Origin: a virus
IMG/VR virus record: IMGVR_UViG_3300028027_000054
Coordinates: 15,807 to 79,806 of that record
DNA length: 64,000 bases
Strand: one strand, 5' to 3'
Part shown: positions 1 to 64,000 of the stretch, one piece after another
How positions within the stretch are numbered: the first letter of the stretch is position 1
How the letters are laid out: each line of letters opens with the position of its first letter
Made by a program: the position numbers and the translations under genes
The notes under the pieces: model-generated
Told to the model about the DNA's origin: nothing
The model's input: only the letters and a program-made list of their open reading frames with translations
Database searches by the model: none

Positions 1-354
1 GCCAAGACCTTTGGTACTGCCTGGAACAACAGGATGAACCTGGGACTCATGAATGCAACCAATCCTATGTACAACATTGATAACATATCTGGTCGTTCTT
101 TCTTTAAGAAAGGCTATGATGTATCTAAGCTTGGTACAATGGGTAGCGGTGCCGGTGGTGACTGGGCTTCTATTGGTGCAGACTTTATGGATGCACGTTC
201 CAAGTCTGGTATTGCTGATCTCTCTTTTGATCAGTACTTAAAGATAAAAGGATACAGCACCAGCTCTGATAAGAATGGTGATGGTATTCCTGACCAGACA
301 ACCAGGAGAGCTACCGCAGCTAAATTCGGAGGATACCTGACTTATCCATTTTGA
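1..354 (+). CDS. 3' end of a virion/cargo protein gene (probably truncated by the window start)
   Basis: Frame is open from base 1 to TGA at 352-354. Gly-rich C-terminus, directly upstream of the ejected-protein cluster. Confidence 0.55.
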   Translation, partial: AKTFGTAWNNRMNLGLMNATNPMYNIDNISGRSFFKKGYDVSKLGTMGSGAGGDWASIGADFMDARSKSGIADLSFDQYLKIKGYSTSSDKNGDGIPDQTTRRATAAKFGGYLTYPF

Positions 355-410
355 TTTTGTAGAGGTATATAAACCTCTCAAGTTTAATGCTAAACTTTAG
401 AGATTTTTCA

Positions 411-427
411 GTATATTATAATGTAGA
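411..427 (+). promoter_or_regulatory. Putative late-promoter motif GTATATTATAATGTAGA
   Basis: 16/17 identical to GTATATTATATTGTAGA at 41635-41651. Both follow AGATTTT and both precede + strand late-type gene blocks. Confidence 0.55.
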
Positions 428-429
428 CT

Positions 430-2919
430 ATGGCATCCTTCATACCCAATGTAACTGATATTTTTCCGGACCCGTCCATGTACAGACCGGACTTCTCATT
501 CTTAGACACCATGCTAAGGAGAAGGCAAGCTATGTACAACCAGGGCTTTGCCGAGTTGTCTAGTAAGTACAGCAGTCTTGCAAAGAACCTGACCAATCCT
601 TATAACTCTAAGGTGAGGAACCAGTTCCTGCAAGAAGCCCAGAACGAACTGAAGAACCTTTCTGCCATGGATCTTTCCCAGCAGCAGAATGTTCAGACAG
701 CGACAAACGTATTCACCCCTCTATATGGCAATCAGAATGTAATGGGTGATCTTGCTGTTACCGCTCACTGGGACCAGCAGGAACAGATCGCTGAGTCTTT
801 CCGTTTAAAAGATGGGGGAAAAGAGTTTAGCCAGGACAACATTGACTTTGTAAGGATGCAGCGTAATGCATTCTCTCAGGACAGACCTGAAAATGTAGGT
901 TCTTACCTGGGCAGCAAACGTTCTTATACTCCGTATTATGATTACGCCAAGGAGTATAAAGAAGCCATGGCGGCATACAAGCCAAATAAATCAAAGATCA
1001 GCAGGCCTGATGGTCGTGGTTATATGATCACAGAAGAAGACGGCTCTTATGACGCTGAGGATGTAAAGCTCTATTTGAGCAGCGTGCTCAGTAGTAAAGC
1101 AAAAAGCCAGATGGCTATTGAAGGTGTAGTAAGATACTCCAACAACCCTGCTGTATTTGATACGTATACCAAAGGTCTGGGTAAAACTGAAAAGTTCCTA
1201 CAGACAAGGATTCAGGAGTTTGAAGGAAAAATGATGGCTGAAAAGGATCCTGCAAAAAGACAGGAATACCAATCAGGTTTGGACATGCTTAAAGAAAAGC
1301 TTGAGGAAGTTGGTGGTGAGAAAGTAAACATGCAGAACCCTGATTACATCAGCAGAAACAAAGAGAACATAGCCTCTAACCTATACTACTCTGATAAGAT
1401 CGCAGAGCTTTCTAAAGGGTATGCCCGTAAAGATTATACCTACGAGATCAAAGCCGACGATACCTATCTTACACGCCTGCGTGAAGCTGGTCTGAACCAA
1501 AGACACAGAGAGACACTGGCAGACAACGAAAAGAACCGGTCTAATGATCGTCTGCTCAAACAAGTGGATCTGGGTCTGCTCACCTTTGATACCCGTGGTA
1601 ACATTGTCCGTGTTCAAGACCAACCGTTTACAGTACCTACTACGGAAATGAAAGAAGGGTTGGGTTATAAACAGTTTCAAGAGCAGAAGAAGTCTGTAGA
1701 AAATGCCCAGATAGATGCCCGCAATAATCTTAAGAAATACTTCTACGCTACCAATCCTATTTATGAACAACAGGGTATTAAGATTACTGACCCTAAAGTA
1801 GAGGCAGGTTTTGACCAGTTTATTACTGATCAGACAACGTTGTTAAAAGATAATCCTAAGAGTAATCAACTGTCTACAAAGTTCTTGCAGTTTAGAAGTA
1901 CGGTAGAAGCTGCACAGCTTCAACTTGCAGGCTTTGCTGAAAAGGAAAGAAAAGCTAACGTTGCTTTTAAAGATGATCTAAAAGGTGTTAGAGAAGAGGT
2001 TAATAAAATCTTTGGGGGTGGGTCTAAAGAATTAAATATGTATGATCCTTCTACAGGTAAATACACCAAGGTTAAAATAAATGCTGACAAGTTTATAGAA
2101 CTGTATTTGAACTCTCCTAATAATTATAATCTAGGACCTAATACTAAAAATGGAGTGGTAGACGAGAATGGTCTGAATATTGTTATTGATGGAAAAAAGA
2201 TGACTTTTTTAGCAGGTACAGGTGCTGAATTCAAGCAAGCCTTTAAGCTTTTAAGTTCTAATAATGCATCTATTAGCAATGCTACTAAGCGTTTTAATCA
2301 GATGTATGACCAGCAGTATGTTCAGAATGAAGTGATGCTTCGTCCTATTAACGAGAAAGATCCAGTGGTGATAGCTGCTAAAAACAACATGCAGAACGCT
2401 ACATTGGTTAGTGCTGACAACATTGTGATCAGCGGATACAACAAAGGCAAGTACATGTTTGGTTTTAAAGCAGGTGTTAACAAAGACAACCTTCCTTCAG
2501 AAGAAGAGTTGGCTGCCATGGGTGTAAAACGTGCACCTGGGTATACCGATGAGAATCCAAAGTTTGTGGTAGAGAGCACCTTATTTGCTCCACGTACCGG
2601 TGAGACTCAGTATAGTGCAAGAGAACAAGTTATTAATGACTTCTTCCAAGGTATGGGTAACGCTACAGAGAGTGATCGTGAAGTGGTGTATGGAACTCCT
2701 TCAGGTATGTTGACAGTAGGTGAAGGTCTTAATCCAATCCAGATTATTAAAACATCTCGTTACGGACAGTCAGACACCTATGACATAAAAGATGAGTTAA
2801 CCGGTATTATGATTAATGCTGGTGTTCCATTAAATATTGATATGGTAATAGAAACCATGAGAAAAATTGAAACAGATCCTACGTTCTTTTCAAGGATGAG
2901 AAATCATAAATCTAAATAA
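430..2919 (+). CDS. Virion-ejected/cargo protein, 829 aa (crAss-like vRNAP cluster)
   Basis: Long, helical/coiled-coil-like ORF, first of four giant co-oriented ORFs around the vRNAP. Call rests on synteny. Confidence 0.65.
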   Translation: MASFIPNVTDIFPDPSMYRPDFSFLDTMLRRRQAMYNQGFAELSSKYSSLAKNLTNPYNSKVRNQFLQEAQNELKNLSAMDLSQQQNVQTATNVFTPLYGNQNVMGDLAVTAHWDQQEQIAESFRLKDGGKEFSQDNIDFVRMQRNAFSQDRPENVGSYLGSKRSYTPYYDYAKEYKEAMAAYKPNKSKISRPDGRGYMITEEDGSYDAEDVKLYLSSVLSSKAKSQMAIEGVVRYSNNPAVFDTYTKGLGKTEKFLQTRIQEFEGKMMAEKDPAKRQEYQSGLDMLKEKLEEVGGEKVNMQNPDYISRNKENIASNLYYSDKIAELSKGYARKDYTYEIKADDTYLTRLREAGLNQRHRETLADNEKNRSNDRLLKQVDLGLLTFDTRGNIVRVQDQPFTVPTTEMKEGLGYKQFQEQKKSVENAQIDARNNLKKYFYATNPIYEQQGIKITDPKVEAGFDQFITDQTTLLKDNPKSNQLSTKFLQFRSTVEAAQLQLAGFAEKERKANVAFKDDLKGVREEVNKIFGGGSKELNMYDPSTGKYTKVKINADKFIELYLNSPNNYNLGPNTKNGVVDENGLNIVIDGKKMTFLAGTGAEFKQAFKLLSSNNASISNATKRFNQMYDQQYVQNEVMLRPINEKDPVVIAAKNNMQNATLVSADNIVISGYNKGKYMFGFKAGVNKDNLPSEEELAAMGVKRAPGYTDENPKFVVESTLFAPRTGETQYSAREQVINDFFQGMGNATESDREVVYGTPSGMLTVGEGLNPIQIIKTSRYGQSDTYDIKDELTGIMINAGVPLNIDMVIETMRKIETDPTFFSRMRNHKSK

Positions 2920-2932
2920 CTAAGTAGTTCCC

Positions 2933-5900
2933 ATGGCTGAAGACTTTCCGCAACAAATGCTGAATACCGGTATTCCTGCAGGACTGCTTGATGGTAAAGG
3001 TGTGCCAGTATCTCCTTGGGCTACAACGCCTGCAAGTCAGGTAAATGACCCTAATGTTGATCCGAGACATGTTTTAATGGGTCAGGTAACTCGTGCTATA
3101 CCAAGTAGTCTTAGTGGTCCTATTCGTTCTTCTGCAAGAGAAGCTGAAAAATATATTGGGCAGGACTTTGGATTCCTGCCTTCTTCTGTCCGGGATAATG
3201 AAGACTTCTATGCCCAGTATCAGTCTGGTATGGAGAAGATCGGTAAAGGACTATTAAAACTCCCACTATATACCGTAACCAAACTTGGATCAGGTGTAGG
3301 CTTTATTGCCGGTATGGCCAATCCAGTAAACTGGTTTGCAGAAGATGGTTACATCTCTGCTGTAGCTGACAACTCGATCAGCGGGTTCTTTGACAGCTGG
3401 GAACAGGATATCAAGAACCAATGGTTACCCACTTTTCAGGAGGCTGAAGACCAGGATAAAGGTTTCTTTGCAAGAGCAGCTACTGATGTTGACTTCTGGA
3501 CTGAAGACTTTGTAGATGGTTTGGCGTTCATGGCGTCTGCTTGGGTACCAGGTATGGCACTTAGTAAGGTGGGAGCAGGAGCTAAAGCCATTGCAGGCTT
3601 GGCTAAGTTTGGATCCAGGGGACTGGGAGCTGTTGGGGAGTCTGTAGAAGCTGTTGCAGCTACTACAAACTATTTCAAGAATGCAGCTAAATATGCTAAG
3701 ACCTTAGATAAGTTCAATGCCTGGGCTCTGGCAACTTCTTCTGAAGCTATGTTTGAAGCCAAGGGTGTCAAGGAAAATGTTTTAAAGTCTTTGGAAGGTC
3801 TTGACATGCCTGAGTCTGAGAAAAAGAAGATAGCTGGTGATAATGCCCGTAATGCATTCTTGATGAATGCTGCTCTTCTTGGTGCTACCAACGTCTTTGA
3901 ACTTTCACTGGTTTCTAAAATGCTTAATAAAACCAGTGGTGTAGCGTCAGGTATTACAGGTGGTGCTAAGCTGGGAGAAGATGTAGCCGTAAAACAGGCT
4001 ACAACCCAAGTGGGTAAGTTCCTGGAAAGCGGGTTTGGCAGGTTTGCTAAAGACGCTACTGCTGGTGTATTCCGTGAAGGTTTTATAGAAGAGAATGGAC
4101 AGCTGGCTATTCAACGATTCAATGAACAGTATGGTGCTGCCGGTAAGGTGGCAGACATGCTGGATTTTAATACTTATGCTGAACTGGGTGGGAACTACCT
4201 GAAGCAAACCTACGGAGCACTGGCAGGTGATGACACAGAAGCTGCTACCAGCATTGGTCTGGGTGGTATCCTGGGAGGTGGTATGACCGCTATCGGTAAT
4301 GCCCGCCAGGCTCCTAAAGATAAACTCACTACAGAAGAGGCCGTTGACTACTATAACAAGTCCCAGGAAAGCTGGTTGAAGTTTGGTAACATCTACCAGA
4401 CAGAACAAGTTGTTACTAAAGACGCCAGTGGTAACGATGTAGTCACTGAAAAGATAAAGCTGGATCAGAACAACCAGCCGATGATGGACCAGCAGAAACT
4501 GGCTGGTATAGCCAGCTCGGTAAGATCCAACGCTGCTGCTATAGATCAGACGGACAATGACACAAACATGACCCGTCGCAACCTAGTAAGGGATAACGCC
4601 TTTGCAGATTTTGTACTGGCCCATGTCAACGCCAACATGGAAGATACCCTGTTGGAGAAGCTTGATGCTATTGCAAACAGCTCACCTGAAGAGCTGGCCA
4701 AGCTCGGTTTTGTAGCAGATAAGACCCTGCCTGAACAGATTGCCCGTTATAAGTCACTAGCCAGTACGATCATCAAGCAGAATAAGATCATCAATGCAGA
4801 TATCATATTTGATGGTTCTAAAGAAGACGCTGCAAGAAAATCCCGTCTGACGCAACTTGCTGCCCAGCAAGCTGTGTACAAAGGTCTTGCTGCAGAAGAA
4901 CAGGTAAAATATAATGAGATCCGTAACCAGGCCGTCAGCTCTGAAAACTCTTCTTTGTCAGATGGTCTTGTAGAACAGCTTAACGGTATCAAGCTTAGGA
5001 TCACTAGCCAGGAACAGTTCATCAAGGAGCTTAAAGCTCAACCCAATAATCTCACCAAGTCACAGATAAAAGTAGCACAGGATCTTTTAGATAACCTTAA
5101 AGAACAGCTGGCAAGTCTGGAGAAGACCAACGAGCTGTCTGTAAAGAACCTGAAGACGTTCAACAACGGGTTATACCAGTTTGAGAAGGATGCCCGCAAT
5201 GAAGTGGCTTATCTGATTCCCATGCTGAAAAGGATGAAGTACAAAGGTGAGCTAGATAACCACGTTGAAACCCTCGGAAAAGAATGGGGATACTATGCAG
5301 ATTTCAATGATGGTAAGAAGAACTTCCTGGACATGTTCATTGAACAGCAGATCCAGGGACCTGTAAATAGCATTATAGAAGCAGAAAACAACCAGCCTCA
5401 ACTTCCACCAGCTGCTCTGGCATCGCCACAAGGTCCAGCTACTCCTCCTCCTGGTCCTTCTGCAGGGCCACAACCTGGTGGTGCTGCACAGACACAACCT
5501 GCCCCTACTCAGCAACAGACTTATGATGACCTGGAGAAGTTCCTTCAGGCAGAGTATGACATGGTAAAGCAAGCTCTGGAGGCTCAGGGAAACCCTGTGC
5601 CCAGTTATACAGACTGGAAACGTACTGCAGGCATAGAAGCTACTAAGCGTTTTATGGCTAAGAAAGGACAGCAACAACAAGGTGCACAGCAACAACCTGC
5701 AGCTACCCCTGCTCTTACAGAAATGGAAAAAGCAGAAGAAAGGTTAAGACAAATATGGAACACCATAGGAAACGGTCCAGGTAGAAACGCAATAGAAGAT
5801 GGTTGGACTGAGTCATTTGGACTTTTAGGTGATACTCTGAGTGTTGGTGGAGACAACCTGCAAGCTCATGGTATGGGTAAATCCGGGTTTGCTTACGCTA

Positions 5901-8461
5901 TAAAAGACTTGTTTGATCTATTCAAAAAAGGAATAGATCCTAACAGAGGTGGTGGTCGTTTGTATACTGCCCCACTTGCTGTGTCTAAAGAAAATAAAGC
6001 AGCTGCTTCTGCAACAGGAACATCTGGAGGAACAGCTTATGCAGACGGTTCATTTATGTTGGTTGCCAAAAAAGGAATTCTTGGCATAAGCAATGTAAAT
6101 GATATTGGTGGTATCCTTGTTAACAGCGGCTTAACCGATATCAACCCAGAAATTCTTACAGAACTAAGAAAAGCTTTCCCTGGTTTAGTTATAGAAAGTT
6201 ACAAAGGTGCTAAAGAACTAGTACAGAAACTTAATAATAACGCTCCACAAACTTCTACTTCTGCACCGGCAGCTCCTGTAGTTACAGATGTTGAAGAACC
6301 CGCTGAACAAACTACCAAAGAAGAACAACAGGCTCCTGCATCTACGTTAGAGAAAGAACTGAATGACCTGGCTAACCAACTCCGTAATGATGTTGGTATT
6401 CGGACTGAGCTTAGGTTCATGAAAGCTGGATCTATTGGATATGATAAAGACGGTAACAAGTACCAGTTAGTATCTAAGAAAGATAAGTACGGACGCAGCC
6501 TTGAGTATCGTAAGAACGATGGACAGGAACAAAGCTTTAATCCAAAGACAGCTTCTCAGCAATCTGGCAGCCTGGATTATTATCCTGAAGGGTTTGTTAA
6601 CTTATACAGTAAGAACCCCAAAGCTACCTTTGACAAGTACGAGAAAGATAAAGCTGCCATAGAAGAAAAGTACAGGCAGATAGAGGCTGCTAAAGCCCAG
6701 GCAGAGCAGAGTCAGTCTCAAGCAGACCAGACTGATCCGGAAGAAGAGGATACATCTAAAGATGTCAAGGACTTTGTACAGGACATTAACAAGAACCGTA
6801 CCCAGTCTAACCAGAACAATGCTTTTGCCAATGCGGAATACCAGGAAGGTTTCAGGCAGGTGGCTCCTTCTAACTCACTGGCCAACACTACAGATCTGGT
6901 AAACGTAGTAGAGTTTGCAGCTAACCAGATCCGCTATGAAAGAGGAGATGTAAACAAGAACTATGTCTTTGATGTAGCTACCAGCACTTTTATGCCCGGT
7001 CAAAAGGTTACATATAAAGTCATGGTGGATGGTTTTGAACCCGTGGTGAACCGTCTCACTGGTGAGATGTATGATAAGAGTGCTCTATACAATGAGAACT
7101 GGAATGCTGTACAGAGCATGTTTGACTTTATTCCTATCGGGGTGTTTGCTAACATCCGTGGAAAAGAAGTCATGATCGGTACCATACATGAACCACAGTG
7201 GATTGAGTATAAGATCGGTAACAAGTATCCGCACATTGCTGTTCCTCAGGACCAGATTGACCAGGCAGTGCCTGATGTAGTAAAAGAACAGGTCCAAAAA
7301 AATAGAGAACTTCGTAAGTTTATCTTGGAGAACTACAACCAAAATCATAACTTTGTTATAGAGGGAGTTGTAGAAGATAAATCCATGGGTATACTAAGAA
7401 CTACAGAATCTGTTGATCCTATCAGCAAGCGGGTAAATCCGAAGATTGCAGAAGGCGGTACAGACAACCGTCATGGTATGTTTGGTATCGTCAAGGACGG
7501 TATGATCCAGTCAGACCGTAATGTAGAAATAGACAACATCATCCCTACAGAATCTTTCTCTCCTCAAAATATTGCTAACTATCAGGGTGTAGCAGTGCTT
7601 ATGTTGCCGACACCACTGGGCAAATGGTTCCCTTCCTTTATCCAACTGCCCAATGTTTCTACAGAGCAGTCTGAGTTTATCATTGAAGCATGGAAAGCTT
7701 TTACAAAACAGACCAATAATCCGGAAATAGTAAAAGCAGTGTATGATGCCATGGGTCTTACCCAGTCTGCCGACAGTTTTGCTGTTGGTGTACTGAGAGA
7801 TTACATCCACCACTACATCACAATAGTAGATGAGAAAGGAATATCCCGTACAGGAACAGGTAGTGAGCTTTCTCCAGGCAGTGCCAGGATAAACATTACA
7901 AACAAGGGAGGCCTGGAACTGCAGGTAAAAGGTTTAGACCGCAGTTGGTATACCACCGCTGAGCCGATCATGAAAGCAGAAAACCTGCCGGTAGACTACC
8001 TGCAGAAGATGAGCAACCTGAAAACCACTATTAGGTTTGAAAATGCTAAGAATGACAGCTTAAAAGGGATCAACTCTACAGACAAAGCCACCATACTTTC
8101 TATTAAGAACGGTAAGCTGGTCAAAGAAAACATAACGTACAACCAGTACATTATGGACCGTGCAGGAACTTTTGTAGACAACGGTATCCCAAGTAAGAAT
8201 GCCTTTGGTGACTGGGTGTATTTTGCCAACCCTGTGGTGAAGATGAAAATGACCAATGCTTCAGATCCTAATGAAGGACAGTCTGAATCTAAAAAAGAAG
8301 TAACACCTACTCCTACAGTAGACCAGGTTAACACACCTCGTGAAGATAAAGGTGCGGCTCTCCTGGCAGCTCTTAAATCCAAGAGGCTTCAGGAAGAGCA
8401 GATGGAAGAACAGAAGAAAAACTGTACTAGCCTGAGAAGCAAGCTTGATAACATAATGTAA
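2933..8461 (+). CDS. Large virion-ejected protein, 1842 aa, with N-terminal hydrophobic Gly/Ala-rich segments and inserted domains
   Basis: Membrane-like segments (e.g. LGSGVGFIAGMA, IGLGGILGGGM), a coiled coil, and P/Q/A-rich linkers flanking inserts. Lies just upstream of the vRNAP. Confidence 0.7.
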   Translation: MAEDFPQQMLNTGIPAGLLDGKGVPVSPWATTPASQVNDPNVDPRHVLMGQVTRAIPSSLSGPIRSSAREAEKYIGQDFGFLPSSVRDNEDFYAQYQSGMEKIGKGLLKLPLYTVTKLGSGVGFIAGMANPVNWFAEDGYISAVADNSISGFFDSWEQDIKNQWLPTFQEAEDQDKGFFARAATDVDFWTEDFVDGLAFMASAWVPGMALSKVGAGAKAIAGLAKFGSRGLGAVGESVEAVAATTNYFKNAAKYAKTLDKFNAWALATSSEAMFEAKGVKENVLKSLEGLDMPESEKKKIAGDNARNAFLMNAALLGATNVFELSLVSKMLNKTSGVASGITGGAKLGEDVAVKQATTQVGKFLESGFGRFAKDATAGVFREGFIEENGQLAIQRFNEQYGAAGKVADMLDFNTYAELGGNYLKQTYGALAGDDTEAATSIGLGGILGGGMTAIGNARQAPKDKLTTEEAVDYYNKSQESWLKFGNIYQTEQVVTKDASGNDVVTEKIKLDQNNQPMMDQQKLAGIASSVRSNAAAIDQTDNDTNMTRRNLVRDNAFADFVLAHVNANMEDTLLEKLDAIANSSPEELAKLGFVADKTLPEQIARYKSLASTIIKQNKIINADIIFDGSKEDAARKSRLTQLAAQQAVYKGLAAEEQVKYNEIRNQAVSSENSSLSDGLVEQLNGIKLRITSQEQFIKELKAQPNNLTKSQIKVAQDLLDNLKEQLASLEKTNELSVKNLKTFNNGLYQFEKDARNEVAYLIPMLKRMKYKGELDNHVETLGKEWGYYADFNDGKKNFLDMFIEQQIQGPVNSIIEAENNQPQLPPAALASPQGPATPPPGPSAGPQPGGAAQTQPAPTQQQTYDDLEKFLQAEYDMVKQALEAQGNPVPSYTDWKRTAGIEATKRFMAKKGQQQQGAQQQPAATPALTEMEKAEERLRQIWNTIGNGPGRNAIEDGWTESFGLLGDTLSVGGDNLQAHGMGKSGFAYAIKDLFDLFKKGIDPNRGGGRLYTAPLAVSKENKAAASATGTSGGTAYADGSFMLVAKKGILGISNVNDIGGILVNSGLTDINPEILTELRKAFPGLVIESYKGAKELVQKLNNNAPQTSTSAPAAPVVTDVEEPAEQTTKEEQQAPASTLEKELNDLANQLRNDVGIRTELRFMKAGSIGYDKDGNKYQLVSKKDKYGRSLEYRKNDGQEQSFNPKTASQQSGSLDYYPEGFVNLYSKNPKATFDKYEKDKAAIEEKYRQIEAAKAQAEQSQSQADQTDPEEEDTSKDVKDFVQDINKNRTQSNQNNAFANAEYQEGFRQVAPSNSLANTTDLVNVVEFAANQIRYERGDVNKNYVFDVATSTFMPGQKVTYKVMVDGFEPVVNRLTGEMYDKSALYNENWNAVQSMFDFIPIGVFANIRGKEVMIGTIHEPQWIEYKIGNKYPHIAVPQDQIDQAVPDVVKEQVQKNRELRKFILENYNQNHNFVIEGVVEDKSMGILRTTESVDPISKRVNPKIAEGGTDNRHGMFGIVKDGMIQSDRNVEIDNIIPTESFSPQNIANYQGVAVLMLPTPLGKWFPSFIQLPNVSTEQSEFIIEAWKAFTKQTNNPEIVKAVYDAMGLTQSADSFAVGVLRDYIHHYITIVDEKGISRTGTGSELSPGSARINITNKGGLELQVKGLDRSWYTTAEPIMKAENLPVDYLQKMSNLKTTIRFENAKNDSLKGINSTDKATILSIKNGKLVKENITYNQYIMDRAGTFVDNGIPSKNAFGDWVYFANPVVKMKMTNASDPNEGQSESKKEVTPTPTVDQVNTPREDKGAALLAALKSKRLQEEQMEEQKKNCTSLRSKLDNIM

Positions 8462-8477
8462 TCTTATCCTATACCCT

Positions 8478-11400
8478 ATGATTTGTCCTAACATTACCAG
8501 TCCGGAGTGGAAAGCTTTGGTTGCCAAGGTCGGTGAAAATCGTGCTTGGAAAGAGTTTTTGATATATGGAAAAACCCCCAGTGCTGATAACTATGAAATC
8601 ATAGATGCAGCAGCTGTGAAAGATAATACAGGTAAAGCATCTGAAGTTTTAGAATTTAGAGCTTTTCAGAGTTTTAAAGAGTATGAAGAGTTTCTGGAAG
8701 TAAAGAGGGATTTTACTAACGATTTTGCTAGTGCCTATCTAAAGCATTCTGCTGCTATAGATTTTGTTGATAGAATCTTTGATAAAGTTTTTCCTGGTGA
8801 AATGACCTGGGGTAACTACATTATTGATCCTAAAACAGGACAGACTAAGTTTATAGTAGATAATGAACCATTAGCAGGTATGACTGCAGAAGAGTTAAAC
8901 AAAATGGTTCGTGCTAAGTTCAACACATGGTTTAAAGCAAACCTTAAACGAGAGTTGGATACAGAAACCATTAACTTAAATGGTAAAGAAATAAATATTA
9001 AAAATCCTTCTACCACTGAAGAAAGAGTAGCACGTACAATTTTTGATCTTTTTGCTACCTTTAAACCAGCAGTTGAAAATTATGTATTTTCTAAAGAAGG
9101 TTTAGAAGCTGATGTTATTAATGACTTATCAGTTAAATACAAAGTTGTTGTCTATAATCCGGACAATGATGAAGACAAACAAGTGTTTCGTTCTATCAGG
9201 ACAAAATCTACTGAGCAGATTGCAGCAGGTATTAGTAAGGACCTGATCCGTTCACAGAAAGATCTGAAATATACTTCTCACATCATGGCCAGTGTGATCA
9301 ACACACTGGGTGATATAGCTCCTAACAGGAAGCTGGAGGTATCTCCGGCCCAGGCTTTTAATACCGTAAAGGGTATTTATGCTGAAGTGGCTGATAACCT
9401 GAAGATGGCCCTTAACGGTATCGTTGGTTCTGATCAGGACCTGGCGGAAGTAAAAGCTTCAGCGTCTTATAATGACATTCTCAATGAGTTTCCGGTATTG
9501 GCTTATGTCAACAGCTATGACGATATGGTCAGTGCTGCAGAAACGTATGATACTATAGTATCCAACTTTGATAAATATAAAGAATCTGTTGTAGCAGAGC
9601 TGGCCCGTAAGGGTATCCGTATGGGAAAAAACACCATACAGATGGTAGATCCTGCTGATGTAGCTGTACAGGAAGTTGATGACGCAGAAAACACAGAGAT
9701 CAGCCAGGATGAAATCGGTGATCGTTATGACCGCAGTGTTTTTGAAACCAATCCCCGTGACACAGCCAGCGTAAGGGTCAAAGCTCTTGTGCAAACCATT
9801 AAGACCGGTGAGTACGAACTAGGCATTCCCGTATATGCAGATCCAAATGATGTGTTTGCAGATATCCTGCAGGCTGGCAGTGAAATGGCACTTACTGGTT
9901 TTACGGATGCTTCCGGTAAGTTCCAGGCATTTAAGTTTGCCATCATCAAGCGTGCTGAGGCAAGACCCTATCTGAATGATTTTCTTACCAAGCTTAACCG
10001 CTTTGAGCAAAACAACGAGTGGGAAAAGATCAATGACATTCTAACTTTTGCCACTAAAGCATTTGCTAACGAGACCCTGCTTCTTTACAAGACCCGTAAA
10101 GATGGTAACCAGGTAACTGGTATCACTGACGTAAAAGTGATCAACGCCAACCGTGACACCGTGGAAGACCAGGTGTCAAGAGAGTGGCTGGAATCCCACA
10201 AGCAGTCTGCATTCTTTAATCGTTCTTCCCTGAATGAACTTAAAGTCAATCCTGAGAAACTGCAGAGACTGGGTAAGATCATTGAAGAAGGTAAAGCAGC
10301 TGTAGGACCAGCCAAGACCGCTAAGTTTAAAGAGTTCTTTGCTACACTGGGTATTGAGTTTACTGACGCTGAACTGGCTTATATAACTCCCCGTTTGTCT
10401 AAGGCACTTGGTAAAGGACCTGACTTTGATATCGTCTTTGGAAAGAAGAACCTTTTAGATAACATATACACTTCTTTTACAAAAAACGCCTCCCAGGTAT
10501 TTGATGATAACTATGGATTTCAGGATGAAAAAGGTAACATGCGTAAGCTGGCTACCCTGTACTATGAAGCCAACCCTGGAAGATATAAGCTGGCCTCAGC
10601 CCAGACTGCAGACGGTAAGCAGAAATACCTGTACATCCTGACCAACTTTATTGAAAAAAAGAAACGCCAGTGGAACCTGGGTCAGTACGCCAACGTCACC
10701 AATAGTGCTCTTGCCCGTCCCAACAGGTCTTTCTGGGATAAGGTAAAAAGCGGAGTGAACAGTTTTATACCCCAGTACTTTAACGGTATCCGTGAACAAC
10801 AAGCGGGTAAAGACGGTAAGGTGAGAAAGTCCCTTACTGAAAAAGAGCAGACCGTAACCATGTTGCTCAAGCATCAGGAGAATCTTAATGTCGCTACCTA
10901 TATCAACTTCACGTTGTCAGATAAGACCACTACCATAGAAACCAAAATGACCAAGGAGTTCTTTGTAGATGGTAATGACCAGCCTCTGGGTAAGGGTCGT
11001 GATTATATTGTAAACGAGAAAGGTGAGCTGCAGTTTACATCAGGCCTTGGACAAAGAGCTTATGATGCATTTGTAGCTCCTGAGGTGAGCCGTATCTTGG
11101 CTGCCATTAAACATGGCAAGGATATTAACCTGGAGAACTTCGACATAGCCAGTAAGCTGTTTTATTTTATTCCTTCCCTGAACTCCAATCCAAACCTGGA
11201 AGAGTTCCGTAGTGATCTGTATGCTGGTCAACTGACTATAGACCAGCTTAATGCCAAACATGGCACCGCTGTAGGTCAGGCTGTACTGGAAGACATGCAG
11301 CAGTCTGCAGAACAACAGATAGACCAGTTTATTGCCAACGGTATTTTGAAAGTAGAAAATGGTGCATACTCATTCCCAACTTCTATAAACGGGTTCAAGA

Positions 11401-14400
11401 ACACAGACTATGTCAACCGGTTGCGTCAGTCAGGGGTTAAAGGTCGTGACGCAGCACGTCTGATGCTGCTGGACATGAAGCTAAATTACCAGAACACCCA
11501 GGTAAAGATGATCCAGTTCCTGAGGTTTGATCCGGCCCTGGCATTTAAAAAGTTCAAGGGCTTTACCAATCCGGGTACATTTACAGACATATCTGCTGCA
11601 GACAGGATTAACCTGGTTTCTACCACATGGGATGAATTCTCCAAGCGTGCTGCTGCCTTGATTGCCCCTGGTAGCCAGGGAAGCTATAGCTGGAAGACCA
11701 AGGATGGTGAGACTTATTCTTCTCCTTCTTATGAAGCAGTTACTGCTGCTGACGTAGACTACAAGATTGGAGAAACAGATAATACTACAACAGATGCTCA
11801 AGAATACATTACACTTAATGAGCATATAGATAACCTCATGTCAGAAGGTAAGATCCCTCTGGAGATCTGGCAGTCTATCTATGATAAAATTGAAAAAGCC
11901 GGTCCTGGTGGATACTATGAACTCAGCGGTGAAGAGCTGGGTTATGTATTCACACCTACTAAACCTGTACAGGTAAACGACGTAGACGAAGGATCTGCAG
12001 AAGCAGGTCTGAACCGTATTGACTATGTAAAGAGCTCCCGTTATCCGTTGATTCCCCAGCATGAAGCAGGAAGTGAGCGTGATAAGATGCGTGGCTGGAT
12101 GGAGCGTAATAACATCCGTGCCATCAACTTTGCTTCAGGCAAAAAGCTGGGTCGTCCTGTAAGATCAGTTACACTATTTAACGAAAATGGTTCTGAGTTT
12201 ATAGAACCCTCTGCCAATGATACAGCTGCTGCCAGGCAAACGCTAAGCCGTGAAGGTCTGCGTACACAGCAGGAGATTCCGCACCAGAAAGACCAGATCC
12301 GTACGGTGTCTCAGATGAACCGTACCCTGTTTGATAATATGCTGGAGGAGAGTTTCTCTCTAAAGGGTATCCAAAAGATAAGCGGTACAGAAGCAAAGGG
12401 TTTAAAAGAACTGGTACGCTCTCGTTTGTTTGAAAAGCAGGCTGAAAAACTGCAACAGGAACTGGGAGATCTAAACAGATCCCATCGTGGTCTGCACCGT
12501 TTACTTAAAGATGTTATTCTAAATGACACCACAGGAAGCTATGGTGAAAACGATCTTAAGAGTATAGAGCTGGATGAAAAGACCGGCAAGTTTAAACTCC
12601 CGCTTGAGCAGCAGTTTAAACTCAAGAAGTTTCAGGGACTGATCAACTCTTTGATCAACAAGAACGTCATGCTTAAAGTAGAGGGATCCAGCTTTGTGCA
12701 GGTCTCTGGTGTGGGTGCTAAGTTCAACTTCTCCAACCTTAGTAAAGGTGTAAAGAGTGGAATCATCTGGACGGATAGCTACGCCAAGAACTTTAAAGAC
12801 GGTGACGTTAAACTAAACTACATCCGCAAAGAGGGTGATCAGGTGAAGCCTGCCCAGGTGATTGTGTCCCAGTACCTGCGTGACAAAGAAGGAAACCTGA
12901 TTGATCTGTCTCAATATATCACTGAAAAAAACGGGGTAAAGATCCTGGATACGTCTAAGTTCTCTCCTGAAATGTTTGAGCTCGTGGGAACACGTATTCC
13001 CAACCAGTCACATCCTTCCATGCTTCCCATAGAAGTGGTAGGTTTTCTACCGGCTTATATGGAGAACACCATCATAGTCCCAGATGGTATCACCGGTCAG
13101 ATGGGTTCTGACTTTGACGTAGATAAACTCTATGCTTACATCTCTAAGATGGAGCAGAAAGAAGACAAGTTTGTTCCTGTACAATATGAACTGAACAGTA
13201 CAGAAGACGTAGATAAGCTTAGTGAAGAACAGCTTGGTCAGCTCTACCGTGACATTCACTGGATGGCCCTGACGCACCCGGCTGCTTACGATAAGATCAC
13301 CAAGTCTATTGACATGCCAGAGGTAAAAAGAAAGGTGGCGGAAAGAGAAGCTGAGCTGAAAAAGTATGGTATAGCTGATGACAAGGGTGTAATGCTTCCC
13401 CTGGACTTCATGACCTCTATCAACCGATTTAACGATAACCGTTCTGGTAAAGTGGGTGTAGGTGTGTTTGCCAACCTGATCTCTGCTCAAGCAGACTTCC
13501 AGGACAAGGTACTCAGGCTGGGTATGATGCAAGATGACGTTGCAAAAGAAAAGCCTATCAAGATCAGGCTTTCTAAAAACGGAAAGGTTGTAGATCTTCT
13601 TTACCTGGGTAAACCAGGTACTTCTAAGTCTTTTGTAGGTAAGACCCGTACTATATCTGAGAACCTGAACATCATGTTTACGGAGTCAGTGGACAACGCC
13701 AAGAACCAGTATCTGCGTGAGTTCAACTGGGAAGAAAAAGCTATGAGTGCCATTGGTGTATTTGAAATGCTTACTGATGAGAATGGCAATGCAGCTCCTA
13801 TTGAGTTTGTCATGGACCTGACTTCTCAGGAAGCCATTAAAGAACTTTTTACATCTATAGACCAGAAGCAGGACTCGTTTGGAGAGTTTGACAGCAGTGC
13901 ACTAGATACCGCCACCTTAGAACTTCAGTTTAAGTACGCAAACGCCTTGGTAACCGGTGGATACTTTTCCAGTATAGCTGAGGCACAAGAGTATTTAGTA
14001 GACGAGAACCGTGACCAGGCACTGGATCCGGAAACCCTGGATGATATGTGGTTGGTAGGTAAAGCCATCAAGTTACAGGAAGAGCAAAAGCAAGAGGCTC
14101 TAGAAAAGATAGCAAAGGATAAAGGCTACACGTCTGTTCGTGATCTGATGTTAAAATACACCACTGTTCAACATGACAGTCTGGAGCTCTTTAAGAGAAT
14201 GGAGGACATAGGTCGTGAGCTAAACACCATCCTTGGTAGCGTATATACCTATACTAAAGGTATTGGTCCCAATGTATTTGCCACACGTCAGAAGCTTACC
14301 CAGCTGAATAAACTTTCTGGTTCTACAAACTTTCTTGGTCTTACTAATGTAGCTGGTGTTATCAAGCGTAATGACAGCACGGGTAAGATAGAGATCGAGG

Positions 14401-17400
14401 CTCAGGGAGAGATCGGGGCATCTATCAAGCATTCACTTATGGTGGCCCAGGATATTTACAAGGCCCTGTTTCCGATCAGTTCTGGTAGTCATATAGAAGC
14501 TGTTGTAGATAAATTGATGGCAAACCAGGGTAAGAGCAAAGAAGAGCTGGGAAAAGATAGTTACATCAGCCTTTATGACACTGTGTTCAATGGTATCAAG
14601 GCTTACCTGTACACTATGCCTGGTTTGGAATTATTCCAGGACTCACGTGGCACCAGGGATAAGCTTGTCAACGGAGACACGTCTTTGGGTAAACGTATCA
14701 TGGATCTGAGTAAAGATCCAGAATACAGACGTAACGGGTTCCTTAAAAATCTGGAAGTAAAGCAGGCTCCCAAGCAGAAAGCTTTCACTGTAAACTTCAA
14801 AGCTCCTTTTGGAACTGATCTGGACGAGAAAGCCATCATCAGCGGGTTCTATGAACTGGCCACTTCTGATAAAGAAGAGATCCGCCAGCTGGCCAAAGAC
14901 CTGGCTATTTATCCTTTTGTTACAGGTGATGCCGGTAACATGGGTAGGTTTATTCCTGTTGACTATTATCTGAGTGACGAGGACTTTAGCCAGGTGATTG
15001 CTGCACTAGACAGCGTATACAGCATGAACATGGATGACCCAGGAGCTATGCAGGCACTGATGCAACAGATCGTGCAGAACAATCCTGACCAGTTTGCCAA
15101 GGCATTTAAGTATTCTACATATGGAAGCGTTACCGGTACAAAAGACAATGTATTTAAACGTGTAGTCAAAAAGCTTGTAGGAAAAGAAGAACTGAAAGAT
15201 GTAACTACGTTTACCATTAAGATTGGTGACTTTGAAGCTGATCCTAAAGGAAAGAACATAGCAAACTCTCTGAAGGTTCCTCTGTCAAACGATGAGTCAA
15301 AATCTCTTAAGCAACAAGGTAAGACAGTAAATTTTAAATATCCTCCGTATATCCTGATCAACGATACGTTTACCAGTGAGTTTATAGAAGCGGGTAGCCG
15401 TAACGTGAACTATCTGTACAAGAGGGTTAGCTTTGCGGGAAATCCGGTTGGTACCTATGAGCGGATTAATATCCTGGGATACAACGGTATCAAAGAGTAT
15501 GACTTTAACAACCCAGATCTGGCATCATCCATAGAAGGTAATAATAACGTAGAGGATGACACAGCGTTTCAGGAAACCGTTCCGCCTGCAGCTCCTGTAC
15601 AGGAACAAGTTACTTCTACTGGTAGTAAAACTTATACAGGTAAGATAGAAAGCTTGCAACCTAACCAGGTGTTTGTGTTTGGGTCAAATCCTGAAGGTAG
15701 ACACGGTGCAGGTGCAGCAAAAACTGCAGCTGATAAGTTTGGTGCAGTTAATAATCTTGGTCGTGGTTTACAAGGACAGTCTTATGCACTGGTAACCAAG
15801 AACCTTAAACCTGGTTTTACAGAATCAAGCACTGGGATCACTTATGAGAAAGCCGGTGAAAGAAGTGTTAGTCCGGAACAAGTTAAGGCTAACATTCAGG
15901 AGCTTTATGAAACAGCTAAGCGTAATCCGGATAAAGAGTTTATTGTAGCTTATTCAGCTACAGGTAAAAATCTGAATGGATACAGTGCACAAGAAATGGC
16001 TGATATGTTCTCTTCTGCAGAGATACCATCTAACATGGTATTTGAAGAAGGGTTTAGTAAGTTGTTAAATAAGCAGGAGGCTCCTGTTACTCAAGGTGTA
16101 GAGATCTCTTCTAACTCAAAAGGTCTGGCAGCAGCTCTTACTAATCCTACAGAGCTGGCTAAGCAGAAAGGTAATTTGACTCAGTCTTATCCTGTTACGT
16201 TTGATGGGGTTACTTATAAAGACGCAGAAGAAGCTTACCAGAAGAACAAGGGTAAGTATAAACCTGAAGGTCTTGGTAAGGGATCTACATATGATCTGAT
16301 GGTACAGATCCTGGAAGCTAAGCTTAAGCAACATCCTCGTTTGACAGAAGAGATCACTAAAGCTGGAGGCATGAATTGGTTGTCTAAAGCTACTCATCAG
16401 CCAACTGGTAAGAATACGGTATGGGAAACTGGTGGGCAGAACCTGTTTATCAATGCTTTACAGGAAGCTTACTATGGTGTAACTGAAGATGCTGCAATCT
16501 TAGCAGAGCAAAACGAGGAGCAGGAAGTTATTAAAGCACCGCAAGAGGACCAGGAATCAGTCACCATGGTAACGTATGGTGGTAGAAACTTTATCCTGGA
16601 AGAAAATGCAGGTAGTTTTGATGTTTTCTATGCTAATGATAATGGAACTAAGGGTGTTCCTGTAGAAGACAGGGGGCTGTTTAAAAAAGTACAGCTCACA
16701 CACGCTATTTCACTTTACCCTGAAAGAGTGGTTTCTATAACAATCGGTTCTAAAGAGAACAGTTACTATGTTATTGATGATAGGATTTTCTCTCTACAAC
16801 CAAGCTCTTTTGGTGACCTGATCACATCTGATGATGTCACACGCCGTGTGATGCAGCAGATGAACACACCAATGCAGGAAAAGCAGGTTGAGCAGCAAGA
16901 ACCTAAGAAGTCTACTACAACGTTTACATATAAGAATATCACTGTACCTACAGAGTTTCAGCTGAGTGCAGAACAAAGCAAGGCTCTGGAAAACATCATT
17001 GACTTTGTAGAAGCAAGATCTGCAGGAGAAGGAACTTATGACGGCACCTATACATTAGAAGGCTATGCCGGTACTGGTAAGACATCCATCATTGGTGTTC
17101 TGGACCGGTATATCTCTCAGAAAGCCAAGGGTACTAAGTTTGTTTACATGGCACCTACCCATGCGGCTACTGTTGCCTTGGGTAATAACATTGTGAAGTA
17201 TGGTGCCAGGGAACTGCCTATGACTATACAGGCATCAGTAACAGAATCTAAGGATCCGAGAAGACCCGGACCTAAGTTTACCAAGAAGTTTACTGACAGG
17301 GCTACTGGTATGAGGAATGTCATCGTTTTGGATGAGGCTTCTATGTTGGCCAACAAAGACTTTGAGAAGCTTATTCTTGCTGCTAAAGCAGAAGGTTATA

Positions 17401-19415
17401 AGATCATATTCATGGGAGATCCCAAGCAGATCCCTGAGGTAATGCCAGGTGTAAAAACCAAAGAGCTTGCCAGGGCATTTGCTAATCCTAACAAGTCAGT
17501 ACTTACCAGTGTATTCAGAACCAAGGACAACAACATCCTGACCGTGCTGACCAACATCCGTAACAACACGGACTTTATGGAGTATGAGTTTGAGAGTACA
17601 GACAACATGAAGCAGCTCAATCGTTCTGCTTATAATGAAGAGCTGATCAATGATCTTCAGAATAACCTGGAAGACGTCACCATTATTAACTACACCAATG
17701 ATGGGGTTGCCAAGATCAACAAGGCTGCCCGTCAGGTGTTGGGGTATAGCGGACCGTTGAAACCCGGAGAGAAGATCGTTGGGTACCTGGGTTCCCAGAC
17801 TAAGCAGGTAGAAAAAGGACATCTGGCTAACTCGGTGAGCTACATGGTCCAGGACGTCTCTGTAAGGGATGATGGAGCTGTAGTCATTACAGCTACATCT
17901 AAAGCCCTGGAAGATCTGCAGAAAGCAGGTATGACAGGTTTTCCTTCCCAGGTCTCTTTCAGATACTTACAACTCTCTGTTAATGATTCTTTAGACTTTG
18001 GTTTGAACCAGGCCCAACTTGACAATAACAAGAAGGAGCTTGAGCGTTCCTTAAAACAGATTCATGAGCTTAATGAACTGTACCAAAGAAAAGGGATTGC
18101 TTATCCGACTTACCTGGTACAGGTACAAGCTATTCGTACAGCAATGGCTGACTTCAACACAGGAGCCAAGTATATTTATAATCCGGCATCAGGTCAGATA
18201 GAACCATATGATTCCAGGAAACATAAAGGCATCAATGCCAACCTTGAGATGGACAAGGGTGTGGACTTTGGATATGGCATCACGGTACACAAGTCACAGG
18301 GTATGACCATTCCTATTGTGTATTTTGACACTAACAGTCTTAGTGTAGTGTCTGACACAGCCATCACCAGGGATGGGCAGAAGTTCAATACAGAAAAGAA
18401 TGCCCTGTACTATGTGGGTATGTCCCGTGCCTCTCAAAAACTGGTGGTTCCCAAGAACACCGTAGCAGCACCGATAGCCAGTCAGTCTGACTTTATGGAT
18501 GGGTTCTCTGCTAGTCCTGAGTTTCAGATGGAGGACTTTAATCCACTGGAACTGTTCTTAGGTTTCCAGCAGGATGAAGCTATAGATAACTTTGTAGCTG
18601 AACTGTTTGGTAAAGAAACCACAGTGACTGACTATAAAGGGTTCTTGAATAAACTCTTCAAGGCAACATCTGCCGTTAACAAAGCCCTGATCACAGCTAT
18701 CAGTAAAACAGGTACGGTGGAACCGGTGACATTTAAGATAGACATGTCTCAGCCTGATCCGGGTACGTACAACAGAGCTACCAGGACTATTACGATTAAT
18801 CCAAAGGCAGCTATTGCTGATGCAGTGGACATAGAAGACATGCAAGCTAAGATCCATGAGGTGATCATGCATGAGCTGGTGCACCACGTGACCGTGGATC
18901 TGCTACTGGCAGACCAGGCTACGCTGAGTCCTGAGCAACGCAAGTGGGTCAAGGGTATTAACAACCTCTTTGACCAGGTGCAAACCAAGATGCTGGAAGA
19001 TCCTCAACACTCTTCAGCTTTGCTGATGGCCATGGCCAACATGAGTTCTGAAGGGTTCATGTCAGCTAAAGATAAGAGTCTGTACTACGGACTGACCAGC
19101 GTATATGACTTTGTTACCATGATGATGACAGACAAAGGTTTCCAGAACTTTATGAACACTGTACCGGTACAGGGAAACAAAACGATCCTTGACAGGTTTA
19201 TGGATTTGTTGGTTAGTCTGATCAAGTCTCTGGGTATCCAGGTAAAAGATAACTCAGCCCTGGATGAAGGTCTTAGAAATATCATTGGCCTGATGGGTGC
19301 CCGTACGGAGAACAATGTACAGAAGTCTATTGCCACTGAGTCTGCAAACCGGGACTACATAGAGAAAAACTTTGATAGAATTATTAACGTGCTCAACATT
19401 AAAACCAAGTGCTAA
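8478..19415 (+). CDS. Virion RNA polymerase (double-psi beta-barrel type) fused to macro-like, NADAR-like, SF1B helicase and zincin domains, 3645 aa
   Basis: RIPNQ...GQMGSDFDVDKL catalytic motif (DFDVD at 13110-13124). Helicase motifs GYAGTGKT, DEASM, GDPKQ, TVHKSQG, YVGMSRA. Zincin motif HELVH (18870-18884). Confidence 0.9.
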   Translation: MICPNITSPEWKALVAKVGENRAWKEFLIYGKTPSADNYEIIDAAAVKDNTGKASEVLEFRAFQSFKEYEEFLEVKRDFTNDFASAYLKHSAAIDFVDRIFDKVFPGEMTWGNYIIDPKTGQTKFIVDNEPLAGMTAEELNKMVRAKFNTWFKANLKRELDTETINLNGKEINIKNPSTTEERVARTIFDLFATFKPAVENYVFSKEGLEADVINDLSVKYKVVVYNPDNDEDKQVFRSIRTKSTEQIAAGISKDLIRSQKDLKYTSHIMASVINTLGDIAPNRKLEVSPAQAFNTVKGIYAEVADNLKMALNGIVGSDQDLAEVKASASYNDILNEFPVLAYVNSYDDMVSAAETYDTIVSNFDKYKESVVAELARKGIRMGKNTIQMVDPADVAVQEVDDAENTEISQDEIGDRYDRSVFETNPRDTASVRVKALVQTIKTGEYELGIPVYADPNDVFADILQAGSEMALTGFTDASGKFQAFKFAIIKRAEARPYLNDFLTKLNRFEQNNEWEKINDILTFATKAFANETLLLYKTRKDGNQVTGITDVKVINANRDTVEDQVSREWLESHKQSAFFNRSSLNELKVNPEKLQRLGKIIEEGKAAVGPAKTAKFKEFFATLGIEFTDAELAYITPRLSKALGKGPDFDIVFGKKNLLDNIYTSFTKNASQVFDDNYGFQDEKGNMRKLATLYYEANPGRYKLASAQTADGKQKYLYILTNFIEKKKRQWNLGQYANVTNSALARPNRSFWDKVKSGVNSFIPQYFNGIREQQAGKDGKVRKSLTEKEQTVTMLLKHQENLNVATYINFTLSDKTTTIETKMTKEFFVDGNDQPLGKGRDYIVNEKGELQFTSGLGQRAYDAFVAPEVSRILAAIKHGKDINLENFDIASKLFYFIPSLNSNPNLEEFRSDLYAGQLTIDQLNAKHGTAVGQAVLEDMQQSAEQQIDQFIANGILKVENGAYSFPTSINGFKNTDYVNRLRQSGVKGRDAARLMLLDMKLNYQNTQVKMIQFLRFDPALAFKKFKGFTNPGTFTDISAADRINLVSTTWDEFSKRAAALIAPGSQGSYSWKTKDGETYSSPSYEAVTAADVDYKIGETDNTTTDAQEYITLNEHIDNLMSEGKIPLEIWQSIYDKIEKAGPGGYYELSGEELGYVFTPTKPVQVNDVDEGSAEAGLNRIDYVKSSRYPLIPQHEAGSERDKMRGWMERNNIRAINFASGKKLGRPVRSVTLFNENGSEFIEPSANDTAAARQTLSREGLRTQQEIPHQKDQIRTVSQMNRTLFDNMLEESFSLKGIQKISGTEAKGLKELVRSRLFEKQAEKLQQELGDLNRSHRGLHRLLKDVILNDTTGSYGENDLKSIELDEKTGKFKLPLEQQFKLKKFQGLINSLINKNVMLKVEGSSFVQVSGVGAKFNFSNLSKGVKSGIIWTDSYAKNFKDGDVKLNYIRKEGDQVKPAQVIVSQYLRDKEGNLIDLSQYITEKNGVKILDTSKFSPEMFELVGTRIPNQSHPSMLPIEVVGFLPAYMENTIIVPDGITGQMGSDFDVDKLYAYISKMEQKEDKFVPVQYELNSTEDVDKLSEEQLGQLYRDIHWMALTHPAAYDKITKSIDMPEVKRKVAEREAELKKYGIADDKGVMLPLDFMTSINRFNDNRSGKVGVGVFANLISAQADFQDKVLRLGMMQDDVAKEKPIKIRLSKNGKVVDLLYLGKPGTSKSFVGKTRTISENLNIMFTESVDNAKNQYLREFNWEEKAMSAIGVFEMLTDENGNAAPIEFVMDLTSQEAIKELFTSIDQKQDSFGEFDSSALDTATLELQFKYANALVTGGYFSSIAEAQEYLVDENRDQALDPETLDDMWLVGKAIKLQEEQKQEALEKIAKDKGYTSVRDLMLKYTTVQHDSLELFKRMEDIGRELNTILGSVYTYTKGIGPNVFATRQKLTQLNKLSGSTNFLGLTNVAGVIKRNDSTGKIEIEAQGEIGASIKHSLMVAQDIYKALFPISSGSHIEAVVDKLMANQGKSKEELGKDSYISLYDTVFNGIKAYLYTMPGLELFQDSRGTRDKLVNGDTSLGKRIMDLSKDPEYRRNGFLKNLEVKQAPKQKAFTVNFKAPFGTDLDEKAIISGFYELATSDKEEIRQLAKDLAIYPFVTGDAGNMGRFIPVDYYLSDEDFSQVIAALDSVYSMNMDDPGAMQALMQQIVQNNPDQFAKAFKYSTYGSVTGTKDNVFKRVVKKLVGKEELKDVTTFTIKIGDFEADPKGKNIANSLKVPLSNDESKSLKQQGKTVNFKYPPYILINDTFTSEFIEAGSRNVNYLYKRVSFAGNPVGTYERINILGYNGIKEYDFNNPDLASSIEGNNNVEDDTAFQETVPPAAPVQEQVTSTGSKTYTGKIESLQPNQVFVFGSNPEGRHGAGAAKTAADKFGAVNNLGRGLQGQSYALVTKNLKPGFTESSTGITYEKAGERSVSPEQVKANIQELYETAKRNPDKEFIVAYSATGKNLNGYSAQEMADMFSSAEIPSNMVFEEGFSKLLNKQEAPVTQGVEISSNSKGLAAALTNPTELAKQKGNLTQSYPVTFDGVTYKDAEEAYQKNKGKYKPEGLGKGSTYDLMVQILEAKLKQHPRLTEEITKAGGMNWLSKATHQPTGKNTVWETGGQNLFINALQEAYYGVTEDAAILAEQNEEQEVIKAPQEDQESVTMVTYGGRNFILEENAGSFDVFYANDNGTKGVPVEDRGLFKKVQLTHAISLYPERVVSITIGSKENSYYVIDDRIFSLQPSSFGDLITSDDVTRRVMQQMNTPMQEKQVEQQEPKKSTTTFTYKNITVPTEFQLSAEQSKALENIIDFVEARSAGEGTYDGTYTLEGYAGTGKTSIIGVLDRYISQKAKGTKFVYMAPTHAATVALGNNIVKYGARELPMTIQASVTESKDPRRPGPKFTKKFTDRATGMRNVIVLDEASMLANKDFEKLILAAKAEGYKIIFMGDPKQIPEVMPGVKTKELARAFANPNKSVLTSVFRTKDNNILTVLTNIRNNTDFMEYEFESTDNMKQLNRSAYNEELINDLQNNLEDVTIINYTNDGVAKINKAARQVLGYSGPLKPGEKIVGYLGSQTKQVEKGHLANSVSYMVQDVSVRDDGAVVITATSKALEDLQKAGMTGFPSQVSFRYLQLSVNDSLDFGLNQAQLDNNKKELERSLKQIHELNELYQRKGIAYPTYLVQVQAIRTAMADFNTGAKYIYNPASGQIEPYDSRKHKGINANLEMDKGVDFGYGITVHKSQGMTIPIVYFDTNSLSVVSDTAITRDGQKFNTEKNALYYVGMSRASQKLVVPKNTVAAPIASQSDFMDGFSASPEFQMEDFNPLELFLGFQQDEAIDNFVAELFGKETTVTDYKGFLNKLFKATSAVNKALITAISKTGTVEPVTFKIDMSQPDPGTYNRATRTITINPKAAIADAVDIEDMQAKIHEVIMHELVHHVTVDLLLADQATLSPEQRKWVKGINNLFDQVQTKMLEDPQHSSALLMAMANMSSEGFMSAKDKSLYYGLTSVYDFVTMMMTDKGFQNFMNTVPVQGNKTILDRFMDLLVSLIKSLGIQVKDNSALDEGLRNIIGLMGARTENNVQKSIATESANRDYIEKNFDRIINVLNIKTKC

Positions 19416-22400
19416 TGGCTTGTAAATACACCTATAACGGAAAAGAGTATACAAAAGAACAACTGGTATCAGGAATAGCTACAGGCTTGTTCCGGGAAAA
19501 CCCCGTGGAAATATTCAAGTCAGTAGCCACGCAGAAAAAGCAGAAGCAGTCTGACATTGTACGGGATACGCTGACGGTGTTGTACCAAAGAAAGAAACAG
19601 GCGGAAGACGTTATACAGGCAATCAAGAACAGTAAGGAGCCCAAGGATGTCAAGCTGAAGAAAAGAGCTTATTATAATGGGATCATCAGCCGTACTAGTG
19701 ATTCTATCAAAGAGCTCTTAGAAACAGATACAGATAAGCAATTAGACTACATATTGGACCTGGCCCGTATAGATGCTGAACTGGTCAGGGCTATGTACAC
19801 GTCCAAGAGTATGACCTTTAATGAGCTGCAGTTTGCCAACACCATAGTAGAAACATGGTCGAATCTTCCTGAAGCTTTGGGTATAGTTGATATTTACGAT
19901 GCTAAAGTAGATCCTGAGCTTACCAAGCAGCTGGAACAAAACGAGGTGGAGTATGCCCTTCTTAGCAGACGCTCACATGCCATGGCTGTAGAGCTGATCA
20001 AGAAAGCATCTAAGGGAAAACTGTCAGAGGATGACATTACCAAATTGGTTGACACTACATTCTTAACTGAATACACCAGGGAACTGTCCACTGCAGGTAT
20101 TCCTATCTCCAACCACCTGGCATACATCATGAAGGAGGTTAACCTTAGAATCAACAAGGAGCATAATAAGAACTATGACCTGATTGACAGGATGACTCAG
20201 GGGATTAAAGACTTCAGCATCTTTATTAAGAAACAAAAGAATAAGGACGGGGTAGAAACCCTGGGTTTAGTGACCCGTTATTCTCAGAAGTTCTGGGAAA
20301 CCCGCAGGTCCGTTAACCGTAAACTCCGTAAAGATCTTAAAGAAGCTGCTGGAGATAAAGCCAAGACTTCTCTGGCCTGGAGAACCTATCATACCTGGAA
20401 TGAATCTAATACCATTGCTTTCAATGCCCTGTTGTTTATCAACCGCAATAACTATACAGACCAGCAGAGAGACGCAGAGATCACCAGGATGAGAAACCTG
20501 GGCTTTAACCAATTGGAGGTTGATGATATCATCGTTGAATCTTTTAAACGCTATGAAAGGTTTCAGAACCGTTTAGAAGAGTATGAGCATGAGATCATGA
20601 CTGAGGCAGCGGAAGATCCGTCTATTATTCCCCAGGCTATGACTTATGATGAGTTTGTAAAAAGCAAGGTGGAAGAGTTTGAGGAGATGAACAATCCACT
20701 GAAGTACATGGACCAAAAGTTCTCTGGTGCAAAGATTACTTCTTATGGTGGAGCAAACTATACCTATTTGATCCCGGTAAAAGCACTGGGCGGAAAAGAC
20801 AGCGGGTACTATGATGCCAACTTTACCAAGATTGCAGCAGATCCAAAACTGTATGAGTTTTATACCTGGTATACGAAGTTCATATCTGACAACCTGAGCT
20901 GGTTGCCACAAGAAGAGATTGAAGACCTGGGTAGTAACTTCTTACCGGTTATCGCAGACAGGCTCGCTAAAGAATATGGTTTTACAAGCCTGAAGGAATC
21001 TGTTAACGGACTGGGTGACTGGTTCGTAAAAGCTCTTAGTAACAACGGTTTTGAAGAAAAGACAACGGTGAATCCGTTCAGCCGTAAGGAACTGCGGGAT
21101 TTCAAGAGCAGATTCATTAATGAAGCAGTGGCTGTAGAAGAAAGATCCACTGACCTGGGTTTGATTGCCAAGCTATTTAGTGACATGGCATTGGTTTACA
21201 AGCATAAGAACACGGTAAAAGCAGAAGTAGATACGATCAATGACATGATCCAGAACACTAAAGGATCTTATAAGTTTGACAAGAAGCTCAACACACTAAT
21301 CCGCCAGGATAAAGATGCCAAGAGTATCCAGTCTTTGGCTGACTGGACAGTGAGAAAGGGATTCTATGGACTTAAGTCTGAAGATCCACTGTGGCAAAGT
21401 GACGAGCTTTTCTATGACTGGAAAGAACTCATTCCTCTGATGGGTTATAAGTCTGCCAAAGCTAAAGAAGCCCAGGCACTTAGTGAGGATATAACTAAAC
21501 TTAATAAAGCTTTAGAAGAAAACCTTAACCTTTCTGATGAAGATCGTCAGAAGATTGTAGACGCCAGGAATGCTAAGATTGAGCAGTACTACAAGCTTGG
21601 TGGCAGAAGATTCTCGTTAACAAAAGCTATAGATAGTGGTATCAACAATACACGTCTCACTGCATTAGGATTTGCTCCTTTCTCAGCTGTACGAAACTTA
21701 GTGGTTGGAAAGATCAATAATTATATGCATAGTGCAGGTGGCAGAGACTATACAAAAAAAGAGCAGAGGTGGGCAAACAAACTGCTGACTCAAACCGTAG
21801 CCAGGTATTGGAGCGGAGGTAAGTTTGAATCTTCTACGACACGTAAGATTGCCGGACTGTTAAGTGATTCTGGTATGGTGGAAGGAGATGATGGAATGTA
21901 TATGAGAACCATAGCAGATAAGAAGACTCCCCTGAATAAGCTCAGAGAGATGATTCCCAAAGCTTACACCTGGCTCAGTGGTGGTGACTATCATTTCAAG
22001 GCTGAGATGATGCTTTCTGCTATGAAGTTTGAAAAGGTTAAGACCAGTAAAGGAGAGATGTCTTTTTGGGATGTACTCAATGAAGAGCGTGAATATAACG
22101 AGGCTGAATACGGTCCCTGGGATGCAGCTGCAAATGGAGGTTTAAACTTTGAGGATTTCTATAATAAGAAGATGCTCAAGTACCGTCAGCTGGCCAACAA
22201 ACTCCATGGTGCTACCGGTAAAGACGTGTTTGTAAAAGGTAAAGACAACGCTATTGGTCGTTTGTTATTCATGTTTAAATCCTGGTTACCTGAAACGGTT
22301 GGTGTAAGGTTTGATCCCCGTCACAAAGATGCTTTGCTGGAACGTGATGAAGAGGGTTATTACAGAACCTTTGGTCGTATGGTATGGGACAAGAAAGCAA

Positions 22401-22864
22401 GCGTTATCAAAATGATGTTCAACGCTATGTTAGGAAGAGATGTGGGTTTACAAGACGAGATGGAGTTGGCTAACTTTAAAAAAGCTGTTAAAGAAATCCA
22501 GGTGCTCACTACACTGTGGATGAGTTATCTACTGCTGAGAGCTATGGCTCCGGATGATGATAAGGACAAGAAGATCTACAACTTGCTTTTACTGCGTCAG
22601 CTACATGACCTGAATCGTGATATGACTTATTATATTAATATTAACTCAGTGTCTGAACTGCAGCGGGAAGCTTTTCCCATTATCAGGACCATGAGAAACT
22701 GGGGAGATGCTGGTAAAGCGGTAGCTTACTATGGCCTGGGAGTAGAAAATGATGAGGGAGAACTGGAGTATGATGCTCAACGGACAGCTCTTAAAGTGAC
22801 CAAGGTGTTACCGGTGTTAAGTAATGTCAACCGGGTAATATACTACGCTAAACAAGTAGATTAA
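19415..22864 (+). CDS. Virion-ejected protein downstream of the vRNAP (~1149 aa)
   Basis: ATG overlaps the vRNAP stop (TAATG). Helical protein with a hydrophobic C-terminal region; last gene of the + block. Confidence 0.7.
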   Translation: MACKYTYNGKEYTKEQLVSGIATGLFRENPVEIFKSVATQKKQKQSDIVRDTLTVLYQRKKQAEDVIQAIKNSKEPKDVKLKKRAYYNGIISRTSDSIKELLETDTDKQLDYILDLARIDAELVRAMYTSKSMTFNELQFANTIVETWSNLPEALGIVDIYDAKVDPELTKQLEQNEVEYALLSRRSHAMAVELIKKASKGKLSEDDITKLVDTTFLTEYTRELSTAGIPISNHLAYIMKEVNLRINKEHNKNYDLIDRMTQGIKDFSIFIKKQKNKDGVETLGLVTRYSQKFWETRRSVNRKLRKDLKEAAGDKAKTSLAWRTYHTWNESNTIAFNALLFINRNNYTDQQRDAEITRMRNLGFNQLEVDDIIVESFKRYERFQNRLEEYEHEIMTEAAEDPSIIPQAMTYDEFVKSKVEEFEEMNNPLKYMDQKFSGAKITSYGGANYTYLIPVKALGGKDSGYYDANFTKIAADPKLYEFYTWYTKFISDNLSWLPQEEIEDLGSNFLPVIADRLAKEYGFTSLKESVNGLGDWFVKALSNNGFEEKTTVNPFSRKELRDFKSRFINEAVAVEERSTDLGLIAKLFSDMALVYKHKNTVKAEVDTINDMIQNTKGSYKFDKKLNTLIRQDKDAKSIQSLADWTVRKGFYGLKSEDPLWQSDELFYDWKELIPLMGYKSAKAKEAQALSEDITKLNKALEENLNLSDEDRQKIVDARNAKIEQYYKLGGRRFSLTKAIDSGINNTRLTALGFAPFSAVRNLVVGKINNYMHSAGGRDYTKKEQRWANKLLTQTVARYWSGGKFESSTTRKIAGLLSDSGMVEGDDGMYMRTIADKKTPLNKLREMIPKAYTWLSGGDYHFKAEMMLSAMKFEKVKTSKGEMSFWDVLNEEREYNEAEYGPWDAAANGGLNFEDFYNKKMLKYRQLANKLHGATGKDVFVKGKDNAIGRLLFMFKSWLPETVGVRFDPRHKDALLERDEEGYYRTFGRMVWDKKASVIKMMFNAMLGRDVGLQDEMELANFKKAVKEIQVLTTLWMSYLLLRAMAPDDDKDKKIYNLLLLRQLHDLNRDMTYYININSVSELQREAFPIIRTMRNWGDAGKAVAYYGLGVENDEGELEYDAQRTALKVTKVLPVLSNVNRVIYYAKQVD

Positions 22865-22899
22865 AAAAAGGGGTAGCTAATCACTACCCCTTCTCTTTT
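22863..22899. terminator. Bidirectional intrinsic terminator between convergent blocks
   Basis: AAAAAAGGGGTAG-ctaatca-CTACCCCTTCTCTTTT hairpin with A and T tracts on either side. Confidence 0.8.
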
Positions 22900-23054
22900 T
22901 AGTACCAGGTAAAGTATAAGGATCCAAACAGGAAGCCAAGTCCTATTTCATGGAACTTTACTTCTTTCTGATCTTTATTGATACCTGTACCGCTTCTGTA
23001 ATCAAAACCAAGTAAGCATCCTACTGTGCTAAAAAACTCTAGTCGTATTTCCAT
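22899..23054 (-). CDS. Small hypothetical protein
   Basis: MEIRLEF... start overlaps the stop of the upstream gene. Confidence 0.5.
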   Translation of the reverse strand: MEIRLEFFSTVGCLLGFDYRSGTGINKDQKEVKFHEIGLGFLFGSLYFTWY

Positions 23055-23494
23055 TATTCTGTTGTTTTTTCTGTTGTGAATGGATGCCTCATCATGAAGC
23101 AATCCTGTTCCTGACCCATGTGTTTCTTAAACCCGTTGAGCATGCTCTGGATATTGGCAGCTCCTACAGGGTTATGAGAATGGACACAGCATTTCTTGAG
23201 GTCTACCTTGTTGTCCTGGCAATATGATATTAGCCAGTCTGCACAGTTAAGACCTGTCTTTTCTGTAAAGAGCTCATAGCTGGGTTGCTGAAACCCCTGC
23301 TGGGCTATCTGCTCATAATAATCGTTCATGTGTTCATCCGCCAGGTCGTGGTCAAATGAGATCATGTCCGGTACTCCGTTGTCTGTGATCCATGCTACAA
23401 ACTCGCTATAGTTTCTGACTACATACCATGGCTCGTAGCCAGGTAGTGGTGTTGTAGGTGTACGTACGTCATCTAGGTATAACGCTTTTTTCAT
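23054..23494 (-). CDS. Cyclic-phosphate-processing receiver-like (cREC) domain protein
   Basis: Motif pattern YLDDVR ... ISFDHDL ... TG ... VHSHNPVG. Confidence 0.75.
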   Translation of the reverse strand: MKKALYLDDVRTPTTPLPGYEPWYVVRNYSEFVAWITDNGVPDMISFDHDLADEHMNDYYEQIAQQGFQQPSYELFTEKTGLNCADWLISYCQDNKVDLKKCCVHSHNPVGAANIQSMLNGFKKHMGQEQDCFMMRHPFTTEKTTE

Positions 23495-23874
23495 AAGGGT
23501 GGGTTTTCTATAAGGTCTAAACGTCTTTTGAATTCTTCATTTTCTCTCTGCAGGTCTACTATCCGGAACATGCATTCCTCAGTTACAGTAGCCAGAGATC
23601 TCAACGATTCTACATACTCGAGCAAGGACTGATTGCAGCCGTGGCTGACAATCAGCTCATCTGCTATGTAGGCTTCTACTTTGATATTAATTGCAGCAGG
23701 AAAGTTTCCTGAATACACCTTTAGTTTCTGACCAAGTGTATAGTCGTAGGCGTGGTTAACACCTGCTTGTATGGTAATTCTGAGATGATCTGCCAGCCAG
23801 GCTTTCATCTCGTCATGTAGGAAAAACCGTGGTGGGTCCCCCGGTTTGCGGTCCTTGAGTATTTGGTCTATCAT
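23491..23874 (-). CDS. Hypothetical protein
   Basis: 127-aa ORF coupled to its neighbours. Confidence 0.55.
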   Translation of the reverse strand: MIDQILKDRKPGDPPRFFLHDEMKAWLADHLRITIQAGVNHAYDYTLGQKLKVYSGNFPAAINIKVEAYIADELIVSHGCNQSLLEYVESLRSLATVTEECMFRIVDLQRENEEFKRRLDLIENPPL

Positions 23875-24031
23875 TTTCTAGGGTTGTGGTTCCTTTAACA
23901 GCAGGTTTAGTAAAAGGACAGTGGCGGCATTTGTTCCCGCAGCAGTAACCCCTCTTGAGGTGGTAGACTGCCGTGAATATTGTCATGCCGCCTTCTGTAT
24001 AGAAGTCCTTATCTGTTATCTCCCGAGCCAT
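23813..24031 (-). CDS. Small Cys-rich protein (DUF5522-like)
   Basis: HLKRGYCCGNKCRHCPF motif. Confidence 0.65.
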   Translation of the reverse strand: MAREITDKDFYTEGGMTIFTAVYHLKRGYCCGNKCRHCPFTKPAVKGTTTLENDRPNTQGPQTGGPTTVFPT

Positions 24032-24335
24032 GGATCATGTTTCTTTCCTTACGGTCTTTAAGCTTTTGATAATTAGCCTGGGCTATGTCATCCAGCTTCA
24101 GACCACAGTCCCTGGCCAGTATGGCTACGTACCACAGTACATCACCTAATTCTTTTTTGATGCCGTCTGTAAACTTCTCGTCTGCTACCGTATTGCTATC
24201 CCGGACTAACTTCTTTACTTTTTCCACTACTTCTCCGGTTTCACCGGCAAGTCCGAGGGCAGGATAAATAAGCGTGTAGCTGGTAGGGTAAACAGCTGTA
24301 GTTTCAGCCAGGTCTTGATACTCGTTAAATGTCAT
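24009..24335 (-). CDS. MazG-like nucleoside triphosphate pyrophosphohydrolase
   Basis: LGLAGETGEVVEKVKK ... ELGDVLWY ... N..KL..R motifs. Confidence 0.85.
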   Translation of the reverse strand: MTFNEYQDLAETTAVYPTSYTLIYPALGLAGETGEVVEKVKKLVRDSNTVADEKFTDGIKKELGDVLWYVAILARDCGLKLDDIAQANYQKLKDRKERNMIHGSGDNR

Positions 24336-24801
24336 TGGGTTCAGTTTTAATAAGCGTTGTTTGATGAGTGTCTATCCAAGCTTGGATTAACCGGTCACAT
24401 TTAACCTGCCATCCGTTGGCGTCTACCTGGATCATGGGTACGTTACACTTGTTGGCCTTGGCTTTAGAGAACTCTTCAGGGTTATCATCTAAGTGCCAGA
24501 CAAACTTGGTCCCGTTCAGGTAAGTATACTTCCACTCCATACAGGTGAACCTGACATGGTGCCTTGGTATACCCAGGGATTCTGCTACACCCCATACATT
24601 AAAGTTGGGATCACCATCATGGTTGTGATAGATCTCAGCCCACTCATGAGCCGGAAACTTTTCTAACCACTTGTGCATATGGTTGGCGTCATAACGTGTG
24701 GTGACAATCCACACTTCTATACCTCTTTTGATGAGGCTCTTGGCATATTCTTGTACCGGACCAAGTTCCAGGGTGCCGTCAAAGTCAAAGGATACTTTCA
24801 T
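24325..24801 (-). CDS. HAD-superfamily phosphatase
   Basis: MKVSFDFDGTL (motif I), IVTTR (motif II), HLDD (motif IV). Start reassigned to the ATG at 24801. Confidence 0.75.
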   Translation of the reverse strand: MKVSFDFDGTLELGPVQEYAKSLIKRGIEVWIVTTRYDANHMHKWLEKFPAHEWAEIYHNHDGDPNFNVWGVAESLGIPRHHVRFTCMEWKYTYLNGTKFVWHLDDNPEEFSKAKANKCNVPMIQVDANGWQVKCDRLIQAWIDTHQTTLIKTEPNDI

Positions 24802-24893
24802 AAAAAGAATTTTATTACAGCTCTCCAGAATAAAAAAGACAAGATGGCGGCCAGCGTCCATGTAATGATAAAGGCCCAGTTAAGCTTCTTCAT
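24798..24893 (-). CDS. 31-aa membrane peptide (not in ORF track)
   Basis: MKKLNWAFIITWTLAAILSFLFWRAVIKFFL*; its stop overlaps the HAD start (ATGA). Confidence 0.55.
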   Translation of the reverse strand: MKKLNWAFIITWTLAAILSFLFWRAVIKFFL

Positions 24894-25164
24894 TGAGTAG
24901 GATTTTCTTTGTACAGTGGTTGATCAACGCAAGGTCTCCGTCTTTCATGGCAGAGAGCCTGGGTGCTATTTCTTTGTCCAGGGTGGTAGAGTATGTTCTC
25001 CCCCTCCTGGCACAAGCGTGCTGTATAGCGGCTGGTGTACATCCTAACTTGTAACCTGCCTTTTTATAGTTCTCATAAACAGCAATCAGCTTCTGTCTCT
25101 GAGGGTCATAGATTCTAATACATGTATTGTCCGGTATCTGGTTAACACTAATCTTCTGCAGCAT
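24880..25164 (-). CDS. NUMOD1-like HTH DNA-binding protein
   Basis: LIAVYENYKKAGYKLGCTPAAIQHAC pattern. Confidence 0.5.
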   Translation of the reverse strand: MLQKISVNQIPDNTCIRIYDPQRQKLIAVYENYKKAGYKLGCTPAAIQHACARRGRTYSTTLDKEIAPRLSAMKDGDLALINHCTKKILLNEEA

Positions 25165-25236
25165 GTCTCGTCTATAGGGGTTAGGAAAAAGTAAAGTTAT
25201 ACAAAATGTAGAACTCAGCAAAAGAAAATGGAGAGG

Positions 25237-25461
25237 TTAGTCTCCACTTTCCCAGAACAGCTTTCTGACGGCACCACCCAGCTCCATGTCATTGGAGTGG
25301 TCCCTGATCAGGCGGACCGGCACTTGTATGGTCCTTGTGTTGGCACTGTAACAGGTGATACAGTACTGACCTACGCCTTCTACATAACCATACCTGGTGT
25401 CAATATGATCTGTAAACTCATAGATCGTTTCATTTCCGCATTGTACGCAACAGTCTCTCAT
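25237..25461 (-). CDS. Small zinc-finger protein
   Basis: CVQC ... YVEGVGQYCITC; start overlaps the upstream stop. Confidence 0.55.
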   Translation of the reverse strand: MRDCCVQCGNETIYEFTDHIDTRYGYVEGVGQYCITCYSANTRTIQVPVRLIRDHSNDMELGGAVRKLFWESGD

Positions 25462-25718
25462 AGGTCGGCATTTATAAGTTGATGTGAATTCTTCCATCTT
25501 TTCTGCAGGTCTTCCCAATAACCACGTTCATCATTGAACCGGTTACATACTGCAACCAGATCAGGGTACCCCAGGGCAATCTTAGCCCGGTTTATTCTAT
25601 CCATTTTAAATATGGTGTCTATAAGAGCAGTGAATCCACTGCCAGCCATACTGTTCTTGTAATGCATGAACAGCTCTTCGGCTTCTGTAAATGTGGGTCT
25701 AGTTTCCATAAAGGTCAA
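25458..25718 (-). CDS. Hypothetical protein
   Basis: 86-aa ORF in a coupled gene string. Confidence 0.55.
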   Translation of the reverse strand: MTFMETRPTFTEAEELFMHYKNSMAGSGFTALIDTIFKMDRINRAKIALGYPDLVAVCNRFNDERGYWEDLQKRWKNSHQLINADL

Positions 25719-25923
25719 GTTGATCTGCCATTGATCTGATTGTTCTGGCCAGCTGTTTAGCTAGGTTTTTTAAAGAGTCTTCACTTAGTGTTGTCATCCA
25801 CTCATCTTGCTTTTCTTCCGGACAGTCTTCAAAGCAAGTGGGTTCTCTACGTTCATCTTCTTCAAACTGGTGGAAGATGTAAATACCGCTGATGTTTCTA
25901 CGGTTTACTTGATCTATTTTCAT
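25699..25923 (-). CDS. Hypothetical protein
   Basis: 74-aa coupled ORF. Confidence 0.55.
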   Translation of the reverse strand: MKIDQVNRRNISGIYIFHQFEEDERREPTCFEDCPEEKQDEWMTTLSEDSLKNLAKQLARTIRSMADQLDLYGN

Positions 25924-26144
25924 ACGAGGTAGTTTGGGTCAAAGATGAAGTCATACATTTCTTCTGAGGGTATCTCACAGAGTTGCATGGCTTTTACAAT
26001 AACTTTAAGAGGGGGCTGGGCCCTGTTCTCTTCATACGATCCAAGGGCGGACCGGGTAATACCTAGTTCATGAGCAAAGGTTTCCTGGCTCATGCCGAGC
26101 TCATTACGTAGCTCTTTGAAGTTCTGATTAATGTAGATTGTCAT
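25920..26144 (-). CDS. XRE-family HTH regulator
   Basis: LRNELGMSQETFAHELGITRSALGSYEENRAQP. Confidence 0.85.
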   Translation of the reverse strand: MTIYINQNFKELRNELGMSQETFAHELGITRSALGSYEENRAQPPLKVIVKAMQLCEIPSEEMYDFIFDPNYLV

Positions 26145-26833
26145 AGTGTGATGATATTTCCATGTGAAGTAAGTCCTAAGTCAAACTTGCCGTCATGCAC
26201 GCAGGCTGCATTGGAAAAAATGGTGGGCGTCTTTGAATAACGGGCTATCCCCTGGTTGGTTTCTACGCCGTCCATGTTGTGGATATGTCCAAAGGCTACC
26301 AGCTTCAGGGTATCCTTGAGAGCCCAGCATCGTTTCATCAGAGCTGAGCAGCCACACATCTCCAGGTCACCAAACCGGTCAAAGCTTAAGTCCCTGACGC
26401 CCTTGGGAGGCCCATGTACAATGATGACATCAGTATCGTCTGGTATAGTATTCCATACCCTGTTGATTGTCTCCCTGGATTTCATGAATGCCCAGTCTCC
26501 AAAGGTGGGTGTATGAGGAGATCCCCAGAACTTGATACCGTCTATAGTAGTACTGGCGTTCTCCAGGTAGAAGATACCAGCAGCATGAAAATCTGCAGGG
26601 GTAACCATGCGTCTTTCTATAGACGTGTCATGGTTACCGGCTACATAGATCTTATGCTTGACAGGTATAGATTCATACCAGGCAATGAAGTTTCTAACCT
26701 CGGGCTCATTACGATAAGGGTCTCTCCAGTTAGAGCAGTCACCACTGTGAATGACTACGTCTATGTCTGTAAAGCGGTCGTCTGGGAACATACCATGAAA
26801 TCCATGGGTGTCAGAAAGGTGCAGCAGTTTCAT
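26141..26833 (-). CDS. Calcineurin-like metallophosphoesterase
   Basis: SDTH, HSGD, AGNHD, HGPP and GHIH motifs. Confidence 0.9.
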   Translation of the reverse strand: MKLLHLSDTHGFHGMFPDDRFTDIDVVIHSGDCSNWRDPYRNEPEVRNFIAWYESIPVKHKIYVAGNHDTSIERRMVTPADFHAAGIFYLENASTTIDGIKFWGSPHTPTFGDWAFMKSRETINRVWNTIPDDTDVIIVHGPPKGVRDLSFDRFGDLEMCGCSALMKRCWALKDTLKLVAFGHIHNMDGVETNQGIARYSKTPTIFSNAACVHDGKFDLGLTSHGNIITL

Positions 26834-26836
26834 AGT

Positions 26837-27688
26837 TTAGAATATATACCGGATACCAGCCGGGTTGAAGAATTCTGCATACAGTTTGGTAAAGTCCTGT
26901 ATCATTTGTCTTTTAAGCTGCCACTGATAACGAATGTTATCTGGTGCATACTGAGAATCCTTAGCTTCCTGGATATCAGGACGCCATAACAGATCACGCA
27001 CAGGCTGAGCGTTACGCTCGTGCTGATGAATGTTATGGGTTAAGAATATGCACTCACTTTTGACATGTATACCTGCATCCCAAAGTTGTCTAAACAGTTT
27101 TCTGTACTTATCGAGCCAGCCTTCTGCATAGATGATGGGAGAAAAGTTAATGTGTACTTCTAAGTGCTCCATTAGCTTAGGTATGGCTTCTATGCGTGCA
27201 GTTATCTGATCTGTGCCTGGTTCCAGTACGTCTGAGTATTCCTGAGGCATCAGACTCACCCTGACTCTGTGTTTGGCCGGGTCTAGATCATACTGCATAG
27301 GAAGCAACATCGTTGGATACTTAGTAGCAAAAGTGCTTTTGGCTTTGGGCTCTACATTAAAGTAGTCAAAGACTATCTGCCAATCATAATGCTTACGCAT
27401 GAGTGATACATCTGTACTGCATCCGATATCTATAGTGTAATACGTGTCGTCTACCTGATTAGGTATCTTTGGCCAGGGTTGCTTTTGCACCCAGCCGTCT
27501 ACAGAAGCTATGATAGGTAAGAAGTTCTCATTGACATATACTTTGTCATGGTTATATCTACCTACATAGCAGTATGAGGACATGCATCCTCCGAGACACC
27601 CGTAGATAAAGTTGGGACTAATAGCATCAGAGCTACGTCCGTTGTCACGGGTGGTGAGTGTTTTAGTTTTCTGCTTTAAAATCTGCAT
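26837..27688 (-). CDS. Spore photoproduct lyase-like radical SAM protein
   Basis: GCLGGCMSSYCYV cluster motif, plus IGCSTD, FATKY, RVSLMPQ and NFSPII. Confidence 0.75.
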   Translation of the reverse strand: MQILKQKTKTLTTRDNGRSSDAISPNFIYGCLGGCMSSYCYVGRYNHDKVYVNENFLPIIASVDGWVQKQPWPKIPNQVDDTYYTIDIGCSTDVSLMRKHYDWQIVFDYFNVEPKAKSTFATKYPTMLLPMQYDLDPAKHRVRVSLMPQEYSDVLEPGTDQITARIEAIPKLMEHLEVHINFSPIIYAEGWLDKYRKLFRQLWDAGIHVKSECIFLTHNIHQHERNAQPVRDLLWRPDIQEAKDSQYAPDNIRYQWQLKRQMIQDFTKLYAEFFNPAGIRYIF

Positions 27689-28496
27689 TGATCAGGTTGT
27701 TCTTCTTAAGAATAGAATGAATAGTGAACATGAGAGAGACGATGTCAGAGCCGTTCATGATCTTGTGGTCAAAATCCCAGTTGTCAAGACCAGTCTCAGA
27801 AGGGTGTGCATTTATTGCACTAACTCCGGGACGGTCTACACGGATAACTATCCCACCAGCATCCTTGATAGCCTGGGCTTCGTTGGGAAACCTGGTGTCT
27901 GTGATGATCCAGTTGGGGTACTGGTAGTCATTATCTTCTGTTATACCAGGACCGACTTGAGGTAGTGCTACGTAGTCAGCCATAAGAGCATTTACCCAGG
28001 TGTTAGGATGTAGCCCGTTACGACAAGCATCAGTACCCAGCTCTTGTAAGAATTGTCTGACTGTTATTCTGCATTTTTCTTTTTCCCAGGTTTTTTTATA
28101 AGAGCCATGTATAACTGGATTGAACAAAAGATTGGCATCAGCTTGTTCTTCTGTAATGACTCTTGCTTGTTCTGTTATTTTGGTCTTACCTTCTTTAAGT
28201 TTGATGCTCCAATAATCCCACTCTGGTCCAAGGAAAGTCTTCTTAAACTCCTGGTCTTCAAACTTATTTACAGGAATGCCGGTAAGAAGAGATGCTATAG
28301 TCTTAAGTTTACCTGCCCATTTCTTGATCTCCCAACCAGATTGTTCTTCCAACCACCACTCATGTTGTGAATGATAGAAGGTTATAAGCTCTAGTACAGT
28401 ATAACCTTCAGGAATTTTTGGACAGGTTATTATTTGTATAAGTTTTCCAATTGTGTCTTTGCCGCTACCTGCGTAGCCGTTGATACCTATGATCAT
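27663..28496 (-). CDS. Deoxynucleoside monophosphate kinase
   Basis: IIGINGYAGSGKDT, RQFLQELGTD, ITDTRFPNE, HPSE. Confidence 0.88.
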   Translation of the reverse strand: MIIGINGYAGSGKDTIGKLIQIITCPKIPEGYTVLELITFYHSQHEWWLEEQSGWEIKKWAGKLKTIASLLTGIPVNKFEDQEFKKTFLGPEWDYWSIKLKEGKTKITEQARVITEEQADANLLFNPVIHGSYKKTWEKEKCRITVRQFLQELGTDACRNGLHPNTWVNALMADYVALPQVGPGITEDNDYQYPNWIITDTRFPNEAQAIKDAGGIVIRVDRPGVSAINAHPSETGLDNWDFDHKIMNGSDIVSLMFTIHSILKKNNLINADFKAEN

Positions 28497-28855
28497 GCGT
28501 TGGTTATTTTAGGTTCAGGAAAAGGAAGACCATCAGCCTTCCAGTCTTTGGCTTGTTCTTTAGTAAGAACCAAGCCTTCACTCGGTTTTATTCTATCAAA
28601 AAATCTTTTTTCTATGCTTTTAGTATTCAGTGCTGCTTCACTACTGGTCAGGTGATAACCTTTGCAGAATGGACAACGGTAAAACCTGCACTGTGCTGGT
28701 TTACCGGATCTTCTTTTGATACGTTTTTGGGTAACGTGATCATATGCTGTTAGCTTGGCCTTTAACTTTTGTAAAGCTGTTTTAGCTTCACCGCCAGTAG
28801 GATACCTGGTTTTACCCGTGGCACTACACTTGCTTATGTTCAGGGTCTGGTCCAT
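28493..28855 (-). CDS. Zinc-ribbon protein
   Basis: C..TGKTRY ... YRCPFCKGYHLTS. Confidence 0.6.
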   Translation of the reverse strand: MDQTLNISKCSATGKTRYPTGGEAKTALQKLKAKLTAYDHVTQKRIKRRSGKPAQCRFYRCPFCKGYHLTSSEAALNTKSIEKRFFDRIKPSEGLVLTKEQAKDWKADGLPFPEPKITNA

Positions 28856-29186
28856 ACTTTTCCATTAAGTGCTTATCTATCACTTCAGTAACTTCTTCCA
28901 TCATGTGGACTGGCAGACTAAACAGTTGTTCTGTCAACACCATGACATAGACCAAGTCTACTTTATCGAGATCTGATTTGATCTTAAGAACCTGGTCACT
29001 GTCACCTAACAGGTCACAGATGTGGTTGATGGCTGACCTGGCCTTAGTTACTGCGTTATTAATGGCATACTTCTGTTTCTGAGAAGTACTTGCCCTGGCA
29101 TACTCTAGTCTGATTTCTATGCATTTCAAATGCTGCATGAGGTTTGTAACCAATTCCCCAACTGTTTCTTTCTTCAATTCCGACAT
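28824..29186 (-). CDS. Hypothetical protein
   Basis: 120-aa helical ORF. Confidence 0.55.
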   Translation of the reverse strand: MSELKKETVGELVTNLMQHLKCIEIRLEYARASTSQKQKYAINNAVTKARSAINHICDLLGDSDQVLKIKSDLDKVDLVYVMVLTEQLFSLPVHMMEEVTEVIDKHLMEKYGPDPEHKQV

Positions 29187-29197
29187 ACCATACAGAA

Positions 29198-29231
29198 ATA
29201 AAAGGGAGCAGATCTGTGTAGACCTGCTCCC
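29198..29231 (-). terminator. Intrinsic terminator
   Basis: GGGAGCAG...CTGCTCCC hairpin followed by a T-rich tract on the - strand. Confidence 0.65.
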
Positions 29232-29238
29232 GTAATGA

Positions 29239-30090
29239 TTATAGAAATGTTACTCCAAAAGCTCCTGCGGACTCCAGCTCAAACTCTGGCTCTTCCTCGT
29301 AGCTGCTTAAGACCCTGGCTTCTTCCGTAAACTCAATCTGATCCATGTGGTCTACAAGCTTAGACGGCGTCTGCAACTGACCGTATTGGTTGATAAAGAA
29401 ATGATGCAGGGCCTCGTGGTCACTCAGGTAGGTGTTTGGGTGAGACTCCTTCAGTGCATAGGTGACATGGTTGTACATGGCCCAGGCAGAGTTGGGGTCA
29501 CAGTTGTAATTGTAAGAAGGTTTGTCCATCTCACGTTTTACAATACCCACCTGTGTGAGGGTCAGGATCTCCTGCTCAGCAAACAAGAGTCCGAGGATCG
29601 TACCTTTCTCCCGGGGAGTCAGTACTACGTTCTTCAGGATCTCTTTGTCTTGGACCAGGGTGTCAAAATACTGCTTGGCATTTTTGATCTGGTCATCAAT
29701 CTTTAAAGAAGCTTCATAGAGGGCAGAGCCTGTATGCTTACGAACAAAGCTGGACATGTCACCACGTACCACGCCGTTCATACATACAAACACGTGTCCG
29801 CCAATGGCACACTTGAACTTCATGCTCTTGTTGTAAGAGTTGGACCAGGCAAACATCAGTCCCATATCCGGGTCGTTGCCATACTCTAAATGATAAATGC
29901 CCTGGGCCACTTGGCCGTCCAGGGTAGTCTTGTACTGCTCAGACCTCAGGCTGAAGCCAGCAGAAAGAAAAGCCTTCTTGGTCTCGTCAATAGCGTGACC
30001 ATGAGGAATTACGGTGTAGGACTTTCCGTGCTGAGGCAGCTCCACGTTACGTACGTGAGCCTCAGATACCAATGCTGTTTTAACAGGCAT
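29239..30090 (-). CDS. DUF932-like protein
   Basis: NSYNKS ... VFVCMNG ... RKHTG ... WAMYNHVT pattern. Confidence 0.65.
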   Translation of the reverse strand: MPVKTALVSEAHVRNVELPQHGKSYTVIPHGHAIDETKKAFLSAGFSLRSEQYKTTLDGQVAQGIYHLEYGNDPDMGLMFAWSNSYNKSMKFKCAIGGHVFVCMNGVVRGDMSSFVRKHTGSALYEASLKIDDQIKNAKQYFDTLVQDKEILKNVVLTPREKGTILGLLFAEQEILTLTQVGIVKREMDKPSYNYNCDPNSAWAMYNHVTYALKESHPNTYLSDHEALHHFFINQYGQLQTPSKLVDHMDQIEFTEEARVLSSYEEEPEFELESAGAFGVTFL

Positions 30091-30100
30091 ACGTTTGGTT

Positions 30101-32146
30101 TTAAAAAAGTAATAATTGTGTAAATGCTTTGGGCTTGTATATCTCTATGCCCTCTATCTGTTTGTTGATCTCATCCAGATAGTAACTGTAGTTGATATCG
30201 TAGTTCTCTATAGGTACGGCAGGATCTATTTGGTTGACTACGGTTTGTAGCCAGCTGCCAGATTCTACCTGTATCTCCCGTCCGTCGGGATGACACTTGA
30301 CGATCTTACCGCGATTGTTGGATACATAATATCGTACGATCTTCTGAAGCTTGTTGACCTTCAGGGTTCCCATGTCTACATACCGTTCTTCATAATACCA
30401 GGCACCCTTGGATTTGACACCGGCACAATAGTCCATGACCTCTTTGTTACATTCAACAAAGACATCAGGATGTATGCCGTTGACAAAATAAGCATGGATG
30501 GCTTTGGGTATAATGAGGAAACTCTTGTTCTTGTGAAGGGTAGCTACCTTCTTTTTATAAAGGTCTTCCCATTCAAAAGCACCTTTGCACTTGACCGGGG
30601 TGTAGTAATAATCGTCACCTGATTGCCTGAACTTGTAAGAGATATTCTTCTGCAGTTTCTTCCAGACCTGCTCAGCACTCAGACCTTCTTTAGGGTCTGC
30701 CTTTGCTTTACGTTCTGTAAAGATGGCTATGTAGTTATTGACATCCCGGATGATCATCTTTTGGTACTCGTCATGCTCCAGGGATAACTGGGTCAGCTTT
30801 TCCCACTGGGAACAAACCTTCATGTAGGTTTCTACCTGGCTATTGGGGATCATCATTTCCAGGCCGTCCGTGTTCTGCATCAGTGGGATTCCTTCTGGTA
30901 TGGCCAGGGACAGCATCTCATACAGCATGGACAGCAGGAGCTGACCGTTCACCGTGATCTGCATGGTCATCCTGGGATCATAGAGAAACGAGTTCTCGTC
31001 ACCGGTGAGACCATAGGTTGAGTTCAGGATAATCTTGTACACGTAGTTCTTGGGATCAGACTTTGGGATCTTCTTACGTTCCTCAAAGAACCACTCGTAC
31101 AGGTCCAGGAACTCTTTCTTAGGCAGATGACCGGGATGAAAGCCATTTTTAATGGCCAGGTTCGGATAAAAACTGGTTACGTCAGAGGTGAGTATGGTCC
31201 AACCAGGTTGAGCCTCATATACACCAGCTGCTGTTGCACCATGAATGCCACCCAGTCCGTAGTCTGTCTTCACACCCTTGTAGTCCAGACGAAACTTAAA
31301 GCCGTCTTTGGTAGAAGTGATGACTGTCTTACGGAAAAAATCCAGGGTCTTTTGAAACTCCGGGGTTTGGAACTGGACATAGGGTAATATGACATCTCCA
31401 AGCACAATGTGTGTATGCGGAGTACGCATCCGTTTGAGTTCTGCTTTTTCTATGCCGGTCTTCTTCTGCAGAAAATACAGGAAGAGTTCTTTAGATATCC
31501 TTGGCTCTGACGCTGAATAGAGATCTATGTCATATTCTTTTGTCAGGACCTGCCTGAGCTTGATCTGTTCTTTACTGTGTTCCAGGATCTGCTGGGTAGA
31601 GAGTACGTCATTGATGCAATAGGTTATTACATCTTGCAACGTATTAGCATCTGTCACGGGTTTAGTATGATGATGCGGCATCTCTTCTACGTTGTCCCAG
31701 TCCATGGCATATTGAATCCACTTTAGAGAACTCATCTTAGCCCTGTTGTCCCAGTGGTTCAGCTTGAATAGATCAATCTGCCTGATAGAAAGCTTGAAAG
31801 GTGGATATTCCACAAACTCTCCCCTGTCTTTACGGGAGATGATGTCCTGGGCATACGCATAAAGCTTACCGGCAATCTCTTCTCCTGGTAACCTGGACAT
31901 GCTGCCGTGCTTACGGATCACATGTTCTGTGATCTGAGAGTCAAATTCCAGTCCGTTGTAAGAGATGTGCCACTGCTTTTGAGTCTTGCACTCGTTTAGA
32001 AACTTTACAAACTCAGGAAAGTCATTCTGGTCTTTGTTGACCACGAAGATCTTCCTGACGTACTCGTCTTTGTAGTGTTGAAAGACTGCCACGAAACAGT
32101 TGACAATCGTCTCGTAGTCCATTACCCAATGTGTAGCTTGTTGCAT
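30101..32146 (-). CDS. Family B DNA polymerase
   Basis: ExoI DYE, ExoII YNGLEFD, ExoIII YCIND; motif A DVTSFYPN, motif B KIILNSTYG, motif C QNTDG. Confidence 0.93.
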   Translation of the reverse strand: MQQATHWVMDYETIVNCFVAVFQHYKDEYVRKIFVVNKDQNDFPEFVKFLNECKTQKQWHISYNGLEFDSQITEHVIRKHGSMSRLPGEEIAGKLYAYAQDIISRKDRGEFVEYPPFKLSIRQIDLFKLNHWDNRAKMSSLKWIQYAMDWDNVEEMPHHHTKPVTDANTLQDVITYCINDVLSTQQILEHSKEQIKLRQVLTKEYDIDLYSASEPRISKELFLYFLQKKTGIEKAELKRMRTPHTHIVLGDVILPYVQFQTPEFQKTLDFFRKTVITSTKDGFKFRLDYKGVKTDYGLGGIHGATAAGVYEAQPGWTILTSDVTSFYPNLAIKNGFHPGHLPKKEFLDLYEWFFEERKKIPKSDPKNYVYKIILNSTYGLTGDENSFLYDPRMTMQITVNGQLLLSMLYEMLSLAIPEGIPLMQNTDGLEMMIPNSQVETYMKVCSQWEKLTQLSLEHDEYQKMIIRDVNNYIAIFTERKAKADPKEGLSAEQVWKKLQKNISYKFRQSGDDYYYTPVKCKGAFEWEDLYKKKVATLHKNKSFLIIPKAIHAYFVNGIHPDVFVECNKEVMDYCAGVKSKGAWYYEERYVDMGTLKVNKLQKIVRYYVSNNRGKIVKCHPDGREIQVESGSWLQTVVNQIDPAVPIENYDINYSYYLDEINKQIEGIEIYKPKAFTQLLLF

Positions 32147-32193
32147 AGTGTACGTTGTTCAGTTCAGCTGTCCCCCCTTTTCTGTTATAGGCT

Positions 32194-32219
32194 AAAAAAA
32201 AGGCAGATAAACTGCCTTC
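32194..32219 (-). terminator. Intrinsic terminator
   Basis: AAGGCAG-ataaa-CTGCCTT hairpin with an A tract on its left. Confidence 0.6.
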
Positions 32220-32243
32220 TTATTAGAAAATCACAGGGTGTAG

Positions 32244-32651
32244 TTAGATGGTGATCAGACTTGACGCTGCTTCTGTTTTTACAGGAGCTGCATTGATGTA
32301 CTGATTGTAATCAAAAGTGTCTGCGTTGATAGCCAACATGTTGATCAGATTTTTAACTTCATCTGCGTTATCCAGATAGTACTCGTAGTACGTCTCTATA
32401 GTCTTACGCTCTTCTTGGTATTCTTTACCATTGGTACGGCGTCCGATCTTCATGGGTTTAAAGTCTCCAAAGTCATCTATCTTAGGCACCATGTGCATGC
32501 TCTGCTTCTTTTCCTTGCCAATCAGAGCAAGTACTTTAGCGTCCAAGTCATAGATACCTTCGTTATAAGGACTTTCAGGGGTAACCGGAATAAGCTTGAA
32601 AGTGCGTTTCTGCTCCCATGCTCCGGTTACTAACATCATTGATTTATTCAT
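32244..32651 (-). CDS. Hypothetical replication-module protein
   Basis: 135-aa ORF upstream of PolB. Confidence 0.6.
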   Translation of the reverse strand: MNKSMMLVTGAWEQKRTFKLIPVTPESPYNEGIYDLDAKVLALIGKEKKQSMHMVPKIDDFGDFKPMKIGRRTNGKEYQEERKTIETYYEYYLDNADEVKNLINMLAINADTFDYNQYINAAPVKTEAASSLITI

Positions 32652-32675
32652 GGTTTGTATAATTAAGTCTACAAA

Positions 32676-33236
32676 TTAAAGAACTTTCTTCAAGTTCTCC
32701 AAAACTTCTACAGGAATTTTCAAGGTTTCTTTCTCCAGATCACAGGGATCACAGAGTTCTCCTACTTGTTTTAACATGTCTACACTGACGTTCAGCAGTT
32801 TAGCATATACATCGTAGTACTTCTCTGGTTGCATGAATGACTCCATGTACTTGTACTCTACACTACTTTCTCCATAGAAAAGCTTTACAGCTTTGCGTAA
32901 TGGATTGGAGAGCTTGGAATACTTACCCATGATGAAATTGAACCAGTCGTTCTGGTATCCTGAAAAGTCAAACAGGTACAGGTTGTACTCTTGTATATGC
33001 ACGGTGCTGAAGTACAGCGGATTGGAGATCAGCATCTGCTCTTCAAAACTTTTAAACCCTTCGGACAGGTCTTCCCGAAAGCTGCAGATCAGTTTCATTT
33101 CTTCCGGACCTACCAGCCCGTCAAGAGCTATGTAGGTACCGGAAGGTGAATGATGAGCTGTACGCTTTATACCCATTGCGGGATAGAGAAATGACCTGGA
33201 TTTCTGAAAGTACTTGGTATATAAGCTGTCAATCAT
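32676..33236 (-). CDS. Hypothetical protein
   Basis: 186-aa ORF between the nuclease and PolB. Confidence 0.6.
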   Translation of the reverse strand: MIDSLYTKYFQKSRSFLYPAMGIKRTAHHSPSGTYIALDGLVGPEEMKLICSFREDLSEGFKSFEEQMLISNPLYFSTVHIQEYNLYLFDFSGYQNDWFNFIMGKYSKLSNPLRKAVKLFYGESSVEYKYMESFMQPEKYYDVYAKLLNVSVDMLKQVGELCDPCDLEKETLKIPVEVLENLKKVL

Positions 33237-33247
33237 TATGATAATAC

Positions 33248-34285
33248 TTATAGAGCCATTAATCCCTTAGCAAACTGATAAGGAAGATCATAGCTCCGGT
33301 TTGTGTAATGCCAGTCTGCTATCTCTATAACTTCTTTGAACTTGTCCAGCCACTTATCCATTGTCCCTTCTGTCACCGGAAACGCATAAGCCTGGAAAGC
33401 TCTGTCTATAACTACAAAGTGGAACTTCAGCTGGTATCCTGCTCCGACCAGGTCAGCATATTGTATACTTACTGCAGACAAGTAGACTACGGCCTGTAAC
33501 CAATAAGAATAGTATTCTACGGTTTCAGGGAAGTCTTTCAGGTCTTTAGCTGTGGTCTTGATGTCATTGACAAAGATGGTCCTGGCATCATGGTCAATCA
33601 CCAGGTTATCTATGATGCCTTTGAGCCCATAGATCTTACCGGTAATGTCCAGCTGGAATGCATGCTCGTTCAAAACTTCTTTGTTGTCAAAGTCAGTAGA
33701 GTTGCAGCAGATCAGTTTACAGAGATCCTGGTTGGTCTTGATCATGTCCACGGCGTTCTTACAGTAATCATAAGTCTCCTGGTCGATCAGGGTTTTGTTA
33801 CCCTTCATCTTTAGAAAATTCCAGTAGTTATATGCTTCTGTAGTGAGGACCTTATCAAGACGCTGCTGATCGGTCTTCAGACTCTGGTGATAGTTCATCT
33901 CTTTCATGACATCAATCACAGTGTCCGGGTACTCGTCCAACTTTTGACGGTCATCACCCTGCTTAACCAACTGGTTGTGGTGATAGAATACTCTATCCAG
34001 CACAGTACGTAGGTTACCGGTAGGCAGATTAGCTGGGGAGATCATAAAGATCTCATTGAACTTCTCTTCCTCTAAAAGCAAAGCATGGATAGCTTTACCC
34101 TGTACCAGGTGAGCATCAAGCCTTTCTTCTTTCATACCCAGGATATACATCTGGTGAAAGACAGCAGGATTCCACAACAGTTTGTTTAAACTGCTGTAAC
34201 TGAAATAGAACTTCTTTTTATAAAAGTCAGTCTCTAAATGCTTGACCGACTCTTCCATCAGGTCTTCAAAATGCGTATCAATCAT
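33248..34285 (-). CDS. PD-(D/E)xK exonuclease (Cas4/RecB-like)
   Basis: SYSSL ... GKAIH ... KGIIDNL ... NDIKTT ... YWLQAVVY. Confidence 0.85.
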   Translation of the reverse strand: MIDTHFEDLMEESVKHLETDFYKKKFYFSYSSLNKLLWNPAVFHQMYILGMKEERLDAHLVQGKAIHALLLEEEKFNEIFMISPANLPTGNLRTVLDRVFYHHNQLVKQGDDRQKLDEYPDTVIDVMKEMNYHQSLKTDQQRLDKVLTTEAYNYWNFLKMKGNKTLIDQETYDYCKNAVDMIKTNQDLCKLICCNSTDFDNKEVLNEHAFQLDITGKIYGLKGIIDNLVIDHDARTIFVNDIKTTAKDLKDFPETVEYYSYWLQAVVYLSAVSIQYADLVGAGYQLKFHFVVIDRAFQAYAFPVTEGTMDKWLDKFKEVIEIADWHYTNRSYDLPYQFAKGLMAL

Positions 34286-34725
34286 GGGGTTTTGATTTTA
34301 GATGTCCAGGCGTTCATAGCCCGGTCACCATTAGCAATAGCACAACTTCTGCAGAGAACAGAAACCCAGCCGGATGTTACTCCCAGGTCTTGTTCTGATC
34401 CGCATTCCTGGCAGGTGTAATTACACATATGTTCAGCCATGCTGATCATACCTTCTACAATGTCGTCGTGACCATTGGTATAAAACCTTAGTCCTCCGAA
34501 CTTCTCTTTCATCTGTACACAAGTGACCTGCTCAGGAGTGAGCGGTCCATGCTTGCTGTACCGTGTTGTCTTATCTATATAGTTTTGTATAGACCCACAT
34601 AACTTGTCTATAATAGATAGCCAACCTGTGGGTGCATCTTGCCAATTACACTGTCCAGGATTACCTTCGTAGTCCTGGAAGATCTTGGGATACTTCTGTA
34701 TCAGTTCTTCTGTGGTGATTCCCAT
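34282..34725 (-). CDS. Hypothetical phage protein with zinc ribbon
   Basis: QMKEKFGGLRFY ... TCQECG ... GWVSVLC..C. Confidence 0.65.
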   Translation of the reverse strand: MGITTEELIQKYPKIFQDYEGNPGQCNWQDAPTGWLSIIDKLCGSIQNYIDKTTRYSKHGPLTPEQVTCVQMKEKFGGLRFYTNGHDDIVEGMISMAEHMCNYTCQECGSEQDLGVTSGWVSVLCRSCAIANGDRAMNAWTSKIKTP

Positions 34726-35674
34726 ATACCTTCTTTTTCTAAGAATGTGCGGATACGAGTAGAGGTCATGCGGTCCATAGTCAGAGCCTCTAAAAATTCA
34801 ATAAACCCATAGAGCTGATCTACTTTCTTATTGGCTTTGTCCAGCTCGTGGATATAGAAATCAGCATCATCATGCATGGCTTCATCATATCTCTGTTGAT
34901 AATCCACAGCAGCGTCTATAGCTTCTACTGAAAACAATGGGTCTAGCATAGTCATCTACTTTTTAAGTTTTTCCAGTGTTAATCTCATCTCAGCCAGAAC
35001 TTTGCGGTTCATTTGGTGAGTGCTACTCGGATCTGCGTCCAGCTCAGAAAGGGTCTTGTATCTTTCTTTGAGCCTGACTCGTTCTACGTTATTGTTTTCC
35101 AGTGCGTTGGCAACTCTTTCCAGTTGCTTAGCTATCTCTGGTAGTGTATGCTCTATAAGTCTTCGACCCATGATGGTCTCGTGTAACTCTGGCATAGATC
35201 AGGGCTTTAAGGGGTGAGTGCCATCTTCATTAAGAGGTAACTCTTCAATGTCATCGTACAGTATCTGCATAGCTCCAAGGTTTTGCTCACAGAGTTCTGC
35301 ATCAAGAGCTTGGATGATTACACCTTGACCGTCATCAGTCTGTTTGATTTCTATGTCAAGTTTTCCTATACGAACCCAGACTGTACCAGAGTCAGAGTTC
35401 ATGATGACTTTCATGTCATTTCTTAAGTCGTTATACTCTGTAATCTCAAATGGTAGGTATTCCATTACAGGGAGTTTATAAGGTTAATAACATCCGCCTG
35501 TGTATTAGGCTTAACTACATGTACAAGGCCATCTTCTTCTGCCCTGATCAACCATACATTAGGGTCACTGGACAGTTCACGTACTTTTTTCTGAGCAGCA
35601 CTGAAGCTGCTACAAGCGTGTTGATAGGGCATGTTGTCGGCCCTAGTAATCCACTTGATTAAATAGATAGTCAT
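34701..35674 (-). CDS. Four small hypothetical ORFs (34701-34955, 34956-35195, 35199-35465, 35465-35674)
   Basis: Tightly packed, abutting - strand ORFs. Confidence 0.5.
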
Positions 35675-36072
35675 AAATGTTTACTTGATTTTTCTTGCTG
35701 AGTTTTAATGTCATGGCAGCTCTCACAGAGAACTTGTAAGTTGCCCTGCTCACAGAAAAGACGTTCTACAAAACCAGGCAGATCGTTGGCACAGTTCAGG
35801 GAACCTGCCGGGATCATGTGGTCTACGTTGATCTTCTTTTCCGGGTGATACTTATTACAAACAGCACAGAGGTATTCAAACTTCTGACGCTTGTTTGGAC
35901 CCTTGTAAGGTCTGCGTGCCTGCATTTTTGCTTGGGTGATCGGTTTCCACCAGCGGGACTTCTGTCTAAGGGCAGAACGGATGAAACTCCAGAAGGCACT
36001 CTCGGTCATGGTGCCTGCATTACGTGTCTTGGGAACTCTGGGTTTCTTAGGGGTTGTAGTCTTCCTGGGCAT
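35671..36072 (-). CDS. HNH endonuclease-like protein
   Basis: CAVC ... VDH..P ... NLQVLCESCHDIKT. Confidence 0.8.
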   Translation of the reverse strand: MPRKTTTPKKPRVPKTRNAGTMTESAFWSFIRSALRQKSRWWKPITQAKMQARRPYKGPNKRQKFEYLCAVCNKYHPEKKINVDHMIPAGSLNCANDLPGFVERLFCEQGNLQVLCESCHDIKTQQEKSSKHL

Positions 36073-36107
36073 TTTGTAGATTAAGGTCTACAAATATACT
36101 GTAGAGC

Positions 36108-37097
36108 TCAGGAGTTGTCCAATTTTTTGTTCAACAGTGGCACTAAAGTGTGGAATACTTTCTTGGCCCCGTGTTCCTTGATAGAGTCAGAAGGGTCTTT
36201 ACTCATGACCAGGGTGACCGGGATCACTTCAGGATAGAGTTCCTGGTACCGGGCCGCTGCTTTCATACCAGGTTCGTCATAATCAAACAGGATAAGCACC
36301 TTTTGATAAGACTGCAGGTACTGCTGCATGGTCTCTTTACGAATGACGGAATTCTCAGAGTCCGGGGCAATGATGTCCACGGCTAACTTGAGACTTTTAA
36401 GAGCCATGGTGTCTTTCAGGGAGCTGGTAATGATCAGAAACTTCTGATTTTTTACCTGCTCTGATCCCTGGATATAATCTGCCACCTTAATGAACTTCTT
36501 GTCCAGGGTTTTGGGCTGATAGATCTTGTACAGGGTACCGTCCTTCTTGAAATAACCATACAGATAATTACTGCGGATGGTCAGTTCAATGGGATCTTCA
36601 TCTACCACCTCTTTAGATAGAACGTAATATTCCAGGGGTCTGACACAGTACTCGTCCAGGAGTCTAGAACCGATGTTATATTGAGTCCAGTAGTATTGGT
36701 CAGAAGTGTTCCAGGATCGGAACACGTACTGCGATACCTTATACTTACTTGCTTGCTTAAATTCCGCAACATCGTATCCACCGTTATTGTGTAAGACATA
36801 GTCATTATATTTTTCTACTACTAAAGTGCAGGTTTTATGATAAGGCAGCTGGGTAAGCTCCTTGACGAGGTCTATAGCTGAACCACCTTTGCCGCTTGAG
36901 AAATCCTTGTACCGGTAGCCGTCTTTATTGGCATCAAAGTAGATGCACATAGAGGGCGTACGCTCCTTGGCATTGAACATGCTCTTGATCTTTACATCAT
37001 GGCCGTTCAACTTTTCCTTAAGCTTACAGAAGTGTTCAAATATCCAGGGTACGGGAACATCCTTGATGTCATGTACCAAATTCTTTGTTGTAAACAT
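36108..37097 (-). CDS. DNA primase (DnaG-like, TOPRIM)
   Basis: ERTPSM..Y ... YKDFSSG N-terminal region; ITSSLKD ... APDSE ... FDYDEPG ... KDPSD. Start reassigned to 37097. Confidence 0.85.
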   Translation of the reverse strand: MFTTKNLVHDIKDVPVPWIFEHFCKLKEKLNGHDVKIKSMFNAKERTPSMCIYFDANKDGYRYKDFSSGKGGSAIDLVKELTQLPYHKTCTLVVEKYNDYVLHNNGGYDVAEFKQASKYKVSQYVFRSWNTSDQYYWTQYNIGSRLLDEYCVRPLEYYVLSKEVVDEDPIELTIRSNYLYGYFKKDGTLYKIYQPKTLDKKFIKVADYIQGSEQVKNQKFLIITSSLKDTMALKSLKLAVDIIAPDSENSVIRKETMQQYLQSYQKVLILFDYDEPGMKAAARYQELYPEVIPVTLVMSKDPSDSIKEHGAKKVFHTLVPLLNKKLDNS

Positions 37098-37108
37098 AGG
37101 TGGATGTT

Positions 37109-37140
37109 TAAAAAAAGAGGGGGAAGTAAAAACCTCCCCC
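37109..37140 (-). terminator. Intrinsic terminator
   Basis: GGGGGA...TCCCCC hairpin next to an A tract. Confidence 0.55.
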
Positions 37141-37162
37141 GGTATATGCATAAAAGGAAAGA

Positions 37163-37771
37163 TTACATGTCAAAGTCATCGTTCACCGGCTCAAAGCTTA
37201 CGACAGGCTTTGTTTCCAGTGCACGGAAATGGTACTTGTTGTTCTTGTCAAACTTGTCCAACCTGGACTCGTCAACAGAACAGAACTTGTAACGTGGGAA
37301 AGAGAGCTTTACGATGGTCTTACCGTTATACTCCTCTTCCTTACCGTTCAGGAAGAAATACATGTCATTGCCGGCAAGGATACCAATGGCTTGGTTAACC
37401 CAGTCTTCCAGAGAAGAAGCTGAGATATTATCTACAGCGTCACGCAGTCCGAGTTCTTGTGCGATCACAATGATCTTGTACATGATCTCGTTCTTGGTGG
37501 CGTTGGTTTCTGCATGCTGGTCTGTCCAGATGGTAGCTGTTACCCTGGCTGACAATCCCTGGAACTTGGGTCCTTCAGGATCGTTCTTGTCTATAGTCCA
37601 ACCTTCAAAGTGAGGAATGGCTGGTCCCTCAAGGGTAAGCTCCAGGCTTTTCTTGTCTCCGTTCTTGGAGGTTCTTACTTGTCCCGCAAAAATGTGGGCA
37701 TACACTACACCTGGTTGGAATGATTTGGAAGTTCCACCGGTTTTTACTTCTTGTCCTTTAGTACTGAACAT
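37163..37771 (-). CDS. Putative single-stranded DNA-binding protein
   Basis: Lies between the AAA ATPase and primase; acidic/aromatic C-terminal tail (NDDFDM). Confidence 0.5.
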   Translation of the reverse strand: MFSTKGQEVKTGGTSKSFQPGVVYAHIFAGQVRTSKNGDKKSLELTLEGPAIPHFEGWTIDKNDPEGPKFQGLSARVTATIWTDQHAETNATKNEIMYKIIVIAQELGLRDAVDNISASSLEDWVNQAIGILAGNDMYFFLNGKEEEYNGKTIVKLSFPRYKFCSVDESRLDKFDKNNKYHFRALETKPVVSFEPVNDDFDM

Positions 37772-37804
37772 GGCTTGTTGTTTTAAAATTAAAAAGAGTG
37801 AGGC

Positions 37805-38488
37805 TTAGTTTTCATAATCAAGTATGGCTTGTCTTACAACAGCCAGATCATTTGTAATCTCCAGGTCGGCAAACATGTCCTTAGGAGCTTTACAGGTGTT
37901 CTCACCGTTGTTCTTGGTTTCAAAAACATGGCGGATGTCTCCGTCCTTGTTTTTCTTGACCTTGCCGAACAACACAATAGAGAACAGTCCTTCTAAAGTC
38001 AGTTTCTCGTCTACCATTTTACCGATAGTCTTGGCCTTGAACTTCTTCTTGCCTTCCATGTCTGTTGACTCTTCTGCATGGGTGAGATAAAACACCATGA
38101 GTTCTTCTCTCAGGTCTTTGGGCATCCGGGCAATACGTGCTAGGTGTGCACCGATCTGGGTGAACTTCTCATAGCCCTTCTCATCTACACGATCAAAGAA
38201 CTCAAAGGCACTCATGTACTGGAAATCATCAATGATCAGATTTTTGATCTCCTTGCGTTTCTCTGATACATACTTGATACATGCCTCAATGTTCTGAGGA
38301 GAGTTGCCATAGTACATGTTGCCAGTAGGGTTGTCCTTACTCCAGATCGTGTACTTCTTTTTCCAGCCTTTGAAAGGAAGAGGTTTGTTAGCTACATTAA
38401 TGATGAACGTTTCTGCCGGATCCAGGTTCTCTATAGCGGTAGATTTTCCTGCACCGGATTCTGCAATTACAAGGATTCCTTGTGCCAT
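37805..38488 (-). CDS. AAA_24/Sak4-like ATPase
   Basis: AESGAGKST Walker A, IIDDFQY Walker B, LTH, KTIGKM. Confidence 0.8.
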   Translation of the reverse strand: MAQGILVIAESGAGKSTAIENLDPAETFIINVANKPLPFKGWKKKYTIWSKDNPTGNMYYGNSPQNIEACIKYVSEKRKEIKNLIIDDFQYMSAFEFFDRVDEKGYEKFTQIGAHLARIARMPKDLREELMVFYLTHAEESTDMEGKKKFKAKTIGKMVDEKLTLEGLFSIVLFGKVKKNKDGDIRHVFETKNNGENTCKAPKDMFADLEITNDLAVVRQAILDYEN

Positions 38489-38490
38489 AG

Positions 38491-39069
38491 TTAGAATGGT
38501 AAAGTGTGATTTAAAAGATCGTTCAGCCATGGCTTCAAGCTGACTGGCTTTCCTGTGTGAATGGCCATGAAATCCCGGATGGTCATCTCGGAATAAGGCA
38601 GGTCTGTTTCAACAGGTGCAGCGGGCTTGGAGTTAAATACCGGAGCTGGCTGAACAGGCTCTGGTTTCTTTTCTACAGGAACAGAAGAAGAAGGATTCAC
38701 TACACGTAGTTCATCTACTGGTACCAGGAATGAACCTTTCTCGTTCATCTCGTACTCTTCTTCATGGTTGTCATTACGGGCAATCCGGTATACTTTACGC
38801 TCAGACTCCAGGGGATCAAGATCCCGGGTGACCAGCTCAAAGAAAAACCCTTTGTCTTTCTTGAATTCCGATCCAAAGATGCCTACTACGTACCGTCCAT
38901 GACGATCATAAAAAGGCATTTTCATGTTGAAGTCCAGTGGAGAGACACTAAAAGCACGGATCAGGGGAGCGTGATAGTCACGGATCTGATCAAGCTTCAT
39001 CTTCTTCCACTCTTTGGGATTGCCATACTTGTCTATAGCGTCTTGCGGTAAAATGTTTACGTGGGACAT
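38491..39069 (-). CDS. Hypothetical protein
   Basis: 192-aa ORF with a C-terminal MTIRDFMAI motif. Confidence 0.6.
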   Translation of the reverse strand: MSHVNILPQDAIDKYGNPKEWKKMKLDQIRDYHAPLIRAFSVSPLDFNMKMPFYDRHGRYVVGIFGSEFKKDKGFFFELVTRDLDPLESERKVYRIARNDNHEEEYEMNEKGSFLVPVDELRVVNPSSSVPVEKKPEPVQPAPVFNSKPAAPVETDLPYSEMTIRDFMAIHTGKPVSLKPWLNDLLNHTLPF

Positions 39070-39086
39070 GTGTATGGGTTTTTTGG

Positions 39087-40160
39087 TTATAATTCTGATC
39101 CGACGTCTGCTGACACGGACCGGGTTCTGCCGTTTCCTCCGCCTTGTACACGCCCTGGGTTCAGAGGTGTATAGCCGTTAGATGTGGATGCTGTTTGCGG
39201 TTCTAAGGTTTCCAGCATTCTTTGTTTGTTGAACTCAGCGTTCATAAACAACACGTTGTTATCGTCTCCACCGTTACGCACCTTCAGAAGATGCATGTAG
39301 ATCTGATCCTTGTGTGTGATGTACTTCTTGGGACCGTAGATGTTGATGTTTGCCTTGTGCGGCCTGTTCAGGGCAATGACCATGTCTGAGCTCTGCATCA
39401 GGGCATCACCACCAAAGATGTCTGAACTGGTAGGATAGTTTCCTATGATACCAGGATTGACCCTTGATGCTTCTTCCATGGTGCGGTTCATCTGTGTGAT
39501 CATCAAGACAATGACCGGAATCTCGTTCTTGATCTGCATCAGCATCTCTGCTGTATTGTACAGAACATCAAACTTGTCCTTATCACCACTTCCCTTCTTG
39601 ATCAGCCAAGAGTGATCAATGGTGACGATCATGTGCTTGGTTCCCATTGCCTTGTGGTAGTAACGGATGGCTTTCTCAATATCCGGTACAGTCAAGGGTT
39701 TTTTGATCAGCTTGCGTTTCACACCGACTCTTTCCAGTGCCTGGGTATCTGCCAGGTAACGCTGCATTTGCTGATAGGTAAAATCATCCAGCTGCTGGTA
39801 GGAACTTAAGACATGGTTATAGTCTTTAGCTACTTCTGCTGCAAACTGTCTGGCGGCATACTGCTTGTCACCCATCTCAAACTGGAACTCCAGGATAGAA
39901 AAATCCTGGTCCGGATTGTGAAGACGTGACTCCCTGAGTATCTGGGAAACTATCATGGTCTTACCTGACCCTGGTCTGGCTCCAATGGTTAACATAGAAC
40001 CCCATTCCAGACCACCAATACCGGCATAATTCAGGCCGGTCCAGGGAGTCTTAAAAGACTTTACCCTGCCTGTTCTGCGGTCATCTATATACTTGAGACC
40101 CTCAATGAGGACTTCAGAGTAGTCTTTAGCACCAAAAGGGTTCTGTGGTGTAGTACTCAT
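39087..40160 (-). CDS. DnaB-like replicative helicase
   Basis: GARPGSGKT, FEM, IDH, TQMNR, SDIFGGD, KVRNG. Confidence 0.9.
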   Translation of the reverse strand: MSTTPQNPFGAKDYSEVLIEGLKYIDDRRTGRVKSFKTPWTGLNYAGIGGLEWGSMLTIGARPGSGKTMIVSQILRESRLHNPDQDFSILEFQFEMGDKQYAARQFAAEVAKDYNHVLSSYQQLDDFTYQQMQRYLADTQALERVGVKRKLIKKPLTVPDIEKAIRYYHKAMGTKHMIVTIDHSWLIKKGSGDKDKFDVLYNTAEMLMQIKNEIPVIVLMITQMNRTMEEASRVNPGIIGNYPTSSDIFGGDALMQSSDMVIALNRPHKANINIYGPKKYITHKDQIYMHLLKVRNGGDDNNVLFMNAEFNKQRMLETLEPQTASTSNGYTPLNPGRVQGGGNGRTRSVSADVGSEL

Positions 40161-40599
40161 AATGTGTGAGAAAATACTTGTGAAAACACAGACTCACTAG
40201 CCTCTACAGCATCCATCTGACCCAAGTAAAAAGCTTCATTCATCATTATCTCTATGGCCATTTTAAAACCTTCTGCATTGATGGCCCGAAACCCTACAGT
40301 TCCTGGGATTTCAGCTGTTAGCTGGCTAAATAACTCTCTAATTTTTACTTCGTGATCTTGTACAGCTTCCATTACAGGTTCATTTTACGGGTTGTAAATG
40401 TATAGAACTTCAAGGAAACAACCAAGAAAAGTTCTATAATTAGATACCTCCAGAAGGAAACATCTACAATAAAAAAGTCTACTACCACCCAGTTAAGGGC
40501 AGTAAATACCAGGCTGATCAGTAGTCTGTTGACTACCTTTTCAACTGATGACATAGTCAATGGGTTATGATTGTTCTCGGAAGATGACGTCTGGGTCAT
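40157..40599 (-). CDS. Two small ORFs (40157-40372; 40372-40599, two-TM membrane protein)
   Basis: Coupled ORFs; the 40372-40599 product has two hydrophobic helices. Confidence 0.5.
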
Positions 40600-41152
40600 C
40601 TGCGATCATCTGGCAGAATTCCGCCAGGGTAGACTTTACAGTCTTACTAATAGTGTCCGTTTTCTGTATAAAAGCAGAAGCGTTCATCATGTACTTCTTA
40701 TGCTCAGGTGTGTTCTTCTTGTACATGTAATAGTTGGTAGCTTCCAGCACGATATCCCAGGTGAACTCGGGGTACTTTTTAAAGAACCATACGAATTTGT
40801 CCTTGATCTCCTGTGTGGTGGAACGGGCTACTGCTCCTGTAGGTAAGGTACCTGGTGGAAACAGCATTCTATAAGTGTGAATATGGTCCAAGAAGTTGTC
40901 TCCAAGGACTTCTGTTGTTACTTTTTTCTTGGTCTTAACCAGGAAAGTTTCAAACTCTTCCAACACCACGAGGGCTTGTGCGGTGAGTACTCCATTGTCG
41001 TCAAGATAACCTCTGGAATGGGCTATGGTACGCTCTGCATCTGGGTTAACAATAGTTGTGGGCTTGATCTTACCGCGGCAGCAATCAAGGAAATAAAGCA
41101 AGTTGGGGCTCACATTGTGTTTGATCAAATTCAACCAGAGCTGATGATTCAT
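40565..41152 (-). CDS. Hypothetical protein (possible replication initiator/helicase loader)
   Basis: Lies between the DnaA-domain gene and DnaB. Function inferred from position only. Confidence 0.45.
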   Translation of the reverse strand: MNHQLWLNLIKHNVSPNLLYFLDCCRGKIKPTTIVNPDAERTIAHSRGYLDDNGVLTAQALVVLEEFETFLVKTKKKVTTEVLGDNFLDHIHTYRMLFPPGTLPTGAVARSTTQEIKDKFVWFFKKYPEFTWDIVLEATNYYMYKKNTPEHKKYMMNASAFIQKTDTISKTVKSTLAEFCQMIADDPDVIFREQS

Positions 41153-41585
41153 AGCTTTTTTTTATGTGGTTTAGAATTTGGTAGTACCGCTCTCTGAAGG
41201 ACTCAGAGGTTTCTACCAGGTTGTTGAAGGTGGATACGTTGTGCAGCACCGTGGTATGGTCACGTCCGCCAAGGTAATCTCCAATGCTGACACAGGTAAA
41301 CCGCATCATGCGGGCTATGGCACAAAAGATGTTACGCAGCTCTACCAGCTCTCTTTTACGGGAGTGGGACTTGAGGCTTATTGGATCTCCAAATGCCACC
41401 GGAAGAAACTGTTCAAAATACCTGGACAGTTGGTCCAGGCTCATGATCGGCAAGTCAGTTCCTCCGTGACTTGAGATCTTGGTTACTACAATGGGAACAT
41501 AACCCAGTTTTTCTTCAAACTTCTGTTTGAACTCCTCGATTAATCGTCGCTCCAGCTTAACTGCATAGTTGTATGTCTCGGTCAT
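41085..41585 (-). CDS. Protein with a DnaA C-terminal (domain IV) DNA-binding domain and no AAA+ domain
   Basis: SRKRELVELRNIFCAIAR ... SIGDYLGGRDHTTVLH matches the DnaA signature. Confidence 0.8.
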   Translation of the reverse strand: MTETYNYAVKLERRLIEEFKQKFEEKLGYVPIVVTKISSHGGTDLPIMSLDQLSRYFEQFLPVAFGDPISLKSHSRKRELVELRNIFCAIARMMRFTCVSIGDYLGGRDHTTVLHNVSTFNNLVETSESFRERYYQILNHIKKSYESSALVEFDQTQCEPQLALFP

Positions 41586-41703
41586 AAACTTGGGATATTT
41601 ATTCTACAAATGTAAGTAAAGTCTACAAGATTTTGTATATTATATTGTAGAGGCTATGAAAGTTCTACATCTTTAATATTTACTAGGTAAAACTATTTCT
41701 ACC
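41586..41703. promoter_or_regulatory. Divergent control region between the replication and lysis blocks
   Basis: AT-rich. TACATTTG (Bacteroidota -7 consensus TAnnTTTG) on the - strand at 41607-41614, late motif at 41635-41651, and four TGTAGA/TCTACA copies. Confidence 0.65.
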
Positions 41704-41958
41704 ATGTCTAATTTTTATGCACAAAAAGACGGTAATGGTTACCCCATCCCAGGCACTATGATGAGTGTGGAGGGTTCTGTTCCTGCAGTTAGCAACGTCA
41801 TTGCAATTCCTGCATCTGATGTGGTCTCTACAAAGACCCATCCTATTGGTCTACGCTACTTTGTACGTAAAGACGCAGTGGGTAACATCATCCCTAACTC
41901 CCTGATCATCAGCTTTGAAAAGCCTTCAGGACTAGTGTACGAGTTTAAAAAAGCCTAA
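41704..41958 (+). CDS. Hypothetical protein with an internal repeat
   Basis: FYAQKDGNGYPIPGT and YFVRKDAVGNIIPNS look duplicated. Confidence 0.6.
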   Translation: MSNFYAQKDGNGYPIPGTMMSVEGSVPAVSNVIAIPASDVVSTKTHPIGLRYFVRKDAVGNIIPNSLIISFEKPSGLVYEFKKA

Positions 41959-41967
41959 CTCTTTAAA

Positions 41968-42276
41968 ATGCTAAGGGTCACCATGGACAAGATAAAAATC
42001 TGGGCATTTCCTGTACTGGTATCTATAGTGGGATGGTTTATCGTCAACACGTTGAACGAGATCAAGAATGACTTGGAACTCGTCAAACAAGACGTCAAAA
42101 CCCTACTGGCTCAGTCTAATATAGACAAGACCCGCATTGACAACCTGGAAAGACAGGTGTTCGGTGCACTGAATACAAGCTCACCAATTAAGATCCCTGT
42201 TACACCTGTTGCAAGACCTAATTATGACTTGTTCCTGGTGAGGGAAGAAGACATCAGAAGACTTATAAAATCATAA
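41968..42276 (+). CDS. Membrane-anchored coiled-coil protein (lysis cassette)
   Basis: N-terminal TM segment followed by a coiled coil. Confidence 0.55.
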   Translation: MLRVTMDKIKIWAFPVLVSIVGWFIVNTLNEIKNDLELVKQDVKTLLAQSNIDKTRIDNLERQVFGALNTSSPIKIPVTPVARPNYDLFLVREEDIRRLIKS

Positions 42277-42286
42277 ATAACACTGT

Positions 42287-42577
42287 ATGACTTTTAAACA
42301 ATGGGTCTTGGACCTTTTTAAAGATGAGAGAGGATCTACCTCTATGAAACCCGTTATCGGGCTTTTTTTAGCACTGTGCCTGGGCGGAACGCTTCTGGCC
42401 AACAGTTTTACCCATGGTGATATCAAGCCTTCTGACTCTTTGGTAGAGTGGACTGCTATTACCCTGGTGGCCATGGTCGCAGGAGATACCCTGGACAAAT
42501 TCTCTAAAAAGAAACCTGATGAAACACCTAGGAACAATAATAATTCTGGCTCTGATAGCTATTCTGATCCTGCGTGA
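42287..42577 (+). CDS. Putative holin
   Basis: Two hydrophobic helices and a charged C-terminus; lies in the lysis cassette. Confidence 0.6.
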   Translation: MTFKQWVLDLFKDERGSTSMKPVIGLFLALCLGGTLLANSFTHGDIKPSDSLVEWTAITLVAMVAGDTLDKFSKKKPDETPRNNNNSGSDSYSDPA

Positions 42578-43127
42578 GATAGGCGGATGTAATGGCGGAT
42601 CAGGTACTGGCGGTAAAGTAGATACAGTAAGAGTTGTAGATACTGTTTGGGAAAAACATGACACTACGATCTATAAGAAACTCACTGTAAAAGAGACCAT
42701 CCATGACACCATGCCTCCTGAGTATTTACCCAGTCCGATGTATGACAGTCTGCTTGTCCAGTATAATGAACTGGCTAAGGATTTCCTGGCTAAGAACATC
42801 TACGAGGATACATTAAGGGTTCCTGCCATCAGGGGACTATTCATTGTTAAAGACACCGTCAAGAATAATAAACTATTGGGACGCAGCTGGACTGCAGACT
42901 TTATCCTGCCCACTGTCAAGGAAACCGTCACAATCACTAAGACCCTGCCACCTAAGCGTCAGCTGTACATCGGTGGTGGTATTACAGGGTCCCAGACCCA
43001 GATGCAGAGCATTAATGCTGGTATACTCTATAAGACCAGGAAAGAACGCATTCTAGGCGTCACTGGGGGTATCAATCAAGAGTTTAAACCCCAGGTAGGC
43101 GTCAGCCTTTACTGGAAGTTATTCTAA
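42519..43127 (+). CDS. Exported/envelope protein, spanin-like candidate
   Basis: Signal-like N-terminus followed by GGC, DTV repeats, and C-terminal amphipathic beta strands ending YWKLF. Confidence 0.55.
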   Translation: MKHLGTIIILALIAILILREIGGCNGGSGTGGKVDTVRVVDTVWEKHDTTIYKKLTVKETIHDTMPPEYLPSPMYDSLLVQYNELAKDFLAKNIYEDTLRVPAIRGLFIVKDTVKNNKLLGRSWTADFILPTVKETVTITKTLPPKRQLYIGGGITGSQTQMQSINAGILYKTRKERILGVTGGINQEFKPQVGVSLYWKLF

Positions 43128-43143
43128 CCTATATAAACACTGT

Positions 43144-43506
43144 ATGACTATGGCAATACCTGCTAAAAAACCAGCAGCTAAGAAGCCTGCTGCCCGTAAG
43201 TCACCCGCTAAGCCTGCATCAATCGTAGAGAAAGCTACCGGAGCATTCAAGATGCCGGTATCGTACAAAGAATTCGTGAAGAACCCTATTGTAGCCACAC
43301 TATTTCTGGCTCTGACTGGTATTGGATACCTGTACATTGACGTAAAAGGTGTGTTTGAGAACAATGCAGTAAAGCAAGAGGTCCGCGTAGATAAGTTAGA
43401 AGGTAAAAACGACACGCTCCAGATAGAGCTGCGTAATGTATTGCTGGAAAAAGCAGCAGCTGGTGCTAAATCTGACATGGTCAATAAACTCCAGAAGATC
43501 CAATGA
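43144..43506 (+). CDS. Membrane protein with coiled coil (i-spanin-like)
   Basis: K/P/A-rich N-terminal tail, one TM segment, coiled coil. Confidence 0.5.
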   Translation: MTMAIPAKKPAAKKPAARKSPAKPASIVEKATGAFKMPVSYKEFVKNPIVATLFLALTGIGYLYIDVKGVFENNAVKQEVRVDKLEGKNDTLQIELRNVLLEKAAAGAKSDMVNKLQKIQ

Positions 43507-43826
43507 GAGTAGCCATCCTCATAGTGTTACTGTTAGCTTGCAACGTGAGTGGCCAAAACACAAACGAGGACCTTGCTAAAGAGCAGGCGTTCCAAAAACT
43601 GTTATTAGACAGTAAGAAGGTTCAAGCAGACGCTGTAAAGCAGGCCATGCAGGCTGATCAGCAAACCACGCAGATCGTAAACAAGGCAGCCAGTACGATC
43701 AGTGCTTTAAAGGCAGAGGTCAAACAACTCAAACAAGAACTCAATGAAACTAAGAAAGCACTGGACTCTGTTGAGTCTAATGATAATACTCAGCCTTTCA
43801 ACCTTAGCCCAATATCCGGCGGTTAA
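43503..43826 (+). CDS. Putative lipoprotein/exported coiled-coil protein (o-spanin-like)
   Basis: MRVAILIVLLLAC lipobox-like signal; overlaps the previous gene. Confidence 0.5.
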   Translation: MRVAILIVLLLACNVSGQNTNEDLAKEQAFQKLLLDSKKVQADAVKQAMQADQQTTQIVNKAASTISALKAEVKQLKQELNETKKALDSVESNDNTQPFNLSPISGG

Positions 43827-44136
43827 GAAGATCGGTAAGGACTCTGTGGTGATCATTACCCTTGAACAAGGTAAGCAGATCAACCAAAAGTTTGTGGTGT
43901 TGGAGGACAGCATCAAAAAACTAAAGCTGGACAAAGACAGTATTAAGGCCAGCTTTGACATGGAGTACCGTAAAGCCTTGCAGTATAAGAACCAGGCTGA
44001 TACTTTTCAGCATTGGTATACAGAAAACAAGAAGATCTACCTGGACAAAGAACAGCGGTGGAAATCTGATAGAAGACATTACATGGGGTTCTCCTTTGTC
44101 CTCATGGTAATGGTCGTGCTCTTTGCCCATTTATAA
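43744..44136 (+). CDS. Signal peptide + coiled coil + C-terminal TM protein
   Basis: Hydrophobic N- and C-termini. Confidence 0.5.
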   Translation: MKLRKHWTLLSLMIILSLSTLAQYPAVKKIGKDSVVIITLEQGKQINQKFVVLEDSIKKLKLDKDSIKASFDMEYRKALQYKNQADTFQHWYTENKKIYLDKEQRWKSDRRHYMGFSFVLMVMVVLFAHL

Positions 44137-44148
44137 ATCCTATATCCT

Positions 44149-44748
44149 ATGAAGTTAGATGCACTGAAGGGACATGTCCCTGACACTGTCATTGCACAAA
44201 TCCCTGGTGTCATGGAAAAGTTCCAGGTAAACACACCGTTAAGACTTGCACACTTTCTGGCACAATGTGGCCATGAATCTGGTGGGTTTAAACTTACTCA
44301 AGAGAACCTGAACTACGGAGCTAAGGGTCTGATGACCATATTTAAGAAATACTTTCCTACAGAAGCTTTAGCTAAGGCGTATGAGCGTCAGCCGGAAAAG
44401 ATTGCTTCTAAAGTATATGGTAACCGCATGGGTAATGGTGATGAAGCTTCTAAAGAAGGCTACAAGTTTCGTGGTCGTGGATACATCCAGCTCACTGGTA
44501 AAGATAACTACAAAGCTTTTGACGCTACGGTTCCTGAAGACATCCTGGCTAGTCCTGATCTGGTTGCTACTAAATATCCCTTGTTATCTGCAGCATGGTT
44601 CTGGAGTAAGAACGGCCTGAATACACTTTCAGATAAAGGTGCCACTGATGCCGATGTAACGGCTATCACTAAGCGTGTCAACGGTGGGACCATTGGTCTG
44701 CCTGATCGGATTAAACATTTCAAAGAGTATCATAAACTTCTTGCATGA
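44149..44748 (+). CDS. Endolysin, glycoside hydrolase family 19
   Basis: AHFLAQCGHES, ENLNY, FRGRGYIQLTGKDNY, SAAWFW, ITKRVNGG. Confidence 0.92.
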   Translation: MKLDALKGHVPDTVIAQIPGVMEKFQVNTPLRLAHFLAQCGHESGGFKLTQENLNYGAKGLMTIFKKYFPTEALAKAYERQPEKIASKVYGNRMGNGDEASKEGYKFRGRGYIQLTGKDNYKAFDATVPEDILASPDLVATKYPLLSAAWFWSKNGLNTLSDKGATDADVTAITKRVNGGTIGLPDRIKHFKEYHKLLA

Positions 44749-45116
44749 TCTTGCTTAAACTTATCATAGCACTGATATATGCAGGTTTAAACATCCTGCA
44801 TGCTAAACATGATGCCTGGAGGATCTTTGATGGCCGCAGGATATACCATGGCATCAATGGTCTTGTACATGTTCTTATACTTATCCCAGTATATTTTTAT
44901 ACTAAAGAGTGGTTCTTTGTGATCGGACTGCTGTCATTACGCAGAATTGTCTTTGACACAGCACTTAACATTTTTAGAGGTCTGAGGTTTGACTATATCT
45001 CTGCTACCACTACATCTATTATAGACAGACTATCCTACAACATTCAGAAACGCTACGGATACGTCATGTATTACGGAATGTTCTTCCTACTTGTTCTACT
45101 CAGTATAATCCTATAA
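44745..45116 (+). CDS. Multi-TM membrane protein
   Basis: Several hydrophobic helices. Confidence 0.55.
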   Translation: MILLKLIIALIYAGLNILHAKHDAWRIFDGRRIYHGINGLVHVLILIPVYFYTKEWFFVIGLLSLRRIVFDTALNIFRGLRFDYISATTTSIIDRLSYNIQKRYGYVMYYGMFFLLVLLSIIL

Positions 45117-45119
45117 CCT

Positions 45120-45584
45120 ATGCAACTCTCTAAACACCTTTCCCTTGCTGAAGTGACCAGATCTGACTCTGCTAAACGCAAAGGCATTTCTAACCAACCC
45201 ACTCCTGAACACATTGAGAACTTTAAGAAGTTAGCTCTAAACATCTTTGAACCCATCCGTGAGCATTTTAAAGTGCCTATCCTGATCTCTTCTGGGTACA
45301 GGAGCAAGGATCTGAACACTGCTATTGGCGGAAGTTTGACATCCCAGCATTGCCAGGGTGAAGCCATTGACATCGACATGGACGGAGCAGGTACCATTTC
45401 TAACGCTGATGTATTCAACTACATCAAGGACGAGCTCAACTTTGACCAGCTCATCTGGGAATTTGGTACAGATAAAAACCCTGACTGGGTGCACGTGTCA
45501 TACGAGTCTACCGGTAAACAACGCAAACAGATCCTGAAAGCAGTAAAAGTTGGTGGTAAAACACTGTATAAACCCTACGTCTAA
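45120..45584 (+). CDS. Peptidase M15 family endolysin
   Basis: SSGYRS..LN ... SQHCQGEAID ... FDQLIWE ... WVHVS. Confidence 0.9.
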   Translation: MQLSKHLSLAEVTRSDSAKRKGISNQPTPEHIENFKKLALNIFEPIREHFKVPILISSGYRSKDLNTAIGGSLTSQHCQGEAIDIDMDGAGTISNADVFNYIKDELNFDQLIWEFGTDKNPDWVHVSYESTGKQRKQILKAVKVGGKTLYKPYV

Positions 45585-45859
45585 TGGAAAACTCTAAGAT
45601 GTCTTCTTTCCTGTCTAACAACTGGAGCATCATCGTGGGTGTACTTACGGTGTCTTTTGTTGCAGGCGGTGTTGTCTCTGAGTTCAGGCTCATGAGAGCT
45701 GAAATAGAAGAACTGAAAAAGGATACATCTACCAAGATCCAGCAGATCATAGAAAAAGACGAGCGTAAAAAAGACTGGTTAGAAGAGCAAGAACAACGCA
45801 TTGATGACCTGGAAGAATACAGGGCATATGAAGACGGCATTAACTCAACTAAAAAATAA
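45584..45859 (+). CDS. TM + coiled-coil protein
   Basis: One TM segment followed by a charged coiled coil. Confidence 0.55.
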   Translation: MENSKMSSFLSNNWSIIVGVLTVSFVAGGVVSEFRLMRAEIEELKKDTSTKIQQIIEKDERKKDWLEEQEQRIDDLEEYRAYEDGINSTKK

Positions 45860-45864
45860 ACACC

Positions 45865-45990
45865 ATGGCAAAAGGTAAAGGCGGTGAAAGCCGTAAAATC
45901 AATTTTGGTAAGCGTCGTAAAGGACTGGCTACCAAGAGACGGGGACCCAAGGACAAACCTGTATCTAAGTACAGGGGTCAGGGTAAATAA
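45865..45990 (+). CDS. 41-aa highly basic protein ending YRGQGK (not in ORF track)
   Basis: MAKGKGGESRKINFGKRRKGLATKRRGPKDKPVSKYRGQGK*; fills the gap before the terminator. Confidence 0.7.
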   Translation: MAKGKGGESRKINFGKRRKGLATKRRGPKDKPVSKYRGQGK

Positions 45991-46027
45991 AAAAGAGCCG
46001 ATGGAAGAATCCACCGGCTTCTTTATT
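45991..46027. terminator. Bidirectional terminator between convergent blocks
   Basis: AAAAGAGCCG..TGGA/TCCA..CGGCTTCTTT hairpin. Confidence 0.7.
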
Positions 46028-46042
46028 AATAACCGTTGCTTA

Positions 46043-46390
46043 CTATTTGAGCCTCCAAACCCTACGTGCTCCATCAAGTTGTAAGCGAGATGTTACAGCA
46101 AAACCGGGTTTGTACCTGGCAAACTGTTTAGCTGCATAGTGTAAGGAATTAGGTTGTTTACACACTGGATCTTTAGACGGTATCAGAAAACTATCACCTG
46201 GTTTCATCAGAGCAAAGGGAAACTTAATGTCTGTAGAGCTGTTTCTCACACCAGCCATAATCACTCCTTCTTCTACGTTATAGATGTAGGTTCTGTCTTT
46301 TAATGGAGTGTCATCTAAAATAGTAGCTGGTTTCTTTCTTTTTACTGTAGCTGTCACCTTTTTAGGTATTACTTTCTTAGGTCGTGCCAT
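46043..46390 (-). CDS. Small basic DNA-binding-like protein
   Basis: KFPFALMKPGDSFLIP ... RVWR pattern; K-rich N-terminus. Confidence 0.55.
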   Translation of the reverse strand: MARPKKVIPKKVTATVKRKKPATILDDTPLKDRTYIYNVEEGVIMAGVRNSSTDIKFPFALMKPGDSFLIPSKDPVCKQPNSLHYAAKQFARYKPGFAVTSRLQLDGARRVWRLK

Positions 46391-46481
46391 ATTGTGTTCT
46401 AATTTGCTGCTAAAGTTATTGCTCAAAGTAGAATGCTTGTCAAGTATTAATTTCAGCAGTTATTAGGTTACTATATGGTTA

Positions 46482-48005
46482 CTACCTCATTGCTACACCG
46501 TACATATCAACTTTTTGTATCTTATGTCCGTCAAATACAACTACTTGATTCTTGTTAGAATACTGTTGAATGACATGAGAACTAAAGCTATTGAACCTTG
46601 ATCCTTCTACACCAATGAAGAATGCTTTATCTGAATAGATAGAACAGGAGTCTTCTGCATCTGTAATCACCAGGGCGTTGATATCATTGTTTACAATAGA
46701 ACGTACTGCTTCATTGATAGTTGTACCACCATCACAGTCAATCATTGCAATAGACATCATATCATTACGATATTTTTTTACACGGGTGTTAAACAAATAG
46801 ACATCATTAAGCATGTCCATCTCTTTGAGCTTGGCAATCATACTCTTGGCAAAGTCGATCTTGGAAATCTGACTGCCTTGAGCATTTTTTACTCCACAAC
46901 CGCTGCTCATAGAACCGGATACGTCTACATATACGTCCACCTTACCGACGGACTTGGTATCTTTGATCTGTATGTCTTCTGCAAAGATCTTACGAAGCCT
47001 TGGGTGCAACAGTTCATAGTCTTCCAACCCGGATACATCCTGGGCATTGAACAGATCCTCATACTTGATGATCTTACGGGAAGAAAAGTAACTGGCACTT
47101 TTATCCAGGAGCTGCTTGATCTTTTCTTTCAGACTACCCATAGACAGCTTAACTGATTCTAGTTTGGCTACGATCTGACGCATGTAATCAGGAGACAATT
47201 TACCTGCTGTGTCACCACAGTCTTTGTTGGCCTGCTCAAACATCTTTTCCTGGATATCCTGATCAATGTGTTCATCCATCATCTTACAGGTATCCTGGGC
47301 ATCCTGCATCAGTTTGTCCAGCATGTTCTTAGATGGCTGGGATTCCATGTGTTGTTTCATGGCGTCATCTATATCATCTTGGTTAAACTGAGAGTCATCA
47401 CTTCCGTTCAGACCATTCATCATCTGCTTTTGTGCCTCAGCATCTACGTATTCCATCTGCGTTAGTTGCATCAGGTAATACAGCATCATGTTCTTGGTAA
47501 ACACAGCAGATTTCAGGTTGGATCCTTCGGTCATGATCTTACCTACAGGATTGTTGGCTTTCTCCAGGAACTTAAACCTGGTGGCATTTTTGTCATCACG
47601 CTCGCTAAACTCAAGTTTATCCATCTTGTGATAGTATAACTTGTGAATGTCATACTTCAAAGACTTGGGAATCTTGGTATAGTTTTCCTTAAGCTTCTCA
47701 TGAAACTTATTGATGTCTGGTTTCTGATCTTCGGGAAGCCTGCCAAACGCTGAAGTAGCTTTAAAGCGACCAAAGTGTTCTTGTATAGACTTTACGTTTT
47801 GAAGTTCTTTATCAACCAGGCTATCAATCTTACCCTCATCTATATAGTGGATGTACGGTTTGACCAGGTCACTCTTCTGGTAGAAGTTGATCTTGCCAAA
47901 CAAGCCGTCTCTGTCTTTGTAGTAAGACTGGCTCTGTATCTCTCCTTTCTTTACTTTCTCAAGAATGGTATATACATTCTTATACTGTTTGCCTTTTGAG
48001 GACAT
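46482..48005 (-). CDS. VWA-domain protein (ViaA/CoxE-like partner)
   Basis: MIDAS DVSGSM, GGTT and VITDAED in the C-terminal domain. Confidence 0.85.
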   Translation of the reverse strand: MSSKGKQYKNVYTILEKVKKGEIQSQSYYKDRDGLFGKINFYQKSDLVKPYIHYIDEGKIDSLVDKELQNVKSIQEHFGRFKATSAFGRLPEDQKPDINKFHEKLKENYTKIPKSLKYDIHKLYYHKMDKLEFSERDDKNATRFKFLEKANNPVGKIMTEGSNLKSAVFTKNMMLYYLMQLTQMEYVDAEAQKQMMNGLNGSDDSQFNQDDIDDAMKQHMESQPSKNMLDKLMQDAQDTCKMMDEHIDQDIQEKMFEQANKDCGDTAGKLSPDYMRQIVAKLESVKLSMGSLKEKIKQLLDKSASYFSSRKIIKYEDLFNAQDVSGLEDYELLHPRLRKIFAEDIQIKDTKSVGKVDVYVDVSGSMSSGCGVKNAQGSQISKIDFAKSMIAKLKEMDMLNDVYLFNTRVKKYRNDMMSIAMIDCDGGTTINEAVRSIVNNDINALVITDAEDSCSIYSDKAFFIGVEGSRFNSFSSHVIQQYSNKNQVVVFDGHKIQKVDMYGVAMR

Positions 48006-48018
48006 AGCTTTTTAATTT

Positions 48019-48060
48019 AAAAATGGCTGACTGGGTATTATTCCAGCCAGCCATTGTTTT
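48019..48060 (-). terminator. Hairpin/terminator between moxR and vwa
   Basis: AATGGCTG.CTGG ... CCAG.CAGCCATT with an A tract on its left. Confidence 0.55.
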
Positions 48061-49421
48061 TAGAAAGGGTTGCTAGGAGCCATAGATTGAACATCACCGG
48101 CTTCCATCATATTGTCAAAATCCTCAGAAGTCTGGTAGTCCTTACGAGCAGGATGGTTGGCTAGCAGATACTGCATGGACAGCTCGATCTCTTCCACCTG
48201 GCTGACATCCATGATGCCACGTGAGGTGTAAGTATTGATCAGGCTCTCGATCTCTGCTACGGCCAGCTCAAGCTGCTCGTTGCTATGATAACTGTGGAGC
48301 ATTTCCACTTTACTCATTACGGCTTTGACCTCTGGGCTCATCAGCTTGTTCTGCAGTTCAGAACCGGCAGTTTGGGAGATCATGATCTGGGCGGTCTTTA
48401 CCATGGCTTTATCTAAAGAGATATCCCAGATATAGCTTACAGCTTTGGTCAGACTGGGTACAAACGTGAGCGTACGGTCTGAGCTGTGCTGGTAACCTAC
48501 TTCCAGATATTTCTCCAGCTTGTTGGCCGGAACCTCAAAAGAGTCGATCTCATTCTTGGTAGGGATACCAATCTGGAACTTCTCTTTGTAGTCACGGGCA
48601 CCTTTGTTGTAGTACTTAACCAGTTCACCTGCAGATACACGGTTTACCGTCATCTTCAGCATGAAACGGTCCCAGAACGGAGAGTCTGCTTCTTCTTTAG
48701 GAATCTCATTACAGGTAGCTACAAAGAGTTTCCACTTACATGGGATCTTGTGTTTACCGTTGAACAAGAACTTCTCGTTCATGACGCCCAACATGGCATT
48801 ACGGATAGCAGAGCTAGCCTTGTCTACCTCGTTGATCACCACGATCTCAGCTTCTGCAATGGGTGCAGAAAGTTCATACTTGTTCTCTGTAAAGAGCTTA
48901 CCAAGATCCGGCATGCCCTTGATCTCAGAGGCTTTGGTTCCCTCGTCTGTCTCGAGAATATATATCTTATTGGCAAAGTCTGCTGCGGTCATCTTGCCAT
49001 CACGGTTGAGCCATGCTTTTGCATACTCAATCACGGTTTTTGTCTTGGCCACACCTGGTTGGCCTACCAATAACAAGGGCAGACCTGTTGACTCTGCAAG
49101 AGCCAGCATTTTAAATACTTCCTCCTTGTTGATCAAAGAGGTTTCAATGGTTCTCACTTCATTTGCTTTCCGGGTAATAGACTTAACTCTTGTCTGTGAC
49201 ATGTTTACGGGTTTAACTTGTGTGGGTGTAACTGCCGCGGGTGCGGATGCTGCTGGTTTTGATGGTGTGACCACCGGTTGATATATAGGTGAACTAGACA
49301 CTTTTACCCACCGTTGAACGCCATTGGAGGTACTTTGTACTTGCCAAAGGTTTCCATCATTTCCAATTCTTGTAGTAAGATTTGGAAATGCGGTAGCACT
49401 GTCTGTTGGAGATGGTCTCAT
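48060..49421 (-). CDS. MoxR/RavA-family AAA+ ATPase with a short N-terminal GNDG module
   Basis: GQPGVAKT Walker A, INEVDKA Walker B, ATCNE, FWDRF. Start reassigned to the ATG just after the upstream stop. Confidence 0.85.
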   Translation of the reverse strand: MRPSPTDSATAFPNLTTRIGNDGNLWQVQSTSNGVQRWVKVSSSPIYQPVVTPSKPAASAPAAVTPTQVKPVNMSQTRVKSITRKANEVRTIETSLINKEEVFKMLALAESTGLPLLLVGQPGVAKTKTVIEYAKAWLNRDGKMTAADFANKIYILETDEGTKASEIKGMPDLGKLFTENKYELSAPIAEAEIVVINEVDKASSAIRNAMLGVMNEKFLFNGKHKIPCKWKLFVATCNEIPKEEADSPFWDRFMLKMTVNRVSAGELVKYYNKGARDYKEKFQIGIPTKNEIDSFEVPANKLEKYLEVGYQHSSDRTLTFVPSLTKAVSYIWDISLDKAMVKTAQIMISQTAGSELQNKLMSPEVKAVMSKVEMLHSYHSNEQLELAVAEIESLINTYTSRGIMDVSQVEEIELSMQYLLANHPARKDYQTSEDFDNMMEAGDVQSMAPSNPF

Positions 49422-49422
49422 G

Positions 49423-49785
49423 TTAGAGGTTTGCAAAGGCTGAGAAGGAATCGTCCGATTGAACGGGGTCCAGATCTGTTGTTTGTGTAGCCACAGATAG
49501 CACTGACCGTTCGGCATTATCTTCATTTGACCCGGTATGAACGGGTTCTTTGGCGTATAAAGTGGACCCATCTTTTGTGTCATCTATGATTACAAATATT
49601 CTTGCTGTGGTTTCCAGATCTCTCAATAAAGGATGTTTCTTGATAGTAATGATCTGTACATCAGAAGCTTGATACTTTTCCTGAATAGATCCAAAACCCA
49701 GATCATCCTTCTTAAGCCAAGTGTAACCGTTGTCTAATAGTTCTTTGATAGCTGTTACACCCAATTGTACTTTTTCTACTGCCAT
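49423..49785 (-). CDS. Hypothetical protein
   Basis: ORF between UDG and MoxR. Confidence 0.55.
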   Translation of the reverse strand: MAVEKVQLGVTAIKELLDNGYTWLKKDDLGFGSIQEKYQASDVQIITIKKHPLLRDLETTARIFVIIDDTKDGSTLYAKEPVHTGSNEDNAERSVLSVATQTTDLDPVQSDDSFSAFANL

Positions 49786-49805
49786 GGTTGGTTTGTTTTT
49801 GTGTG

Positions 49806-50522
49806 TTACCACGTGATTTTAAACTGAGGCCCATTGTTTTTTTCTATGATCTTGTTGGCCTCATTAAACAGATCATTACAGTCCCATTGGGTTTTACTGT
49901 ACGCAGCTGACGCTGGATGTGTTGCCTGGAGTATATAGTGACTCTGTGATATAGATCCTTCCAGTTCCTGGGCTTGCTTACCCAGCAGGCAGAAGATCAA
50001 TCCTGAGTTGGTCAGGCTGAGCATGTCTATGACATACATCACGAAGTCATGCCAGATGTCATAATGGGATCCCACTTTATCTACCTGGCAAGTCAGAGCT
50101 CTATTCAGCATCAGGACGCCTTGGTTGGACCACCTGGTCAAATCAGGATCCTGATGGCTAGGAAAGCCCTGGTAAACGGTGTTTTCTATAGCATCAAACA
50201 TTTGCTGCAGGCTGGGTTGAGGTTTACCTGTGTTGCCACAGGAGAACGCAATACCATCTGCTACACCCAGGTGCGGGTAGGGATCCTGACCGATCATGAC
50301 GACCTTCAGGTCAGATACCGGACATTCTTCAAAAGCCCGGAACACTTGCTTTAGAGGTGGGGTAAACCGTTTACCGGCTTCCCGCTCATTGTACAAAGTC
50401 TCCAAGATCTTGTCAAAGTCGGAGCTATACACAAAGCTTTTCAGCTTAGATGCCCAGCCAGAAGGCTTCAGCCGTTCTATAAGTTTGGCTTTTATTTGTT
50501 CTAGGTCTACAGTTTGTGTCAT
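49806..50522 (-). CDS. ung: Uracil-DNA glycosylase, family 1
   Basis: VVMIGQDPYP, ADGIAFS, PSL, QGVLMLN, HPAS. Confidence 0.93.
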   Translation of the reverse strand: MTQTVDLEQIKAKLIERLKPSGWASKLKSFVYSSDFDKILETLYNEREAGKRFTPPLKQVFRAFEECPVSDLKVVMIGQDPYPHLGVADGIAFSCGNTGKPQPSLQQMFDAIENTVYQGFPSHQDPDLTRWSNQGVLMLNRALTCQVDKVGSHYDIWHDFVMYVIDMLSLTNSGLIFCLLGKQAQELEGSISQSHYILQATHPASAAYSKTQWDCNDLFNEANKIIEKNNGPQFKITW

Positions 50523-50532
50523 AAAAGTTCTC

Positions 50533-50540
50533 TAAATTTG
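50533..50540 (+). promoter_or_regulatory. Bacteroidota sigma-A-type -7 element TAAATTTG
   Basis: Exact TAnnTTTG match 16 nt before the ATG of the lone + strand gene. Confidence 0.55.
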
Positions 50541-50556
50541 TAACAAATAATACCCT

Positions 50557-50847
50557 ATGAGTAGCTACACTGCTATCAAAACAGACAGTACGTTCCCCAT
50601 CACTGTAGGTGGTGGCACCCTGGTGAACCTTCAGAAACTTCTTTTTTACATTCTGGCTGATAAGACTGAGGAAGAAATCCAGCATGCTTATGATAAGATC
50701 ATCAAGAAAGAGTTTGATGAAGAATGGATAGAACACTATGCGTTCCTTGCAGCACTGATCAATGTGATAGAAAAAACAGCTCAGGATAAAGGGCTGGCGG
50801 TGGTTGAGTCGTTAGACGAGTCGTCGTCTACTGAATCAGAAAGTTAA
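50557..50847 (+). CDS. Small acidic hypothetical protein, counter-oriented
   Basis: Fills the gap between - strand genes and has its own -7 element. Confidence 0.6.
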   Translation: MSSYTAIKTDSTFPITVGGGTLVNLQKLLFYILADKTEEEIQHAYDKIIKKEFDEEWIEHYAFLAALINVIEKTAQDKGLAVVESLDESSSTESES

Positions 50848-51223
50848 CTTCTTCACCGATTTCCATAGCAGCCTGGATAGCCAGGGAGAGCTCATCTTTA
50901 GAGCACTCCCCAAAGCTTTTAGCCAGGAAATATTCTTTACCTGCAACTTCTCTGGCTATACAGAGACCGGCTCTGTCTTTGACCAGGAGTTTCATGTTCT
51001 CAACTGTTTCTCCTATATGGGTAGCCAGATGGCGGATCACTACGTGCAGCTTTGCAAGCTGTGGTAGTGTACCGTCATCATGTTGCATCTCATAGAAACA
51101 CTCTACTATACTGCCTTCAGGTATCTTGCTGACATACAGTTCCATCTGTTTTGATACAGCAGAACTTATAGGTCTGAGCATTCCACCACGTTTGATATAC
51201 TTACCTGTGAAGTGATGTGTCAT
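50828..51223 (-). CDS. Hypothetical protein (NinB-like?)
   Basis: T..QLAKLH..IR.LA...G ... KSF pattern resembles NinB. Confidence 0.45.
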   Translation of the reverse strand: MTHHFTGKYIKRGGMLRPISSAVSKQMELYVSKIPEGSIVECFYEMQHDDGTLPQLAKLHVVIRHLATHIGETVENMKLLVKDRAGLCIAREVAGKEYFLAKSFGECSKDELSLAIQAAMEIGEEVNFLIQ

Positions 51224-52334
51224 AGGACTTAACGTTTACATCGTGATACTTGATTTTCTTAGGGTCTAGATCTTTCAGAGCTTCAGTTACCCAGCGTTCG
51301 TCTACTGTGTCTTTATAGCAAAGGATATGCACTATGGCCGTGTCTTCCGGATTAAGCCTGAGTAACCTGCCGATACGCTGGTTGCTTTTACGCTCGTTGC
51401 CATAAGCATGCATGATGATCCCGGCCCTGAGGTTGGGAATGTTTACACCCTCATTGAGCTGCATGACGCAAGACAGTTCTGAAATGTTACCATCTTTGAA
51501 CTGCTGCAAGTTCTCTTCACTTTCTTCATTCTTGGAATGATAGGAGTTGACACAGATCCGGTCAGCCTGGTCCTGGGTATTACAGAATACAATGCACTTG
51601 TCTTCTATTTCATCAAGCAGGTCTTTAGCATATTTCTCTTTGGTCTTAAAGTCCATCATGACACGCATTCTCATGACAGAAGCAATCTGCTCCTGTTTCT
51701 TACTTTGTGCTTCCATGATCCTGCGGGTCCAGTACTCGTAGCTTTTCTTCTCTGAAGTATAAAACGTGTTACCGTTTTTACCTTTTACCGGTTGGTTCTG
51801 TTTGTCAGAAATCGGCATTTTATGTACGATGATCCTGTAGTCGTTGAGTATCTCATCTTCTACAGCATCATCTGTGATGTACTTGTATAATACAGGGCAG
51901 TACCGCTGTACCATCATGCCTTTTTCAGAACGATCATACCGTGGTGGTGTACCTGTAAGTCCAAGTATCCTGCCAAGGAATGGTTCTAAAAAGACAGTGT
52001 GGGTAGGTAATAAGCTGTGACACTCATCCAGTACTACCAGGTCGTAAAAGTGTGGGTTAAGCTTATGTAAAGACAGGTACGTAGAAAACTCGATCTTATC
52101 CATAATGGCTGGATCTATACCGAACTTTACTGCATCGTCTTTCCATGACTCAAATATGCTAAGCTTAGGAGCCACAACAAGAGCCCGTTTAAAGGGGCCC
52201 TCGTTGTAGTAATGCTCCAGATACTTGAGACCGATCAGCGTTTTACCAACACCCATACTGATACCTAAGCCGCAACGTTTGTGTTTGATTGCGATCTCTA
52301 TGGCATCTTGCTGGATCTCGTTACGTTTACTCAT
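51201..52334 (-). CDS. Superfamily 2 helicase (UvsW/ResIII-like)
   Basis: MGVGKT, DECH, GLTGTP, LNEGVNIP, QRIGR. Confidence 0.9.
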   Translation of the reverse strand: MSKRNEIQQDAIEIAIKHKRCGLGISMGVGKTLIGLKYLEHYYNEGPFKRALVVAPKLSIFESWKDDAVKFGIDPAIMDKIEFSTYLSLHKLNPHFYDLVVLDECHSLLPTHTVFLEPFLGRILGLTGTPPRYDRSEKGMMVQRYCPVLYKYITDDAVEDEILNDYRIIVHKMPISDKQNQPVKGKNGNTFYTSEKKSYEYWTRRIMEAQSKKQEQIASVMRMRVMMDFKTKEKYAKDLLDEIEDKCIVFCNTQDQADRICVNSYHSKNEESEENLQQFKDGNISELSCVMQLNEGVNIPNLRAGIIMHAYGNERKSNQRIGRLLRLNPEDTAIVHILCYKDTVDERWVTEALKDLDPKKIKYHDVNVKSYDTSLHR

Positions 52335-52579
52335 TAGTCAAATACTCTTTGGATTGATCCGTCAAAGGGGTTAAACTCCACCTGGTTGTATGACTTGTAC
52401 TCACCAGGTCCGAACACCATCTTATCATGCTCGTCATGGGTAAGAATACCCATAGCGTTGAGCATAAAGGTGATGCTGTCTTCTGTCTGTTCAAACTCGA
52501 TGTCTTTAGGAGACTCAAGAATGTGCTTGTGGCCTACGATCTCACCCTCTCCGAGGACGATACGTTTTGCTTTTTCCAT
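52334..52579 (-). CDS. Small His-motif protein
   Basis: LGEGEIVGHKH ... LTHDEH ... GEY ... QVEF. Confidence 0.6.
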   Translation of the reverse strand: MEKAKRIVLGEGEIVGHKHILESPKDIEFEQTEDSITFMLNAMGILTHDEHDKMVFGPGEYKSYNQVEFNPFDGSIQRVFD

Positions 52580-52589
52580 GTTGTAGATT

Positions 52590-53324
52590 TTAGGTTTCTG
52601 AATACATTAAAGAGAGATACTGATCTTTGGTCAGGTGTCTTGAAGGCTGGACATCCGTGGTCTGGGGACCTTTCTTGACGATGATGATATCACCCTGGCG
52701 GTAGATCCGCTCAGGCATGTCTACATCTATACGTATGGTCCAGGCTATGGCACGGATGGCGTCATAGTTTACGGTTTCACCACTGCTTATCCATCTCTGA
52801 CCAGTAGCTGCCTCCAGGGGTACGTAGATCCAATACTCCCTATTGGTTGTAGTGCACCAGCACCTGACAGCATAAACAGGGTTGGCATTACGACCCCACC
52901 TGTCCTGGCCAAAAAGCTTTTCACCAGGTATTTCATAGAGTTCATACACATCTTCAAACTCATACTCAAAGGGATCATTGTTATCATCCCAACGGGTACG
53001 TTTCTTCTTGATCACCTGGCGGTCTTTGAGTTCAGGGTTAAGCTGCTTGAACAGCTTTTCTACACCAATGGCGTCAAAGTAGTTCCTGCGGTCTTCGGCA
53101 TTAGCCTGGGACAAGCCTTCTTCTACGGTGACCGGGACGATCTCATCCCACATGGCTTCTACAAAATCACGGAAGTCAAAAAGACTTTCGTGCGGTGTTA
53201 CATCACGGGCAAAATCACGGAAGTCTGTTTCATACTTAGTCTTCCATAGACGTAAGGCAACTGAGAGGGTGTAGCCGTCTCTGCCATTGACTATATACGT
53301 GTGTTTACTGTAATCAATATTCAT
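52590..53324 (-). CDS. DUF6745-like protein
   Basis: NAEDRR ... IG.E ... V.C..T.REY.I.VP ... AIAWT, plus a C-terminal RQGD. Confidence 0.55.
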   Translation of the reverse strand: MNIDYSKHTYIVNGRDGYTLSVALRLWKTKYETDFRDFARDVTPHESLFDFRDFVEAMWDEIVPVTVEEGLSQANAEDRRNYFDAIGVEKLFKQLNPELKDRQVIKKKRTRWDDNNDPFEYEFEDVYELYEIPGEKLFGQDRWGRNANPVYAVRCWCTTTNREYWIYVPLEAATGQRWISSGETVNYDAIRAIAWTIRIDVDMPERIYRQGDIIIVKKGPQTTDVQPSRHLTKDQYLSLMYSET

Positions 53325-54006
53325 CTTCTTTTGTTGTTAGTTCTAAATAGATTTCTTTTACATCAGTGTCACAGGTGCCGATGCTTATCTCTTCCATCAT
53401 TACTACGAGCGTATCATCAACCAGTTTAAAGCTGCTACGCTCAAACCTGTCAGCCTGCCAGATACTTCTATATTCTGTAGTATCTTCCATCTGACTGTAA
53501 GCTTGGATGGCTTTTTCTACCTGTTCTTCAAGCTGCTTCTTGACTTCTTGAGCAACTTTAGTATGCTCATCAGTCAGAAAACCGTTGTTGACAATAAAGG
53601 CTACATCTATGTGAGGAGTTTCACCTTCTATGTTGTACTCTAAAGCATTAAACCACAGGCTTTCAGGCACAGTGATCTTGATGGGATACTCAAAGTCGTA
53701 GTTCTCATCTTCACTGTAGTAGTCTGTACCTACAAATGCTTTCTCTGTAGAGTTGTAAATGGCTTCCCCGCTGGCTGAGAACTCACCGGCCCAGGATCCA
53801 TAGTCCAGGTGATCATACATCAGGTCAGTAAGCTGACGGATCTCGTCGTTTTCTGCATTGTCTGACACCTGCTGACCATCTATGGTAAAATATGCCCAAC
53901 CGGAATCTCCGCCACCTTCCCATTTGATACCTAACTCTTTACCTTGTGCTACCTGCTCATCACACCATTTAATCAAGTCTGATGTTGCTATTACTTTCTG
54001 TGACAT
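53314..54006 (-). CDS. Acidic hypothetical protein (DUF6878-like)
   Basis: WEGGGDSG motif. Confidence 0.45.
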   Translation of the reverse strand: MSQKVIATSDLIKWCDEQVAQGKELGIKWEGGGDSGWAYFTIDGQQVSDNAENDEIRQLTDLMYDHLDYGSWAGEFSASGEAIYNSTEKAFVGTDYYSEDENYDFEYPIKITVPESLWFNALEYNIEGETPHIDVAFIVNNGFLTDEHTKVAQEVKKQLEEQVEKAIQAYSQMEDTTEYRSIWQADRFERSSFKLVDDTLVVMMEEISIGTCDTDVKEIYLELTTKEDEY

Positions 54007-54397
54007 CTTTTAAAGTTTTTTCTGTTACATAATCAAGTTTTTGGTCTTCTATTTCACGGACCATTTTTCTACCCTCACCGGGTTTAAACATCCAGCCTTC
54101 CGTAGTCATGCAGTCTAAATACTGCTTGATCGTAGGAATAAAGCCGATGTCTTCTTTTAAGTGCTGCTCACCAATAAACCTTACAGGAACATTCTTCCCG
54201 TCTGAGTTAGTGATGACCACACCAAAGATTTGCTCACACCAGAAGATGCCTTCTGCGTGGTGTCTCAGAGCACGATGTCTCATGTCTGGATAGTTAGCCT
54301 TGGTTTCATCAAACCAGCTATGGATTTTTATATAGTCTTGCCAAACTCCCCCGTACTTGCGTGCGGAAGAGATAGCGTGATGATATGGATGTGACAT
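53969..54397 (-). CDS. DUF6915-like His-rich protein
   Basis: HPYHHAISSARKYGG ... IH.WFDETK ... RHRALRHHAEG ... GEQH..ED. Confidence 0.7.
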   Translation of the reverse strand: MSHPYHHAISSARKYGGVWQDYIKIHSWFDETKANYPDMRHRALRHHAEGIFWCEQIFGVVITNSDGKNVPVRFIGEQHLKEDIGFIPTIKQYLDCMTTEGWMFKPGEGRKMVREIEDQKLDYVTEKTLKDVTESNSNIRLD

Positions 54398-54600
54398 TAG
54401 ATCTGATTTTTAGTAAACTTCTTTACCATGTACTCTTTGATCCAAACAGACAAGATGATTGTCCAGGTAATAGCAGCAAAGGGCCAGGCTAAGAACCAAA
54501 CCAGTGGTAACAGGTAGTCACCGTCTGTGTCAATCTTTCTGATAAAAGCATTTACTGCCCAATAAATCAGGCCAATTGATAAATAAAGAGGTAGTATCAT
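54397..54600 (-). CDS. Small membrane protein
   Basis: Two hydrophobic segments. Confidence 0.5.
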   Translation of the reverse strand: MILPLYLSIGLIYWAVNAFIRKIDTDGDYLLPLVWFLAWPFAAITWTIILSVWIKEYMVKKFTKNQI

Positions 54601-54992
54601 TGTTGTTCTTTTAATCTGAGTTCAGAAAATCCCAGCTCCTTGGCTTCAGCGGGGTTAAGTTCTATCCAGGTGTGACAGTTACGACACACAGATAGCCATG
54701 TTGAGATCTTGAGGTGATTCTCTCCACGGCCTGCCTTATGGTGGATGTCAGTTGCATCTTTTGTACACCCAACCAGCCTGGCTTGGCAGATTGGATGTAC
54801 AATGAGATATGCAGCTCTTCTTTTACCGTACTCATCCAAGGTTTCTCTCATTTTCTTAGAGATAGGAGAGATTTTCTTTGGCTTCTCAAGCTGGTACCAG
54901 CAGTCCCTGCAGTATTTTTCTTTACCATGGGACTTCCAGATATGCTTGAGTTGTTTGCAGCCTGCACAGGATTTGAGTTTAGTCTGTATCAT
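54597..54992 (-). CDS. Zinc-finger/HNH-like protein
   Basis: CAGC, CRDC, C..C ... DIHH ... VCRNCH. Confidence 0.7.
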   Translation of the reverse strand: MIQTKLKSCAGCKQLKHIWKSHGKEKYCRDCWYQLEKPKKISPISKKMRETLDEYGKRRAAYLIVHPICQARLVGCTKDATDIHHKAGRGENHLKISTWLSVCRNCHTWIELNPAEAKELGFSELRLKEQQ

Positions 54993-55010
54993 ACGGTATG
55001 GATGGGTGGG

Positions 55011-55535
55011 TTACGCTAATTGGAAGAAGTTCTGCGGAAGCAGGTTAACCTCCATGAGTTTACTGGCTACATCTTCCTGGGTTAAACCGAGCTCTTTAAA
55101 AGAGTGCGTTTCCCTGTTGCTCCTGTCATAACCCTGGGTATCTACCAGGAGCTTGGTAATGGGAGAATTAGGAAACAATGCCAGCAGGACACTGTCCACT
55201 TTAGAGTAGACGATCTCCTGTTTCCAGCGGTTCAGGATGCGTTGGGCTTTGGCATACTTGGCCAAAACACGCAGCTTTTTGGACTTGCTCATGTTGTCAA
55301 CATCTACCGGTGAGAAATAACTCAGGCCATAAACTGTTTCTGCATAAAGCTCTTGCTGGATCTTATTAAAAGCGGGTTGTTCCAGGACCTGGTACTTGGT
55401 TTTACCTTTCTGTTGAATGTCTTCAATGTGCTGAAGGTTCTCATAGGGCATAAACCTATGTTTGTTGGCGTCTCTAAAGGAGATGATAATACCTTTAGTA
55501 CCAGCAGATACTGTTTTGTGTGGATTGATACGCAT
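55011..55535 (-). CDS. Hypothetical protein
   Basis: ORF probably starting MRINPHK. Confidence 0.55.
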   Translation of the reverse strand: MRINPHKTVSAGTKGIIISFRDANKHRFMPYENLQHIEDIQQKGKTKYQVLEQPAFNKIQQELYAETVYGLSYFSPVDVDNMSKSKKLRVLAKYAKAQRILNRWKQEIVYSKVDSVLLALFPNSPITKLLVDTQGYDRSNRETHSFKELGLTQEDVASKLMEVNLLPQNFFQLA

Positions 55536-55597
55536 TGTTCTACAGTTTAGAAGGGTGAAAATAGAGAACTTATTGGAGTTCTCCAAGTAAAGTCTAC

Positions 55598-55635
55598 AAA
55601 AAAAAGCCCCTAACTTTTTATGGTCAGGGGCTTTT
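55598..55635. terminator. Intrinsic terminator
   Basis: AAAAGCCCCT ... AGGGGCTTTT inverted repeat. Confidence 0.7.
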
Positions 55636-55652
55636 AGTATAGACTACAATAC

Positions 55653-56126
55653 TTAGAGTGTAGCCTGCACTGCTTCCAGTTCCTGGAGATCGTACAAACT
55701 GCGGGTGATAGCCTGCACCTCACGAATTTCTTCTGTGTTGGTGTGGGTGATCAGCTCATCTGTGGCATTGTTGTCACTTGTAAAGAATGACTGACGGTAG
55801 ATGGGTTGATCATCTACACGGCATATTATTCCTGTGTCACCGGCAATCTTCAGATCCCTTTCAGGATTGGTCGGATTGAATGGTGTAAAGGATTCTTTTA
55901 CAACGATCTTACCAGTTATTTGCTGGCCTGCTTTGAAGTCGGCTGCAACAAGATCAGTTACCAGGCCTTTGATAAAAGCTGACCGTTTGGTAAGCTTAAG
56001 CCAGCCTTTAGAATTGATCTGGTGTGAACTTTGCTCGACTCTGATAGAGCCATACTCAGGGTTGTTCTGAGAAACTACGATAACGTTTCCGTGTTCATCT
56101 GCTTTGACAGTTACTTTACTGGTCAT
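55653..56126 (-). CDS. Hypothetical beta-rich protein
   Basis: 157-aa ORF flanked by terminators. Confidence 0.6.
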   Translation of the reverse strand: MTSKVTVKADEHGNVIVVSQNNPEYGSIRVEQSSHQINSKGWLKLTKRSAFIKGLVTDLVAADFKAGQQITGKIVVKESFTPFNPTNPERDLKIAGDTGIICRVDDQPIYRQSFFTSDNNATDELITHTNTEEIREVQAITRSLYDLQELEAVQATL

Positions 56127-56156
56127 AATCAGTGATTTAAGTTGTGATAAAAAATA

Positions 56157-56187
56157 AAAAACCCCGGCTACGTTCGGGTAGCCAGGG
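56157..56187 (-). terminator. Intrinsic terminator
   Basis: CCCCGGCTAC ... GTAGCCAGGG hairpin with an A tract on its left. Confidence 0.65.
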
Positions 56188-56210
56188 CATAAGGTGTGAA
56201 GTCCGAGAGG

Positions 56211-56468
56211 TCATTCCTCTTCGGGACTGAAGTCTATATCAGGTTTTGTCAGCTTTTCTTCTTCAGGTACATCAATCAGGTCATCTACAGGTTCAGAAAC
56301 ATCTGGTGTTGAGCTTGACTTTTTACTAAGGACCGATCCAAACCAGGGATCTTCCATGATCTCTCCATAGTTGTAGGCTATGAGGTATTCCAGCTCTTCA
56401 TCACTCATCTCTAAATACTGCTCAGTACTGATCTCTATGACCTTACCATTGGGTAATTGGTACAACAT
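56211..56468 (-). CDS. Small acidic protein
   Basis: MLYQLPNGKVIEIS...; acidic tail. Confidence 0.6.
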   Translation of the reverse strand: MLYQLPNGKVIEISTEQYLEMSDEELEYLIAYNYGEIMEDPWFGSVLSKKSSSTPDVSEPVDDLIDVPEEEKLTKPDIDFSPEEE

Positions 56469-56553
56469 AGGGTAGATCTTATTCTATAAAAATAAGCTCT
56501 ACAAGTAGTTATACAAAATATCTAATGTAGAAGTCTGGATAATAGAGCTATAA

Positions 56554-56724
56554 CTATTTCTGGGAGGCATGTTTACGGGTCAATTCATGCATCTTTTTCT
56601 TCCAAAAAGCATTGGTTTTATTGATAGCCTCCTGGCGTTTGTCCAGTTCAACTTTCAATAGTTCAATCTCTTTTTCCAACTGCTGCACTTTTTGTGAAGG
56701 GAGTAAGTTCTTTAACCAGTTCAT
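56554..56724 (-). CDS. Small coiled-coil protein
   Basis: ORF starting MNWLKNLL. Confidence 0.45.
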   Translation of the reverse strand: MNWLKNLLPSQKVQQLEKEIELLKVELDKRQEAINKTNAFWKKKMHELTRKHASQK

Positions 56725-56788
56725 AGTGTTTGGGGAATAAAAAAAGGGACCCAAATGGATCCCTCAGTGTGAGAAAATAGATATTAGC

Positions 56789-57151
56789 TTAGAAGTTGAT
56801 CTCTATACTGTTTTTAGTAATGTTCACGTTCTTAGCTTCCGCTGAAACCTTTACAGGTACGCCGTTGACAACAAAATTCATCCCCGATTGTGCTGATACT
56901 GCCGTTGACCGTTCTTCCACCTGGGTTTTAGGTGTCGTTACAGTTTTACTTTCTATTTCTACTGAACCCGTGGGACGTTTGCCCCTTACATCAGGGAATT
57001 TAACTCCCTCTTGTTTAAACCGGTTCTTGTAGTTATGTACTGAAGAGATAGCAATGTTAAAATGCTTGGCTATGTCTTCAGGGGCAACACCTTTTTGGAC
57101 CATGGATTTCATTTGTTGAATATCCTCTAATGACAGACGTTTATTAGCCAT
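56789..57151 (-). CDS. HTH DNA-binding protein
   Basis: GVAPEDIAKHFNIAISSVHNY helix-turn-helix; adjacent to the integrase. Confidence 0.7.
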   Translation of the reverse strand: MANKRLSLEDIQQMKSMVQKGVAPEDIAKHFNIAISSVHNYKNRFKQEGVKFPDVRGKRPTGSVEIESKTVTTPKTQVEERSTAVSAQSGMNFVVNGVPVKVSAEAKNVNITKNSIEINF

Positions 57152-57214
57152 GTTCTATAGTTTAATGTACAATATTAATACATTTTCTATAGGATGACAC
57201 AGATTTAATTGGTT

Positions 57215-58327
57215 TTAACCCAGCTTGTCTAAGATCTTCTTCTCCAATCTTTTGTTGGAGATCCGACCGTATATAGCTGCGGTTTTCATGGTGACGCCCA
57301 GGAGTTCTGCCACTTCTTCCAGGTCAAACCCGTTGTCCATCAGCAACATAGCAAAAGAGTGCCTGGCCGTGTGGACCTTGATCTTACGGTCTACACCAGC
57401 CATTTTGGATATGTCCTTGACATAGTCTCTCATGTTCTGTTCTGATATATTAAACGGGTTATCTCTACAATATGTGAGGATCTCTGAGAGGCGGGAGTGG
57501 ATGGGCATGGAAACGACCCTTTTGTTCTTTTTGGTCTTTAACAGGATCCGTGCACTCGACACCATGGACTCATAGGAGAATTTCTTAAAGTCACTGATCC
57601 GGTAACCGGCATAACAGGACAGTAGAAAGTAATAGCCGCTCATCTTCATCATGGGTCTCTTAATGGCGTCACAGACCGTTTTGAACGAGGCAATCTCATC
57701 TTCAGTGAGGTATTCAGGTATACCTTGTTCATATACAGGAACAACGTACGCCTTGTACCGGTCCTCTTTGATGAGACCACGGTTCTTGGCCTGTTTTAAG
57801 AACCCCTTGATGTTCTTCATCTTCTTGTGGACGGTGTTATGATGCATCTTTTTACTTCTCAAGTGCTGCTCGTACCAGTTTAACCAGGATACGGAGATCT
57901 TGCTGAAGTACAGATACTTATCATACTCTTCCAGTTCTTTACGGATGTCTTCATAGACTTCTATGGTAGCGTCAGCTTTTTTACCACGCATCTGCTGCTC
58001 ATAGTCTACAATGAAATCTGTAAAAGTTTGCTTGGACAGAGCTTCACCACGCACAGCTTTCTGGAGCATTTCCAGGCTGACCTGGGGTACATCCATTAGA
58101 TCCAGGAGGTTCTGTTCAATATCCACCATCTGCTTGTTGAGCATAGCCGTGATCTTGGCCCTATGGGGATGATTGATGACCTCCCGACCCTGAAGCTGAT
58201 CTGGTCGCAGCTTGAAGTCTGTAGGAGCGTAAGCATGCATCCGGTTAAATACTACACGGATGGACAGTTTGTGGAGATTGTCTTTGTCGGGTTTAGCCTG
58301 GAGGTAAGGCTTGATTGTGTATCCCAT
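57215..58327 (-). CDS. int: Tyrosine integrase (Bacteroidota Arm-DNA-bind/SAM-like type)
   Basis: N-terminal arm-binding-like region; catalytic GYRISD, KTKK, HTARHSFA, LLG(V), IYG. Confidence 0.92.
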   Translation of the reverse strand: MGYTIKPYLQAKPDKDNLHKLSIRVVFNRMHAYAPTDFKLRPDQLQGREVINHPHRAKITAMLNKQMVDIEQNLLDLMDVPQVSLEMLQKAVRGEALSKQTFTDFIVDYEQQMRGKKADATIEVYEDIRKELEEYDKYLYFSKISVSWLNWYEQHLRSKKMHHNTVHKKMKNIKGFLKQAKNRGLIKEDRYKAYVVPVYEQGIPEYLTEDEIASFKTVCDAIKRPMMKMSGYYFLLSCYAGYRISDFKKFSYESMVSSARILLKTKKNKRVVSMPIHSRLSEILTYCRDNPFNISEQNMRDYVKDISKMAGVDRKIKVHTARHSFAMLLMDNGFDLEEVAELLGVTMKTAAIYGRISNKRLEKKILDKLG

Positions 58328-58343
58328 ACCACTAAGCTAAAAA

Positions 58344-58556
58344 TTTACAACAGGTTTTACAACATGTTTACAACAAAGGGGCTAGAAAATGCCATAATAT
58401 GCCACTTTAGACCCCTGATAACAGGCTAAAAATCAAAAGGCCCCTGGTAATCAGGAGCCTTCTGCGGACCGGACGGGACTCGAATGTTATTCTGAAACCC
58501 TTGTCTGGTTTATGTTCTAGCGTGTTAATCAAACAATTTACAACGGGTTTACAACA
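58344..58556. mobile_element. attP site: tRNA 3'-end core with arm-type repeats
   Basis: Core 58463-58484 (rc TTCGAGTCCCGTCCGGTCCGCA). TTTACAAC(A) repeats at 58344, 58356, 58367, 58537 and 58548. Lies between int and xis. Confidence 0.85.
58435..58461 (-). terminator. Terminator just downstream of the attP tRNA fragment
   Basis: rc AAGGCTCCTG-attac-CAGGGGCCTTTT. Confidence 0.7.
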
Positions 58557-58559
58557 TTA

Positions 58560-58808
58560 TCAGAACCTGGGACTGTCTCCCATGATTTTTTCTTTGCTAT
58601 AAAACCTCGTTCCACCTACACCGACACGGTACATATCCGGTGTGATTCTGCCTTTACTTACATACCCAATGAGGGTTACTTTCTTTATACCAAGCAGTTC
58701 ACAAACTTGTTGTTCTGTGAGCCACTCATCCTGTTGGACCAACGCTTGTTTTACCAGGCGTTTTAATTCCAACCAGTCTTTACGGGGTACAGTGACTTGA
58801 TCGGACAT
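58560..58808 (-). CDS. Excisionase-like (MerR/AlpA-type HTH) protein
   Basis: WLTEQQVCELLGIKKVTLIGYVSKGRI ... G.RFY; adjacent to attP. Confidence 0.75.
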   Translation of the reverse strand: MSDQVTVPRKDWLELKRLVKQALVQQDEWLTEQQVCELLGIKKVTLIGYVSKGRITPDMYRVGVGGTRFYSKEKIMGDSPRF

Positions 58809-58814
58809 AGCAAG

Positions 58815-59372
58815 TTAAACTTTTTTAGTAAACTTTTTGTACAGATCTGTGAAACGTCCGGTAGCTGCATGCATAGGTGAGTCTTTATAACCCGGCATGT
58901 CTTTTAGTTCAATCTGGTCTACCAAATGCCCGTCTTCATTGACCTGTTTACCTTTCCTGATAATCTCTTTGATCAGCGTTTCTTTGTGATCTTCTGAATC
59001 AATACTGACGATCAGGATCTCAGCTTTGATCGGGATGCTTTTCCAGTCATCCATGATCTTGTCAGGATCTACGGTTTTAGCATCAGCTATACGCATCCAG
59101 GCTTCAGAAGCCCAGCCGATAGCACGGATGTCAATCCGTTCACGGACTTTTTCTGCAATCTCAGGAACAACGTTGTCTATAAACTGGTCTTTGCTTGCCT
59201 CATCTTTCATATACTTAGAGTCTATAGGAACAAGACAGATAGCACTTTTGCCATCTGGTTTGTGTGTTCCCAAAACCGTAAATGAAGGACTAAGGCCACC
59301 AGATTCTACGATCATCTTGGTTATAAGTTCCAAGTAATCTTCTCTCAGGACTTTGAATTCTTCTTCTGTCAT
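58815..59372 (-). CDS. Hypothetical protein
   Basis: 185-aa ORF with a SEAW motif. Confidence 0.6.
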   Translation of the reverse strand: MTEEEFKVLREDYLELITKMIVESGGLSPSFTVLGTHKPDGKSAICLVPIDSKYMKDEASKDQFIDNVVPEIAEKVRERIDIRAIGWASEAWMRIADAKTVDPDKIMDDWKSIPIKAEILIVSIDSEDHKETLIKEIIRKGKQVNEDGHLVDQIELKDMPGYKDSPMHAATGRFTDLYKKFTKKV

Positions 59373-59382
59373 GATTTAAGTA

Positions 59383-59967
59383 TTAATCCCACCAATGTTT
59401 GAGTTTATAATGCATCAGCTTCCAGAAAATGCGTTCACATTTTTCCTGGTTATAACTTGACACTCTGTAGGCAAGTCTTTCTGTTTCTGATGCTTTGAGC
59501 TTGTATTTTTTACGAAGTTTCTTGGCCGTACGTTTATACTTAGCCAGATAGTCTTCCAGATGTTCTTCAATAATGGTATCCTGCATGGCCAGGTAATCAC
59601 CGGTGACATCCACCGGTATAAAGTCATATGACTTCTTGATGTAGTCAAACATCTCAACTTCATAGTAACCATGCTTGATGCGTTCCAATAGGTTAAGGGC
59701 AAGAGTGATTTCTTTATTGACTTCCTCCACGCCATAGAACCTGTTAGCTACAACTAAGGTTTCCCTGGTGAACTCAAGTTTTTTCTGAAGGATATCAGTG
59801 ATAAAAGCATTATCCCAGTGCCGGTCTCTATAGATGGTCGGCATCCATCTGATGATGTTTGTCACGCCACGCACAAATTCCTTAAGCCAACTGGGTACAT
59901 AACGTAACCAGTTGTTTCTTTCCCAAGCAGTGTCTTTAGGTGTCTGAAGTTGCACGTAACGTTTCAT
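59383..59967 (-). CDS. Hypothetical phage protein
   Basis: W.PTIYRDRHWD ... WWD. Start reassigned to MKRYVQ. Confidence 0.6.
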   Translation of the reverse strand: MKRYVQLQTPKDTAWERNNWLRYVPSWLKEFVRGVTNIIRWMPTIYRDRHWDNAFITDILQKKLEFTRETLVVANRFYGVEEVNKEITLALNLLERIKHGYYEVEMFDYIKKSYDFIPVDVTGDYLAMQDTIIEEHLEDYLAKYKRTAKKLRKKYKLKASETERLAYRVSSYNQEKCERIFWKLMHYKLKHWWD

Positions 59968-60112
59968 TGTTTTCTTTTTCTGGATGATGGAGAGGTTCGC
60001 AAGTTTCACCTTGGCAACAGGGTTGAATGTTGTTTCTACAGACATGACACTGCACGTGACCATGCACGTTTACGCCAGGTGTTTGTTGATGACAAATAGG
60101 ACAAGTGATCAT
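59936..60112 (-). CDS. 58-aa Cys/His-rich zinc-binding protein (not in ORF track)
   Basis: MITCPICHQQTPGVNVHGHVQCHVCRNNIQPCCQGETC... Confidence 0.65.
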   Translation of the reverse strand: MITCPICHQQTPGVNVHGHVQCHVCRNNIQPCCQGETCEPLHHPEKENNETLRATSDT

Positions 60113-60186
60113 AGTGAATTAAGTTTTTAAAGATTAAAAAAACCAGGGTGTGGAAACACCCCGGAAAATTTAAAAAATGGGACCAG

Positions 60187-60630
60187 TGGAGGTAGCCGGA
60201 TTTGAACCGGCGTCCAATAAAGAAGACAATAGATAAATTCATTACATGCTTAGTACTGACGATCAAGAGGGAGATCCCCCGTCATCTGCACCGTAAGGGC
60301 TGACCTTGTTATGGTCCGATCCACCACCTGGTTTTGACATAACCAGGAAAACCGCCAGGCGTACAGTTTACCGCCCAGAAACTATCAGACATTGTGACCA
60401 TAGGTAGTCTGACTAGCAGTGTCCGTTTCTGTTCCCAGGATGGACTTCCCGGTAGGTTAGGCTGCGATTGCAACTTCACCGAAGATAGAAGCCAAGATAG
60501 CTTCACCTTCTGCTACACGGTCAGACTGTGTCGTGCCGTTTATTGTTTTGCAGTTTGTTTAAGGACCACTTCTACCAAAGGTCCGCATGTTTACTTACCT
60601 CTCGCTCTATTGTCAATACCTGTTACCCCC
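60187..60630 (-). ncRNA. ssrA: tmRNA
   Basis: 5' GGGGGTAACAGGTATTGAC and 3' GGACGCCGGTTCAAATCCGGCTACCTCCA form an acceptor stem with G3:U70, discriminator A and a T-arm. ACATGC/GCATGT helix, a pk1-like GGACC/GGTCC stem, and a tag ORF at 60537-60457 ending AIAA*. Confidence 0.92.
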
Positions 60631-60741
60631 ATATGCTGTCTTTCCAGCTGTCATCTGTTTTCCCGTATTACACCTGCAGTCCAACGGCTACCACAGGCTT
60701 TTGTTTGGTGCTTACGCTTTCCACAGAAAACCATACAGAGT

Positions 60742-61158
60742 TTATGGTACTAACCATTTATTTTCTACTTTTTCTACACTATAAGTGTACTTAGGATTGT
60801 CATCCACTCTAAAATAGTAATAACCACCGGTTTGTGTAGCCTGGAGTCTGTGCATCCAGAACGCAGTTTTCTTGAGTTCGTAGATGATACTCTCGTTGCC
60901 AGACCAACCAAGTGTGTGGATCTCCAAAAGACCATCTTCTTCAAGGATGGCATCATCATAAGTCCAGATAGTCTTGATATAGTCTATTAGACCACGGTAA
61001 TCATTCCAGAACTGACCGGTTTTGTATGTACCCTCATGTTCTATGAACATGTGCCAGTTCTTTATATAGTCTAGTGCTTGCTCTGTAGGATAACCATCAT
61101 CAGTCATGAGGTTATCATTAGGATAAACAAATCCTATTGTTTGAATAGTTTCAGACAT
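60742..61158 (-). CDS. Hypothetical phage protein
   Basis: DGYPT ... HTLGWSGNE ... GG.Y.F motif. Confidence 0.6.
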   Translation of the reverse strand: MSETIQTIGFVYPNDNLMTDDGYPTEQALDYIKNWHMFIEHEGTYKTGQFWNDYRGLIDYIKTIWTYDDAILEEDGLLEIHTLGWSGNESIIYELKKTAFWMHRLQATQTGGYYYFRVDDNPKYTYSVEKVENKWLVP

Positions 61159-61160
61159 GT

Positions 61161-61499
61161 CTACTGTTTTTGTTTGTTCTTCAAATAGTACGTAAGAAAA
61201 TCTCCTTTCTCACCAGATTTTTTCCATTCTGCTTTTAGCTCCTGGAGTTTTTCAGCTGCTTGTTTTGACTTAACCAGTGGTAACCGATATGGATCATTAA
61301 GAGGATCCAGGTTATGGATAGCTCTATACGTGCTGGGTGAAAACCCCAGGTAGAAAAGTCCATATACTATACCAATACACAGAGCACCAATCAAGACATC
61401 TGCTAGTGGCTTGAGATACTGCTGCGGTATGTAATCCATGCTGTTCCATAAAACAACCACAATAGCTGTGGCTAATAGGGCTTTAGTTCGTGGTTTCAT
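61161..61499 (-). CDS. Two-TM membrane protein
   Basis: Two hydrophobic helices. Confidence 0.55.
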   Translation of the reverse strand: MKPRTKALLATAIVVVLWNSMDYIPQQYLKPLADVLIGALCIGIVYGLFYLGFSPSTYRAIHNLDPLNDPYRLPLVKSKQAAEKLQELKAEWKKSGEKGDFLTYYLKNKQKQ

Positions 61500-61729
61500 C
61501 AGTTATCATTACTTGAGATGAGTATTTCGTCAGCGTATACATCAGTGGCAGAACCATCTATGTACACCCGAGCATGAGATTTATCAAACAGCTTTACAGA
61601 GTCACAACGTATACTGGTTGATGATTTAACCCAGCCATCCCCATAAGCAGTGAATACTATGTATGGTCGGTCTTTGCCTGACTGACAAGCTGTAAAAGCT
61701 ACAAGGCAGATTAGTAATAGTTTTTTCAT
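61499..61729 (-). CDS. Small lipoprotein
   Basis: MKKLLLICLVAFTAC lipobox. Start reassigned to 61729. Confidence 0.65.
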   Translation of the reverse strand: MKKLLLICLVAFTACQSGKDRPYIVFTAYGDGWVKSSTSIRCDSVKLFDKSHARVYIDGSATDVYADEILISSNDN

Positions 61730-61862
61730 ATTACGGTTTTTTGTGACTGCTCGTCTCCCCAACCAATATTTGTAGAAGCTCACTCTACTAGGTTGGGAGA
61801 CGGAAGTCATAATTCTTGTTTCTTTACACAACCAGTTTAACCCATGGTGTGATCCGGGGAGC

Positions 61863-62414
61863 TTAAGACTTTTGCTGATCTAACCGATCCTGTAATACTT
61901 TTTTCATCTTCCACCAGTACATATATTCACCGCTGATTGGTGAATAAATTTCCATGTTACTTATTGCTTGACTAAAAGCAACGCTGATGTTGCCATCACA
62001 TTCTTTTATATAAGTATCTGCTAATTCAGATGATCTGTCAGTCATGAATTCTTCAAGAGTCTGACGAGGTAAATCATACACCTTAGTAGGAAGCTTAGCT
62101 CGTATAGCATCAGGTTCTCTTAAAAAGTATTTGTTACCAAGCTCATACTCAAACATCATTCTGCGGGCAAACTCTATCATCTCATCAGCTGAGTATAGAG
62201 GTTCTTCTACGGAGATTTGCTCAGTGTCATCTTCAAGAGTGTATTCATCAACCATCGTTAGAACACTGATTAAAGCTTCTCTAAAGCCAAGATTATAACC
62301 GATAGCAGTGGGTTTGTACTTACTGTCTAGAAGTTCTTGGATTGCGTTTTTCAGTTTTGTAGCTGAACAAACTCTTCCATTTTTACATTCTGGGGTAAAC
62401 TGTTCTTGTTCCAT
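61863..62414 (-). CDS. Hypothetical protein
   Basis: 183-aa ORF. Confidence 0.55.
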   Translation of the reverse strand: MEQEQFTPECKNGRVCSATKLKNAIQELLDSKYKPTAIGYNLGFREALISVLTMVDEYTLEDDTEQISVEEPLYSADEMIEFARRMMFEYELGNKYFLREPDAIRAKLPTKVYDLPRQTLEEFMTDRSSELADTYIKECDGNISVAFSQAISNMEIYSPISGEYMYWWKMKKVLQDRLDQQKS

Positions 62415-62483
62415 ATAGTTTTTAAGTTTAATGCCAAAGATCTGGCGGTTATTTGTTCTCTAACTACGCACTTATACGCATTT

Positions 62484-63098
62484 TTACTTGTACCTACCCA
62501 CCCATTGTACGCCTTGGGCGGTGGTGATTGTTTTTGGTACTTTTATAGGTTTTAGATTACTAACTCCAATATCCATTAAGTCAGTGCTATATGTACCACT
62601 ACCTTGATGTGATATTTCATCATCACTAATAAACTCTGTTGGGTATTGGTAAAATAATGGAGATGGTTCATATTCAGTATCAGGTCTTGCTTGTTTATAA
62701 GCATGACTAATAGCCTTCCTCATATCCTCCTTTGTGTATTTATACTTCTCACGGGCTTTGTTGTAGCCTGCTTTGAATGACCCATAATTGTCTCCGCCTG
62801 TGTCATCATTATTAGACCACTTATGACCATTAATATCAAAAACCCATTCTTGAGCCAACTCATCAAGACCATCTTCCTGATGTCGGGAATATGGTGGTAG
62901 TAAGTCAACACCTTCAAGGATGGGTGCACCGTTGAGTGGGAGGTGGGCAATGATTTTCTTAGGATTTTCTACAACATCCCCCTTTTCATAAGGAGAAAAA
63001 ATACCTGACATATCTTCATAGATAGTATCACCTTCTTTAATCTCTGAATCATCTACTACCAATAGGTAGTTTTGTGTTTTGATTAGTTTGTGTGTCAT
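62484..63098 (-). CDS. Hypothetical phage protein
   Basis: Start overlaps the upstream stop (ATGA); KIIAHLPL ... F.AGYNKA pattern. Confidence 0.55.
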   Translation of the reverse strand: MTHKLIKTQNYLLVVDDSEIKEGDTIYEDMSGIFSPYEKGDVVENPKKIIAHLPLNGAPILEGVDLLPPYSRHQEDGLDELAQEWVFDINGHKWSNNDDTGGDNYGSFKAGYNKAREKYKYTKEDMRKAISHAYKQARPDTEYEPSPLFYQYPTEFISDDEISHQGSGTYSTDLMDIGVSNLKPIKVPKTITTAQGVQWVGRYK

Positions 63099-63972
63099 GG
63101 TTTCTGTTTTACTAGTTCTATAAGTTTCTTGAGACAAGCAAGTTCTGCTTCTTCGTAGGTGCATTCTTGTAAAAAATCATCAACCCTATTGTGTGTTGTT
63201 ATTTCTACCACATAATATTCTGTATCTTCTTCCCAAACTTCTTCTATGGTATATAGTAAATTATGCTTCTCCCTAAACCATCTAAATGCTTGTTGGTATA
63301 GTGGTGCAGCAATGACATACTTGTTCTGATAATATCCTGTTTCTAACTCTTCATTGATATTATAAATTGCTAAACATTCTTCATCAAAACCTAATTCTTT
63401 AAGTTCTAATGCTTGTTCGTATGGAATGAATTCTTTGTTCATAGTTTATTTGTTTAGTTTTCTTAAATCCTCATCCAATCTTTCAAGAAATGATTCCTCA
63501 CCATCATCTCCTGACAGTAGCCAGTCTATCCTGTGAGCATACACCTCAGCTAACCTTAGATACTTTACAGCTAACTTGAACCTTTCAATCACCTCATCGG
63601 GATATTTGTAGTGACATAGGTCTTCGGGATACTTCTTATACCAATCATCATCATGCCAGTGCTCATCCTTGAGTTCTTGCTTGGTCTTTGGTCTTCCACT
63701 CTTCTCTATCTCATGTTCAATATCATCAGCTATGTAGCCTATCTTATATTGGTCGTAGTTAAATCTTCCTCCGCTCATAGTTTTTCTATTTCTGTTTTTA
63801 CATCTACTAAATACCCAACTGTAGCCATATCATCTAAGCTATGTGCTATATTATACATTTCATCCACGGCTATCAATGCACATTGTTTAGCATAACGGTT
63901 TCTGTTTAAATAAGTATCATCACTTATACTCATTGATTTTACAAGGCTAATTGCTTTTTCTTGTGGTGTCAT
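63095..63972 (-). CDS. Three small early-type hypothetical ORFs (63095-63442, 63446-63778, 63775-63972)
   Basis: Tightly coupled ORFs starting MNKEFIPYEQALELKELGF, MSGGRFNY and MTPQEKA. Confidence 0.6.
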
Positions 63973-64000
63973 GTTGTTTGTTTTTATTTACATTTCAAAG

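Follow-up and report, generated by a model that had tools for sequence, protein, structure and literature searches.

In P4, P22, HP1 and mycobacteriophage L5, among others, a lambda-type tyrosine integrase finds its bacterial attachment site (attB) at the 3′ end of a tRNA gene. The locus described here resembles these systems in having a three-domain integrase, arm-type repeats that flank the core, a core that corresponds to the 3′ end of a tRNA and a small winged-helix candidate for the directionality factor. It departs from them in three respects: the histidine of the LGH motif of the integrase is replaced by a valine (V, D, N or I across the family); a phage terminator lies directly behind the core; and attP separates xis and int, so that the two would come to lie at opposite ends of the prophage.

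In general accounts, Crassvirales are virulent or do not integrate, and their rates of lysogeny are given as very low (PMC10159846, PMC10983915). For subsets of crAss-like phages the presence of integrases has been recorded (PMC9980608), annotations of integrase, excisionase and repressor are enriched in the mouse-gut Intestiviridae and Zeta groups (PMC13503771), and the epsilon group carries a repressor and anti-repressors without an integrase (PMC11054128). Temperate crAss-like members have already been suggested (PMC11923282), and a phage-plasmid life style has been reported for the prototypic crAssphage, Carjivirus communis (PMC10983915). The present case is like these in that lysogeny genes occur in Crassvirales-related genomes, and unlike them in that the reported cases are at the level of annotation, whereas this phage is a distant environmental one whose TerL is ∼25% identical to those of gut crAss-like phages. 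A non-exhaustive search of the literature found no attP or tRNA target defined in a crAss-like phage; novelty is smaller than was first implied, since crAss-like integrases had already been noted (PMC9980608, PMC13503771). The parts of the module are ordinary and classical, and an integration module is rare for the crAss-like group.

The window, that is, the whole 64-kb stretch of DNA that was analysed, is the final 64 kb of a 79.8-kb IMG/VR virus contig (CheckV 61%). The locus is a co-directional array on the minus strand, which runs from an 82-aa ORF through two repeats, the core, a hairpin and three further repeats to a 370-aa ORF and a 120-aa ORF. Its features are the following:

58560–58808, minus strand: excisionase-like gene, recombination directionality factor candidate, 82 aa, with an N-terminal helix and a MerR-like winged helix
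58537–58555, minus strand: P-arm, two direct arm-type repeats 11 bp apart; TTTACAAC reads on the plus strand
58460–58488, minus strand: attP core, 29 nt conserved, unchanged in three phages; 58463–58484 is the copy of the tRNA-Asp(GTC) 3′ end
58424–58464, minus strand: intrinsic terminator, a 13-bp stem at 58434–58464 plus a T run, directly behind the core
58344–58374, minus strand: P′-arm, three direct arm-type repeats 11–12 bp apart, with a layout conserved in relatives
57215–58327, minus strand: tyrosine integrase of the heterobivalent type, 370 aa (Pfam Phage_int_SAM_5 and Phage_integrase), with an arm-binding N-domain, a SAM-like core-binding domain and a catalytic domain
56789–57151, minus strand: HTH protein, 120 aa, candidate lysogeny regulator with sub-threshold HTH_7 and HTH_23 matches, directly downstream of int

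A preliminary description of this DNA had proposed a lysogeny module consisting of int, attP and xis. Each of these elements was found where that description had placed it, and anatomy and domain content agree that the integrase, the attachment site and the excisionase-like gene form a single module. Misassembly of the locus was considered and rejected, because the arrangement recurs in three independent assemblies and in a 99.8% identical metagenome contig. No DNA similarity to GenBank phages was detected for positions 56000–60000. To the right of xis, a tmRNA gene occupies positions 60184–60630, and a sister genome has a tmRNA too.

This sister genome (126.6 kb, CheckV 97%) is colinear with the window contig and carries a single core. 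The stretch over which its two ends join is unbroken in the window contig, and the genome is therefore circular or circularly permuted. Since the sister genome is complete and circular with one core, the window represents the free attP form. The metagenome contig, 3.1 kb long and assembled independently, has the same attP arrangement. The excised state that had been deduced from the presence of phage genes on both sides is thus borne out by the circular single-core sister as well as by the phage DNA itself. Host DNA to the right of xis was likewise ruled out, because the region is colinear with the circular sister genome. As for the identity of the phage, the best 25 of 136 records matched by the sister TerL were all crAss-like phages, at ∼25% identity, and the organism tally of the 136 records was likewise crAss-like; the phages matched included the gut cr-series, crAss001-type phages, FpV4, and Cellulophaga and Azobacteroides phages. 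The major capsid protein (MCP) matched csAssE-Sib and cr6_1, with a Leptolyngbya phage as the best match, a 3645-aa giant virion protein matched proteins of FpV4 and of crAss001-type phages, and the homologue of the ring protein also matched crAss-like phages. All four proteins are only 23–30% identical to their crAss-like counterparts. The designation crAss-like therefore holds in a broad sense, and by these protein matches the phage, with a genome of ∼126–130 kb, is placed in a distant environmental lineage.

Domain searches identified the 370-aa protein as a tyrosine integrase, with Phage_int_SAM_5 at 65.4 bits (Pfam cut-off 22.3) and Phage_integrase PF00589 at 45.6 bits (cut-off 27.1). The arm-binding domain PF17293 scored 15.2 bits, which is sub-threshold, and is recorded for several of the homologues. 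With an arm domain and repeats that flank the core on both sides, the protein can be classed by sequence as a heterobivalent (lambda-type) integrase. Homologues numbered 151 at E<1e-10. Two IMG/VR phages, L003 and L004, carry integrases with 89% and 64% identity respectively, and another phage, L131, carries one with 40% identity; relatives are present in unrelated phages too. Integrases 39–41% identical to this one (P0062, P0089) are also carried by a 241-kb and a 172-kb contig. The closest relatives among isolated phages are the integrases of the Bacteroides phages BS-TP2, BI-TP1 and LoVEphage and of the Flavobacterium FPSV phages, in which the core-binding domain is likewise of the SAM_5 type that is typical for integrases of the Bacteroidota; these are nevertheless 40–70-kb non-crAss phages, and the integrase identity is only 25–27%.

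The preliminary description had remarked that the second catalytic His position reads LLGV and that the enzyme might consequently be inactive. The remark was accurate, as a profile alignment to solved recombinases placed V345 at the histidine of the LGH motif of XerC-like proteins and XerA. The worry that it raised is answered by the family: position 345 is V, D, N or I in 51 of 51 aligned relatives (down to 38% identity), never H or W, and R243, K267, H319, R322 and Y353 are invariant in the same 51 proteins. Because all 51 relatives have V, D, N or I at this position, the missing histidine is a family trait. The integrase evolves with a dN/dS of 0.05 relative to L003, with synonymous sites near saturation, and is the best-conserved gene of its own neighbourhood in this comparison. 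The alignments thus point to an active-site variant that the whole family shares and that is under strong selection, rather than to a dead gene.

The segment between 58484 and 58463, read on the minus strand, contains a T-loop, a T-stem, an acceptor stem and the discriminator G, followed by CA; its sequence, the reverse complement of 58463–58484, is the one given in the preliminary description. The first 20 nt of the core served as query in a scan in which each prokaryotic species was represented by a single genome. Results showed that these 20 nt are the exact 3′ end of tRNA-Asp(GTC) genes, annotated or called by ARAGORN, in at least 120 genome stretches. Nearly all of the matches listed were the 3′ ends of genes whose anticodon loop carries GTC, and one example that was checked was called tRNA-Asp by ARAGORN. 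The assignment to tRNA-Asp, previously a guess from similarity to bacterial tRNA-Asp 3′ ends, is therefore right, because the core is the 3′ end of tRNA genes with the GTC anticodon. Among the matches listed, the Bacteroidota were mostly Chitinophagaceae/Chitinophagales, together with Pedobacter, Sphingobacterium, Chryseolinea, Ohtaekwangia and Saprospiraceae. Bacteroidota tRNA-Asp genes end in G-C-A without an encoded CCA, and the phage copy is identical in this respect; the Gammaproteobacteria matches have an encoded CCA after the string. ARAGORN found no whole tRNA in the window. Thus, judged on sequence, this segment would be a genuine attP, since 20–22 nt of its core equal the 3′ end of a host tRNA in the orientation that rebuilds the tRNA. 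Its proposed use as a handle for host prediction stood in part: the core matches Bacteroidota tRNA-Asp, but it is a coarse marker, common to several Bacteroidota orders and to many Gammaproteobacteria. Taken by itself, the core would resolve the host no finer than the Bacteroidota orders Chitinophagales, Sphingobacteriales and Cytophagales.

Comparison with relatives showed that a block of 29 nt is unchanged in the window phage, L003 and L004, while the remainder of the xis–int intergenic region is 75% and 52% identical; the chance of an invariant run of 29 nt is ∼1e-6. The more distant L131 has the same tRNA-Asp core and the same layout, with its own repeat sequence and its own hairpin. Other members of the integrase family have a tRNA-Arg-type core instead, and in one of them (L133) a whole tRNA-Arg(TCT) lies directly upstream of int, which is the integrated form. 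In a Bacteroidia genome (G643), a relative with 31% integrase identity follows a complete tRNA-Asp, a terminator and repeats, in an element that is not crAss-like; a second contig of the same genome carries a 17-nt copy of the tRNA end and then another terminator. The order of core, terminator, repeats and int in the window is the order found at these two attL sites.

The hairpin directly behind the core is an intrinsic terminator with a 13-bp stem, a T run and a strong predicted fold (dG −21.9 kcal/mol, z −4.2), as had been described. It is kept, with differing stem sequences, in L003, L004 and L131. The order of core and terminator supports the proposal that, on integration, the tRNA would be restored and a terminator provided. 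The five arm-type repeats, three on one side and two on the other, were also recovered. The motif TTTACAAC occurs 9 times in the 64-kb window, compared with 3.1 occurrences expected, and five of the copies (at 58344, 58356, 58367, 58537 and 58548), all in one orientation, fall inside 212 bp; the Poisson probability of at least five repeats in such a span is ∼1e-12. The 2+3 layout is kept in L003, L004 and L131, and the sequence of the repeat is altered in L004 and L131. In L004, the repeats have changed where the integrase arm domain is most diverged: identity to the L004 integrase is ∼47% in the arm domain, ∼55% in the core-binding domain and ∼81% in the catalytic domain. The comparison reveals that the arm repeats co-vary with the N-terminal domain of the integrase, as read from these aligned loci.

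On the other side of the core, the 82-aa protein matched HTH_17 at 27.4 bits against a Pfam cut-off of 27, a margin of 0.4 bits, and the excisionase family TIGR01764 ('excise') at 18.3 bits, below its cut-off of 28.8. The AF2 model (pLDDT 76) shows an N-terminal helix and then a winged helix. Its nearest structural matches are the DNA-binding domains of BldC and of MerR-type proteins (TMt 0.71–0.77, with weak E-values), and it also matches Xis of mycobacteriophage Pukovnik, lower in the list (TMt 0.66, weak E-value). Residues 29–78 superpose on the DNA-binding domains of BldC and MerR with an rmsd of 1.3–1.9 Å over ∼50 residues, and on Pukovnik Xis as well (PDB 6ama, 6amk and 4j2n for BldC/MerR/Xis); the protein differs from these in its extra N-terminal helix, with a sequence identity of ∼20% and Foldseek E-values of 0.015 or weaker. 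In four other phages, a homologue is encoded no more than a few kb from a related integrase. That of L131, immediately downstream of int, shares 63% identity, though for the integrases the figure is only 40%. The gene has a dN/dS of 0.08–0.16. With moderate confidence, resting on the modelled fold and this gene neighbourhood, we propose the 82-aa protein as a candidate directionality factor.

Directly downstream of int lies the gene of the 120-aa HTH protein, whose predicted model consists of a three-helix HTH, a disordered linker and a four-strand beta domain; a fold search with this model returned only generic HTH matches. In 15 of 15 IMG/VR loci with a homologue, an integrase ORF lies immediately upstream, and these integrases are of four types. 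A fifth type lies beside the same HTH gene on a phage contig within a Bacteroidia assembly (G568). Conversely, the gene was absent from close relatives without an integrase in this slot (0/8); in these eight genomes the flanking genes, homologues of 58815–59372 and 56211–56468, are adjacent. For a helicase encoded 5 kb downstream, IMG/VR contains more than 100 relatives (53–75% identity, in genomes of 100–128 kb), and neither this integrase nor xis nor the core was present in those that were fetched (0/80). The other occupants of the slot are a 364-aa tyrosine integrase on the opposite strand, integrases of 289–300 aa with a canonical LMGH, and one of 374 aa. They were identified by ORF position and Pfam, and the family profile of the type-A integrase did not detect them. 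Beside the 364-aa integrase lie repeats of its own and ∼47 nt that resemble the 3′ half of a tRNA-Val(TAC). The slot has thus held at least five integrase types, each beside one conserved HTH gene. Because it recruits integrases repeatedly, integration appears to matter to these phages. The HTH gene would be the best candidate for a lysogeny-linked regulator. What is new here is that the cassette occupies a hot slot in an environmental lineage that is large and for the most part has no integrase.

Taken together, it is likely that the locus works as a module for site-specific integration in a large environmental crAss-like phage, captured here in the free attP form, and that the phage can probably insert into the host chromosome. 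In the mechanism that we envisage, the integrase would act as a lambda-type heterobivalent recombinase whose N-domain contacts all five arm repeats, the two near xis and the three near int, while its core-binding and catalytic domains would act on the 22–29-nt core, the 3′ end of a Bacteroidota tRNA-Asp(GTC). Recombination with attB would place the phage copy of the tRNA end and the phage terminator behind the 5′ part of the host tRNA; because the phage copy completes the host gene, the tRNA would remain intact, with int adjoining it (attL). The other end of the prophage (attR) would then carry the excisionase-like gene and the P-arm. By binding to the P-arm, the small winged-helix protein most likely directs recombination toward excision, and the HTH gene just downstream of int would be the best candidate for the lysogeny regulator. 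Activity of the recombinase, these roles of the Xis-like and HTH proteins and a host among the Bacteroidota are what we infer from the arrangement, and the lineage may accordingly be lysogenic.

Lysogens were sought in a metagenome scan and in samples of 401 Chitinophagales and 401 Bacteroidia genomes. No attL/attR junction or prophage of the lineage was found in these small samples, and the metagenome scan yielded attP forms only. In the Chitinophagales genomes, neither the integrase (E≤1e-40) nor TerL was found. In the Bacteroidia genomes, the sole integrase match at E≤1e-30 was the 31%-identical relative integrated at tRNA-Asp, and TerL matched two assemblies, G568 and G554 (28% identity). 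G568 contains two short phage contigs of the lineage, with no overlapping contig, and its att junction is lost because the integrase contig starts inside the arm repeats; the tRNA-Asp of G568 itself has 2 mismatches to the core. Contigs with an integrase of at least 54% identity reach at most 129.6 kb, about one phage genome. The tRNA-Val-like site of the phage with the 364-aa integrase gave only matches with 1 mismatch, in 3/81 Chitinophagales, 0/81 Sphingobacteriales and 1/61 Cytophagales genomes, which is not decisive for the host. As for maintenance, no Peptidase_S24 match and no conserved CI-like repressor were found in the lineage, and an HTH_3 gene is present in the window genome only, not in the two sisters. 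The earlier wording of a complete lysogeny module therefore went too far, as a candidate HTH regulator linked to the integrase is the only one that the lineage offers in place of a conserved CI-like or S24 repressor. Likewise, the collections searched lent no support to the statement that the lineage is temperate.

These results bear directly on a different reading, in which the module is real and recently acquired but the phage is virulent or pseudolysogenic, integration is rare or abortive without a maintenance repressor, and the cassette is a mobile passenger among Bacteroidota phages. Most relatives in the lineage are without the cassette, no repressor is conserved, no lysogen was found and relatives of the integrase occur in unrelated phages, all of which would fit such a passenger. 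However, int and xis are under strong selection across a divergence at which synonymous sites are saturated, the core and arm layout is kept in three diverged phages, and a slot that repeatedly recruits integrases together with one HTH gene is hard to explain unless integration is used. We therefore regard a passenger cassette as unlikely. An extrachromosomal role, as proposed for the prototypic crAssphage, in which the recombinase would resolve multimers or control the copy number of a plasmid-like prophage and the tRNA-like sequence would be its resolution site, could draw on the phage-plasmid life style reported for Carjivirus communis (PMC10983915) and on the unintegrated state of every copy observed. 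Yet a resolution site would have no reason to be an exact copy of the 3′ end of a host tRNA with a terminator behind it; arm repeats, an arm-binding domain and an Xis-like partner are hallmarks of integrases, and relatives of the module are integrated beside whole tRNA genes, which makes this role very improbable. It is scarcely credible that the 22-nt string is a decayed phage tRNA-Asp gene unconnected to the integrase, for although phages of the lineage do carry tRNA genes (tRNA-Ile in L004 and a whole tRNA-Asp on a related phage contig), this tRNA-Asp is located elsewhere in the phage genome and has mismatches to the core at 3/22 positions, and a decaying string would neither stay invariant while its flanks fall to 52% identity nor be framed by co-varying repeats beside int.

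We conclude that the locus, from an unusual phage group, is a tyrosine-integrase module of the classical kind that targets a tRNA gene, that its features stand well above chance, and that the mechanism put forward in the preliminary description, insertion of an attP into a host tRNA gene, is the best reading; the slot for exchangeable cassettes is an added finding. Because the parts are classical, the value of the observation lies in the phage group and in the pattern of cassette exchange, not in a new mechanism. Tentatively, the lineage may possess a 'lysogeny slot', in which the HTH regulator is kept and the integrase/attP cassette has been swapped at least five times, each with its own tRNA target (tRNA-Asp here, a tRNA-Val-like half in a sister phage); the whole unit would be gained or lost often, so that close relatives could change from a virulent to a temperate life style or back, and from one chromosomal target to another.

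crAss-like phages are usually held to be non-integrating, and their persistence is a long-standing question. Within a crAss-like genome, the locus provides a fully specified attP, with core, arms and terminator, together with an integrase and a candidate for the directionality factor. If integration is true, a portion of the crAss-like phages would be truly lysogenic, the exact tRNA core would offer a handle for host assignment, and a new integrase/att pair of the Bacteroidota, with an unusual active site that has no LGH histidine, would become available for genetic tools in Chitinophagales-like bacteria.

The slot, the position at which different integrase types occur beside one conserved HTH gene in this phage lineage, is occupied in a sister phage (L166, IMGVR_UViG_3300042546_000214) by a different integrase, encoded on the opposite strand. 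Adjoining this integrase is a partial tRNA-like sequence with its own short repeats on its flanks:

L166, about 6237-6283: tRNA-Val(TAC)-like 3′ half, ~47 nt, from the anticodon stem to the acceptor end

This tRNA-like half is probably a second attP type of the lineage.

Phages of the lineage also carry tRNA genes of their own, one in a short phage contig of a Bacteroidia genome assembly (G568, contig 82; L261) and one in the phage with the 64%-identical integrase (L004):

L261, 3900-3972: whole tRNA-Asp(GTC) gene
L004, 7288-7363: tRNA-Ile gene

The tRNA-Asp(GTC) gene differs from the 22-nt attP core of the window at 3 of the 22 positions.

Three further genes lie in the window:

Window 60184-60630, minus strand: full-length tmRNA gene (Rfam RF00023, 70.2 bits)
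Window 53969-54397, minus strand: DUF6915 protein, 142 aa (strong match, 154 bits)
Window 25959-26117, minus strand: HTH_3 (XRE-type) ORF, 86 aa

The tmRNA gene, located 1.4 kb past xis, is carried by the phage and is not host DNA. ARAGORN did not call it in the window; the tmRNA of the colinear sister genome was called by the same program, with a tag of 26 residues. The DUF6915 protein is kept throughout the lineage, at 55-79% identity. A search of both sister genomes did not find the HTH_3 ORF, which could be a strain-specific regulator.

The affinity of the major capsid protein was analyzed in the same sister genome:

L150, 14902-16521: major capsid protein

Its top match was Leptolyngbya phage Lbo-JY46, a cyanophage of 125 kb (29% identity across 99% of the length), which outranked every named crAss-like phage.

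Repeats and fragments of tRNA-Asp were also observed in bacterial genomes. In G643, the Bacteroidia genome holding an integrated element at tRNA-Asp, two truncated tRNA-Asp 5′ parts lie in tandem (L157, 2800-3010) just upstream of the intact tRNA-Asp bordering that element. A longer series is present in a Chitinophagaceae MAG:

L092 (JADKKA010000019.1), 4001-5665: tRNA-Asp 3′-part repeat array

Here, behind a genuine tRNA-Asp lie nine extra copies of its 3′ part plus a terminator, eight of them with a period of 115-135 nt. Each copy is preceded by a short hairpin that replaces the 3′ side of the anticodon stem, and single units resembling this repeat unit were found at two other loci (L015 and L063). 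The units may have originated as integration scars or as a tRNA-derived repeat.

Follow-up and report, generated by a model that had tools for sequence, protein, structure and literature searches.

The window analysed here, a stretch of 64,000 nucleotides corresponding to positions 15,807 to 79,806 of the IMG/VR record IMGVR_UViG_3300028027_000054, carries a tmRNA gene on its minus strand. Rfam cmscan aligned positions 60184-60630 (minus strand) of the window to positions 1-374 of the tmRNA model RF00023, with 70.2 bits and an E-value of 2.9e-25; family membership was taken to be a score above the gathering score of 47 bits across the full model. This span and the slightly shorter one of 60187-60630 describe the same gene, the latter stopping at the discriminator A. 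The features of the gene and of its 3' flank, from the 5' end of the RNA onwards, are the following.

60187-60630, minus strand: complete one-piece tmRNA gene (ssrA), 444 nt to the discriminator A, from the RF00023 match and sequence reading
60624-60630, minus strand: 5' strand of the acceptor stem, GGGGGUA, which holds G3 of the G3:U70 alanine identity pair
60545-60587 (approximate), minus strand: putative PK1 region, a hairpin GGACC...GGUCC with an A-rich leader, 5' of the resume codon, placed by the Rfam alignment
60535-60537, minus strand: resume codon GGC (Gly), preceded by a conserved UAAAC and aligned with the resume codons of relatives
60460-60537, minus strand: tag frame of 26 codons, translated as GTTQSDRVAEGEAILASIFGEVAIAA
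60481-60519, minus strand: codons 7-19, invariant tag core RVAEGEAILASIF, from 43 distinct DNA versions
60460-60480, minus strand: codons 20-26, degron-like C-terminal end GEVAIAA, one among several exchangeable ends
60457-60459, minus strand: tag stop TAA, from the sequence and its translation
60254-60456, minus strand: pseudoknot-rich variable body (PK2-PK4 region), from pairwise alignments and Rfam insert blocks
60195-60211, minus strand: T-arm GCCGG-UUCAAAU-CCGGC, read directly
60187-60194, minus strand: 3' strand of the acceptor stem, UACCUCC, with the discriminator A at 60187, read directly
60136-60164, minus strand: intrinsic-terminator-like hairpin CCGGGGUG-UUUC-CACCCUGG with a T run, about 20 nt past the tmRNA, from a terminator scan

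The initial annotation had described a 444-nt tmRNA without an encoded CCA and had proposed the Infernal tmRNA model as a check; the full-length RF00023 match, well clear of the gathering score, bears out this description. Since CTG follows directly after the discriminator A, the CCA is absent from the gene, as it is from all 19 viral genes of the tag-independent scan presented below. A missing CCA is common among tRNA-like genes, where it is supplied by the host CCA-adding enzyme, and does not exclude membership. The tRNA-like domain consists of a 7-bp acceptor stem with G3:U70, a discriminator A and a T-arm whose loop is of the GTTCNANNC type. In the acceptor stem, GGGGGUA pairs with UACCUCC (60188-60194) and covaries with GGGGGUG/CACCUCC in relatives, while the T-arm stem of relatives features compensatory changes (GGGG/CCCC, CGGG/CCCG, AAGGG/CCCUU).

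At the PK1 site, relatives carry another self-complementary hairpin, GUGG...CCAC, so that two hairpin versions occur within the family, an observation which concerns the first hairpin and its leader. Pairwise alignments placed all the size differences among related tmRNAs (358-782 nt) within the PK2-PK4 region. The extra sequence of the long members (L002:110-891, L004:2397-3080, L006:2017-2659 and L188:4514-5172) is found there, and these inserts hold no long ORF, the longest being 54 aa in L002. Downstream of the tmRNA, most relatives have a comparable hairpin, in which the loop motif (GUUUCUAC at the L002-L013 sites, UUUC in the window) is kept and the stem covaries. The word CATATGGCAAGCAA(GCAA)TCG is conserved between the tmRNA 3' end and the hairpin in many relatives; the word and the hairpin could be a candidate processing or regulatory signal.

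The tag frame opens without an AUG, on a G-N-N resume codon, and closes with a hydrophobic-Ala-Ala end and a stop (GCA ATC GCA GCC TAA). In relatives, the codons aligned to the GGC of the window are GCA or GGC. The initial annotation had GGC at 60537 opening a 26-codon tag, and the translation and the ARAGORN calls in homologues agree with it. Run over the window, ARAGORN reported no tmRNA; in homologues of 356-431 nt, however, it called a tmRNA with the same resume position and a tag of 26-27 residues. Because every member of at least 447 nt is missed by ARAGORN, a size limit is the most likely cause of the miss, and the window gene (447 nt) probably lies outside it. Rfam at the gathering score passed 29 of 30 related viral tmRNA loci, the exception being the 782-nt L002. 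As ARAGORN-based phage annotation overlooks tmRNAs longer than about 440 nt, the number of phage tmRNAs is probably underestimated.

The absence of smpB from the window, also claimed at the outset, holds for the entire 79.8-kb record (approximately 61% complete according to CheckV), in which PF01668 was unmatched at E<=1. Since SmpB is missing from a record of about 61% completeness, the partner of the RNA is presumed to be the host SmpB.

The tmRNA gene is located within a long minus-strand block which runs from small ORFs through helicases, primase, exonuclease and DNA polymerase, the replication arm, and the giant ORFs upstream (up to 3645 aa) fit a crAss-like assignment. Downstream of the tmRNA lie the following elements.

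59383-60063, minus strand: P0001, conserved downstream neighbour, whose homologues align from Met33
58815-59372, minus strand: P0002, second conserved downstream neighbour, about 40% identical and syntenic in relatives
58560-58808, same strand as the tmRNA: HTH_17 excisionase-like gene
about 58460-58490: tRNA-Asp-like 3' fragment, attP-like, between the integrase and excisionase-like genes and not at the tmRNA
57215-58327, same strand as the tmRNA: tyrosine integrase

P0001 directly follows the tmRNA in six related contigs (L003, L004, L006, L007, L009 and L013) with 68-77% identity, and in all six the order tmRNA-P0001-P0002 is found without integrase or excisionase. P0001 had no match in Pfam or PHROG, and for both proteins Atlas returned viral hypothetical clusters only. 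Across P0001, P0002 and five further neighbours, the comparison with Pfam, PHROG and Atlas gave only a weak HNH-like match, an HTH and DUF6915. The DUF6915 domain (PF21866, 1e-45; phrog_8143) belongs to a 142-aa protein at 53969-54397 (minus strand), a conserved phage protein of the replication arm.

The integrase and the excisionase-like gene 2 kb downstream were the reason for which a host ssrA at a prophage junction was first suspected. ssrA is a frequent integrase target, the tyrosine integrase and the HTH_17 gene share the strand of the tmRNA, and the tmRNA is 3.4 kb from the contig end; under this explanation the gene would be host DNA, either at a prophage edge or as a passenger of imprecise excision, with no role for the phage. 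The comparison with relatives largely refutes it, since int and xis are missing from them although the tmRNA and the two genes after it are present, and the attP-like fragment, which resembles tRNA-Asp, sits between int and xis. Moreover, the window has no second copy of the tmRNA 3' end, the upstream flank is made of small phage-like ORFs, one with a PHROG match, and purifying selection acts on the tag frame in many phage contigs. A host origin of the gene is thus very unlikely, the reading of the locus as an att site is discarded, and 60187-60630 is a phage gene rather than a host ssrA at a prophage junction. The integrase-attP-excisionase module of the window phage (57215-58808) is missing from the six close relatives with the same gene order and therefore appears to have been inserted into the replication arm recently.

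A search with a degenerate pattern of the tag peptide identified 12 IMG/VR contigs, and a tag-independent scan, based only on the RNA 3' end, returned all 12 again along with 6 more. The tags of the resulting 19 viral tmRNAs, window gene included, are all 25-30 residues long. Typical tmRNA tags are of about 10 residues and end in AA for ClpXP, and in 115 bacterial tmRNAs from the tag-independent scan the tag length peaks at 10, with only 7 tags of at least 22 residues (range 22-31). The difference in long tags, 19/19 viral versus 7/115 bacterial, has a Fisher p of ~1e-17 and was obtained with nearly identical viral and bacterial 3'-end patterns, an added CT requirement after the discriminator being the sole difference. 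The unusual length attributed to the tag was thereby upheld, all 19 viral tags having at least 25 residues.

With the core alone (EGEAILA[ST]IF) as the pattern, the family grew to 25 viral contigs and 37 metagenome contigs, in 43 distinct DNA versions; marine and activated-sludge metagenomes are among the sources. Every match falls within a tmRNA tag frame of 26-27 codons, and each of the viral core loci checked holds a complete Rfam tmRNA. A search anchored on P0001 reached a distant phage (38% protein identity), whose tmRNA differs in its acceptor stem and encodes the tag VKSQSERVAEGEAILASIFASEYALAA. Replication-module proteins in common with the window are present at most of the loci whose flanks are long enough, so the family represents largely one broad phage clade. 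A few members belong to tRNA-rich contigs of 94-180 kb. In two of these, L181 (94 kb; 4017-12853) and L190 (180 kb; 845-5039), the core-tag tmRNA is found inside large tRNA arrays, that of L181 having more than 25 tRNAs; the flanks of these loci are without proteins common to the window, and the tag module is thus not limited to one phage clade. The gene is also dispensable, given that at least one close relative, L160, has the neighbouring gene and no tmRNA within 2.5 kb.

Blastn of the window tmRNA against 50,697 GenBank phage records gave no match, and ARAGORN found no tRNA anywhere in the window. In L011, L013 (12071-12169) and L017, the 5' end of the tmRNA is preceded at a distance of a few bases by a tRNA gene, likewise lacking an encoded CCA, which suggests co-transcription and RNase P processing in these three. 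A related phage contig carries a Hatchet ribozyme (L180:191-325, RF02678, 82.4 bits) about 8 kb from its tmRNA.

The 43 DNA versions share a common plan of 26-27 codons, in which 6 variable residues are followed by R[VI]AEGEAILASIF and by an end of 7-8 residues. The core is identical in 43/43 save for V/I at position 8; in the later scans the fixity of residues 10-19 was partly set by the search pattern, whereas R7 and A9, invariant in 43/43, lie outside it, and independent support for the invariance comes from the tag-independent scan and positions 7-9. On this same core different C-terminal ends are found (GEVA[IVM]AA, xSEYALAA, NEE[FY]ALAA, EEFALAA, xxEAVAA, SSVAVAA and ADDLVAA). The RNA around the tag also varies freely, with two PK1 hairpins, several acceptor stems (CACCUCC, CGGCUCC, CUCCUCC, CAGCUCC) and differing body lengths. 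The most conserved part of these phage tmRNAs is the tag rather than the RNA scaffold.

At the DNA level, Leu15 is written with 5 codons (TTR, CTN) and Ser17 with both TCN and AGC. Over codons 7-26 of the 14 closest members, there are 2, 1 and 13 variable sites at codon positions 1, 2 and 3, respectively, and the pairwise codon differences comprise 203 synonymous versus 48 non-synonymous. As the variation is nearly all synonymous, the tag peptide is under selection, and this in turn argues that the tag frame is translated. The same data bear on the proposal that the RNA is a decoy which soaks up host SmpB or blocks trans-translation, its tag frame remaining untranslated. There is a precedent in mycobacteriophage DS6A, for whose TLD-only RNA such a role was proposed, tmRNA being inhibited by a TLD-like molecule (PMC4131195); the lack of smpB in the phage record is in line with it. 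The window gene, on the other hand, has a full mRNA-like domain with resume context, 26-codon frame and stop, and substitutions biased to the third position, with Leu and Ser kept through multi-base synonymous changes, are expected only if the frame is translated. We regard the decoy as extremely improbable.

The tag of the window has a polar start, an acidic middle and a hydrophobic stretch over its last 14 residues, with a net charge of -3. An amphipathic helix was considered and dropped, the hydrophobic moment being not above that of shuffles. The initial annotation had read the tag as internally duplicated. The near-repeat GEAILA/GEVAIAA and the two CTATCTT words on which this was based do exist, but they are no better than chance: the observed score was reached by 129 of 5000 composition-matched shuffles for the peptide and by 316-781 of 2000 codon shuffles for the DNA words, which are not kept in relatives (e.g. 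GCAATCCTT in L005). Given these tests and the many alternative C-terminal ends, a duplication is not supported, GEVAIAA being one exchangeable end behind the invariant core.

Tags may also be exchanged as a whole. The tmRNAs of L011 (2046-2449) and L017 (4130-4559) are identical at 91/93 positions in the 5' domain and 90/110 in the 3' end, and their tags, GTSNVDRVAEGEAILASIFGEVAIAA and DNTNVELSNYTVESLLAELECSELELA (26 and 27 residues), are unrelated, with 47/84 identical bases. Near-identical scaffolds with unrelated tags indicate that tag cassettes are exchanged between scaffolds, and the cassette seems, judging by these alignments, to be swapped by recombination. The second tag type of this pair ends in ELELA, not in Ala-Ala. 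Other long tags are found with the same acceptor class in L016 (3313-3705), L018 (3893-4286) and L019 (5596-6005); among these are the 30-residue AESFDYAPSVAEADAFLEATGFVGAELLAA, whose gene lies next to four tRNAs on a contig of 198 kb, and the 25-residue GNTTIWDLINGTAVAESVDELALVA. Phage tmRNAs of this kind may generally encode long acidic-hydrophobic tags.

The length of the tag could have another origin, namely as a copy of the tag of the host lineage; the phage gene would then be an ordinary ssrA captured from the host to increase rescue capacity, and the core a trait of the host. A host origin is the usual view of phage tmRNAs (PMC9004378), and bacteria with long tags do exist, the 7 of 115 sampled tmRNAs with 22-31 residues belonging mostly to Omnitrophota. 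One of them, L080 (Omnitrophota UBA10174), has the tag ANNSYDVVAEAEAILAGAEAPALV, which resembles the phage tag (VAEAEAILAG versus VAEGEAILAS). Beyond length and this stretch the likeness ends: the other Omnitrophota tags are unrelated to that of the phage and Pro/Met/Val-rich, and the L080 RNA is GC-rich, has an encoded CCA and a different PK1. The Omnitrophota long tags (L024, L055, L083, L122, L136 and L080) are mostly rich in Pro, Met and Val and end in N or V, not AA.

Searches for the phage tag in bacterial genomes also argue against a host copy. Among 185,579 species-representative genomes, none had the longer tag pattern, which included the GEVA end and so covered cores with that end only. 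When 702 sampled genomes (401 Bacteroidota and 301 Omnitrophota) were searched with a profile built from the phage tags, the only matches were chance ones outside tmRNA, and the genome of L080 itself was not recovered either. In addition, the core is kept on several different RNA scaffolds, and phage replication genes are common to the window and most contigs with enough flank.

Sampled Bacteroidota tags (GENNYALAA, GNTQYAMAA, ADDYSYAMAA) are 9-12 residues long, the GNTQYAMAA group included, compared to 26 in the phage, and the gene is here phage-encoded. Bacteroidota tmRNAs nonetheless share with the phage RNA the G3:U70 pair, a PK1-like hairpin region, a G-N-N resume codon, a hydrophobic-Ala-Ala end and a pseudoknot body. 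The 5' domain of the GNTQYAMAA group is among the most similar to the phage RNA in the sampled bacterial tmRNAs, with the motifs TGGTTTTGACAG, CATGCAGTG and CACTTTAATCT and a tag start of the form G/A-x-T-Q; some phage ends (SEYALAA) also resemble ordinary Bacteroidota ends. In the 5' domain, the sampled bacterial tmRNAs reach an identity of no more than 0.70-0.75 with the phage RNA (median 0.65), and in this ranking the GNTQYAMAA-type Bacteroidota, Cloacimonadota and Omnitrophota are only slightly above background. BLAST of the tmRNA against the 401 Bacteroidota genomes matched only the T-arm and acceptor. The phage tag could accordingly be read as a host-type tag split by about 17 extra residues which include the invariant core. 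Overall, we consider it unlikely that the long tag is a copy of the host's own, and the tag module appears, on the genomes searched, to be restricted to phages.

The explanation we favour, and hold to be likely, is that of a working phage tmRNA which raises rescue capacity and whose invariant block is a second recognition site, giving a label specified by the phage. Ordinary tmRNA action is adopted as the default because of the established knowledge of trans-translation and the intact features of the RNA. Expression and tagging are predicted from the terminator and the peptide-level selection. The tmRNA would be transcribed as its own unit in the replication arm and ended by the intrinsic terminator, and would most likely borrow the CCA-adding enzyme, alanyl-tRNA synthetase, SmpB and EF-Tu of the host, the synthetase being proposed because of G3:U70 and the discriminator A. 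Once charged, it would enter stalled ribosomes and add Ala and the 26-residue peptide to the stalled chain, with release at TAA. The short, exchangeable end of the tag, A-[I/V/L]-A-A, is of the C-terminus type read by AAA+ proteases, e.g. ClpXP, which could then degrade the tagged chains. During infection, when mRNA breakdown stalls many ribosomes, the phage tmRNA would boost ribosome rescue.

Through the invariant block the tag most likely gains a second recognition site, which might be read by a conserved adaptor, protease or chaperone, and rescued chains would thereby receive the phage-specified label. Of the two roles suggested by the initial annotation, the rerouting of rescued proteins to another adaptor or protease is plausible, since an internal block that is invariant and selected at the peptide level is compatible with an additional recognition site; the other role, that of standing in for a host tmRNA cleaved by defence nucleases, finds neither support nor contradiction in the sequence. 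A bolder version, which we put forward as possible only, envisages a private form of trans-translation in the aquatic crAss-like clade and some other phages, with the core read by a dedicated reader. This reader might be of phage origin, or a host protease or chaperone distinct from the ordinary ClpXP pathway; phage-rescued chains would be sorted apart from host-rescued ones, and changes of the C-terminal degron would adapt the tag to different hosts, with the core left unaltered. No candidate reader of the tag was found among the conserved neighbours of the tmRNA.

In its textbook form, a tmRNA tag is a short C-terminal degron. To our knowledge, the determinants of tag length and of the internal residues are poorly known outside Proteobacteria and Mycoplasma. 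Here, more than 40 natural variants combine a fixed 13-residue block with changing flanks and scaffold, which marks the block as a functional unit, and the series doubles as a set of ready-made constructs for finding what reads it. Diagnostic tryptic C-terminal peptides predicted for the tag family are VAEGEAILASIFGEVA[IV]AA and IAEGEAILASIF... As dozens of related phage tmRNAs share the block unchanged and none of the bacterial genomes searched contained it, the phages seem to mark rescued proteins in a manner of their own. If the block is phage-specific, it would represent a new phage route to managing host protein quality control, and it could serve as an orthogonal degradation tag for Bacteroidota.

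Phage tmRNAs are known from the mycobacteriophage Bxz1 group and Bacillus phage G (PMC4131195), from the OM43 phage Melnitz, which has a two-piece tmRNA, within a survey reporting ssrA in 402 of 18,146 phage genomes (PMC9004378), and from huge phages (PMC7162821). The literature retrieved on tmRNA in crAss-like phages or on a shared phage tag module contained methods mentions only. Phage tmRNAs and long tags (Mycoplasma, Omnitrophota) are already known, and the conserved phage tag module seems to be undescribed. Shared with the known cases are a complete ssrA gene on the genome of a lytic-type phage, tRNAs as frequent neighbours, the lack of an adjacent smpB and a presumed role in sustaining translation during infection. 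The gene reported here differs from them in that the tag is the most conserved part, and in that ARAGORN-based pipelines miss the longer members. The closest precedent for the tag is the 27-residue SsrA tag of Mycoplasma, which is described as being read by Lon instead of ClpXP (PMC8403727, citing Gur and Sauer 2008). That tag is similarly about 2.5 times the usual length, has an internal hydrophobic stretch and provides a precedent for extra length carrying a change of protease specificity. It has no sequence similarity to the phage tag, its end is of the FA/FAFA type and its organism is without ClpXP, whereas in the phage tag the extra block comes on top of an end of the canonical A-[IVL]-A-A type.
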